Positions 1-32,000 of a stretch of 32,000 bases of DNA are shown here, one piece after another (the stretch's first letter is position 1; every line of letters begins with the position of its first letter). Both the position numbers and the translations under genes were made by a program. This stretch comes from Trichlorobacter lovleyi SZ (GTDB lineage Bacteria > Desulfobacterota > Desulfuromonadia > Geobacterales > Pseudopelobacteraceae). The notes under the pieces are model-generated. The model searched no databases, had not been told where the DNA came from, and saw nothing but the letters and a program-made list of their open reading frames with translations. The stretch lies in contig NC_010814.1 in the NCBI RefSeq assembly GCF_000020385.1, positions 390,001 to 422,000 on the forward strand, read 5' to 3'.

Positions 1-1
1 G

Positions 2-883
2 ATCAATGCCAACTACGGCATCTGGATCGGCCACCCAGAGGAGAATCTGGCCTGGGATCTGGTGGCAGGCGCCCGCCGGGCGATTGTGGAACATCACCCC
101 GAAGCCGCCCGTCAGCTTGCCAACGCCGGTATGGATGGCGATCAGGTGGCCCGCCTGCTCTGTACCTCGCTCTACGCAGCCGAAGGCAGCGACTGGTTCT
201 GGTGGTTTGGTGACGACCACTTCTCGCCCCACAGTGATCGTTTTGACCGGCTGTTCCGTCAGCATCTCACCAATATCTACACCATGCTGGGAATCAGTCC
301 GCCCCGGGAGTTGCTGGAGCCGATCAAGAAGAAGAGCCCCGCAGGTCTGGTGCGTGAACCGGCCGGTTTCATCGAGCCCGAGATCAACGGCCGGGTGGGC
401 GACTACTTTGAATGGCTGGCAGCCGGCCTGTTTGACCTGACTCGCCAGGGGTCTGCCATGCACTCGTCTGATCGCCTGCTGCAGGGCTTTTACTGGGGCT
501 ATAACCATGCTCAGCTCTACTTCAGAATTGACGGTATCCAGGAACTCTCGCGCCTGTTGAAAGAGAACGACATCCTGGCCCTGCATCTGATTGCCGACCG
601 GGAATACCGTCTGCCGATGCAGCGCAGCATGGAAGAAGGGCTGTTACTGGTAAGGGAGCTGGGCAACTGGACCCCTACCAACAGCTGCTGCCGCTGGGCC
701 ATTGACCGAACCTGCGAGGTGGCACTGCCGCTGGAAGGGCTGCATCTGCTGCCGAAATCCAAGCTGTTTGCCAGTGTGACCCTGACCCGTAACAGCGAAG
801 AGATCGGGCGCTGGCCGTCGGATGCGCCGTTGATGCTGAATTATGAAGGGCCGGACCTGGAAGCAAATGACTGGCTGATTTGA
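2..883 (+). CDS. Glycoside hydrolase family 57 protein, C-terminal part (5' end lies outside the window)
   Basis: The frame is open from base 2. The translation INANYGIWIGHPEENLAWD...AEGSDWFWWFGDDH carries the GH57-typical SDWFWW(F/Y)GDD block. Stop at 881-883. Confidence 0.75.
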   Translation: MNANYGIWIGHPEENLAWDLVAGARRAIVEHHPEAARQLANAGMDGDQVARLLCTSLYAAEGSDWFWWFGDDHFSPHSDRFDRLFRQHLTNIYTMLGISPPRELLEPIKKKSPAGLVREPAGFIEPEINGRVGDYFEWLAAGLFDLTRQGSAMHSSDRLLQGFYWGYNHAQLYFRIDGIQELSRLLKENDILALHLIADREYRLPMQRSMEEGLLLVRELGNWTPTNSCCRWAIDRTCEVALPLEGLHLLPKSKLFASVTLTRNSEEIGRWPSDAPLMLNYEGPDLEANDWLI

Positions 884-1017
884 AACGGTCTTTTTCCGTC
901 CTGGCCCCGCCAATCTTCGGAATGTCTTGTGCAGCGTACTGCACGGTACGCCTCCGCGCCATTCCTTGATTGACGAGCCCATAACGAAAAAATCCTCGTT
1001 TCTATACAAAGAAGGGT

Positions 1018-2049
1018 ATGTCTATGTCCGAATTGCGTTGGGACCCATTAAAACTGCACTGGGTGATTATTGCCACCGAACGGGGCCGCCGTCCGCGGGA
1101 CTTCCAGTCTGAGCCGGAGCCGCTGCCGGTTACCTCCTGTCCGTTCTGTTACGGCAATGAAGACAAGACCCCGCCGGAGATCTTTGCCATCCGTCCCAGC
1201 GGCATGCCCAATACCCCCAACTGGAAGGTGCGGGTAATCCCCAACAAATACCCGGCGCTGCGGATTGAAGGTGAGCTGGAAAACCGGGGGCATGGCCCCT
1301 ATGACGTGATGAACGGTATCGGTGCCCATGAGGTGATTATTGAGACACCGGATCATGACAAATCCATGGCTGATCTGGCACCTGCTGAACTGACAGATGT
1401 GCTGGTTACGTGGCGTACGCGCCTGCTTGACCTGCGCCGGGATTTCCGTTTCCGTTACATGATCCTGTTCAAGAACCATGGCGCACGGGCCGGTGCCTCG
1501 CTGGCCCACTCCCACAGTCAGCTGATTGCCGTGCCGATGCTGCCGCCGGTGGCCACCACCGAGCTGAAGGTCTGCCGCACCCACTATGCCAACAAGGAGC
1601 GCTGCCTGTTTTGTGACCTGATCACCTTTGAGCTGGAACAGGGGGTGCGGGTGGTGCGGGAGTTTTCCAATTTTGTGACTCTGGCTCCTTACGCTGCCAG
1701 CTTTCCCTTTGAGCTGCGGCTGTATCCCAAGCGGCACAGCCATGACTTTGCCCTGATGAACGACGCGCAGCTGGCAGAGCTGGCCGTGGCCCTCAAGGAT
1801 ATGCTGATGCGGGTCAAGCTGGTGTTGAAGGATGCCCCCTACAACTTTATCCTGCACACCTGTCCGCCAATGCACAAGCGTCCCGGCAAGCCTGCTATGT
1901 GGACCTCGCTTGAGTATGACTACCACTGGCATATCGAGCTGGTGCCGCGCCTGACCTCCATTGCCGGTTTTGAATGGGGCACCGGTTTTTTCATTAATCC
2001 GACCTCGCCGGAGGATGCAGCCCTGTTCCTGCGTGAGGCGGAGGTCTAG
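1018..2049 (+). CDS. galT: Galactose-1-phosphate uridylyltransferase family (GalT-type nucleotidyl transferase)
   Basis: N-terminal CPFC zinc motif, the HSHSQ (HxHxQ) active-site motif and a length of 343 aa all fit. A purine-rich stretch precedes the ATG. Confidence 0.8.
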   Translation: MSMSELRWDPLKLHWVIIATERGRRPRDFQSEPEPLPVTSCPFCYGNEDKTPPEIFAIRPSGMPNTPNWKVRVIPNKYPALRIEGELENRGHGPYDVMNGIGAHEVIIETPDHDKSMADLAPAELTDVLVTWRTRLLDLRRDFRFRYMILFKNHGARAGASLAHSHSQLIAVPMLPPVATTELKVCRTHYANKERCLFCDLITFELEQGVRVVREFSNFVTLAPYAASFPFELRLYPKRHSHDFALMNDAQLAELAVALKDMLMRVKLVLKDAPYNFILHTCPPMHKRPGKPAMWTSLEYDYHWHIELVPRLTSIAGFEWGTGFFINPTSPEDAALFLREAEV

Positions 2050-2913
2050 TTGTCTCACCCCCGTTCCCTCAAAAAGATACTGGAACAGCTCTATGCAGAC
2101 CGTTCCCCACAGCATCTGGCCAATGACCCGCTTTCCTTTTGCCACCGCTATCATGCCCCGGCTGATCAGGAGGTTGCCGCCCTGATCGCGGCGGTATTTG
2201 CCTACGGTTCGGTCAAGGTGATCAAAGGCAGTCTCAGCCGCATTTTCAGCATCATGGGTGATTCTCCGGCAGGTTTTGTGGATGGCTTTGATCCGAAGCG
2301 GGACAGGCAACTCTGTAGCGGCTTTAAACATCGCTTTAACGATGCCGATGATCTGGCGGCCCTGTTTTGGGCCATCCGGCTGATGCGGCAACAGCAGGGC
2401 GGTATTGAGAGGTTTTTCTGCCGGTTTTTTGAGGCGAATGCAGCGACGGTAGAACAGGCCTTGAACGGTTTTTGCGCTGCAGTAACCGCTCTTGATTACC
2501 GGCTGCTCTTTGGCAGCGCAGCTCTGCCGCCGGAAAGCAGCTTCCGTTTTCTGTTCCCCTCGCCATCCGGCGGCAGTGCCTGCAAGCGGCTCTGTATGTT
2601 TCTGCGCTGGGTGGTGCGTCCTGCGGACGGTATCGACCTGGGACTTTGGCAACAGGTGCGCCCGGCCCAGCTGGTTATTCCGGTGGATCGGCATATCGAG
2701 CGGATCAGCCGGATGCTTGGTCTGACCAGCCGTCGCACTCCGGACTGGCGTATGGCCTGTGAAATCACTGCGGCGCTCAGGCAGTTTGACCCGCTGGATC
2801 CGGTTAAGTACGACTTTTCAATCTGTCATCTGGGGATTTCCGAAGGATGTAACGGTACAAGCTCGGCGTCATGCCCTGGCTGTCCGGTAAAGCGGCACTG
2901 CCGGGCAGTATAA
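2050..2913 (+). CDS. TIGR02757/DUF2400-like conserved protein
   Basis: TTG start 6 nt after a GGAGG and immediately after the galT stop. The overall sequence (DPLSFCHRY..., C-terminal Cys cluster) matches my recollection of TIGR02757 family members. Family assignment is from memory only. Confidence 0.55.
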   Translation: MSHPRSLKKILEQLYADRSPQHLANDPLSFCHRYHAPADQEVAALIAAVFAYGSVKVIKGSLSRIFSIMGDSPAGFVDGFDPKRDRQLCSGFKHRFNDADDLAALFWAIRLMRQQQGGIERFFCRFFEANAATVEQALNGFCAAVTALDYRLLFGSAALPPESSFRFLFPSPSGGSACKRLCMFLRWVVRPADGIDLGLWQQVRPAQLVIPVDRHIERISRMLGLTSRRTPDWRMACEITAALRQFDPLDPVKYDFSICHLGISEGCNGTSSASCPGCPVKRHCRAV

Positions 2914-3008
2914 GTAAATTGACACCGGCTGGTCATTCTGCTACACAATACGTTGATTTTTCAGCTGTTAAGAGCACTCACGATATCACTGCCGACAGGG
3001 AGCTGGCG

Positions 3009-4652
3009 ATGATCATTCAATGCGAACAATGCCGGACCAAATTCAAGCTTGATGACGAGAAGGTGTCGGATCGGGGGGTCAAGGTCCGTTGCGCCAAATG
3101 TCGCCATGTCTTTACGGTGCGCAAGGATGTTGCACAGGCCGGGGCAGTGGATGCGATGCTGCCGGAAACGGTAGCGGCAGCACCTTTTCCCGTTTCCGAT
3201 GAAACGGTCCGTATGGCTGCAGCTCCGGCTTCAGAGCCTGAGGTTGCCGGTTTTTCCGCAGAACCTGAGGTCGCCTTTGATTTTGGCGCCGCTCCGGTGG
3301 AGGCAGCCGTCCCGGATGCTGTCCCCTTCAGTTTTGAGCAGCCCGAAGCAGCAGCCGGCAGCAGCTTTGACTTTGGTGATGTCGCTTTCACGACAGAGCC
3401 CCCTGTTGCCCCGGCAGCAGCTGATTTTGGTGAAATGACCATGGTCATGCCGCCGAAACAGCAGGCAGCTGAAGCGATACCGGAATTCAGTCTGGAGTTC
3501 GGTAGCGCGGCTGTGGCGGCTCCGGCCACGCCTGCAGCAGATGAAGCGGCCTTTGATTTTGGTGACGCCCTGGCCTCATCGTCGATATCAGATGCCACTG
3601 CCCAAAAGGTTGAGTTCGATTTTGGCGACCAGGCCTCCTCAGCGGTTGCCCAGACTGGTGACATCGATCTGGCCGGTTTTGACTTTGGAACGGCCCCTGC
3701 AGCGGCAGTCACTATTCCAACAGGAATTGATACAACTGATTTCAGTGATTTCAGTGCCGCAACGGCTCCGCAGTCAGCGGTTGCCGGTGGTTTCAGCTTT
3801 GATGATGCCGTCCCCCAGCCTGCAACAGCCGCTACTGACAGCTTTGACTTCTCCGGGGTTGATTTGGGAATGGGCCAGCCTCAAACAACAGTTCCTGCCT
3901 CAGAGGTGGATACGTTCAGCCTGGGTGAGGTGGACTTCAGCAGTGACACCGCAGCTGTTGCGGTAGACGCCTCGGCAACTGCGCCAGCAGGCACCCTGTT
4001 TGCGCCGGTAGAGGAGTCGGTCGTCCGCCAACAGGAGATTGCGAAGCCGGATATCAGTTTTGATCTGCCGGGTGCTACTGACGAACAGCCGCCTTCAATT
4101 ACCTCCCGCCGCCGCCAGAGCTCAACGCTTTCGATTCTGATTGCGGTGATCACGGTGGTGGTGCTCGCTGTGTTGGGCTACATGGCCTACAGCTTTATCA
4201 GTGACGGTCCCAAGGCGGTCTCCCTCTTCGGTAATAAGGCCGGAGTGCCGGTTGAGGATGGCAAGATTACAGTGCAGAATATCAAGGCCTACTTTATTCC
4301 CAAGGCTGCCGCCGGTGAACTGCTGGTCATAACCGGTGAGGCCTTGAACAACTTCAAGAAACCCCGTGCGGCCCTGCAGGTGAAGGGGATGGTCTTTGGT
4401 GCTGCCAATCAGGCTGTTGCCACCAAGACCGCCTATGCCGGCAATCTGCTGACGAAAGAACAGCTTGCCGAGATGCCGGCTGAAAAGATCGAGGCAGCCA
4501 TGAACAACCAGTTCGGGGACTCTCTGGCTAATCTGGAGGTTCAGCCCGGCAAGACCATTCCGTTTACGATAGTAATTATCAATCCCCCCGTCGACGGCAA
4601 GGAGTTCGGAGTTGAGCCGGTGGGATCAACGGTGGCTGCGGCTGGCAAGTAA
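3009..4652 (+). CDS. MJ0042-type zinc-ribbon protein with a low-complexity FDFG-repeat linker, one TM helix and a DUF3426-like C-terminal domain
   Basis: ATG at 3009 gives MIIQCEQCRTKFKLDD...VRCAKCRHVFTV (CxxC-N17-CxxC zinc ribbon). A hydrophobic segment LSILIAVITVVVLAVLGYMAY follows. I chose the internal ATG over the ORF-track start at 2871, which overlaps the upstream gene. Confidence 0.75.
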   Translation: MIIQCEQCRTKFKLDDEKVSDRGVKVRCAKCRHVFTVRKDVAQAGAVDAMLPETVAAAPFPVSDETVRMAAAPASEPEVAGFSAEPEVAFDFGAAPVEAAVPDAVPFSFEQPEAAAGSSFDFGDVAFTTEPPVAPAAADFGEMTMVMPPKQQAAEAIPEFSLEFGSAAVAAPATPAADEAAFDFGDALASSSISDATAQKVEFDFGDQASSAVAQTGDIDLAGFDFGTAPAAAVTIPTGIDTTDFSDFSAATAPQSAVAGGFSFDDAVPQPATAATDSFDFSGVDLGMGQPQTTVPASEVDTFSLGEVDFSSDTAAVAVDASATAPAGTLFAPVEESVVRQQEIAKPDISFDLPGATDEQPPSITSRRRQSSTLSILIAVITVVVLAVLGYMAYSFISDGPKAVSLFGNKAGVPVEDGKITVQNIKAYFIPKAAAGELLVITGEALNNFKKPRAALQVKGMVFGAANQAVATKTAYAGNLLTKEQLAEMPAEKIEAAMNNQFGDSLANLEVQPGKTIPFTIVIINPPVDGKEFGVEPVGSTVAAAGK

Positions 4653-4683
4653 TCGGGTGAATGTGTTTGAACGCAGCAAGAAA

Positions 4684-4718
4684 GGGCTGCCCGGTAATCC
4701 GGGCAGCCCTTTTGTTTG
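4684..4718. terminator. Hairpin terminator between convergent genes
   Basis: gggctgcccgg-taat-ccgggcagccc (perfect 11-bp stem) is followed by tttTgtttg on the + strand and by a weaker T-rich run on the - strand. Confidence 0.6.
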
Positions 4719-4783
4719 TACTGCACCTGCTGCACTGATTGATTCCGGAAACGAGGTCTTTTACGGCGTTTCCGTCAAGAAGG

Positions 4784-5281
4784 CTAAACGATCTCTACCA
4801 GTTTGATCTCAAAGGTCAGATCCTGTCCGGCCAGCGGATGGTTGGCATCCAGGGTGACGGTGGTCTCGGTTACTTCGGTGATCAGGACCGGCATGGATGA
4901 ATCATCCTGCAAAACCACCTCAAGTTGCTGTCCTTCAATCGGTTCTATTTCGCCGCTCAGCTCTGACCGGTCGACCACTGCAACCATCTGCTCATGCCGG
5001 GGGCCATAGGCCTCGTCAGCCGGAATGGTCACCTTGATGCTCTCGCCTACGGAAAGTCCCAGCACCGCTTTTTCAAAACCGGGTATGACGTTGCCGCCGC
5101 CGATGGTGAATTCAAGCGGCTCGCAGCCGCAGTCGCTGCCGGTGCCGCAGCCGCCGGAACTGCTGCAGCTACAGCCGCAGCTGTCCTGTTCTACTGTCTC
5201 GGAAGAGTCGAAAATTGAGCCGTCCTGCAGGGTGCCGGTGTAGTGTACCCGGACGGTATCGCCCTGTTGTGCCTGTGCCAT
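4784..5281 (-). CDS. slyD: FKBP-type peptidyl-prolyl isomerase, SlyD-like, with an internal Cys-rich insertion
   Basis: GDTVRVHYTGTLQDGSIFDSS...LEFTIGGGNVIPGFEKAV is the FKBP core. An IF-type insert and C-terminal LDANHPLAGQDLTFEIKLVEI follow. A CGCSCSSSGGCGTGSDCGC segment is inserted after the DSS motif. Confidence 0.8.
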   Translation of the reverse strand: MAQAQQGDTVRVHYTGTLQDGSIFDSSETVEQDSCGCSCSSSGGCGTGSDCGCEPLEFTIGGGNVIPGFEKAVLGLSVGESIKVTIPADEAYGPRHEQMVAVVDRSELSGEIEPIEGQQLEVVLQDDSSMPVLITEVTETTVTLDANHPLAGQDLTFEIKLVEIV

Positions 5282-5337
5282 TGGAATGTCCTTTCATGCC
5301 ATAAATAACCTGCCCTTCCAGGGAGCAGGAACTGAAG

Positions 5338-5643
5338 TTATGCGGGGGGGATCAGCTGTTCAATCTGTTGCGTGGTGGCTCCTGCAATCCGGAGCCGTTT
5401 GTGTCGCGAGCTGTCCCCGGAGATGAGGGTGACGGCAGATTTGGGAACCTTCAGCTGTTTTGCCAGAAATTCGCGGCAACACTCATTGGCAGCCCCATCC
5501 ACCGGGGGGGAGGTCAGGCGCAGCTTCAGCTCACCTTCGTGAATGCCGCAAAACTGGTTGCGGGAGGCCCTGGGCTGGACAAAGACCCGCAGCAGCAGTG
5601 CATCTCCCTGTTGAGACCAGGGTAACGCGGGACTACTGTTCAC
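5338..5643 (-). CDS. yggU: DUF167 (YggU) family protein
   Basis: LLLRVFVQPRASRNQF...LKLRLTSPPVDGAANE...LAKQLKVPKSAVTLISGDSSRHKRLRI is the characteristic YggU pattern. It overlaps the divIVA-like stop by 11 nt. Confidence 0.8.
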   Translation of the reverse strand: MNSSPALPWSQQGDALLLRVFVQPRASRNQFCGIHEGELKLRLTSPPVDGAANECCREFLAKQLKVPKSAVTLISGDSSRHKRLRIAGATTQQIEQLIPPA

Positions 5644-6082
5644 CGCTGCCGATCATCCGGACATGGTTGTCCAGCAGTGCCTTGAACTCCATTTCAAACT
5701 GCAGCTTCTGGCGGCGGACATCCTGTATCCGTGCCTGCAGGTCGGCCACTTTGCGCTCAGCCTCATCCACCAGTCGTCTGGCCTGCAGCTGGGCCTCTGA
5801 GACGATCAGCGCTGCCTCTTTCTGGGCATTGGCCTTCATCTCATCGGTAATCCGCTGGGCCGCCAGCATGGTCTCACGCAGGTCCTTTTCGCGCTGGGCA
5901 TGCTCACTCAGCTCACGGGTCTGGCGATTGGCCTGCTCTTTCAGCTCGGTATTTTCACGCAGCAGCCCTTCCATCTCAACCGCCACGGCCTGCAGAAAGC
6001 TGTCCACATCGTCAGGATCAAGGCCGCCCAGCATCTTGCCCTTAAACTGCTGCTGCCGTATATCGAGGGGGGTAATGGTCAT
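5633..6082 (-). CDS. DivIVA domain-containing protein
   Basis: N-terminus MTITPLDIRQQQFKGKMLGGLDPDDVDSFLQAV is the canonical DivIVA N-domain and is followed by a coiled coil. It sits in yggT-divIVA-yggU synteny. Confidence 0.8.
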   Translation of the reverse strand: MTITPLDIRQQQFKGKMLGGLDPDDVDSFLQAVAVEMEGLLRENTELKEQANRQTRELSEHAQREKDLRETMLAAQRITDEMKANAQKEAALIVSEAQLQARRLVDEAERKVADLQARIQDVRRQKLQFEMEFKALLDNHVRMIGSGEQ

Positions 6083-6088
6083 GGGGTA

Positions 6089-6412
6089 TTACCTCAGTTT
6101 CAGGATCATGCTGTAGTTGATCAGGTACTGGTACAGGGTGTTCAACACGACAATCTGCACCACATAGATCAGGGCAAAGGCCACCAGCGGCGAGAGATCC
6201 ACCGGTCCCATGGCGGGCATCCTGCGGCGGATGCGGGAGAGCAGCGGTTCAGTCACCCGGTACAGAAAGCTCACAATCGGGTTATAGGGATCGGGGTTGA
6301 CCCAGGTGATCAGGGCAGCTGCAATCAGGATATATTTGTAGACCGTCAGCAGCCCGTCAGCCAGCTCAACAATCTTGGCCAGTGCATACAGAATATTGCC
6401 GAAAAGGATCAT
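6089..6412 (-). CDS. yggT: YggT family membrane protein
   Basis: The internal ATG at 6412 is preceded by GGAGG (fwd 6424-6428). The protein has hydrophobic helices plus the WVNPDPYNP...TEPLLSRIRR YggT signature. Confidence 0.75.
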   Translation of the reverse strand: MILFGNILYALAKIVELADGLLTVYKYILIAAALITWVNPDPYNPIVSFLYRVTEPLLSRIRRRMPAMGPVDLSPLVAFALIYVVQIVVLNTLYQYLINYSMILKLR

Positions 6413-6572
6413 GGTGTCAGTAACCTCCCAAACTTCATAGCCTTGCACTATGCAGCAATCGTTTGGGAAAGTCAAAAGCTCTCTTGGTTTACGGTGCTGT
6501 CGACACCCTTGTCAGGGTGGTGCAATTCTGTTAATGCTGTCTCACTATTTCATCCCTAAGGATATCCATCAT

Positions 6573-7364
6573 ATGCCCGCATCCCGTTTTCTTGATTGTG
6601 CCATTGAGGCAGCCCTGGCTGCCGGGCAGTTGCAGCGCTCACGTTTTGATGCCGCTTTTTCAATTGACCTGAAAGGGGCCAAGAATCTGGTGACCGAGCT
6701 GGATCTGGCCTCAGAGGCGTTGATTGTTGAGAAGATCCACGCCCGCTTTCCTGAACATGGCATCCTAGCTGAAGAAGGGGATTATCCGGCCGGTGATGGC
6801 CGGCATGTCTGGATAATCGACCCGCTGGACGGCACCACCAACTATGCCCACGGCTATCCCTGGTTTTGCGTCTCCATCGCCCTGGCTGTGGGGGGAGAAC
6901 TGGTGGTAGGGGCGATCTACAACCCGATGACCGATGAGCTGTTCAGCGCAACCACCGGCGGGGGGGCCTTCCGCAACGGCCGCAGGCTGTCCGTATCGAA
7001 TCGCCAGCCGCTGGCATCGGCCTTGCTGGGTACAGGTTTTCCCTATGATTGTGCCACTGACCCGGAAAACAACTTTGACCATTTCATCCGTTTCCAGAAG
7101 GCTGCCCGCGGTATCAGGCGGGCCGGTGCTGCCGCCCTTGACCTGGCCTATCTGGCCGCCGGACGCCTGGACGGCTTCTGGGAGGTCAAGCTGAAGCCGT
7201 GGGATGTGGCAGCCGGTACCCTGCTGGTCCGTGAGGCAGGCGGTCTGGTCAGCGCCTTTGACGGTAGCGACTATGAGGTGACCGATCACCGCATCCTGGC
7301 CAGTAACGGCCTGATCCATGACGAAATGATCGCCCTGCTGGCGGCGGAAGAGGAACAGCCATGA
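6573..7364 (+). CDS. suhB: Inositol monophosphatase family protein (SuhB-like)
   Basis: WIIDPLDGTTNYAHGYPWFCVSIAL and WDVAAG motifs are present. ATG 6573 was chosen because the upstream part of the ORF has no homology-like character. Confidence 0.85.
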   Translation: MPASRFLDCAIEAALAAGQLQRSRFDAAFSIDLKGAKNLVTELDLASEALIVEKIHARFPEHGILAEEGDYPAGDGRHVWIIDPLDGTTNYAHGYPWFCVSIALAVGGELVVGAIYNPMTDELFSATTGGGAFRNGRRLSVSNRQPLASALLGTGFPYDCATDPENNFDHFIRFQKAARGIRRAGAAALDLAYLAAGRLDGFWEVKLKPWDVAAGTLLVREAGGLVSAFDGSDYEVTDHRILASNGLIHDEMIALLAAEEEQP

Positions 7365-7696
7365 AACGTCCGATTATCGCACTGCTGCTTTCAGGCCTGA
7401 TCCTGCCCGGCCTGGGCCAACTGTATCTGGGGCGCCGCAACAAGGGGATCGCCCTGATCATGGCAGTCAACCTGCTGCTGCTGGCCGCTCTGTTTTTTGT
7501 GATGAAGATCGCCAGCCCGGTGATCGGTGCGTACCTGACCGGTACCCCCTTGACCCCGGCCCTGATCTTGCAACAGCTACAGCCGTATAACTTCTGGGCC
7601 AAGCTGCTGCTGGCAGCAGTTTTTGGTTTGTGGGGCTTTGGGTTGGTGGACCTTTTCAGTGCCTTTAAAGAACAGGATGACGTCACCCGCAATTGA
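7361..7696 (+). CDS. Small integral membrane protein, function unknown
   Basis: ATGA start/stop overlap with suhB. The 111-aa translation has three hydrophobic helices. Confidence 0.5.
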   Translation: MKRPIIALLLSGLILPGLGQLYLGRRNKGIALIMAVNLLLLAALFFVMKIASPVIGAYLTGTPLTPALILQQLQPYNFWAKLLLAAVFGLWGFGLVDLFSAFKEQDDVTRN

Positions 7697-7711
7697 CAAA
7701 CACTGTTTGTC
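7695..7711. promoter_or_regulatory. Perfect 8-1-8 palindrome (candidate operator) overlapping a TTGACA -35-like hexamer upstream of the fabH paralog
   Basis: GACAAACA-C-TGTTTGTC. TTGACA lies at 7693-7698, with GATAGT about 18 nt downstream as a possible -10. A 1-nt centre makes an RNA hairpin unlikely, so a DNA-binding site is favoured. Confidence 0.35.
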
Positions 7712-7773
7712 TGTGCGATAGTAATCAGACTTTAACGAAGGGACGTTCGCAGTTTGATGCGACGAACAGTATA

Positions 7774-8757
7774 ATGATGCAATCATGTATTATTGGCAGC
7801 GGTGCCGGCCTGCCGGAACGGGTGGTCGGCAATGATTTTTTCTCCTACCTGGTTGATGATGCCGATGAGTGGATCTCCTCCCGTACCGGTATTCGTGAAC
7901 GGCGTTTTGTCAGCCCTGATGAATCAACCTCTGATCTGGCCACACGAGCCGCCCGGGCTGCACTGACCGATGCCGCTATCAGTGCCGATGAGATTGACTG
8001 CATTGTGGTCGGCACCTCCACGCCGGACATGATCCTGCCTGCCACCGCCTGCATGGTGCAAAAAGAGATCGGCGCTAAAAACGCCTTTGCCTTTGACATT
8101 AACTCGGTCTGCGGCAGCTTTGTCTTTGCCCTTGATACGGCAGACAGTTTCATCCGGGCCGGCAAGGCCCGTACGGCCCTGGTGATCGGGGCCGACACCT
8201 ATTCCAAGATCCTCAACTTTGACGATAAGACCACGGCCCCGCTGTTTGGCGATGGTGCTGCAGCCGTGATCATCCGCGGCGAGGAAGGCTCGGAAAAGGG
8301 GATTATTACCTCATTCATCCGTACCGACGGCAACGGCTGGCCCCTGATTCAGGTGCCGTCTTCCGGTTCTCGCAAGCCGGTTACCGCAGAAACCATCGCC
8401 GCCAAAGAGAACACCTTCTACATGGCGGGCAAGCCGGTCTATGTCTTCGCCACCAGCGCCATTCCTGAACTGATCCAGACCATCTGCAGCAAGGCCGGTA
8501 TCCAGCCTGCCGATCTTGACTGGCTGATTCCCCACCAGGCCAACCTGCGGATTATTGATGCCGTTGCCAAAAAACATGACATCCCCAAGGAAAAGTTTCT
8601 GGTCAACCTGCAAAAATACGGCAACACCTCGGCTGCCTCGGTCGGTCTGGCCCTGAATGAATTCCGGCAGGACGGCACCATCAAGCCGGGCCAGCTGGTA
8701 CTGGTGATGGGCTTTGGCGGTGGTCTTTCCTGGGGCGGGCTCTTGATTAGATTTTAA
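7774..8757 (+). CDS. fabH: 3-oxoacyl-ACP synthase III (KAS III / FabH family)
   Basis: 328 aa from ATG 7774. It has the active-site C in INSVCGSF, the HQANLRII His motif and the GNTSAASV Asn motif. It is not in a plsX-fabD-fabG-acpP context, so it may be a paralog. Confidence 0.8.
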   Translation: MMQSCIIGSGAGLPERVVGNDFFSYLVDDADEWISSRTGIRERRFVSPDESTSDLATRAARAALTDAAISADEIDCIVVGTSTPDMILPATACMVQKEIGAKNAFAFDINSVCGSFVFALDTADSFIRAGKARTALVIGADTYSKILNFDDKTTAPLFGDGAAAVIIRGEEGSEKGIITSFIRTDGNGWPLIQVPSSGSRKPVTAETIAAKENTFYMAGKPVYVFATSAIPELIQTICSKAGIQPADLDWLIPHQANLRIIDAVAKKHDIPKEKFLVNLQKYGNTSAASVGLALNEFRQDGTIKPGQLVLVMGFGGGLSWGGLLIRF

Positions 8758-8791
8758 TCCTTCCACAGGATCACTTACGTTTGAGATACAA

Positions 8792-8821
8792 GGGACCGGT
8801 ACACTGCCGGTCCCTTTTTTT
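8792..8821 (+). terminator. Rho-independent terminator after fabH
   Basis: gggaccggt-acac-tgccggtccc is followed by tttttttt. Confidence 0.75.
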
Positions 8822-8836
8822 GTGGCACGATAAATC

Positions 8837-8852
8837 TGGCACAGCTCCTGCT
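8837..8852 (+). promoter_or_regulatory. Sigma-54-like -24/-12 element (TGGCAC-N5-CTGCT)
   Basis: GG-N10-GC spacing is correct and the -24 box is perfect. However, the predicted start site would fall only about 1-4 nt before the ATG at 8865, leaving no room for an RBS. Confidence 0.3.
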
Positions 8853-8864
8853 TTCTTTGCAGGT

Positions 8865-9452
8865 ATGAAGACACCTCTGACTGATAGGAGCAGAGCTGCA
8901 ACGGTGCTGATCTGCTCCCCTGATCCGGTCTTTCAGGGCCACCTGACGCGACTGCTTGAGACGATCGGCGGCTATCGTGTTGCCGTGACTGCCGGCCCTG
9001 CTGCAGCACTGCAATACGCACTGGCGCAGCCGCCGGACCTGCTGATCTGCAGCCATGATCCGCTTCATTGTGATGGTATCGCCTTGGCAGAGACACTGCA
9101 CGGCAAGGTCTGGGTGCCGGTGGTACTGGCAGCGCAGCCCTGGACACAGGAGCTGGTAAAAGCGGCAGTTGCCGCCGGTGTTGCTGCTTTTCTGACCAGT
9201 TTCCCTGCAGAGGCGGAGCTGAGGCATGCGCTGCTTGAGGCCTGTGTCAGGTTGGAGCATGAGGATCGTCTGCGGAGCAAATTACGGGAGTCTGAACAAC
9301 GGCTGGCAGATCGCAAGGTGATAGAAAAGGCAAAAGGTCTCTTGATGGAGCGGGAGCGGATCAGCGAGGATGCCGCCTTTAAGCTGATGCGCAGTCAGTC
9401 CATGACCCGCAGGATCAGTATGGCCAAGCTGGCCGAAGAGCTGCTTACATAA
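8865..9452 (+). CDS. ANTAR-domain RNA-binding antiterminator with a degenerate (pseudo-)receiver domain
   Basis: C-terminal ADRKVIEKAKGLLMERERISEDAAFKLMRSQSMTRRISMAKLAEELL is a canonical ANTAR domain. The N-terminal CheY-like fold lacks the acidic pocket and the phospho-acceptor Asp (see findings). Confidence 0.8.
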   Translation: MKTPLTDRSRAATVLICSPDPVFQGHLTRLLETIGGYRVAVTAGPAAALQYALAQPPDLLICSHDPLHCDGIALAETLHGKVWVPVVLAAQPWTQELVKAAVAAGVAAFLTSFPAEAELRHALLEACVRLEHEDRLRSKLRESEQRLADRKVIEKAKGLLMERERISEDAAFKLMRSQSMTRRISMAKLAEELLT

Positions 9453-10350
9453 AGCGTCCCGCCGGGCTTGCCAGAATCAGCCGGTCGGCATGTTCTTCCA
9501 GCTCACGCAGCAGCTTGACGTCCATCTTCTTCAGCCAGCGTCTGGGGATCGACTCCATGCCGTAGTAGGCACCGGCCAGCATGCCGCAGATAGCGCCGGT
9601 GGTGTCTGCGTCAGCGCCCTGATTAACGGTGCCCACCAGACAGTCTTCAAAATCCTTCCCCTTGAAAAACCAGTGAAAAACGGTCTGCATCGTATCTACC
9701 ACATAGCCGGTGGCCAGGCCGCGGTACGGTTCAAAACAGAACGTGGGGAAACGGATTACAAAGCCGTCAACCTCGCGGCGCAGACTGCTTTTCGAGGCCC
9801 CCTGCAGGATCTGGTGCAGCAGGGTGCCCAGGCAGATGCAGGCGGCATCGGACAGGGCCTGGTGATGGGTCAGCCGGGCCTGTTCCAGGGCGTACTTTTT
9901 CATCAATTCAGTATCGGGTAGCGACAGCAGGGCGGCCGGCAGCATCCGCATGGCAGCGCCGTTGCCGCCATCCCACTGATTATATGGTACCTCAAGGGTG
10001 CCGTGCAGCATAAAGGCCCGGATACCCTTGCGGCAGGTGTCACCACAGTCAACGGGCCGTGATTTGAGCCAGGCGGCAAATTGCTGGGCAATCGCCTCCC
10101 GTGACCAGCCCTGGTTTTTTGCAACTGCCCTGGCAATGCAGAGCGCCATTTCCGTGTCGTCGGTGATCTGGCCCGGTTTCAGGCGCAGCCAGCCACCGCC
10201 GGTAACCTCTTTGAAGACACCGTACTTGGCAGCAATCTCCGCGGTGGTCATGAACTCAACGGTTGCCCCCAGTGCATCGCCAATCGCCATGCCGACAAAG
10301 GCTGCCCGGGCACGTTCTTTCAATTCAGATGGGTCAATGTTCAGGATCAT
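9445..10350 (-). CDS. draG: ADP-ribosyl-[dinitrogen reductase] glycohydrolase-like ADP-ribosylglycohydrolase
   Basis: GDALGATVEFMT, GGGWLRLKPGQITDDTEM, WLKSRPVDCGDTCRKGIR, GNGAAMR, FEPYRG, YVVDTMQTV and TVNQGADADTTGA blocks match DraG as I remember it. It lies in nif-gene context. Confidence 0.75.
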   Translation of the reverse strand: MILNIDPSELKERARAAFVGMAIGDALGATVEFMTTAEIAAKYGVFKEVTGGGWLRLKPGQITDDTEMALCIARAVAKNQGWSREAIAQQFAAWLKSRPVDCGDTCRKGIRAFMLHGTLEVPYNQWDGGNGAAMRMLPAALLSLPDTELMKKYALEQARLTHHQALSDAACICLGTLLHQILQGASKSSLRREVDGFVIRFPTFCFEPYRGLATGYVVDTMQTVFHWFFKGKDFEDCLVGTVNQGADADTTGAICGMLAGAYYGMESIPRRWLKKMDVKLLRELEEHADRLILASPAGRFM

Positions 10351-10379
10351 GAAAAATCTATAAGCAAGGAGTGTTCCCG

Positions 10380-10820
10380 ATGCGTGAGATGCAGGTTGAT
10401 ATCTGGTCGTATCAAGGGCAGGCCGTCATTGCTATTACCACCAATGGCTCGCTAACCCGTGACGGCAGGGCCATCATGGGCAAGGGGGTTGCCAAACAGG
10501 CTGCGGAACGCTTTCCTGAACTCCGCCATCAATTGGGCCGGTTGCTGCAGGTACGCGGCAACCATGTCCATGAGATCATGCCCGGCCTGGTCAGCTTTCC
10601 GGTCGAGGAAACCCCGTATTCACTGCCTGAACTGCGTTTGATCAGGCGTTCTGCAGAGGAATTGCGCCTGTTGGCTGATCAGTGCGGCTGGACACAGGTG
10701 CTTGTTCCACGGCCCGGCTGTGGCGGCGGCGGAATGCGCTGGCAGGAGGTACAGCCGGTGCTGGAAGAGTTTTTTGATGATCGTTTCATCGTTGTGTCTG
10801 CACCAGAACATGAAAATTGA
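10380..10820 (+). CDS. Macro-domain-like (ADP-ribose binding/processing) small protein, tentative
   Basis: ATG 10380 lies 8 nt after AAGGAG. The pattern IAITTNG...GRAIMGKGVAKQAAERFPEL...VSFPVEE...LVPRPGCGGGGMRW resembles stand-alone macro-like proteins. Assignment is by motif recollection only. Confidence 0.4.
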   Translation: MREMQVDIWSYQGQAVIAITTNGSLTRDGRAIMGKGVAKQAAERFPELRHQLGRLLQVRGNHVHEIMPGLVSFPVEETPYSLPELRLIRRSAEELRLLADQCGWTQVLVPRPGCGGGGMRWQEVQPVLEEFFDDRFIVVSAPEHEN

Positions 10821-10886
10821 TTAAAAAAACGGCATGGCTGGGATGCTGCAATTGATAACATCTCAATATTACATCAAAAACAAAAC

Positions 10887-10901
10887 TGGCACGCTCTATG
10901 C
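10887..10901 (+). promoter_or_regulatory. Sigma-54 promoter (TGGCAC-N5-ATGC) upstream of nifB
   Basis: tggcacgctctatgc has a perfect -24 TGGCAC and GG-N10-GC spacing. It is intergenic, correctly oriented and about 85 nt before the nifB ATG. Confidence 0.5.
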
Positions 10902-10923
10902 CTAACAATAACCATCTATGGGC

Positions 10924-10967
10924 AACGGCGCCTGCGGGACTGATCTCCTGCGGCGCCGTTTCTGTTT
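10924..10967 (+). terminator. Intrinsic-terminator-like hairpin inside the nifB 5' leader
   Basis: aacggcgcc...ggcgccgtt forms a 9-bp perfect outer stem plus an inner gcggga/tcctgc stem with a 6-nt loop. It is followed by tctgttt, then the RBS AGGAG (10971-10975) and ATG 10984. Confidence 0.5.
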
Positions 10968-10983
10968 GAAAGGAGCGTACACC

Positions 10984-11805
10984 ATGGCAACATCCTGTGA
11001 GCAGATGAAGAAAATTCAGGGACATCCCTGTTTTGAAGGTAACCATCACAAGACCGGCCGGATGCATCTGGCTGTGGCCCCGGCCTGTAATATCAAATGC
11101 GGCTACTGCACCCGCAAGCATGACTGCGCCAATGAATCCCGGCCCGGTGTTGCCAGCCGTCTGATGACCCCGTCCGAGGCGCTGGACAAGGTGCGGGAAG
11201 TAATGGCCTCGCCGATCCTGGGGCCGACCATGCGGGTGGTGGGGATTGCCGGACCGGGCGATCCGCTGGCCAATCAACAGACCTTTGAGACTTTCAAGCT
11301 GGTCGGGGAGGCCTTTCCGGACCTGATCAAGTGTATGAGCACCAACGGCCTGCTGCTGCCTGAGTCGCTTGAGCGGCTGCATGCCCTGGGGCTGCACAGC
11401 CTGACCGTCACCATCAACGCGACCAACGCTGAAACTGCAGCGCAGATCTACCGCCACATCTACTACCACGGCAAACGCTACAGCGGCAGGGATGCCGCCG
11501 AGATCCTGCTGGCCAGTCAGTATGAAGGGGTACAGCGAGCCGTTGAGCTGGGGATGGTGGTCAAGGTTAACACCGTGCTGATCCCCGGTATCAACGAGGC
11601 CGAAGTCCCGTTGATAGCAGAGCGGATTAAAGGGCTGGGGGCCTTTGTGATGAACGTGATGCCGCTGATTCCCCAGGCGGATCTGGCGCATATTCCGGCC
11701 CCCAGTGCAGAGCAGCTGGCAGAGGTACGTAACAACAACGAGCGGATCATCAGCCAGATGCGGCATTGCAAGCAGTGCCGGGCCGACGCAATCGGGCTGT
11801 TATAG
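10984..11805 (+). CDS. nifB: Radical SAM FeMo-cofactor biosynthesis protein NifB (stand-alone SAM domain, no NifX-like extension)
   Basis: HPCF...RMHLAVAPACNIKCGYCTRK (CxxxCxxC), ESRPGV, GIAGPGDPLAN and C-terminal MRHCKQCRADAIGLL are all NifB hallmarks. AGGAG lies 8 nt upstream of the ATG. Confidence 0.8.
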   Translation: MATSCEQMKKIQGHPCFEGNHHKTGRMHLAVAPACNIKCGYCTRKHDCANESRPGVASRLMTPSEALDKVREVMASPILGPTMRVVGIAGPGDPLANQQTFETFKLVGEAFPDLIKCMSTNGLLLPESLERLHALGLHSLTVTINATNAETAAQIYRHIYYHGKRYSGRDAAEILLASQYEGVQRAVELGMVVKVNTVLIPGINEAEVPLIAERIKGLGAFVMNVMPLIPQADLAHIPAPSAEQLAEVRNNNERIISQMRHCKQCRADAIGLL

Positions 11806-11857
11806 GACAGTATCAGCGGTTTCCTGACAACGGTACGAATGTGAGAAAGGTTTAGCC

Positions 11858-12658
11858 ATGCAGATCAGCAACTTCACTCCCAACGATATCCACCCCTTTT
11901 TGTCCATGGCAAAAGATGAAGGGTGGATCAGTACCCGCCGTGAGCTGGCCTTTTTGCTGGAACGTTCTCCGCAAGGGTGCCTGGTCTGTCATGACGGAGA
12001 AAAGCCGGTGGGGTTTGTCACTGCAGTCCGGCATGGCAAATCAGGCTGGATCGGGAACCTGCTGGTTGCAGCCGGTGAGCGTGGGCGTGGGATCGGCACG
12101 GCACTGTTCAAGCAGGCCATGCAGGTTCTGCAGCGCGCAGATGTACTGACGCTCTGGCTGACTGCATCCAGTGCCGGGCGGCCGATCTATGAACGCAATG
12201 GTTTCACGGTCTGTGACCGGATCCGGCGTTGGGAAGGGCTGGGTGGTGAACCTGAGCCTGCAGCAGCGGTAAAGAAGATGCATTCGGGCTGGGAAGAGAT
12301 TGATTTTCTGGGATGGGGGGATGACCGGACAGCCCTGCTGGCACATGCTGCCGATGGTGGTTCGGTACGCGGCAGCGAGGGCGGGTTTCTGGTTGTGCAG
12401 AGCCTTGGCAACCACCGCCAGATCGGTCCCTATGGCGCCTTGAACCTTCCAACGGCCGAGGCGCTGATGGACGGTATCCAGCAGCAGGGAGGGGCCACCA
12501 TGCTGGATGTACCGGCAGCAAACCGCGCCGCCTCAAAGCTGTTGACCAGCAGGGGCTTCACAGTCTGCAGCGAGGTGGATCTGATGTATGCGGGGCAGCC
12601 ACCGGCTTATCACCCGGAGTATATCTTCGGGCTGGCCAGTATGGGGAGTATGGGTTAA
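11858..12658 (+). CDS. Two-domain GNAT family N-acetyltransferase
   Basis: It has the acetyl-CoA motif LLVAAGERGRGIGTALF. At about 266 aa, its C-terminal half resembles the second GNAT-like domain of YitH-type proteins. Confidence 0.65.
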   Translation: MQISNFTPNDIHPFLSMAKDEGWISTRRELAFLLERSPQGCLVCHDGEKPVGFVTAVRHGKSGWIGNLLVAAGERGRGIGTALFKQAMQVLQRADVLTLWLTASSAGRPIYERNGFTVCDRIRRWEGLGGEPEPAAAVKKMHSGWEEIDFLGWGDDRTALLAHAADGGSVRGSEGGFLVVQSLGNHRQIGPYGALNLPTAEALMDGIQQQGGATMLDVPAANRAASKLLTSRGFTVCSEVDLMYAGQPPAYHPEYIFGLASMGSMG

Positions 12659-12674
12659 GCAAAGGAGCCTGACC

Positions 12675-13817
12675 ATGAAAACTTCAGAAATTATCATCGA
12701 TGATACCACCCTGCGGGATGGTGAGCAGACCGCCGGTGTGGTCTTTTCCCGCCGGGAAAAACTGGCCATTGCCCGGTTGCTGGACCTGATCGGTGTGCAG
12801 GAGATCGAGTGCGGCATTCCGGCCATGGGAGCGGATGAGCAGGACAGCATCCGCGCCCTGGTGGAAATGGAGCTGTCTGCCCGCCTGATCACCTGGAACC
12901 GGGCCCTGATCCCTGAGATTCAGGCCAGTATTGACTGCGGTATCAAGGCGGTGGATATCTCGCTCTCGGTATCGGATCAGATGATCAGCCGCAAGCTGAA
13001 AAAAGACCGCACTGCAGTCAAAGAACAGCTGAAAACAGCCCTGGGCTTTGCCAGACAGCATGATCTGTATGTGTCGGTTGGTGGTGAAGATGCCAGCCGG
13101 GCTGATCTGGGCTTTCTGGTGGAACTGCTGCAGATCACCCGCGAACTGGGGGGGGACCGCTTCCGCTTCTGCGATACCCTGGGCATCATGGACCCCTTCA
13201 GCATGTACGACAAGGTGGCCTGGCTGCGGGCCGCCGTGCCTGAAGTGGAGATTGAGGTCCACACCCACAATGATCTGGGCATGGCCACGGCCAATGCCAT
13301 TGCCGGCATCAGGGCCGGTGCCCGTTTTGTGAATACCACCGTCAACGGCCTGGGTGAACGGGCCGGTAATGCCGCCCTGGAAGAGGTGGTGATGGGCTTG
13401 AAACATGCCTGCGGCATTGAAACCGGCATAGATACCCATCGTTTCCGTGAACTGTCACTGATGGTGGCCAAGGCCTCCCGGCGGGAGCTGCCTTCCTGGA
13501 AGGCGGTGGTGGGTGAGCGGGTCTTTGCCCATGAATCCGGGCTGCATGCCGATGGCGTACTGAAAGATCCCCACAACTACGAAGGGTTTGATCCGGCTGA
13601 AGTGGGGCTGGTGCGTCAGATTGTGGTGGGCAAACATTCCGGTGCCAGCGGCCTGATCGATCGCTACCGCAGCCTGGGGATTGTACTCTCCCGGGATGAT
13701 GCCGGTCTGTTGCTGCCGGTGGTACGGCTGGAGGCGTTGCGCCGCAAGCGTGACCTGAAAGACCGGGAACTGGTGAATATCTATCTGAACGGAGCAGAGC
13801 TGCTGAAGGCAGCCTGA
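12675..13817 (+). CDS. nifV: Homocitrate synthase (NifV)
   Basis: IIDDTTLRDGEQTAGVVF, HTHNDLGMATANAIAG and VNGLGERAGNAALEEV are HMGL-like/IPMS-homocitrate synthase motifs. Length is about 380 aa. It lies next to nifB, with AGGAG 7 nt upstream. Confidence 0.8.
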   Translation: MKTSEIIIDDTTLRDGEQTAGVVFSRREKLAIARLLDLIGVQEIECGIPAMGADEQDSIRALVEMELSARLITWNRALIPEIQASIDCGIKAVDISLSVSDQMISRKLKKDRTAVKEQLKTALGFARQHDLYVSVGGEDASRADLGFLVELLQITRELGGDRFRFCDTLGIMDPFSMYDKVAWLRAAVPEVEIEVHTHNDLGMATANAIAGIRAGARFVNTTVNGLGERAGNAALEEVVMGLKHACGIETGIDTHRFRELSLMVAKASRRELPSWKAVVGERVFAHESGLHADGVLKDPHNYEGFDPAEVGLVRQIVVGKHSGASGLIDRYRSLGIVLSRDDAGLLLPVVRLEALRRKRDLKDRELVNIYLNGAELLKAA

Positions 13818-13956
13818 TCCCGATCCCATTGCAAGGCGCAATCTTTGTTGGCTCGTCTTCGGCTCCTCAATGTACTGCGTGTACACCTGCGTCGCCGCAT
13901 TCCTTGCCACCTTGATATCATCCTTGAACTGGAATCGGAATAAAGGAGGACTAATT

Positions 13957-14190
13957 ATGTGTACATCAGGAACGACCGTACCGATTGCCGAGGCAGCTGC
14001 TTTGCTGGCCACCACTGAGACACGGGTGCTGATGATGCTGAAGAAAAATGAGCTGCAGGGTAATCAGGTTGATGGTGACTGGTTTGTTGATAAGGCATCG
14101 TTGCAGCTCTGCGGCAAACCGCTCCCGTCGGATATCGTCAAGAAGGGCTGTGGCGGCGGGTGTGGCAGCGGCGGTTGCGGCAGTCATTGA
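13957..14190 (+). CDS. Small helix-turn-helix protein with a C-terminal Cys/Gly-rich tail
   Basis: A strong RBS (AAAGGAGGA) lies 6 nt upstream. TVPIAEAAALLATTETRVLMMLKKNELQG is excisionase/MerR-type HTH-like. The tail is GCGGGCGSGGCGSH. Confidence 0.5.
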   Translation: MCTSGTTVPIAEAAALLATTETRVLMMLKKNELQGNQVDGDWFVDKASLQLCGKPLPSDIVKKGCGGGCGSGGCGSH

Positions 14191-14202
14191 TTCGAAATAT
14201 TG

Positions 14203-14321
14203 CCACAGAGAACACAGCGTTCTCAGAGAAAAGCAAAACCTCAAAATAATTTTGATGTTATCCCTGCAAAACAGGTTTTAGGGTTTTATTTGTCTCTCTG
14301 TGTGCTCTGTGCCCTCTGTGG
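14203..14321. repeat. Structured intergenic element bounded by imperfect inverted repeats (REP/MITE-like)
   Basis: CCACAGAGAACACAG (14203-14217) pairs with CTGTGCCCTCTGTGG (14307-14321) at 13/15. Internal hairpins include GAGAAC-acagc-GTTCTC, CAAAAT-a-ATTTTG and AAAAC-ag-GTTTT. Confidence 0.4.
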
Positions 14322-14345
14322 CTAACAGATTTGAAGGGGTGGCAT

Positions 14346-14636
14346 ATGCTCATCGTCAAGGCATTTGATCTGAAGTTCAAATATCGCAAGTATGTCGAAA
14401 CCCGCGACGAACCGAAATTTTCAGGCCTGCCTGATCCTGCGCCATTCAACCGGGATGATCTGTACGAGGTGCTGCCGATGATGGGGGCGGTGATGGATCA
14501 GCTTGGTACAGCGGACGGCGAGATCCTGAACCGGCTTGAAGATTTTCTCAACACCATGCCGCGTTTCATCACCAGTCGTGAGGAGACCTTCCACTATCTG
14601 GTGGGGTGTGGCAGCCAGTCGATGGAAGGATACTAA
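14346..14636 (+). CDS. Hypothetical protein (nif-neighbourhood, 96 aa)
   Basis: The ORF shows coding-like composition and the ATG is preceded by gaagggg. I recognise no family. Confidence 0.45.
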   Translation: MLIVKAFDLKFKYRKYVETRDEPKFSGLPDPAPFNRDDLYEVLPMMGAVMDQLGTADGEILNRLEDFLNTMPRFITSREETFHYLVGCGSQSMEGY

Positions 14637-14648
14637 CAGGAGGATAGT

Positions 14649-15080
14649 GTGGCCCGTATTACGTTTTATACAAAGATAGGATGCTTAACCTCACAGAAGC
14701 AGCTGGCGCTGTTGCAGGAGGCGGGGCATCAGGTGGTGCTGCAGGATCTGCTGGCCCATCCCTGGACCGCCGAGGAGCTGCGGTCCTACTTTGGTGATCT
14801 GCCGGTGCAGGATTGGTTTAATCCCAATGCCACACGTATCAAGTCGGGCGAGATTGATCCTGAGGCCTATGCGGCTGATGAGGCGCTTGCCGTGATGCTG
14901 CAGGATCACCTCCTGATCCGGCGGCCTCTGATGGAATCCGGCAACAGCAGACGATGCGGATTCGATCCGGCTGTTATCCATGACTGGGTCGGGCTTGCCA
15001 AGCATGGTGATGCCTTTGTGTTCAGGGGCGATCTTTCCAGCTGTTCCAATCCCGGCGCTGTGGCATCTGCCTGCCCTTGA
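14649..15080 (+). CDS. ArsC/Spx-family protein of the nitrogenase-associated type
   Basis: GTG start. It has an N-terminal ITFYTKIGCLTSQKQ thioredoxin-like fold and an LLIRRPL motif typical of the ArsC family. The nif context matches the 'nitrogenase-associated protein' subfamily. Confidence 0.65.
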   Translation: MARITFYTKIGCLTSQKQLALLQEAGHQVVLQDLLAHPWTAEELRSYFGDLPVQDWFNPNATRIKSGEIDPEAYAADEALAVMLQDHLLIRRPLMESGNSRRCGFDPAVIHDWVGLAKHGDAFVFRGDLSSCSNPGAVASACP

Positions 15081-15273
15081 CAGTCGCATACAGGACGTTA
15101 CTGGATGTTTCGAGTAGTGAAGTCTCTCTGGCGGCACCAGGTGTGATTTAAGACACCAATCGTATTTCAGGTGCTTATTGAATATAAGAGGTTTCTGGTC
15201 TACTATGACCTGAATGTCCGGCGACACACGGGTGTCGCTCTACATTCAATCATCAGCAGGGGAGTGTACCTCA

Positions 15274-16401
15274 ATGTCCATGAGATCTTGTATTCCGGCA
15301 GTACTCAGCTTGTTCAGCCTTCTGGTGGCCGGCTGTACGCACACGCTTCCTCCGCATCAGGAGGTGAACCAGGCCTTGCAGAAAACGCTGAATTCCAGCG
15401 GCTATAACTACACCTCCAAAAGCAGCATCACAAACCTGGCAGTGCCGGTCAAGGATCTGAAGACTGCTGCCTCCAAACAGCAGTATCTGGAAAAGAGTCT
15501 GGAGATGGCGCGGGGGCTTTCGATCATTGCTGATGGCGCCATTGACATGAAGAACAAAAAATCCGAGGTGCTGTACAACCTGCACTACGATCAGGACAAT
15601 GTCGAGGTTTCAATCAAGGTACCGCTGCTGTTTGATTATACCACCCAGACCCTGTATGTCGGCACAACCCTTTTTAACACCATCTTTCCGATGGCTCCGG
15701 GCAACAAAGGCAAGCTGATCAGGATTGATCTGAATGACCTGCTGAAACTTACCGGTGAGAAGTCTGACAAACTTAAAAACCTGCTCGGCAAGAAGTACTT
15801 TGATTCGGTTAACGAGGGATTGAAACAAGGGGTTTTAAAGGGCTTTGCCGGTCTGAAGGATGAGCGTTTCAGTGATCAGCCGCTTACGGGTGACGACAAG
15901 GCAGCGGGTCTGGTCAGGCATATCACGGTCAGACTGAATCATGAGGAGTCGGTTACGCTGCTGCTTACCATTGCAGACACCCTTATCCAGCGGCTGTACC
16001 AGGATGGTGTGCTGAGCAAGGAAGAGTACGGTACCCTGATGATCCTGACTGACAAGCAGAAAGTCGACACCTACCTGGCTACCTTCAGTATGGCTGTTAC
16101 CCTTGATATCGGGCTGGCATCAACAGGGCAGATCAGCCGGATTGAAAGCCGCTTCACGGTGGCGGGTAAGGACAACCGCTACCAGGTCGGTGTGGCGAAT
16201 ATCAGCCGGTTCAGCCGCTATGATGACCCGCTTTTTACGATCAGGCCTGAGCTGACCGGTACGGTTGACCATAAAGAGATTCTTGAGTCGATCCTGGCGG
16301 CCAGGGCAGCCCAAAAGGCCGAAGCAGAGGCAAAAAAGGCTAAAGAGCCCAAAGAGGCTGAACCTGAAGCACCCAAGGAAGAAAAGAAGATCGCTGAATA
16401 G
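15274..16401 (+). CDS. Lipoprotein of unknown function with a Lys/Glu/Ala-rich C-terminal tail
   Basis: The signal peptide MSMRSCIPAVLSLFSLLVAGC has an LVAGC lipobox. RBS aggggag lies 9 nt upstream. The tail is AAQKAEAEAKKAKEPKEAEPEAPKEEKK. Confidence 0.6.
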   Translation: MSMRSCIPAVLSLFSLLVAGCTHTLPPHQEVNQALQKTLNSSGYNYTSKSSITNLAVPVKDLKTAASKQQYLEKSLEMARGLSIIADGAIDMKNKKSEVLYNLHYDQDNVEVSIKVPLLFDYTTQTLYVGTTLFNTIFPMAPGNKGKLIRIDLNDLLKLTGEKSDKLKNLLGKKYFDSVNEGLKQGVLKGFAGLKDERFSDQPLTGDDKAAGLVRHITVRLNHEESVTLLLTIADTLIQRLYQDGVLSKEEYGTLMILTDKQKVDTYLATFSMAVTLDIGLASTGQISRIESRFTVAGKDNRYQVGVANISRFSRYDDPLFTIRPELTGTVDHKEILESILAARAAQKAEAEAKKAKEPKEAEPEAPKEEKKIAE

Positions 16402-16416
16402 GCTGCTTGGATTGAA

Positions 16417-16447
16417 GGCTGCTGGCCCCCAAAGGGTCAGCAGCTTT
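16417..16447. terminator. Hairpin between convergent genes (it overlaps the cowN-like stop)
   Basis: ggctgctggccc-ccaaa-gggtcagcagc forms an 11-bp stem with 1 mismatch and is followed by ttt. Confidence 0.45.
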
Positions 16448-16733
16448 CCGCCTCAATCCGGTCCAGCAGTGCCAGGGCCGGCTGGTCATCGTAGGTCTCG
16501 AACAGCTCTCTGATGTTATTGATATAGGCATGGACCAGATACAGCTCATCCTGACTGAAACCGCTGGTTTCATCCGGCTTATTGATCTTCTCCAGTTTGT
16601 CTTTAAACAGCTCCCAAAAGCGATTGGTCCTGGCAGGGTCATCAATATGGCGGCGGAGCAGCGCCACCAGCTTTCGTGCATTTGAGTCGCCATCAATCCC
16701 CACAAATGAAACATAGCGGTCAGGTTTACTCAT
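16437..16733 (-). CDS. cowN: CowN-like N2-fixation sustaining protein (protects nitrogenase from CO), tentative
   Basis: 98 aa. [40 protein letters not shown]...[13 protein letters not shown] fits my recollection of the CowN family pattern (DRYxSF..ID...NA......D....N.FW ... LL..IE.E.C). I could not run a search. Confidence 0.55.
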
Positions 16734-17158
16734 TGCAGTGCATCCAGCCGCAGGGCAAAGGTCAGATCACATCCCGCCAGGGGGTGATTACCATCCAGCG
16801 TTACTTCCTTCTGATCCGCCTCCAGAATCACCAATATCCGCTCTCTGCCGCCGCTGAATTCAATCCGCAGCTTTTCACCGATCCGCAGCTCCCGTTCAGC
16901 CGGAAACATCTCCCGCTTCACCTTGATGATATTGGCATCAAGGCGCGGCCCGTAGGCCTCTGCCGCAGGGATCAGGATATTCTTGGTCTCGCCCGCAGCC
17001 ATGCCGATGATGGCCTGTTCCAGCGCAGAAAAGACCTGGTCATTGCCGATGGTAAAGGTTAACGGGCCGCTGGTTTCGGTGCTGTCGAAGATCCGGCCGG
17101 TATCCAGGGTGCCGATATAACTGACCGTCACCGTACTGCCGTGTCGGGCCTGTTTCAT
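16730..17158 (-). CDS. FKBP-type peptidyl-prolyl isomerase, SlyD-like (no metal-binding tail)
   Basis: [18 protein letters not shown]...[21 protein letters not shown] and C-terminal [18 protein letters not shown] are present. ATG 17158 has GGAG 8 nt upstream. ATGA overlaps join it to both neighbours. Confidence 0.75.
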
Positions 17159-17478
17159 AGAGGTGTCTCCTTGTCTGGTTTTGGGCAGCCGCAGGCTCCG
17201 CAACTGCAGATCCGCCGGCCGCACCTGCTGCAGGCGGGGTTTTGGGGGTCCCGTCCGTCAACCGTCCTGCCGCAGGACGGACAGCTGTAGCGGTAGAAGG
17301 CAAAGCCGCAGTTGCAGCAGTACCGCATGCCGTCGGCATCCGGTTTGTCTGCGATATGTATTGATTCGCAGATCAGGCAGACCGAGGCCATCTCCGGGCA
17401 GTTTCTGATGCCGTCCCGCTGGGAACGGTACTTCCTGAACAGCCGTTTACCCTCTGCGCGGTCAATGGGTAGTGCCAT
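17155..17478 (-). CDS. Cys-rich (14 Cys in 107 aa) zinc-ribbon-like protein, function unknown
   Basis: ATG 17478 is preceded by GGAGG. It carries the CxxC pairs CLIC, CCNC, CPSC, CSRC and CSCGACGC. It is translationally coupled to the downstream FKBP gene. Confidence 0.5.
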   Translation of the reverse strand: MALPIDRAEGKRLFRKYRSQRDGIRNCPEMASVCLICESIHIADKPDADGMRYCCNCGFAFYRYSCPSCGRTVDGRDPQNPACSRCGRRICSCGACGCPKPDKETPL

Positions 17479-17508
17479 GGTCCCTCCTCGGGTCGGATGC
17501 AGACCTCC

Positions 17509-17525
17509 ATGCAACTTTGCTGCCG
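17509..17525 (-). promoter_or_regulatory. Sigma-54 promoter (CGGCAG-N5-TTGCAT) for the Cys-rich/FKBP/cowN operon
   Basis: The minus strand reads cggcagcaaagttgcat. GG-N10-GC spacing is correct and the -12 TTGCAT is perfect. It lies about 30 nt upstream of ATG 17478. Confidence 0.45.
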
Positions 17526-17612
17526 TGTCGCGCTTAAGGTTTGGCATGCCTGATGAATACAACACCAATAGCTGCACAAATATGCGGTAAAACGAGTAGA
17601 AGGGTGAAGACA

Positions 17613-18182
17613 ATGCATACAAAAGAGGCAACGGTGCCGCTATCTACATCAGGAACAGCTCTCAAATATCTGGGGATGCGGCGTTATCAGCTGACGATGG
17701 AGGGGCGTTTTGATCCGGGCTGGATCTGTGGACTCAGTCATGGCCTGGCACAGCGCAAGGTCAACATCACCAGGGTTGAGGCGGCACGCGGCATCGGCAG
17801 AAACTGGCAGTCCTGCCTTGACCTGGATTTCGGTGCTGCTGTACTGGCGCCTGATGCAATTGATTATCTGGCGCTCAGCAAGTCGAACGCGACTGTCCAG
17901 GCGTTGGCAGAACCGATTGCGCTGGATGATTACCAGCTTGAACGTTCAACCAGATGTGAGGGCAGTCTCTACCTGGAGGCAAACGGCCCCGACCGGCTCG
18001 GGGTCCTGTCGGCACTCTTGAACACCTTCAGCCTGTTTTCGCTCTTTCCGGCCGAGATGCTGGCGGAAACCAAAAACAAGCGGATCTTTGACCGTTTCTG
18101 GCTGAAGGGGATGGGCGGCAGCGCGCCATCACGGGAGGCCGTAGCGGCTCTGCGGGAACGGATGCAGGAATTTACGCTGTGA
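17613..18182 (+). CDS. Hypothetical protein, possibly tandem ACT-like regulatory domains
   Basis: 189 aa from ATG 17613. Segments such as LYLEANGPDRLGVLSALLNTFSLFSLF resemble ACT-domain beta-alpha-beta starts. This is a weak call. Confidence 0.4.
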   Translation: MHTKEATVPLSTSGTALKYLGMRRYQLTMEGRFDPGWICGLSHGLAQRKVNITRVEAARGIGRNWQSCLDLDFGAAVLAPDAIDYLALSKSNATVQALAEPIALDDYQLERSTRCEGSLYLEANGPDRLGVLSALLNTFSLFSLFPAEMLAETKNKRIFDRFWLKGMGGSAPSREAVAALRERMQEFTL

Positions 18183-18202
18183 CGGGGGAGAGGTTCTGAG
18201 GC

Positions 18203-18243
18203 GGCTGTCTGATCAATGCAGCATCTGTGCTGATCAGACAGCC
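18203..18243. terminator. Bidirectional hairpin between convergent genes
   Basis: ggctgtctgatca-N15-tgatcagacagcc forms a perfect 13-bp stem. There is no strong T-run. Confidence 0.45.
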
Positions 18244-18266
18244 TGACTGCAACAGCAGCGGGCCGA

Positions 18267-18605
18267 TCAGGCCTTTTTGACAAACTCCGATTTCAACCCC
18301 ATGGAACCGAACCCGTCAATCCTGCAATCGATATCATGATCGCCATCCACAATGCGGATGTTTCTGACCTTGGTGCCGACCTTGACCGGTGCTGACGCCC
18401 CCTTGACCTTCAGGTCCTTGATCACGGTCACGCTATCGCCATCCTTCAGCTCTGTGCCAAAGGCATCCCGCACCACCCGCGCCGCAACCGCCTCCTCTGC
18501 CGCAACAACCGGCCATTCATGGGCGCACTCCGGGCAGACATAGTTATCGCCGTCCTCGTAGGTGTAGCTGGAACTGCAGGACGGGCATTTCGGTAATTCA
18601 CTCAT
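18267..18605 (-). CDS. phnA: PhnA/YjdM zinc-ribbon protein
   Basis: [31 protein letters not shown] plus C-terminal [15 protein letters not shown]...[20 protein letters not shown] is the canonical PhnA sequence. Confidence 0.85.
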
Positions 18606-18659
18606 TGCTGGTTTCCTTTTCTATTTTTTGCTGCGGATACAGATTACATTACAAGCAGG

Positions 18660-19844
<1,185 letters not shown>

Positions 19845-20144
19845 ACGGTAACATCCTCCATGGGTAAAAATTCTTTGCAGTATGCATTACATAGTCTGGC
19901 GATGGGAACGGATTTTTACTGGACCGGCCAGTTCAGGTCAACGCCCCGCAGCCTGGGCGGCAGCCCTGACAACGTTATATACTGGCCGCTCTAGGGTCTG
20001 TAAAGATAACTATTGCCGTTTATCGCATCTTCATGGGGTTAGGCAGGTTGGCATGAGGTGGGTAGACAAGGCTGGTAACAAGGGGAATTGGCCCGCCGGA
20101 CGGCCTGATTGCCTAATTATCATGGTCTGAGCGCGTGTTAGGCA

Positions 20145-20681
20145 TCATCTGCTTTGAGTGTGCAACTTCTCAAGCGGATTAAGATAGAACATCCTCTCAA
20201 ATCCATATTTTTCTGCCTTAAAAAGCCACGGGTAGGGAATTTGAGTGATGATTGCGTAATGGAGGTGGGGCGCTTTACCCGCTGCGTTCCCTGTCGCGCC
20301 TACCGTGCCAATGACGCTGCCTTTGCTGACAAAGGCGCCACTCGTAACGTGTACCGTTTTCAGGTGCGCGTAGTAATGAACCCGCCATTTGGGGCCAAGT
20401 ATTGAAACAACATTACCACCGGCGGGGATATATCCGGCATTTACCACAAGCCCGGAACTGGCGGCAATCACCGGAGTTCCCTCCCTGGCAAAGATGTCGA
20501 TTCCCTTGTGTACTCCTGACGCGCCCCATGGACTGAACCAGAAGCTTTTTGCGTTCCAGTCTGCTTTTGTAGCGCCTTGTACCGGGATCATCAGACGTTC
20601 AGGCACGAGCAAACCGCAGCTGATAAGAATCACCGCAATAACTGCCAACGTGCCAAGAATTTTTATGCCGGATCGTTTCAT
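20145..20681 (-). CDS. M23 family metallopeptidase with an N-terminal membrane anchor
   Basis: HKGIDIFA (HxxxD) and PHLHYAI (HxH) motifs are present, along with the N-terminal TM helix ILGTLAVIAVILISCGLLV. GC content is lower than in the flanking core genes. Confidence 0.8.
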   Translation of the reverse strand: MKRSGIKILGTLAVIAVILISCGLLVPERLMIPVQGATKADWNAKSFWFSPWGASGVHKGIDIFAREGTPVIAASSGLVVNAGYIPAGGNVVSILGPKWRVHYYAHLKTVHVTSGAFVSKGSVIGTVGATGNAAGKAPHLHYAIITQIPYPWLFKAEKYGFERMFYLNPLEKLHTQSR

Positions 20682-20705
20682 GGTTGCCTGCTGGCCGAGG
20701 TTTTA

Positions 20706-21434
20706 TCAGTCTTCCAGGAGAGTAGGGAGGAGCTTCTTGTAGTTGTTCAAGAAACTTCTTGTTATTGAAAAATGTTCCGTCTCCTCGTAAGAAATCTCAG
20801 ATATTCCATGCTCGTCCAAATGTAGAATCTTTGCATCGGGGTAAGACAGTAGAATAGGTGAATGGGTTGCAATTATGAATTGCGATTCTTTTTTGACTAA
20901 TTGATGAATTGCCGAGATTGCCGCCATTTGTCGCGTTGGCGATAGTGCGGCCTCTGGCTCGTCAAAAATATAAAGGCCTTTCCCTCTGAGCTTCAGCGTG
21001 AGCGCGGCCATAAAAGCCTCGCCGTGTGAACGTTCATGGAGCAATTTGTCCCCATAACCGGAAGTAATGCCACCAACCTGATCCATATATGTTGCAACGT
21101 TATAAAAACTTTCAGCACGAAGAAAGTAATAGTCCTTTGGTGTTGCAAAACTCCGAATAGTTTTTAAATACCGGTGAAGTGTTGATATTGTGTCCGCTGT
21201 TGCGAGGTTGAAATTCCGTGTTCCACCCTCAGAACTGAATCCCATCGCCAGAGCTATTGATTCGATAAGTGTAGATTTTCCAGCACCATTTTCGCCGACG
21301 AAGAATGTCACACCGGAATGGAATTGAAGTGTATTGATATTCCGAATTGCAGGAATGTTGAATGGATACTTATCCCAATCCGTAATCATATCTTCCTTCA
21401 GCGAGATTGCTTTCAGATATGGTCTTGCCTGCAT
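20706..21434 (-). CDS. Stand-alone ABC/SMC-like AAA ATPase (COG3910-type predicted ATPase)
   Basis: Walker A GENGAGKST, signature-like SHGEAF, Walker B LYIFDEPEAALSP and H-loop ATHSP are present. There is no TM or substrate domain. The gene is markedly AT-richer than the core genome. Confidence 0.75.
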   Translation of the reverse strand: MQARPYLKAISLKEDMITDWDKYPFNIPAIRNINTLQFHSGVTFFVGENGAGKSTLIESIALAMGFSSEGGTRNFNLATADTISTLHRYLKTIRSFATPKDYYFLRAESFYNVATYMDQVGGITSGYGDKLLHERSHGEAFMAALTLKLRGKGLYIFDEPEAALSPTRQMAAISAIHQLVKKESQFIIATHSPILLSYPDAKILHLDEHGISEISYEETEHFSITRSFLNNYKKLLPTLLED

Positions 21435-21457
21435 TGGCGTCTCTCTACGTTTTGGCT

Positions 21458-21916
21458 TTAACGGTGCGGTTGGATCTTCGTCTTCTTCAGTTTGAACTTG
21501 TGGCCTTCGAACATTCGGAAAGCCTCCTCTGATACTTCATCAAGTGAAACCTTGATTGTTGTGATGTCATCAGGCGCAGCTTCCTCCCATCGGTCGACCA
21601 AGTCCACTTGGCAACCAGACTCCAATAGGTCATTCAGAGCTTGATACAATTGGCGTGTTGCATCAAGTTCGTCTTTCTCCTCCTGATACCAATCTTCAGG
21701 TTTCGAGAAGCCAAGCTCGACGGACTCGACATAAAGGTGCCGGAAAGTGCAACCACAGCCGGTTTTTGAACCAACTTCCCACTTGTTTGGGAATTCAAGA
21801 ACTGAAAGGCATGGGTCCGATTCCGGATTTGTCACCTTCTCAAACCGAACAAGCTCGGTGTTACGGTCGGTCAGGTCAGTTGAGCTGTCAGTTGAGATAT
21901 GAACCATGTAGCACAT
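21458..21916 (-). CDS. Hypothetical protein (152 aa; the ORF could extend to 21943)
   Basis: ATG 21916 has AAGGA 7 nt upstream. A conserved-looking core WEVGSKTGCGCTFRH...PEDWYQEE is present. I recognise no domain. Confidence 0.5.
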   Translation of the reverse strand: MCYMVHISTDSSTDLTDRNTELVRFEKVTNPESDPCLSVLEFPNKWEVGSKTGCGCTFRHLYVESVELGFSKPEDWYQEEKDELDATRQLYQALNDLLESGCQVDLVDRWEEAAPDDITTIKVSLDEVSEEAFRMFEGHKFKLKKTKIQPHR

Positions 21917-21992
21917 CTGTTTATCCTTATGATCCAACGTCATAAGCCTGACCGGCCATCAGGCAGGTCGTGGCGCTGGTTGAAAGCTGTCG

Positions 21993-22625
21993 TCACGGAG
22001 AAACTCGTACCATGAACTCAATTACAGACTGAATCATGTTTGAAACCTGATCTTTTGTGTATTCCTGAAAATGGCCATGAGCAGCCTTATTTCTAAGGTC
22101 AAGCCACATAGTTACTGCCTTTTGGTCTAATTTTGAATAAACTTCTGCCTTAGCTAAATCTGAGTTTAAGCGATCAGCTTTCTTTGGACGCAATACGCCG
22201 TCTGTTTCAACCTCGATTTCTACTCCATTGCTTATTGCCAACTGACGTAAATGCTCCTCCAGAACACTTCCAGCAATTACTGCTGCAGGATCTTTGTAAT
22301 TCTGTGAGAGCAGATGCTGAGCCATTTCAATAAAATCCGAGAATATTTCAGCCGAGATCAAGCCCTTTAAGCTAAATAGCCAACCACCAGATATTTCCCT
22401 TTTTATTGAAGTTAATATTGCAATGCCAACTTCAGCGTCATGTTTATCAGTTCCATCTGCTGCCTTATGAAACTCAAGATAATGTGAATGATCTTTTCCA
22501 TATACTCTTTCAATGAAAGACAAGGCTGCAGATCTAAAGCCCTTCATGGCACCAGTATCTACCCATCCCCAGCCACTTCCGTCGCTTCTGTATGTCCTAC
22601 GAACCTCTTCTCCTTGTTGAATCAA
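21993..22625 (-). CDS. HEPN-like (DUF4145/Abi-type) protein with an Rx4H motif, probably 5'-truncated
   Basis: The C-terminal helical region ends in WLDLRNKAAHGH (R178-x4-H183, coded at 22077-22094). The first possible start is a TTG without an RBS, and the frame stays open a further 24 codons upstream, to the stop at 22698-22700 about 50 nt from the IS110 transposase ATG. Confidence 0.45.
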   Translation of the reverse strand: MIQQGEEVRRTYRSDGSGWGWVDTGAMKGFRSAALSFIERVYGKDHSHYLEFHKAADGTDKHDAEVGIAILTSIKREISGGWLFSLKGLISAEIFSDFIEMAQHLLSQNYKDPAAVIAGSVLEEHLRQLAISNGVEIEVETDGVLRPKKADRLNSDLAKAEVYSKLDQKAVTMWLDLRNKAAHGHFQEYTKDQVSNMIQSVIEFMVRVSP

Positions 22626-22751
22626 CTGATCAATTCGAACTACTAGCCATAATGGCTGCCAGTTGAAATAAGTAGACCTGCCCCTTGCACACGTGGGTTA
22701 AGCTGAGAATGTGAGATTCACAGCACAGAGCCACAACCAAGGAGGCAGGTC

Positions 22752-23861
22752 ATGGAAAAGTGTATCACGTATGTCGGGCTTGATGTTCACAAAAACTCCA
22801 TAGATGTCGCTTTGGCCGATGAAGGCCGTGACAAGGAAGTCCGTTACTACGGCACTATTGACGGCAGTCTTGATGCATTGGACAAAGTTCTCAGAAAACT
22901 GGTTTCTCGTGGTACCGAACTTCGATTCGTCTATGAAGCTGGCCCGTGCGGTTATGACATCTATCGGCACCTAACCCGTAAGGGTTTTGATTGTATCGTG
23001 GTTGCCCCTTCTTTGATTCCCAAGAAGAGCGGCAGCCGAATAAAGAATGATCGGCGTGATGCCGAGATGCTGGCCCGTCTGCACCGAGCAGGCGAACTGA
23101 CTCCGGTCTATGTTCCGCGCATCGAAGATGAGGCAATGCGCGACCTCTGCAGGGCCCGTATCGATGCAAAGAATGCTGAGCGAAAGGCCCGTCAGCAATT
23201 GAATGCATTTCTGCTGCGCAGCGGCTTCCGCTATAGCGGCAAAACACTCTGGAGTCTTGCCCATTGGCGTTGGATCTCCGACATACACATGACGCATTCC
23301 GCACAGCAGATCACCCTGCAGGAGTATGTGGATGCAGTCAGATCGAACACAGAGCGCGTTGATAGGATCACGGAACAGATTTGCCTGCTTGCTGCAGAAT
23401 GGCGACTTGGTCCGGTTGTCGAAGCGCTCCAAGCTCTGCGGGGAGTCTCTCTGGTAGTTGCCTCAACCACCGTTGCTGAGCTTGGTGACTTGAGTCGCTT
23501 TGACAATCCCCGACATCTGATGGCGTATCTGGGGCTTGTACCTTCAGAACACTCAAGTGGAGAGTCAACACAGCGAGGCGGTATAACCAAGACTGGCAAT
23601 GGACATGCACGCCGAATGCTGGTCGAAGCTGCCTGGTCGTATCGGTTGCCGGCACGGGTTAGCAGGCGACTTCGAGACCGACAACAGAATCTGCCGCAAG
23701 CGGTATGGGAGATTGCCTGGAAGGCACAGCTCAGACTTTGCGCCCGCTACAAACGACTTGTTACCAAAGGCAAGCAGGCACAGGTAGTCATTACCGCCAT
23801 TGCCAGAGAACTGTCCGCATTCATGTGGGCTATAGCCCAAGCAGTACCAGTCGCATCGTAA
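22752..23861 (+). CDS. IS110 family transposase (DEDD recombinase)
   Basis: N-terminal YVGLDVHKNSI, then FVYEAGPCGY, KNDRRDAEMLARL and C-terminal LRGVSLVVASTTVAELGDLSRFDNPRHLMAYLGLVPSEHSSGES are present. RBS AAGGAGG lies upstream. Confidence 0.9.
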   Translation: MEKCITYVGLDVHKNSIDVALADEGRDKEVRYYGTIDGSLDALDKVLRKLVSRGTELRFVYEAGPCGYDIYRHLTRKGFDCIVVAPSLIPKKSGSRIKNDRRDAEMLARLHRAGELTPVYVPRIEDEAMRDLCRARIDAKNAERKARQQLNAFLLRSGFRYSGKTLWSLAHWRWISDIHMTHSAQQITLQEYVDAVRSNTERVDRITEQICLLAAEWRLGPVVEALQALRGVSLVVASTTVAELGDLSRFDNPRHLMAYLGLVPSEHSSGESTQRGGITKTGNGHARRMLVEAAWSYRLPARVSRRLRDRQQNLPQAVWEIAWKAQLRLCARYKRLVTKGKQAQVVITAIARELSAFMWAIAQAVPVAS

Positions 23862-24045
23862 CCAGATTTCAAAGAACATGATTCAGTTTCTGTCCACAGA
23901 GGTTGCGGCCAAGGTACCGGAGAATCCTCGGGCCTGTTATGGGATAAGGCATCAAGCCGAACTCCCGGCTCTAGCGAGAGGCAGCTCCACGACGTAGGCA
24001 AGACATGCGGTAACCAACCCGCGAATATCAGCGTGATCTACCGTC
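23862..24045 (+). ncRNA. Candidate IS110/IS1111-type guide (bridge/seek) RNA region in the 3' non-coding tail of the element
   Basis: At least 184 nt of non-coding sequence follow the recombinase stop, with local hairpins (e.g. ctct-agcg-agag). The call is based only on position and the known biology of the family. I could not fold or model it. Confidence 0.25.
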
Positions 24046-24135
24046 GTTGAAAAAGGCCCCGTACCTCTGGGACAGAAATTTAAAAGATCAAAAGGGGCAG
24101 AATATTTTAGGCTTGAAACTGTCAGCCATATCAAC

Positions 24136-24174
24136 AGGCTGTTGAAATTGAAGTAGTAAAAACAGCCTTTTTTT
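24136..24174 (+). terminator. Terminator-like hairpin upstream of the IS5 transposase gene
   Basis: aggctgtt-N17-aacagcct is followed by ttttttt. It would block read-through into the transposase gene. Confidence 0.45.
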
Positions 24175-24218
24175 AGTATATTTGTGCGCACAACACTCCG
24201 GTTTGATTGAGGAAAGTT

Positions 24219-25301
24219 ATGCGCGGAACTGATGTCCAGAATGAAGCTCTTTTTGCCTATGTGACGCCTGAGTCATTTGTACCCAAGGATCATCCCCTGC
24301 GTGCTATTCGCAGTATGGCTGATCAGGCACTTTCCGAGATGAGCCCGCTCTTTGACAGCATGTATGCCGATTCCGGTCGTTCTTCCATTGCCCCGGAGAA
24401 GCTGCTGAAAGCACAACTGCTGATGATACTGTTCAGCATCCGCAGTAACCGGCAACTGGTAGAGCAGATCCGCTACAACTTCCTGTACCGCTGGTTCCTT
24501 GGCATGGGACTGGATGATGAAATCTGGGATCACTCCAGCTTCACTAAGAACCATGAACGGTTAATTGGCTCTGATGTGGCCGCAGAGTTTCTATCCCGTA
24601 TCCTTGCTCAGGCAGAGCGCAAGCGTCTCCTGTCCCGAGAGCACTTCACCGTTGACGGCACCTTGATTGAGGCATGGGCCTCCATCAAGAGCTTCAAGCC
24701 CAAAGACGGTCCGCCATCTGCCGGTGGTGGCAAAAATAAATCAGTTGATTTCAAAGGCAAACAACTCAAAAACGACACTCATTCTTCCAGCACTGATCCA
24801 AACGCCAGACTGTACCGCAAGGGCAACACCAAAGAGGCCAAGCTCTGCTACCAGGGACACACCTTGATGGAGAATAGAAACGGTCTGATCGTCAAGACCA
24901 GCGTCACCACGGCAACCGGTACCGGAGAGCGTGAAGCCGCCAAGGCCATGATCAGACAATTGCCTCGTACTACCCGGCGTATCACCGTCGGTGCAGACAA
25001 AGGATACGACACCGAAGGCTTTGTCAAAGAGCTCAGGCAAATCAACGTCACGCCGCATGTGGCTCAGAACAACACCAGAAGGAAATCAGGCATTGATGGC
25101 AGAACCACCGCTCATCCGAATTACAGCATAAGCCAAAGGATCAGAAAACGGATCGAGGAAGGCTTTGGCTGGATGAAGACCATCGGCAGACTGAGAAAGA
25201 CCATGTATCGAGGCATTGAGAAGATTGCCTGGCAGCTTGATCTCCATGCAGCGGCCTACAACCTGGTACGCATGAAAAACCTGGGGCTCGGTGTCACCTG
25301 A
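24219..25301 (+). CDS. IS5 family transposase (InsH-type N-terminal domain plus DDE domain)
   Basis: HPLRAIR...APEKLLKAQLLMILFSIRSNRQLVEQIRYNFLYRWFLGM is the transposase InsH N-domain. C-terminal GADKGYD and RKRIEEGFGWMK are DDE_Tnp motifs. ATG 24219 follows gaggaaag. Confidence 0.85.
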   Translation: MRGTDVQNEALFAYVTPESFVPKDHPLRAIRSMADQALSEMSPLFDSMYADSGRSSIAPEKLLKAQLLMILFSIRSNRQLVEQIRYNFLYRWFLGMGLDDEIWDHSSFTKNHERLIGSDVAAEFLSRILAQAERKRLLSREHFTVDGTLIEAWASIKSFKPKDGPPSAGGGKNKSVDFKGKQLKNDTHSSSTDPNARLYRKGNTKEAKLCYQGHTLMENRNGLIVKTSVTTATGTGEREAAKAMIRQLPRTTRRITVGADKGYDTEGFVKELRQINVTPHVAQNNTRRKSGIDGRTTAHPNYSISQRIRKRIEEGFGWMKTIGRLRKTMYRGIEKIAWQLDLHAAAYNLVRMKNLGLGVT

Positions 25302-25646
25302 GAGCGGCAAATCGGCCTTGGGGTGCATCAAGCATAGGCAAATAAAGTTGAAAAAGAGCAACACAACCGAAAACAGCGACATCTGAACAGCGAAGCAAAC
25401 TTAAAAAATCAGCCGGCTGACTGGAACGGACTCAAATCGAGCCGATTTTCAACGACCTGCTAAGTCATTAACATTCATTTTTATTTCCTTTCAACTCGTT
25501 CTTGAGCTGTTCGCGCGCGTGAACCGCTCATCCCGTCAAATGGAATGTTTATACTGCGGTCATTCTGTACACCTTCTATAGATTTATATTGCTAATAAAT
25601 GGGCGTCATTCCGGCTTGTTATAAAAAACTGTAAAATTTCTTTACA

Positions 25647-25685
25647 CCCTGAAAAAACGAAAAACCCGCCTGAGGGGGCGGGTTT
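25647..25685 (-). terminator. Rho-independent terminator (minus strand)
   Basis: The minus strand reads aaacccgcc-ccctca-ggcgggttt and is followed by ttcgttttttc. It lies about 210 nt downstream of the EF-hand gene stop. Confidence 0.55.
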
Positions 25686-25895
25686 GGGGGCTACGATAGC
25701 GGTTTGGCATGTATGTGCCGGATTCGCATGGGCGATCCTTTGCTTTGTAATGAATAAAAGCCTGTATAAGCCGATTAGATGGCGTATGTCCAGAAAAAAT
25801 CAGCTGGCTGTGAAGCCGGGACAGACCGCAGTGCTCCCACGCAGGGACTGCGCTAAAACATTCCCACCCCTGTTTTGATTAGCAAAGCTGCAGCA

Positions 25896-26363
25896 TCAGA
25901 TTTTCTGTTTACCTTTGCTGCGTGTACTATCAGCCATAAGCTCGCTGGGCGACACGCTCCCGTCACGATTATTGTCCATCTTTTGCAGGGTGATCGTTGC
26001 GTCAGCAATCTCATCCGCATCAAGCTCACCGTTACGGTCCTGGTCAAATACCTGGATGAGCGGATGGCTTTTTTGAGGACTGAGCGAGGCTCCGGCATAC
26101 AGGGTAAAGAGCGATATGACAAGCCCGGCAGTTATGGCCATCAAGGATGCACGCTGTCGCACATATGAGGCAAAGGTTCTCCAGTTTACAGCCAGATGCA
26201 GCATGCCGGCTGCCATAAATGCATACCCGATCCATTCATGCAGGGCCTTGACGCCGCCGGTCTTGACGTGAAATGCCAGTAAGACACCGGATATCCCTAC
26301 AACCAGAAATGTTGTTAAAACGAGTGGACTTAGCATTGTGCGATGTTCTGTGCTGCTTATCAT
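25896..26363 (-). CDS. Membrane protein with two C-terminal EF-hand Ca-binding loops
   Basis: There are three or four N-terminal hydrophobic helices (DUF4405-like). These are followed by DQDRNGELDADEI and DNNRDGSVSPSEL, which are canonical DxDxDG-type EF-hand loops. Confidence 0.6.
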   Translation of the reverse strand: MISSTEHRTMLSPLVLTTFLVVGISGVLLAFHVKTGGVKALHEWIGYAFMAAGMLHLAVNWRTFASYVRQRASLMAITAGLVISLFTLYAGASLSPQKSHPLIQVFDQDRNGELDADEIADATITLQKMDNNRDGSVSPSELMADSTRSKGKQKI

Positions 26364-26654
26364 GGTGACTATTCTCCTTTGGGTTAGTGTTGAATATGCC
26401 TGAGGCGCATCAAGCCAGAGTCAGATGAATATGTTGTGAACGAATTGTGAAAAAATATGCACATAGCTCTTGCCGGTTTATGCCGGCTCGTCCCGGCTGA
26501 TTCTTCTGCCACTATGGGTATCCTGACGGATTAGTTCCCGGGCGCCCTGCTCATATTTGCCAAAAATTGCAGCAGGTATTTTGCTGCCGTCTGCGTGCTG
26601 AAACTAAAACAGCTTGAAACTATTAGGTGTTTATTGGTATATGACTTTGGCATG

Positions 26655-26678
26655 CGTTATGTAGTTAAGTATATAGCG
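26655..26678. promoter_or_regulatory. Candidate ModE operator (Mo-box) 1
   Basis: CGTTATGTAGTTAAGTATATAGCG is a 24-nt imperfect palindrome with TAT-rich half-sites. It lies 25 nt upstream of the methyltransferase ATG and shares the CGTTAT-N12-ATAnCG frame with boxes 2 and 3. Confidence 0.55.
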
Positions 26679-26702
26679 AGTCTGGAGAAGAGGGGGATTT
26701 TT

Positions 26703-27365
26703 ATGCAGATTGACGCCAAAAAATTCGACCTGATTGCCCGTAACGTCTTTGCCCCGGCCTATTCGTTGCTGGCGGAACAGATCATGGAGCGCACCGGTAT
26801 CATGAGTGGCCTCTGTCTGGACCTGGGCAGTGGCGGCGGCTATCTGGGGCTGGCCCTGGCCTGGAACAGCAAGCTGCGGGTCTGTCTGCTGGATGAGTCT
26901 GCAGAGATGCAGGCGATTGCCGAGCAGAATATCTACGACAAGCGGCTGGATAACCGGGTGGTGGCGCTGTGCGGCGATGTCCATTACCTGCCGCTCAAGA
27001 ACAACAGTGTCGATCTGGTGGTCAGCCGCGGTTCGGTCTATTTCTGGGATGATCTGGCCCAGGTGCTGCGAGAGATCTGGCGGGTGCTGGCGCCGGGCGG
27101 TCAGGTCTGCATCGGCGGCGGTTTCGGTTCAAAGGCGCTGAAGGATGAGATCGTCGCCAAGATGCGCCAGACTGAGCCGGACTGGCAACCCAGGTGCGGA
27201 AAGTTTGATGACGCATGTTTCCATGACGCCGTCAAGCTGGCCGGTATACCCGACGCAGAGCTGCTGAAAGACGAAAGCGGTACCTGGCTTATTTTTAAGA
27301 AGCCGTTTGAGTATCTGTTGGAGCGGATGGCAGACAATTACGTCACTGCCTGTGACTACAAATGA
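26703..27365 (+). CDS. Class I SAM-dependent methyltransferase
   Basis: It has motif I CLDLGSGGGYLGLALA, the post-I acidic LLDES, and VVSRGSVYFW...LAPGG (Methyltransf_11/25-like). ATG 26703 follows gaggggg. Confidence 0.8.
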   Translation: MQIDAKKFDLIARNVFAPAYSLLAEQIMERTGIMSGLCLDLGSGGGYLGLALAWNSKLRVCLLDESAEMQAIAEQNIYDKRLDNRVVALCGDVHYLPLKNNSVDLVVSRGSVYFWDDLAQVLREIWRVLAPGGQVCIGGGFGSKALKDEIVAKMRQTEPDWQPRCGKFDDACFHDAVKLAGIPDAELLKDESGTWLIFKKPFEYLLERMADNYVTACDYK

Positions 27366-27375
27366 GGAAGATTGT

Positions 27376-27732
27376 ATGACGATTCAGGATGGCATACGCA
27401 GCTTGCTGTGCAGTGTGACGGCCTTGGCCCTGCTCGCCCTGCCGCTGATTAGTGAGGCCCGCACCATTACCGATATGACCGGCAGGAAGGTGCAGGTGCC
27501 GGATCGGATCACCAGGGTTTACGCCAGCTCGCCTCCTGCCACCTATCTGCTGTACGCCCTGGACCCGGCGCTGATTGTCGGCCTGAATTTCCCTCTGAAC
27601 GAGACCGAGGAGCGTTTTCTAAAACCTGCGGATAGCAGATTCCGCACGGCTGTCCGAAGGAGTGCTGCATTTATGATCACAACAAAGCAATGCGTGTTGC
27701 CAGAACAGGGCAGGCAACTGATTAGTACATGA
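27376..27732 (+). pseudogene. 5' fragment of a periplasmic substrate-binding protein gene (FecB/BtuF-type, cluster A), apparently truncated
   Basis: A signal peptide plus ITDMTGRKVQVPDRITRVYASSPPATYLLYALDPALIVGLNFPL is the typical N-terminal strand-helix of siderophore/cobalamin-type binding proteins. After about residue 85 the sequence becomes non-homologous-looking and stops at 118 aa, whereas the family is normally about 300 aa or longer. Confidence 0.45.
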
Positions 27733-27824
27733 AATTACAGTCTGTTATGCCCGGCTTTGTTTTGGCTTGTGTTATGCACCCTTCACAGAACTATGAAAAC
27801 TCTCAGCGAAGAGGGAGTACCCCC

Positions 27825-28811
27825 ATGATTGGTGCTGGATTGAATCTGCTGGCATTACTGCCCTGTCCGGTCAAGGTGCCGATTGAACAGGCCTTTGACG
27901 AATACCTGGCCACCTTGCCGCCTGAGCGTGCAGCCGCGCTGCGCTGCCAGCTGGAAGGAAACGCCAATATTGAGTCGGATTATTACAACACAGTGGAGCA
28001 ACTGACAGAGCTGGACCAGTTTCCGGACATCATCATCTCCCCCGGTTTCAACAGTCTCTTTGAACGTCCCTTTGTGGAGCGGTTCATCCAGACCAACCGG
28101 TTTGTCAGCGTCAACGACTATGCCGGTGACCGGCATCTTTCAGCACTGGGGGTCTGTGATCCCACCGGGCATTACACCATGCTGGCCATGAACCTGCTGG
28201 TGCCGGTGGTGGATCACCGCCGCCTGGGGGGTCGTCCGGTGCCCCGCTGCTGGGCTGATCTGCTCAAACGGGAGTACGAGAACAGTCTGGCCATCCGTGG
28301 CCATAAGGACGGCACCTTTTGTGAGACCCTGCTGCTGGCCATCTACAAGGATACCGGCGTGGAAGGGCTGCGCACGATGGGCAGGAATGTCCGTTATGGC
28401 TGGCATCCTTCCCAGATGGTCAAGGCTGCCCTGGGCAGCAGCGCTGATGCGCCGGCCATCAGTGTCATGCCGCTCTTTTTTGCCCAAACCCTGGTTGGCA
28501 AGGAGCAGTACAGCATCATCTGGCCCGACGACGGTGCCCTGATCAGTCCGGTGACTATGCTGGTCAAGACAGAAAAACGGGCTGAACTGGATGACCTGCT
28601 GGCGTTCTGGGCTGGTCCGCAGGTGGCGTCCATCTTCAGCGGCGCCTTTTTCCCGGCGGTCCACCCGGGGGTGGATAATCAGCTGCCCGAGGCCGCAACC
28701 TTCAAATGGATCGGTTGGGATTACATCATCAACAATGATATCAAAAAGCTGATCAGCGGCGTGAATGCTGCCTTCCGGCAGGGCCGTGGGGAGAACATCA
28801 GATGCGCCTGA
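27825..28811 (+). CDS. PBP-fold (ABC substrate-binding-like) protein, apparently without a signal peptide from the preferred start
   Basis: ATG 27825 has GAGGGAG about 8 nt upstream. N-terminal LNLLALLPCPVKVPIEQAF matches my recollection of a cytoplasmic PBP2-like family. The alternative ATG 27729 has no RBS and would add MKLQSVMPGFVLAC, which resembles a lipobox. Confidence 0.55.
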   Translation: MIGAGLNLLALLPCPVKVPIEQAFDEYLATLPPERAAALRCQLEGNANIESDYYNTVEQLTELDQFPDIIISPGFNSLFERPFVERFIQTNRFVSVNDYAGDRHLSALGVCDPTGHYTMLAMNLLVPVVDHRRLGGRPVPRCWADLLKREYENSLAIRGHKDGTFCETLLLAIYKDTGVEGLRTMGRNVRYGWHPSQMVKAALGSSADAPAISVMPLFFAQTLVGKEQYSIIWPDDGALISPVTMLVKTEKRAELDDLLAFWAGPQVASIFSGAFFPAVHPGVDNQLPEAATFKWIGWDYIINNDIKKLISGVNAAFRQGRGENIRCA

Positions 28812-29488
28812 TAACCGTGGCAGGGCCGCCCTCTTCGGGCAAGACCGCCATCATCTGCAAGACTGCTGAGGCGCTGCAGGCCGATGGTGTCTCTGTTGGT
28901 GTGATCAAGTTTGACTGTCTCTCGTCAGGGGATCAGGCACTGTACGAGCGGCGCGGCATCCCGGCCCGTACCGGGCTGTCCGGCAACCTCTGCCCGGATC
29001 ATTTCTATGTCAGCAACATTGAAGAATGTCTGGATTGGGGCCTGCAGAGCGGCTTTGATCTGCTGATCAGCGAGAGCGCAGGTCTGTGCAACCGGTGCGC
29101 CCCCCATATCAAGGAGGTCTGCGCGGTCTGCGTGATCGATAACTTAAGTGGTGTGGAGACCCCGCGCAAGATCGGTCCGATGCTGAAGATGGCTGATATT
29201 GTGGTGATTACCAAGGGCGATATCGTCTCCCAGGCAGAACGTGAGGTCTTTGTCCACCGCATCCGTCAGGTCAACAGCAGTGCCGTGATCATCCATGTCA
29301 ACGGCCTGACCGGCCAGGGAGGCCATGAGCTGGGGCGGCTGCTGCAAGATGCTGCTGCGGTTGATTCGCTGCAGGGCAAACTGCTGCGCTTTTCCATGCC
29401 GGCCGCACTCTGCTCCTACTGTCTGGGACAACGCCGGATCGGCGCTGATTTTCAGATGGGTAACGTCAAGAAAATGGAATTGGGGTAG
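28802..29488 (+). CDS. G3E-family P-loop GTPase (HypB/UreG/CobW-like metallochaperone type)
   Basis: Walker A GPPSSGKT, a LLISESAGLCNRCAP block comparable to HypB ENVGNLVCPA, and TKGD in place of NKxD are present. It overlaps the upstream stop by 10 nt. Confidence 0.7.
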   Translation: MRLITVAGPPSSGKTAIICKTAEALQADGVSVGVIKFDCLSSGDQALYERRGIPARTGLSGNLCPDHFYVSNIEECLDWGLQSGFDLLISESAGLCNRCAPHIKEVCAVCVIDNLSGVETPRKIGPMLKMADIVVITKGDIVSQAEREVFVHRIRQVNSSAVIIHVNGLTGQGGHELGRLLQDAAAVDSLQGKLLRFSMPAALCSYCLGQRRIGADFQMGNVKKMELG

Positions 29489-29493
29489 CCGCT

Positions 29494-30495
29494 ATGGAAC
29501 GCACCTATGCCGCTATGACCCTTGAGCGGTTGTTTAGCGAACATCCCCATGCACGGGAGTTCTTTTCTGCCCTTGGCCTGTCCGCACTGCCTGAAGACCA
29601 GACCCTGGGCAGAACCGTGGCGGCACTGGATGAAGAGCTGCTGTTGGATGTGGGGATTGAACGCCAGGAGCTGTTGGGACAGTTCTGCGACTACATGGCA
29701 GGGGTGGAACGGCTGCGCAACCAGCAGCAGGCTCTGGTCTCATCGGTCACGGTGCTGGGAGGGCATGACAAGAGCGGCAATCCTGAAAACTTCAGGCTTG
29801 AACTGCGGCCCGGCGAGGTGACCTGCATTGTCGGTCCCACCGGATCAGGCAAGAGCCGCTTTCTGGCAGATATAGAATGGCTGGCCCAGGGGGATAGCCC
29901 CACCGGACGGACGGTCCTGATTAACGGAGCGGCCCCTGACCTGGCCCGGCGCTATGCGGTGGAGCAGAAACTGGTGGCCCAGCTCTCCCAGAACATGAAC
30001 TTTGTGATGGACCTTTCGGCGGAAGAGTTTATCCGGCTGCATGCTGAAAGCCGGATGATAGCTGATCCGGCTGCCATCACCGCCACTATCCTTGAGCTGG
30101 CCAACAGTCTGGCCGGTGAGCAGTTCACCCCGGTCACGCCGGTCACAGCCCTGTCCGGCGGCCAGTCCCGCGCCCTGATGATCGCTGACGTGGCCTGCCT
30201 CAGTAGCTCGCCGATCGTGCTGATTGATGAGATCGAAAACGCAGGGATCGATCGCAAGCGGGCGTTGTCGTTGCTGGCGGATCAGGACAAGATTGTGCTG
30301 ATGGCCACCCATGACCCGATCCTGGCCCTGATGGGGCAGCAGCGGCTGATCTTCAAGAATGGCGGTGTCTCCAGCATCCGCAGCACCAGCCCGGCAGAGC
30401 GGGCCAACCTGACCCTGTTTGAACAGATGGATGCACGCCTGACTGCAGTGCGCCATGCCCTGCGCAACGGGGAAGAGATAGCAGGAAACTTCTGA
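29494..30495 (+). CDS. ABC-type ATPase with an about 100-aa N-terminal extension (DUF1858-like)
   Basis: Walker A GPTGSGKS, signature LSGGQSRAL, Walker B IVLIDEIENAGID and H-loop ATHDP are present. The N-terminus TLERLFSEHPHAREFFSALGL resembles DUF1858. No permease gene is adjacent. Confidence 0.75.
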   Translation: MERTYAAMTLERLFSEHPHAREFFSALGLSALPEDQTLGRTVAALDEELLLDVGIERQELLGQFCDYMAGVERLRNQQQALVSSVTVLGGHDKSGNPENFRLELRPGEVTCIVGPTGSGKSRFLADIEWLAQGDSPTGRTVLINGAAPDLARRYAVEQKLVAQLSQNMNFVMDLSAEEFIRLHAESRMIADPAAITATILELANSLAGEQFTPVTPVTALSGGQSRALMIADVACLSSSPIVLIDEIENAGIDRKRALSLLADQDKIVLMATHDPILALMGQQRLIFKNGGVSSIRSTSPAERANLTLFEQMDARLTAVRHALRNGEEIAGNF

Positions 30496-30586
30496 TCCGT
30501 GGATGTACGCAGAGAGCTGCCAATATTTATAACGTTATTGAATGGTTATCTGCAAGTTTTGAGTCTGTATGATGCGCCAGATCGGT

Positions 30587-30603
30587 TGGCCCAGCCGTTG
30601 CAT
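30587..30603 (+). promoter_or_regulatory. Sigma-54-like promoter (TGGCCC-N5-TTGCAT) upstream of modE
   Basis: tggcccagccgttgcat has GG-N10-GC spacing and a perfect -12 TTGCAT. It is intergenic and about 180 nt upstream of the modE ATG. Confidence 0.35.
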
Positions 30604-30687
30604 ATAAACAAGAAGCGGATCTGCCCTGAGTACTTTTGAGCGATAGCGGCTGGGCAGTGCATGGACTTGTTGCCCGGCCGTATCAAG

Positions 30688-30711
30688 CGTTATTTAGATC
30701 TATACATAACG
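30688..30711. promoter_or_regulatory. Candidate ModE operator (Mo-box) 2
   Basis: CGTTATTTAGATCTATACATAACG has perfect outer arms CGTTAT/ATAACG. It lies 70 nt upstream of the preferred modE start. Confidence 0.55.
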
Positions 30712-30781
30712 TCATTTTGAGTATACTTTTCTCACTATGAACAGCCGTCAGGCAGGAAATCCTCATTCAGGGAGCGTCAGC

Positions 30782-31588
30782 ATGAACAGCGCAGGGACCG
30801 TAGAACTGAACGGGAATCTCTGGTTTACCAGGGACACCAGTAAATTTCTGGGGAACGACCGGATCGCCCTGTTGGAAAAGATCGATGAACTCGGTTCCAT
30901 CACCAGGGCTGCCAAGGCGGTTGGTATCAGTTACAAGACCGCCTGGGAGATCGTGAACCAGATCAACAATCTTGCGGCGGTGCCGTTGGTTGACCGTGCC
31001 ACCGGAGGGAAAGGGGGAGGCGGCGCCAGCCTGACCGTAACAGGTCGCGAGGTGCTGGAACAGTTTCGTGTTGTGCAGGAGGAACACGGAAAATTTTTGA
31101 AAAACCTGGATATGCGTCTTGGTGACACCAACAATCTGTACCAATTTTTACGGAGGATTTCCATGAAAGTCAGCGCACGTAACGTGTTCAGCGGTACCGT
31201 CACATCCATTGCCAAAGGGGCCGTGAACGCCGAGGTTTCACTTGGCCTGAAAGGTGCTACTGCCATTACCGCCGTGGTAACCAACGGCGCAATCACTAAC
31301 CTTGGCCTGCAGGAGGGCATGTCTGCCTATGCGATTGTCAAGGCCAGTTCCGTGGTAATCGGCACAGATCTGGCAGAAGCAAAGCTCAGCACCCGGAATC
31401 AGCTGACCGGTACGATTGCCAAGCTGGTTGAGGGACCGGTCAGTTGTGAGGTTGATCTGGAGCTGCCCGGTGGCAACACCATCAGCGCCGTGATTACCGA
31501 TGGCAGCGCCAAACGGCTGGGCTTGAAGGTTGGCGGCACGGCAACGGCTCTGTTTAAGGCTTCCAGCGTGATTTTAGGGGTCAGCTGA
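30782..31588 (+). CDS. modE: Molybdate-dependent transcriptional regulator ModE (HTH plus two Mop/TOBE domains)
   Basis: RIALLEKIDELGSITRAAKAVGISYKTAWEIVNQINN...ATGGKGGGGASLT is the ModE N-domain. Two copies of SARNVFSGTVTSI...AIVKASSVVIG-type Mop repeats follow. ATG 30782 has GGGAG upstream; ATG 30737 is an alternative start. Confidence 0.85.
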   Translation: MNSAGTVELNGNLWFTRDTSKFLGNDRIALLEKIDELGSITRAAKAVGISYKTAWEIVNQINNLAAVPLVDRATGGKGGGGASLTVTGREVLEQFRVVQEEHGKFLKNLDMRLGDTNNLYQFLRRISMKVSARNVFSGTVTSIAKGAVNAEVSLGLKGATAITAVVTNGAITNLGLQEGMSAYAIVKASSVVIGTDLAEAKLSTRNQLTGTIAKLVEGPVSCEVDLELPGGNTISAVITDGSAKRLGLKVGGTATALFKASSVILGVS

Positions 31589-31616
31589 TGTAGACAAAGG
31601 CACCCCCCCTCAATCC

Positions 31617-31662
31617 CCCCTTGTCAATGGGGAGGTTTTGTAGGCTCTCCCCTGACAAGGGG
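31617..31662. repeat. GC-rich palindromic element downstream of modE (REP-like / possible terminator stem)
   Basis: ccccttgtcaatggggag...ctcccctgacaagggg has arms CCCCTTGTCA/TGACAAGGGG and GGGGAG/CTCCCC with a small bulge. Confidence 0.4.
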
Positions 31663-31741
31663 AGCGGGGAGGGGCTGCAAGGCTGGGGCGGGCTACGTAC
31701 ACAAGGGGCATCAATAGAGCTGTCCCTTTTTTCGGCACTGT

Positions 31742-31765
31742 CGTTATATTTTGAGCACCATAACG
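31742..31765. promoter_or_regulatory. Candidate ModE operator (Mo-box) 3
   Basis: CGTTATATTTTGAGCACCATAACG has the same CGTTAT-N12-ATAACG frame. It lies 18 nt upstream of the modD ATG. Confidence 0.55.
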
Positions 31766-31782
31766 GTGAACGGGGTCTTGGC

Positions 31783-32000
31783 ATGGTTAACTGTCTGGCG
31801 GATAGTGAGATAGAGCGGTTTCTGGAAGAGGATATCCCCTATGGCGATCTGACCACCCATCTGCTGGGGATCGGTCAACAGCAGGGAGAGATCCGTTTCA
31901 GTACCCGTCACCACACCACACTCTGCTGTACTGAAGAGGCAGCACGGGTGTTGACAAAATCCGGTTGCAAGATTACGTGGCAAACGGCCAGCGGCACCAG
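31783..32000 (+). CDS. modD: ModD (quinolinate phosphoribosyltransferase-family molybdenum-transport-associated protein), 5' part; it runs off the window
   Basis: My own translation, MVNCLADSEIERFLEEDIPYGDLTTHLLGIGQQQGEIRFSTR..., shows the ModD/NadC N-terminal pattern EDxxxGDLTTxxLGI. The frame is open to the window end. Confidence 0.7.
   Translation, partial: MVNCLADSEIERFLEEDIPYGDLTTHLLGIGQQQGEIRFSTRHHTTLCCTEEAARVLTKSGCKITWQTASGT

Follow-up and report, generated by a model that had tools for sequence, protein, structure and literature searches.

The molybdate transport genes of Trichlorobacter lovleyi SZ follow a cluster headed by a methyltransferase gene, and a short sequence element recurs in front of both, which raises the question of which regulator reads this element and whether the whole cluster answers to molybdenum. 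The window analyzed here comprises 32,000 nt (NC_010814.1:390001-422000); coordinates are counted from its first letter, and all features lie on the plus strand except the fusion junction, which has none. A sequence-only reading of the window had pointed to three intergenic copies of a 24-nt frame, CGTTAT-N12-ATAnCG, upstream of the methyltransferase gene, modE and modD, and had proposed that these are Mo-boxes, that modE is autoregulated, and that the operon at 26.7-30.5 kb belongs to the molybdate regulon.

Three predicted ModE operators

A scan of the 32 kb matched the frame at exactly three sites, confirming the reported set as the only copies in the window: box 1 (CGTTATGTAGTTAAGTATATAGCG, 26655-26678), box 2 (CGTTATTTAGATCTATACATAACG, 30688-30711) and box 3 (CGTTATATTTTGAGCACCATAACG, 31742-31765). 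Boxes 2 and 3 are palindromic and match the pattern on the reverse strand as well. All lie between genes, as their distances to the gene starts confirm: the methyltransferase ATG (26703) follows the end of box 1 by 24 nt, the likely modE start (30782) and an ATG at 30737 follow the end of box 2 by 70 and 25 nt, respectively, and the modD ATG (31783) follows the end of box 3 by 17 nt. The pattern was not matched in any of 100 dinucleotide-preserving shuffles (chance expectation 0). A first position matrix followed the strict pattern too closely, and pseudocounts were introduced before scoring; on this softer matrix the boxes fall within 26-30 bits (29.6, 26.3 and 27.9 bits, respectively), and the next best site of the window is at background, with 6.5 bits.

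The boxes share the frame of the published ModE consensus, atCGnTATATA-N6-TATATAnCGat (PMC545781 Table 6; PMC2700814), and of the modDABC site predicted in G. sulfurreducens (PMC545781; PMC2700814). The positions left unconstrained by the search pattern read R-T-A/T in relatives, generating TATRTA, the ModE half-site. Applied to E. coli K-12, the box-derived matrix recovers CGTTATATTGTCGCCTACATAACG, 19 nt upstream of modA, at 26.6 bits and as the sole match within 2.5 kb. From established knowledge, together with the consensus quoted in PMC2700814, we take this site to be the footprinted ModE operator. Each box is an imperfect palindrome, about 24 nt long, of the form CGnTATATA-N6-TATATAnCG with half-sites of TAYAT; box 3 lies in the control region of genes for molybdate transport, and the genome encodes a full-length ModE with a DNA-binding domain and two Mop/TOBE domains. 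The three boxes are, on this sequence evidence, predicted ModE operators of the ordinary E. coli type; the suggestion that they are plausible Mo-boxes is supported by the consensus, by the recovery of the E. coli modA operator and by enrichment near modE and mod genes (see below). Control at the RNA level was ruled out by Rfam scans of the region, in which no Moco, cobalamin or other riboswitch appeared at either gathering or permissive thresholds.

modE and the modD operon

The modE gene (30782-31588) encodes a full-length ModE consisting of an HTH_1 domain and two TOBE (Mop) domains, which scores 149.6 bits with TIGR00638 (cut-off 55) and 94.2 bits with TIGR00637, slightly below the cut-off of 98.5. 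The start at 30782 is preceded by GGGAG and is also the one called in L001; the in-frame alternative at 30737 has no ribosome-binding site. In about 9 of 12 related loci modE is preceded by a box, those listed being L008, L009, L010, L015, L016, L028, L034 and L035. Box 2 thus implies that ModE would control its own gene, and the autoregulation proposed earlier gains support from this conservation. A weakly supported candidate sigma-54-type promoter upstream of modE (TGGCCCAGCCGTTGCA, 30587-30602) is a GG-N10-GC pattern match that is not conserved in L008 or L009. Downstream of modE, a conserved terminator-like hairpin with a T-run (31705-31732) shows compensatory stem changes in a six-genome alignment; the terminator scan missed it because its loop is 10 nt long.

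The 5' part of modD (31783-32000; TIGR01334 ModD/QRPTase_N) runs off the window, and the full modD with modAABC downstream of box 3 is seen in L001. L008, L009 and L018 carry an almost identical copy of box 3, in which the spacer too is kept, and about 11 of 11 related loci have a box upstream of modD or modA. Box 3 is the predicted conserved operator of modD-modA-modA-modB-modC.

Predicted repression by ModE

The boxes probably serve as operators at which ModE represses modDAABC, modE and a sigma-54-type promoter at box 1 when molybdate is plentiful. Under such conditions (or with plentiful tungstate), oxyanion-loaded dimeric ModE would bind each palindrome and repress transcription, as predicted because each box is located at or just downstream of a likely promoter core. 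At box 3 it would shut off the modD-modA-modA-modB-modC uptake operon. Box 1 would overlap the spacer and -12 region of the sigma-54-type promoter TTGGCATG|CGTTATGTA, so that bound ModE would exclude the sigma-54 holoenzyme. This promoter would drive the methyltransferase gene, the remnant of a periplasmic binding protein (PBP) gene and then, by read-through, a trio of genes encoding SBP6, a G3E GTPase and an ABC ATPase.

The gene cluster downstream of box 1

The first gene (26703-27365) encodes a SAM-dependent methyltransferase of 220 aa (Pfam Methyltransf_11/25, E = 4e-20), for which no specific NCBIfam equivalog match was obtained. It is followed by a truncated PBP gene (27376-27732), recognized as a pseudogene remnant by homology to full-length PBPs: homology to Peripla_BP_2 proteins of 349-354 aa is confined to about the first 84 codons, with 76-88% identity to those of L083 and L133 (L007 8517-9542 is also related), and the gene has no Pfam match. 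In L083 and L133 the methyltransferase orthologue heads an operon arranged as methyltransferase-PBP-TonB receptor-TonB-FecCD. By blastn, window positions 26646-27631 match L133/L083, the homology starting exactly at 26646, and positions 27625-27900 match L007 5646-5920 with 89% identity, which places a deletion/fusion junction between the operon head and the native SBP6 upstream region at 27625-27631. By these alignments, the methyltransferase and truncated PBP genes are the leftover head of a TonB/ABC uptake operon, joined to the trio at about 27628, and the stretch at 26.7-30.5 kb is to be read as a deletion fusion with a pseudogene and not as one ancestral operon. Near-identical boxes are located upstream of methyltransferase orthologues in L083, L133, L064 and L121, and a methyltransferase with a ModE box is also present in L026 and several metagenome contigs. 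A role of the methyltransferase-PBP operon in corrinoid uptake was considered but found no support (CpaM 38 bits against a cut-off of 180; no B12 riboswitch).

The trio begins with SBP6 (27825-28811; PF13343), a cytoplasmic solute-binding-fold protein. Its AlphaFold model (pLDDT 83) has a fold similar to FbpA/FutA/AfuA, and structure comparison went no further than this generic FbpA/AfuA-like binding-protein fold and suggested no ligand. SBP6 relatives have an N-terminal DUF1858 domain in place of a signal peptide; the domain is present in most of them and missing from the SBP6 of the window. The G3E-family (CobW/HypB/UreG-like) GTPase gene (28802-29488), whose start overlaps the SBP6 stop, and the gene for a soluble ABC-type ATPase that is extended by about 90 aa at its N-terminus (29494-30495) were assigned by domain and PDB searches; the PDB sequence matches were family-level (UreG/HypB) for the former and generic ABC for the latter. 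No permease gene is adjacent in the window, and none belongs to the trio in the approximately 24 loci compared. An ABC importer would comprise a secreted binding protein, a membrane permease and an ATPase; the trio was not classed as a transporter because a permease is missing and DUF1858 takes the place of the signal peptide in SBP6 relatives. The module often has NifX-like, DUF1858 and ArsC-like 'nitrogenase-associated' proteins as fusion partners or neighbors.

A sigma-54-type promoter, P2 (TGGCTTGTGTTATGCA, GG-N10-GC, 27763-27778), is located 46 nt upstream of the SBP6 ATG and was recognized by pattern match and conservation. It scores less than 6 bits on the ModE matrix, and a vestigial box there (TGTTATGCA...) was rejected because this score is background. 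Box 1 may control only the methyltransferase and the dead PBP gene, the trio being transcribed from P2 without molybdenum regulation in T. lovleyi; this is a substantial possibility, if short of an even one. It draws on the absence of a box from P2 and from the region upstream of the trio in the closest relatives (L007-L009, L011-L013), on the conservation of P2 and its leader in L007, L008, L009 and L012, where the upstream methyltransferase is absent, and on the union of the two parts by deletion. Against it, more distant orthologous trios carry ModE boxes, and a terminator scan of 26300-32000 detected none inside the operon and no terminator-like site between 26703 and 27825, which makes read-through from the methyltransferase into SBP6 likely. 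Since the trio has a box-free promoter of its own, its control by box 1 depends on such read-through and, considering also the unboxed trios of the closest relatives, ModE control of the trio may be weak or lost in the T. lovleyi lineage. The proposed inclusion of the 26.7-30.5 kb operon in the molybdate regulon is supported with reservations: both components are boxed in other genomes, but in T. lovleyi they form a fusion rather than a single ancestral operon, and the trio has P2 as a promoter of its own.

A composite of box 1 and a sigma-54-type element

Repression of a sigma-54-type promoter at box 1, the favored reading, builds on the element TTGGCATG (26647-26654), which abuts the box and combines with box positions 1-9 into a composite of fixed register. 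The same 8-mer (TTGGCAYG) occurs in the same register and orientation in 14 of 49 boxes, against about 0.05 expected by chance, and in relatives the composite precedes modE, nifH-like, NifX-like, ArsC-like, SBP6 and methyltransferase genes. Compared with TGGCACG-N4-TTGCW, its -24 half is perfect and its -12 element reads TGT, not TGC. The GC of the -12 element is nearly invariant in sigma-54 promoters. The -24 half likewise agrees with the G. sulfurreducens RpoN consensus, TTGGCACGGTTTTTGCT (PMC2725144). No enhancer-like site is found upstream of box 1 in the window and no activator gene nearby; a GAF/sigma-54 activator is encoded in L007 and others, but not in the window.

The same sequence can be read directly as a sigma-70 promoter, in which TTGGCA is the -35 and TATATA (26670-26675, 17-nt spacer) the -10 element, and ModE would repress by occupying the spacer and -10. 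This geometry likewise predicts repression, but it is an unlikely one. A consensus scan of 26300-32000 gave no acceptable sigma-70 promoter at any of the three boxes, rejecting this one for a -10 without the final T, and the putative -10 reads GACATA or GCTATA in many relatives. The YG that follows TTGGCA is invariant, as in the sigma-54 consensus TGGCACG, and would not be needed by a -35 hexamer; the genes served are nitrogenase-associated. Finally, P2 and the composites of relatives have in common an upstream palindrome at about -100, as in enhancer-dependent promoters; AAACAG-N8-CTGTTT occurs about 100 nt upstream in L008, L083, L118 and L130 and is absent from the window.

Boxes in related loci

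The strict pattern is matched 23 times in 504 kb of related loci, where 0.1-0.3 matches are expected, an enrichment of about 100-fold (30 related Geobacteraceae loci). In these relatives the pattern is strongly enriched beside modE and mod genes, and boxes are kept upstream of both modE and modD. A box also stands before the first gene of the trio operon in 12 of about 29 loci, i.e., 11 besides the window; this first gene varies, being SBP6 itself, a NifX-like or an ArsC-like gene, or the methyltransferase. In relatives, boxes also precede a nifH-like/NifX-like/sigma-54 activator/DraT cluster and adjoin alternative-nitrogenase-like genes. A metagenome scan with the left part of the composite, TTGGCAYGCGTTATGTA, gave 118 matches. 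About 70% of them are chance matches or belong to a repeat that has nothing to do with the composite, and the analysis was restricted to the 34 in which the right half-site stands in register; these are followed by modE, nifH-like, NifX-like, ArsC-like, SBP6 or methyltransferase genes.

E. coli ModE activates transcription at moaA, dmsA and napF. Activation instead of repression at one or more of the present boxes would suit five relatives (L015, L016, L019, L025 and L026), in which the box is located about 90-110 nt upstream of an TTGGCATG-N4-xTGTA element, an activator-like or enhancer-like position. It is very unlikely for the window, where the boxes end 17-70 nt from start codons and box 1 overlaps a promoter core; moreover, molybdenum-dependent repression is the rule for mod transport and molybdenum-scavenging genes (established knowledge; PMC545781). 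That the boxes are chance AT-rich palindromes or sites of another, unrelated regulator is hardly credible given the zero chance expectation, the enrichment in related loci, the recovery of the E. coli modA operator and the systematic association with modE and modABC.

Implications

The element itself is already known: these are textbook-type ModE operators, and the Geobacter modDABC site was predicted twenty years ago. The added value lies in the targets, namely the conserved nitrogenase-associated trio and the methyltransferase-headed TonB-dependent uptake operon, which are boxed across many Geobacteraceae, often with the box merged with a sigma-54-type promoter. These genes are plausible new members of the ModE regulon in Geobacteraceae, and the boxes put the molybdate transporter, modE and nitrogen-fixation-associated genes under predicted molybdenum control. 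No paper connecting DUF1858 or the SBP6-GTPase-ABC trio to nitrogenase was found in the literature, and the boxes provide a first functional clue to the DUF1858/SBP_bac_6/G3E GTPase/ABC ATPase module. They also offer a testable handle on the coupling of molybdenum supply to nitrogen fixation in environmentally important iron reducers and dechlorinators.

A bolder and rather doubtful extension is that the box-sigma-54 fusions of Geobacteraceae form an AND gate that responds when nitrogen and molybdenum are both limiting and that serves a metal-supply route dedicated to nitrogenase, this route being half decayed in T. lovleyi. If true, the methyltransferase-led TonB/ABC system would take up chelated metal, and the cytoplasmic SBP-fold protein, G3E GTPase and ABC ATPase would pass Mo (or V/Fe) on to cofactor assembly, as a functional substitute for NifQ or Mo-storage proteins.

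Comparison with known systems

The E. coli modABC operator shares the 24-nt frame (CGTTAT-N12-ATAACG, with TATAT/TACAT half-sites) and a similar placement, ending 19 nt before modA, compared with 24 and 17 nt for boxes 1 and 3. By contrast, modE is not beside its own box in E. coli and the promoter there is of the sigma-70 type, whereas one of the T. lovleyi boxes is merged with a sigma-54-type -24 element. A counterpart of box 3 is the ModE site predicted upstream of G. sulfurreducens modDABC, CGTTATgTcaTgAAggtTATAGCG (Rodionov et al. 2004, PMC545781; Aklujkar et al. 2009, PMC2700814), with which it shares the organism family, the modD-first target operon and the motif. Only this site was reported as robust in G. 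sulfurreducens (PMC545781, PMC2700814); the remaining ones (PMC2700814 Table S3) are mostly weak, and none of the new target genes of the window or its relatives is among them. No description of a ModE regulon in Desulfuromonadales was retrieved from RegPrecise.

The MopA/MopB Mo-boxes of Rhodobacter capsulatus and the control of alternative nitrogenases by ModE, for example in M. acetivorans (PMC12327845), involve, as predicted for the present boxes, molybdenum-dependent repression of nitrogen-fixation-related genes and of a regulator gene by ModE-type proteins. Unlike in those systems, the window itself contains no alternative nitrogenase genes, and the predicted targets include the SBP6/G3E GTPase/ABC ATPase module and a methyltransferase-led TonB uptake operon.

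Boxes in the Window and Their Relatives

The frame CGTTAT-N12-ATAnCG occurs at only three places in the 32-kb window, the 24-nt boxes 1 (26655-26678), 2 (30688-30711) and 3 (31742-31765), and at none in 100 dinucleotide-preserving shuffles. The sequence-only reading had placed these boxes exactly, and the gene coordinates bear out its statement that all are intergenic. With a position matrix they score 26-30 bits, and the runner-up in the window reaches 6.5 bits, the level of shuffled sequence. The frame is the core of the published ModE consensus, atCGnTATATA-N6-TATATAnCGat, a site of which (ATCGTTATgTcaTgAAggtTATAGCGtT) was predicted upstream of Geobacter sulfurreducens modDABC (PMC545781 Table 6; PMC2700814). 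A pattern scan of relatives, in line with the check foreseen in the sequence-only reading, found the strict form enriched: CGnTAT-N12-ATAnCG has 23 matches, against 0.1-0.3 expected, in 30 related loci (504 kb) collected via alignment of SBP6 homologues. Box positions 7-9, left unconstrained by the pattern, read R-T-A/T in these loci, thus completing a TATRTA half-site.

Box 1 precedes a SAM methyltransferase gene (26703-27365), whose ATG lies 24 nt past the end of the box. A 118-codon open reading frame lacking a Pfam match (27376-27732) follows, and then a trio of genes for the PF13343 solute-binding-fold protein SBP6 (27825-28811), a CobW/HypB/UreG-type (G3E) GTPase (28802-29488) and a soluble ABC ATPase (29494-30495). 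The SBP6 protein is 100% identical to one assigned by its source to Trichlorobacter (formerly Geobacter) lovleyi, and the window stems from this species or a nearly identical strain. The cognate regulator gene, modE (30782-31588), sits between boxes 2 and 3 and encodes a full-length protein with an HTH and two TOBE/Mop domains. Its probable start, 70 nt past the end of box 2, has GGGAG ahead and is also called in the identical MAG contig L001; an alternative ATG in frame, at 30737, lacks a ribosome-binding site. The modD ATG (31783) lies 17 nt past the end of box 3, and modA, modA, modB and modC follow modD in L001. Within the window's first 20 kb lies a nif-accessory neighbourhood (8781-17224; ANTAR response regulator, DraG, radical SAM, GNAT, NifV, ArsC-like "nitrogenase-associated" protein, CowN-like protein and FKBP), in which the matrix scan found no ModE box. 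Transposase genes of the IS110 and IS5 families (22752-23861 and 24207-25301) separate the gene at 21993-22625 from a DUF4405/EF-hand gene; they are missing from the otherwise identical L001 and are therefore strain-specific insertions.

Predicted Control of modE and modD

A box stands ahead of modD/modA in essentially every related locus that has them, and for box 3 even the spacer, TTTTGAGCAC, is kept in L008, L009 and L018. For modE, or the operon holding it, this is so in about 9 of 12 loci, and the autoregulation proposed by the sequence-only reading is therefore predicted as a lineage feature. The window's modE upstream region cannot be aligned with those of its closest relatives. Neither box 2 nor box 3 has a TTGGCA-type -24 element, and the promoter scan could define no promoter at either. 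A hairpin with a T-run (31705-31732), directly after modE and 8 nt ahead of box 3, is kept in six genomes with compensatory changes in its stem; it is terminator-like and probably ends the modE transcript. The terminator scan overlooked it because of its 10-nt loop. About 100 nt of G/C-rich inverted repeat (31600-31690; ccccttgtcaatgggga...tcccctgacaagggga) are inserted between the modE stop and this hairpin; the insert is missing in L008 and L018 and partial in L009, and may be a small repeat element.

In related loci boxes also precede a phosphate-porin-family gene adjoining modE and a cluster of nifH-like, NifX-like, sigma-54 activator and DraT genes. Genes of these latter types, the activator with a GAF domain, and nitrogenase alpha-chain-like genes adjoin the mod/ModE cluster in relatives (e.g., L007 9699-13550, L015 10975-12893 and L028 16402-19047). 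The strong box ahead of such genes in L007 suggests that some Geobacteraceae have Mo-repressed alternative nitrogenase genes.

A Probable Composite ModE/Sigma-54-Type Promoter

The element TTGGCA[CT][GA] abuts 14 of 49 boxes, box 1 included, in fixed register and orientation (about 0.05 expected by chance). The sigma-54 consensus is mrNrYTGGCACG-N4-TTGCW, with the form TTGGCACGGTTTTTGCT in G. sulfurreducens (PMC2725144). In the composite, TTGGCAYG followed by CGTTATGTA, the whole -24 half and the G of -12 agree with it, and T replaces C at -12; canonical versions such as TGGCACGGCCCATGCA lie ahead of nifH-like genes in the same loci. The composite 17-mer has 118 matches in metagenome contigs, 34 of them with the right ModE half-site in register and many of the others due to chance or an unrelated repeat. 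The 34 precede modE(-modABC), nifH-like/NifX-like/activator/DraT, NifX-like, ArsC-like, SBP6 and methyltransferase genes. About 30 metagenome loci (e.g., L040, L046, L047 and L056) share a separate sequence, TTGGCACGCGTTATGTAGTGGCACGAGCTTAC, with hardly any variation; it has two TGGCAC motifs and no right half-site, and is unrelated to the ModE finding.

Relatives have a candidate enhancer-binding site that is absent from the window: a palindrome, AAACAG-N8-CTGTTT, situated about 100-105 nt ahead of sigma-54-type promoters, either the P2 promoter described below or the ModE composite (L008 6708, L083 5905, L118 229 and L130 233). Box 1 could possibly be read instead as part of a sigma-70 promoter, TTGGCA-N17-TATATA, which would likewise yield repression, but this fits the invariant YG, the variable "-10" of the relatives and their shared palindrome less well than sigma-54 does. 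The left half of the ModE site thus doubles as spacer and -12 region of a promoter that is most likely of the sigma-54 type, and bound ModE would exclude the sigma-54 holoenzyme there.

A Fused Operon and Its Probable Second Promoter

Box 1 and its -24 element recur in L083 and L133 ahead of a longer operon, which encodes the methyltransferase, a full-length Peripla_BP_2 protein (349-354 aa), a TonB-dependent receptor, a TonB-like protein and a FecCD permease. Window positions 26646-27631 are 74-80% identical to these loci, the homology beginning exactly at the -24 element, and 27625-27900 are 89% identical to the SBP6 upstream region of T. thiogenes (L007). The 118-codon frame therefore represents the first ~84 codons of the binding-protein gene. 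A deletion near 27628 (junction 27625-27631) cut that gene there and fused the methyltransferase operon head to the trio, with loss of the genes for the TonB receptor, TonB and the permease that L083 and L133 have.

A conserved sigma-54-type promoter, P2 (TGGCTTGTGTTATGCA, 27763-27778), lies with a highly conserved leader just upstream of SBP6 and is shared with L007-L009 and L012, all of which lack an upstream methyltransferase gene. P2 resembles a degenerate left half-site, but scores at background with the matrix and was rejected as a ModE box. The terminator scan found no terminator-like structure between methyltransferase and SBP6. The trio probably has two promoters in this genome, with a ModE box on the distal one only.

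The Trio and Its Possible Function

The trio is a conserved core of about 24 of 30 loci, and its operon head is directly preceded by a box in 12 of about 29, the window included. These heads differ: SBP6 itself (L010, L015, L016, L019, L020 and L026), a NifX-like Nitro_FeMo-Co protein (L014, fused to DUF1858, and L025), an ArsC-like "nitrogenase-associated" protein (L027, L029 and L034) and, in the window, the methyltransferase. The sequence-only reading had tentatively assigned the operon to the molybdate regulon; the boxed trios of relatives favour this, whereas the closest relatives have no box at all upstream of the trio and the window's trio has an unboxed promoter of its own. Molybdenum control of the trio is thus predicted with good support in the family and is uncertain in the T. 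lovleyi lineage.

SBP6 has no signal peptide. Most of its relatives have DUF1858 at the N-terminus, and one relative, which its source calls nitrogenase-associated, is a fusion with an ArsC-like domain. Its AlphaFold model (pLDDT 83) resembles the FbpA/FutA/AfuA binding proteins and points to no ligand. The GTPase is a distant relative of G3E metallochaperones, and the trio contains no permease. Linkage of the trio to NifX-like and ArsC-like genes, its position beside a TonB/ABC uptake system and its ModE boxes suggest that it and its associated genes may supply metal to nitrogenase under Mo scarcity. No literature on this module was found.

Comparison with Known ModE Systems

The set of co-regulated genes, the fusion of ModE boxes in fixed register to sigma-54-type promoters and the decayed, fused layout of the T. 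lovleyi locus are new as predictions. ModE is unlikely to act as an activator at these box positions, and control by a riboswitch was rejected, none being present. The shuffles, the enrichment in relatives and the recovery of the E. coli modA-upstream site exclude in practice both chance and sites of an unrelated regulator. The overall observation of the sequence-only reading is correct, and its "plausible Mo-boxes" gain comparative backing from this recovery, the consensus and the enrichment. In 2.5 kb of E. coli K-12 modE-modA, the matrix built from these boxes has one match, CGTTATATTGTCGCCTACATAACG, 19 nt upstream of modA, and boxes 1-3 are therefore predicted to be E. coli-type ModE operators. 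The element is of a known kind: the E. coli site scores 26.6 bits, and box 3 is orthologous to the site that was predicted for G. sulfurreducens modDABC already in 2004.

Follow-up and report, generated by a model that had tools for sequence, protein, structure and literature searches.

A permease-less triad of binding protein, G3E GTPase and ABC ATPase in Trichlorobacter lovleyi: a candidate cytoplasmic metallochaperone module with molybdenum links

A window of 32,000 nucleotides from Trichlorobacter lovleyi SZ (contig NC_010814.1, positions 390,001 to 422,000) contains a short run of genes resembling a transporter operon that lacks its membrane component. ORF coordinates and Pfam agree with the four protein types that a first-pass annotation had placed there: a SAM-dependent methyltransferase (Methyltransf_11, 5e-20; 220 aa, 26703..27365, + strand), a solute-binding-fold protein (SBP_bac_6, 281 bits, 1e-83; 328 aa, 27825..28811, +), a cysteine-rich G3E P-loop GTPase (cobW, 44 bits, 2e-11; 228 aa, 28802..29488, +) and a soluble ABC-type ATPase (ABC_tran, 1.4e-13; 333 aa, 29494..30495, +). 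The binding-protein and GTPase genes overlap by 10 nt and a 5-nt gap separates the GTPase and ATPase genes, as had been described; the same 10-nt overlap occurs at a Pelosinus locus (L030). No permease gene is present between 26.3 and 32 kb of the window. The nif, modE and modD neighbourhood is likewise real, and comprises nif accessory genes, the molybdate-responsive regulator ModE (30737..31588, +; Pfam HTH_1 and two TOBE domains, NCBIfam Mop domain above cut-off) and modD, from about 31783, whose reading frame extends past the window end, with a QRPTase_N match on that downstream ORF. What does not survive is the reading of the four genes as a single operon.

The methyltransferase ORF spans 26595-27365, and homologue alignments begin at the ATG at 26703. 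The protein is 62% identical to a homologue at locus L022 and meets no NCBIfam equivalog cut-off. Its gene was found at 18 of the 80 loci compared, chiefly with a sister subfamily of the triad described below and its importers, and is an accessory outside the conserved core. The Mo-box reported upstream is genuine: the sequence CGTTATGTAGTTAAGTATATAGCG at 26655..26678, a ModE-box palindrome of the form CGTTATGTA-N6-TATATAGCG lying 25 nt before the methyltransferase ATG, has 0 mismatches to CGNTATRTA-N6-TAYATANCG. Further boxes precede modE (30688..30711, 1 mismatch) and, in ModE-like form, modD (31742..31765, 3 mismatches), giving 3 matches in the window where 0.07 are expected.

Between the methyltransferase and binding-protein genes lies a feature absent from the first-pass annotation, a truncated pseudogene (27377..27732, +; detected by blastx) of a MolA-related Peripla_BP_2, or periplasmic class-III binding, protein. 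It keeps a Sec-type signal and about 90 N-terminal residues of a protein of about 375 aa; 27397-27645 aligns with residues ~30-120 of proteins 350-430 aa long, and homology stops near 27625-27645. Its full-length relatives match PDB entries 4PAG and 4OVK first and MolA (HI_1472) next; for the first two, the nearest solved relatives, the search output names no function. DNA homology to Trichlorobacter thiogenes starts exactly at 27625, at the end of pseudogene homology, a position that on these alignments is a rearrangement junction, and two IS elements adjoin the rearrangement. The four-gene cluster is a juxtaposition created by this event, which joined the methyltransferase gene and the pseudogene to the rest, and not one ancestral operon. 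The true unit is a triad: the SBP_bac_6 protein, the G3E GTPase and the ABC ATPase.

The ORF of the SBP-fold protein spans 27729-28811, with the true start, by comparison with relatives, at the ATG at 27825. Export from an alternative start at 27729, which carries a lipobox-like sequence, had been named as the outcome that would make the cluster an ordinary importer remnant. That start is rejected: the closest relatives have a stop codon 7-9 codons upstream of the SBP start, and a 1-nt indel disrupts the frame. The claim that the protein lacks a signal peptide stands, as neither signal nor lipobox follows the 27825 start, no signal peptide was found in SBP N-termini compared across phyla, and in its place a DUF1858 domain stands at the N-terminus of most homologues. 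Judged from these N-termini, the protein is cytoplasmic. One homologue is fused to a nitrogenase-associated ArsC-like protein. Like FbpA, FutA and AfuA, the SBP-fold protein is two-lobed with a cluster-D fold (Foldseek TM about 0.65 to FbpA/FutA), but identity to them is only 11-17%, and it differs further in having no signal peptide, in being often fused to DUF1858 and in having no cognate permease. Cys14 and His194 are conserved in 84 and 87 of 91 sequences; in an AlphaFold2 model (pLDDT 89) they come just after strands 6-11 and 189-193, each at a strand-to-helix turn, one per protein half, at positions used for ligand binding in cluster-D binding proteins. The iron ligands of FbpA are Tyr/Tyr/His/Glu, in place of which the triad protein would present Cys and His at lobe-facing turns, a residue equivalence that we take as putative.

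A sigma-54-type -24/-12 element, TGGCTTGTGTTATGCA (27771..27786, +), precedes the SBP start by about 38 nt. It is identical at three loci (L006, L007, L028) and near-identical at a fourth (L008) while the flanks diverge, and similar elements lie ahead of the triad at L004, L013 and L071. The triad, then, appears to have its own conserved sigma-54-like promoter. No recognisable ModE box is present in the Trichlorobacter triad promoter region; the window's box precedes the methyltransferase gene instead.

The GTPase has HypB and UreG as its best folds (Foldseek TM 0.61-0.73) and shares with these proteins, which act in Ni insertion into [NiFe]-hydrogenase and urease, the P-loop (GPPSSGKT) and the ExxG motif. 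The Cys-(Pro)-x-His motif and the Cys after ExxG that form the HypB/UreG interface metal site (PMC11672702) are also found, in C64-P-D-H67 and E91-S-A-G-L-C96-N-R-C99. Nevertheless, identity to HypB/UreG is only 20-23%, equivalog scores fall below cut-off for both (HypB 52 against 121 bits, UreG 31 against 204 bits), the G4 motif is TKGD (T137-K-G-D140) and not NKxD, and C99, C110 and C204-x-x-C207 are additional conserved residues. No variation is seen at C64, H67, C96, C99, C204 or C207, and 89 of 90 sequences have C110. Unlike its relatives, the GTPase lacks hyp and ure partners, is always paired with the ATPase and the SBP-fold protein, and is Mo/nif-linked, although a SlyD-like FKBP gene near the triad in Geobacteraceae loci resembles the HypB-SlyD partnership. 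The family is discrete, with only 469 matches at E<=0.001 among 1.84 billion representatives. The first-pass annotation knew of no G3E GTPase assigned to Mo/W handling, and two recent reviews contain none assigned to Mo (PMC9164220, PMC11672702).

The ATPase consists of an ~85-residue helical N-terminal extension, a canonical nucleotide-binding domain and an ~40-residue C-terminal tail. Its GPTGSGKS, Q-loop, LSGGQ, LIDEIE and THD motifs show conservation in 51 homologues, and its nearest solved structures are MJ0796/MacB/ModC-type domains. Calling the extension DUF1858-like proves partly apt: Pfam calls no such domain there in the window protein or in 120 homologues, but residues 1-34, and only these, match the DUF1858 profile of SBP homologues (hhalign, 94.6%). 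The extension is missing from GTPase-ATPase fusions (L072, L082, P0363, P0365). SufC, a nucleotide-binding protein of the ABC type with no membrane domain, powers a cytoplasmic assembly step (PMC9164220). As in SufBCD and the C-P lyase proteins PhnK-PhnL, the triad ATPase lacks a membrane domain and would power a cytoplasmic hand-over; unlike those systems it has the SBP-fold protein and GTPase as partners, with no SufB/SufD-like or Phn proteins, and carries the helical extension or, sometimes, a fused GTPase.

The triad is complete at 75 of the 80 loci, in anaerobic bacteria of about nine phyla (judged from record titles). Its dN/dS is 0.02-0.16 across all three genes (GTPase 0.02-0.07, SBP-fold protein 0.08-0.16), so it is under strong purifying selection, not decaying as a remnant would. 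Among curated families, solved structures and papers, none was found that describes it; it is a conserved, uncharacterised set. Orthologues that always sit beside permease genes and a different metal regulon had been set down as evidence against a delivery module. Within 10 kb, half of the loci (40/80) lack any FecCD- or ModB-type permease gene, while about a third (27/80) do have adjoining Peripla_BP_2 or FecCD genes, with TonB receptors at some; 24 of the 80 have no informative neighbour. The distribution follows subfamilies. Subfamily A, to which the window's SBP belongs (45 cases), has mod or nif genes within 6 kb in 30 cases and adjoining importers in only 6, whereas its sister, subfamily B, adjoins MolA-like type II importers (TonB, FecCD, Peripla_BP_2). 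ModE boxes lie upstream of the SBP, nitrogenase-associated-protein or methyltransferase gene at L009, L016, L019, L020, L022 and L026, several of them Geobacteraceae loci, with those at L020 preceding the methyltransferase gene, and both such boxes and neighbouring mod genes turn up repeatedly in several phyla. The molybdenum link first suggested by the window is thus borne out. In Geobacter sp. SVR the gene for a TIGR01616 nitrogenase-associated protein overlaps the SBP start; among relatives, translational coupling or outright fusion joins the nitrogenase-associated ArsC-like protein to the SBP.

Could molybdenum be the cargo? The favoured reading, with a probability of roughly 55%, is that the triad is a nucleotide-driven cytoplasmic metallochaperone module, not a transporter, and that its cargo is probably Mo. 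Of the delivery module proposed earlier this retains the cytoplasmic, permease-less core and drops the four-gene operon. The SBP-fold protein, staying unexported, would clasp cargo between its lobes. The GTPase, if it works as HypB and UreG do, would dimerise in a GTP-dependent manner to bind a thiophilic metal species, which hydrolysis would then free. The ABC ATPase, having no membrane partner, would use ATP to power a clamp motion that lets it open or load the binding protein, probably docking through its N-terminal extension, which would be dispensable when fused to the GTPase. The three may form a complex, and hand-over may run in this order. The setting, a ModE regulon and nif genes, is common to NifQ, NifO, Mop/ModG and MoSto, the last of which uses ATP; the triad is related to none of these in sequence or fold, and context is what suggests a role in Mo delivery. 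The type II molybdate/tungstate system MolBC-A (HI1470-72) is a FecCD-type molybdate importer (PMC4031551). Triad-adjacent Peripla_BP_2 proteins and the window pseudogene match MolA (E 3e-14 to 3e-17) comparably to solved iron-complex-annotated binders and better than BtuF, and any ligand specificity is putative; in contrast to MolBC-A, the window's Peripla_BP_2 gene survives only as a pseudogene, and the triad does not belong to the transporter.

Some features count against molybdenum. Molybdate is a hard oxyanion, and the Cys/His-rich GTPase site fits Ni, Zn, Fe, Co or sulfur-ligated Mo better; Fe(III) and sugar phosphates are the ligands for which the SBP fold family is chiefly known. These same features would suit a metallochaperone of this type serving iron or Fe-S (for nitrogenase cofactors, including Fe-only ones, for example) or Ni/Co/Zn, with Mo merely regulating it, which is a less probable reading that still deserves weight. 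In Pelosinus the triad comes after anfK-nifB-nifV of an Fe-only nitrogenase (AnfK scoring 920 bits, cut-off 854), a placement that equally belongs to the nif link of the favoured reading, and the importers beside subfamily B are classic iron-chelate machinery. Fur-like boxes lie upstream of paralogous modules in this subfamily at two Anoxynatronum loci and one Thermotaleaceae locus (L064, L065, L068), although most such matches are weak and come from AT-rich genomes. With its importers and these boxes, subfamily B indicates that the whole family may not be Mo-specific. Against iron stand the ModE boxes and mod adjacency across phyla, and the resemblance of the importers' binding proteins to MolA.

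Less probable again is a reading in which the triad receives and processes, within the cytoplasm, a metal chelate brought in by a neighbouring type II (FecCD) importer: the SBP would take over the complex on the inner side of the membrane, metal would be stripped by the ATPase and GTPase, and the ligand would be modified or recycled by the methyltransferase, DUF364 and TrmO-like enzymes, with the window copy as an orphan that has lost its importer. The frequency of importer and methyltransferase genes beside the triad favours it, as do DUF364, TrmO-like or TP_methylase genes at some loci, several paralogous triads in single importer clusters (L052, L053, L057, L065, L068), a gene order of methyltransferase, Peripla_BP_2, SBP, GTPase and ATPase common to the window, L060, L075 and L081, the triad of the close relative T. 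thiogenes inside a full TonB/FecCD/PBP cluster, and the truncated binding-protein gene kept in the window. Such importer clusters have a separate ~260-aa ATPase of their own. Yet subfamily A rarely adjoins importers, half of all loci have no such permease nearby, and the window triad is strongly constrained despite having no adjacent importer; moreover, scans of 13 sequences (the window and 12 loci) turned up neither a cobalamin nor a Moco riboswitch, and no chelate biosynthesis genes were identified. A functionless importer remnant, a binding protein and ATPase left after permease loss, is very improbable. The pseudogene, IS elements and junction immediately upstream, together with the lipobox-like sequence, might suggest decay, but the reading is already contradicted by selection on the triad, the conservation of its permease-less form across phyla, the closed and frame-broken upstream extension and the intact catalytic motifs.

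Under the favoured metallochaperone reading, the triad in this genome and its subfamily would be part of the molybdenum-limitation and nitrogen-fixation response. It is therefore proposed that it may capture Mo, or a Mo-containing intermediate, imported by ModABC or MolA-type importers, and channel this cargo to cofactor assembly, that of the nitrogenase cofactor, Moco or both.

All four genes that the first-pass annotation assigned to a single operon are found in the ORF list and in Pfam and NCBIfam scans: a class-I SAM methyltransferase (26703-27365; Pfam Methyltransf_11, 5e-20), a binding-fold protein of the SBP_bac_6 type (SBP; inside ORF 27729-28811, start 27825; Pfam 1e-83), a CobW/HypB/UreG-type GTPase (28802-29488; Pfam cobW, 2e-11) and an ABC ATPase (29494-30495; Pfam ABC_tran, 1.4e-13). 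The homologue alignment of the methyltransferase begins at the ATG at 26703, and the 10-nt overlap and 5-nt gap within the last three genes, the triad, are as described. ModE is encoded downstream of the triad (30737-31588), and the start of modD comes next. The ModE-box pattern CGNTATRTA-N6-TAYATANCG has three matches in the window against 0.07 in shuffled sequence. The upstream Mo-box of the first-pass annotation is genuine, fitting the pattern with 0 mismatches at 26655-26678, 25 nt 5' of the methyltransferase gene; the other predicted boxes precede modE (30688-30711) and modD (31742-31765), and the pattern was not found directly before the triad.

The four genes do not form one operon unit, and their arrangement is instead a recent juxtaposition. 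At the DNA level, similarity to Trichlorobacter thiogenes (locus L006), the nearest relative with a sequence, begins at 27625 and continues at 90% identity through all three triad genes, and two other close relatives (L007, L028) share with the window the order triad, then modE-modD-modABC, but have no methyltransferase in front. Between the methyltransferase and SBP genes lies an ORF overlooked earlier (27377-27732) with a good, intact Sec signal, whose first ~90 residues correspond to the N-terminus of 350-430-aa Peripla_BP_2 proteins before the similarity ends; these relatives adjoin homologous clusters elsewhere. From this homology, the ORF is identified as a truncated Peripla_BP_2 (MolA-related) pseudogene ending at a rearrangement junction near 27625. 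Because the homology boundaries of the pseudogene and of T. thiogenes coincide, two close relatives have no methyltransferase in front, and insertion sequences lie upstream, the juxtaposition is judged recent: by these sequence comparisons the methyltransferase, its ModE box and an importer-gene stump were joined to an older three-gene unit. The region directly upstream of the four genes holds an IS110-family transposase element (22752-23861) and an IS with DUF772 and DDE_Tnp_1 domains (24207-25301), with HEPN/AAA-type genes also immediately upstream. The local rearrangement is probably explained by an island that close relatives lack (20145-25301) and that also encodes an M23 peptidase, an AAA_21/SMC-type ATPase and a weak, sub-threshold HEPN-like protein. 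On the minus strand, 25896-26363 encodes a small membrane protein that combines DUF4405 with two EF-hand motifs; its weak lanmodulin match (E 6e-4) is far under the cut-off.

Further upstream, the window holds a nif accessory block without nifHDK (8781-17224). It encodes a NifB-like radical SAM protein (10918-11805) that scores 322 bits, just under the 344 cut-off, and has no counterpart to the C-terminal portion of the NifB model, together with NifV (12588-13817), a nitrogenase-associated ArsC-like protein (TIGR01616; 14649-15080), an ANTAR response regulator, DraG, a GNAT and, on the minus strand, CowN (about 16440-16727) and a SlyD-like FKBP (16730-17224). A 395-aa ORF at 15214-16401, considered as an SBP paralogue, was rejected: it has no similarity to SBP and no family match.

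How general is the triad? A GTPase-motif scan taking one genome per species gave 245 relatives; sequence was retrieved for 80 loci, and their gene content was determined by our own ORF calling, clustering and tblastn mapping. SBP, GTPase and ATPase occur together in 75 of the 80, in the order SBP-GTPase-ATPase or GTPase-ATPase-SBP. Among the five loci without a complete triad, four have a short contig or a match near the contig end, and the fifth (L074) has GTPase and ATPase genes with no SBP gene in the sequence retrieved. By our own reading of the record titles, the loci come from Desulfuromonadota, other Desulfobacterota, Bacillota (Pelosinus, Sporomusa, Clostridium, Desulfosporosinus), Chloroflexota, Bacteroidota, Fibrobacterota, Spirochaetota, Chlorobiota and Pseudomonadota, and GTPase identity across the sampled phyla is 61-99%. 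The dN/dS ratios against four relatives are low in all three genes (GTPase 0.02-0.07, ATPase 0.05-0.13, SBP 0.08-0.16), and on this conservation and selection the reading of the triad as an importer remnant is rejected. The GTPase family is discrete, with 469 of 1.84 billion representative proteins matching at E<=0.001. No NCBIfam model scores above its cut-off for any triad protein, public database names are generic, and sequence matches to PDB entries are only remote. The methyltransferase gene lies beside the triad in 18 of the 80 loci; its product reaches no NCBIfam equivalog cut-off (arsenite, UbiE or BioC type), the best scores being 37-52 bits against cut-offs of 155-510, which supports only a generic class-I SAM methyltransferase fold.

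Could the SBP be an exported lipoprotein? The first-pass annotation had held that the protein seems to lack a signal peptide, while raising export from an alternative start at 27729 with an FVLAC lipobox-like sequence. In T. thiogenes and three further relatives (L007, L009, L028) a stop codon closes the frame 7-9 codons upstream of the conserved MIGAGLNLLALLPCPVKVP, and in the start region a 1-nt indel between the window and T. thiogenes breaks the 27729 frame, so the lipobox start is rejected and the SBP begins at 27825. Homologues across phyla start at the MIGAGLNLLALLPCPVKVP motif or bear an N-terminal DUF1858 domain (~100 of the best 120 are ~409-aa DUF1858-SBP fusions), and no signal peptide is found among their N-termini. 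Export thus fails and the original claim stands; the SBP is, on its predicted start and its homologues, a cytoplasmic protein. Its two-lobe binding fold (Pfam SBP_bac_6, 281 bits) is modelled by AlphaFold2 at pLDDT 89 as a cluster-D fold, like that of FbpA, FutA and AfuA (TM about 0.65) but with only 11-17% identity to them. The most conserved potential ligands are Cys14 (84 of 91 sequences) and His194 (87 of 91), which follow beta-strands 6-11 and 189-193 of the model. Upstream of the start, a TGGCTTGTGTTATGCA element (27771-27786) is spaced like a sigma-54 promoter (GG-N10-GC), and its retention in five relatives although the flanks diverge suggests that the triad has its own predicted nitrogen-type (sigma-54-like) promoter.

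G3E GTPases are the main nucleotide-dependent metallochaperones. The triad GTPase carries a Walker A GPPSSGKT (residues 8-15) and a G3 ESAG (91-94) that are conserved in 90 sequences, and scores 44.2 bits for Pfam cobW against a cut-off of 20.7. At the G4 position, T137-K-G-D140, K and D are invariant and Thr takes the place of the NKxD Asn. Six residues, C64, H67, C96, C99, C204 and C207, are invariant across the 90 sequences, and C110 is present in 89. By these features (GxxxxGK[ST], ExxG and, in C64, H67 and C96, predicted Cys/His metal ligands close to switch II) the protein is assigned to the G3E P-loop GTPases of the CobW/HypB/UreG superfamily. Its AlphaFold2 model (pLDDT 81.5) finds HypB and UreG as the best solved matches in Foldseek (TM 0.61-0.73, 20-23% identity), and C64-P-D-H67, together with the Cys next to ExxG on its C-terminal side, matches the interface metal-site ligands of HypB/UreG (PMC11672702). 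It is neither HypB proper (TIGR00073, 52 against a cut-off of 121.2) nor UreG proper (TIGR00101, 30.7 against 204.2), and no hyp or ure genes occur in the 80 loci.

The motifs of the ABC ATPase (Walker A, Q-loop, LSGGQ, Walker B-Glu, H-loop) are all intact and are conserved in 51 homologues; the protein scores 52 bits for Pfam ABC_tran, and the solved domains closest to it belong to the MJ0796, MacB and ModC type. The window has no permease gene, as originally claimed, and in half of the loci (40 of 80) the 10 kb around the triad hold neither FecCD nor ModB genes; importers with FecCD have their own ~260-aa ATPase. A permease could still be encoded elsewhere. For the DUF1858-like N-terminus proposed for the triad ATPase, Pfam makes no DUF1858 (PF08984) call at E<=10 and none is precomputed in 120 homologues; only the first 34 residues match the DUF1858 region profile of SBP homologues (hhalign, 34 columns, 94.6%). 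GTPase-ATPase fusions occur at L072 9983-11527 and L082 1000-2550 and in two individual homologous proteins (P0363, P0365). L072 and L082 were mapped, and both lack the greater part of the ~75-residue ATPase N-terminal extension, which suggests that this extension is a docking element. One further protein (P0425) is a possible SBP-GTPase fusion, or could be a frameshift artefact.

Genes for mod functions or for an HTH_17/PBP_like regulator, which we take to be TunR-like and responsive to Mo and W, lie near the triad in 26 of the 80 loci, nif/anf-related genes in 25, and Peripla_BP_2 and/or FecCD importer genes in 27; TonB receptor genes are near in 8 (also counted in the other classes), and 24 loci have no mod, nif or importer neighbour. 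SBPs with at least 38% identity to the window protein were placed in subfamily A and those with <38% in its sister group, subfamily B. Genes of mod/nif type within 6 kb accompany 30 of 45 members of A, with importer genes near 6 and the methyltransferase near 6; the corresponding counts for B are 9, 27 and 16 of 44. Other features of the loci also speak for molybdenum and nitrogen fixation. In four Pelosinus loci (L030, L032, L034, L038, about 1-12000), the triad is preceded by anfK, which scores over its equivalog cut-off, and by nifB and nifV, and L030, the only one with ORFs listed, has ORFs fitting anfD and anfG before anfK. These Fe-only nitrogenase loci also hold, ahead of the triad, three small enzyme genes (AIG2-like, GATase and PNPOx-like) and, after the triad, divergent modAB and a TunR-like regulator gene. 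In Geobacter sp. SVR a nitrogenase-associated protein gene overlaps the SBP start, and one metagenomic protein fuses the two. In six loci (L009, L016, L019, L020, L022, L026) a predicted ModE box stands before the triad, before the nitrogenase-associated gene or before the methyltransferase. The published G. sulfurreducens ModE-regulon table includes the neighbouring FKBP gene but not the triad genes.

The context pointing to Mo includes the importer-linked clusters. Among solved proteins, their binding proteins match 4PAG and 4OVK, followed by MolA, which binds molybdate/tungstate for the type II importer MolBC-A (PMC4031551), and four loci carry DUF364, for which links to the transport of Mo, W and V and to nifH cofitness have been described (PMC2954201; bioRxiv 10.1101/2024.03.05.583561). 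In T. thiogenes (L006 325-12738) the triad sits within a full importer cluster of FecCD, ATPase, a second (subfamily B) SBP, TonB receptor, triad and Peripla_BP_2 protein, followed by a perfect ModE box before nifH-like, nifX-like and nifA-like genes. A Chlorobaculum locus has a ModE-like box with 1 mismatch (L081 1658-1681) before a TP_methylase gene that heads a cluster of TonB receptor, FecCD, ATPase, methyltransferase, Peripla_BP_2 and triad, with other genes interspersed; this entire importer-plus-triad cluster may be Mo-regulated. Control of importer-linked clusters by a corrinoid or Moco riboswitch was rejected, as scans of the window and 12 loci gave no Rfam match reaching the gathering score. 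In a Bacillota MAG, a guanidine-I riboswitch (L069 683-785) that precedes the triad locus by several kilobases is probably unrelated to the triad. Iron control through Fur competes with a molybdenum reading in subfamily B: Fur-box-like sequences stand upstream of importer-linked paralogous triads, in tandem in Anoxynatronum (L065 1933-1966, L068 1881-1914) and singly in L064 (5936-5954), but most matches of the Fur-box scan are weak. Since only these three are plausible, iron control is kept solely as a rival for subfamily B, some of whose triads may be iron-regulated.

The best-supported interpretation of the triad, by analogy, is a cytoplasmic nucleotide-driven metal-trafficking module that would follow HypB/UreG logic, to which it would add two parts, a flytrap protein holding the cargo and an ABC ATPase working the flytrap. 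Mo or a sulfur-ligated Mo species is the most likely cargo in the subfamily to which the window belongs, where the module would serve when Mo is limiting and nitrogen is being fixed. The argument is weakest on the identity of the metal because of the soft ligand set, a fold family known for iron and the Fur-like boxes in some subfamily-B clusters. We give a probability of roughly 0.3 to the fuller proposal, in which the triad would be the first metallochaperone machine built on a G3E GTPase to handle Mo or a Mo-S/Mo-Fe-S intermediate. Scarce Mo would be stored or captured by the binding-fold protein, which the soluble ABC ATPase would open, and the Cys-rich GTPase would hand the metal on for assembly of the nitrogenase cofactor or Moco, a role in anaerobic diazotrophs like that of NifQ, NifO and MoSto in aerobes.

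Reviews of G3E GTPases list only Ni, Co/B12, Zn and Fe clients (PMC9164220, PMC11672702), and neither they nor a full-text literature search gave a Mo-assigned member, in agreement with the first-pass annotation. Full-text searches aimed at the triad, the ModE regulon, TunR and MolBC gave no description of the triad gene set. The parts belong to known superfamilies; the combination and the context are new. To our knowledge, how strict anaerobes keep and protect Mo and hand it over to nitrogenase-cofactor or Moco synthesis is poorly understood. Compact, highly conserved and found at predicted ModE-regulated, nif-/anf-linked positions, the triad could fill this gap. Should it improve the use of Mo when Mo is scarce, it would be relevant to nitrogen-fixation engineering and to the Mo/W enzymes of acetogens. 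If our reading is true, a transporter-type binding protein and ABC ATPase working inside the cell with a GTPase would constitute a new architecture, and that architecture would still be new if the metal is another one.
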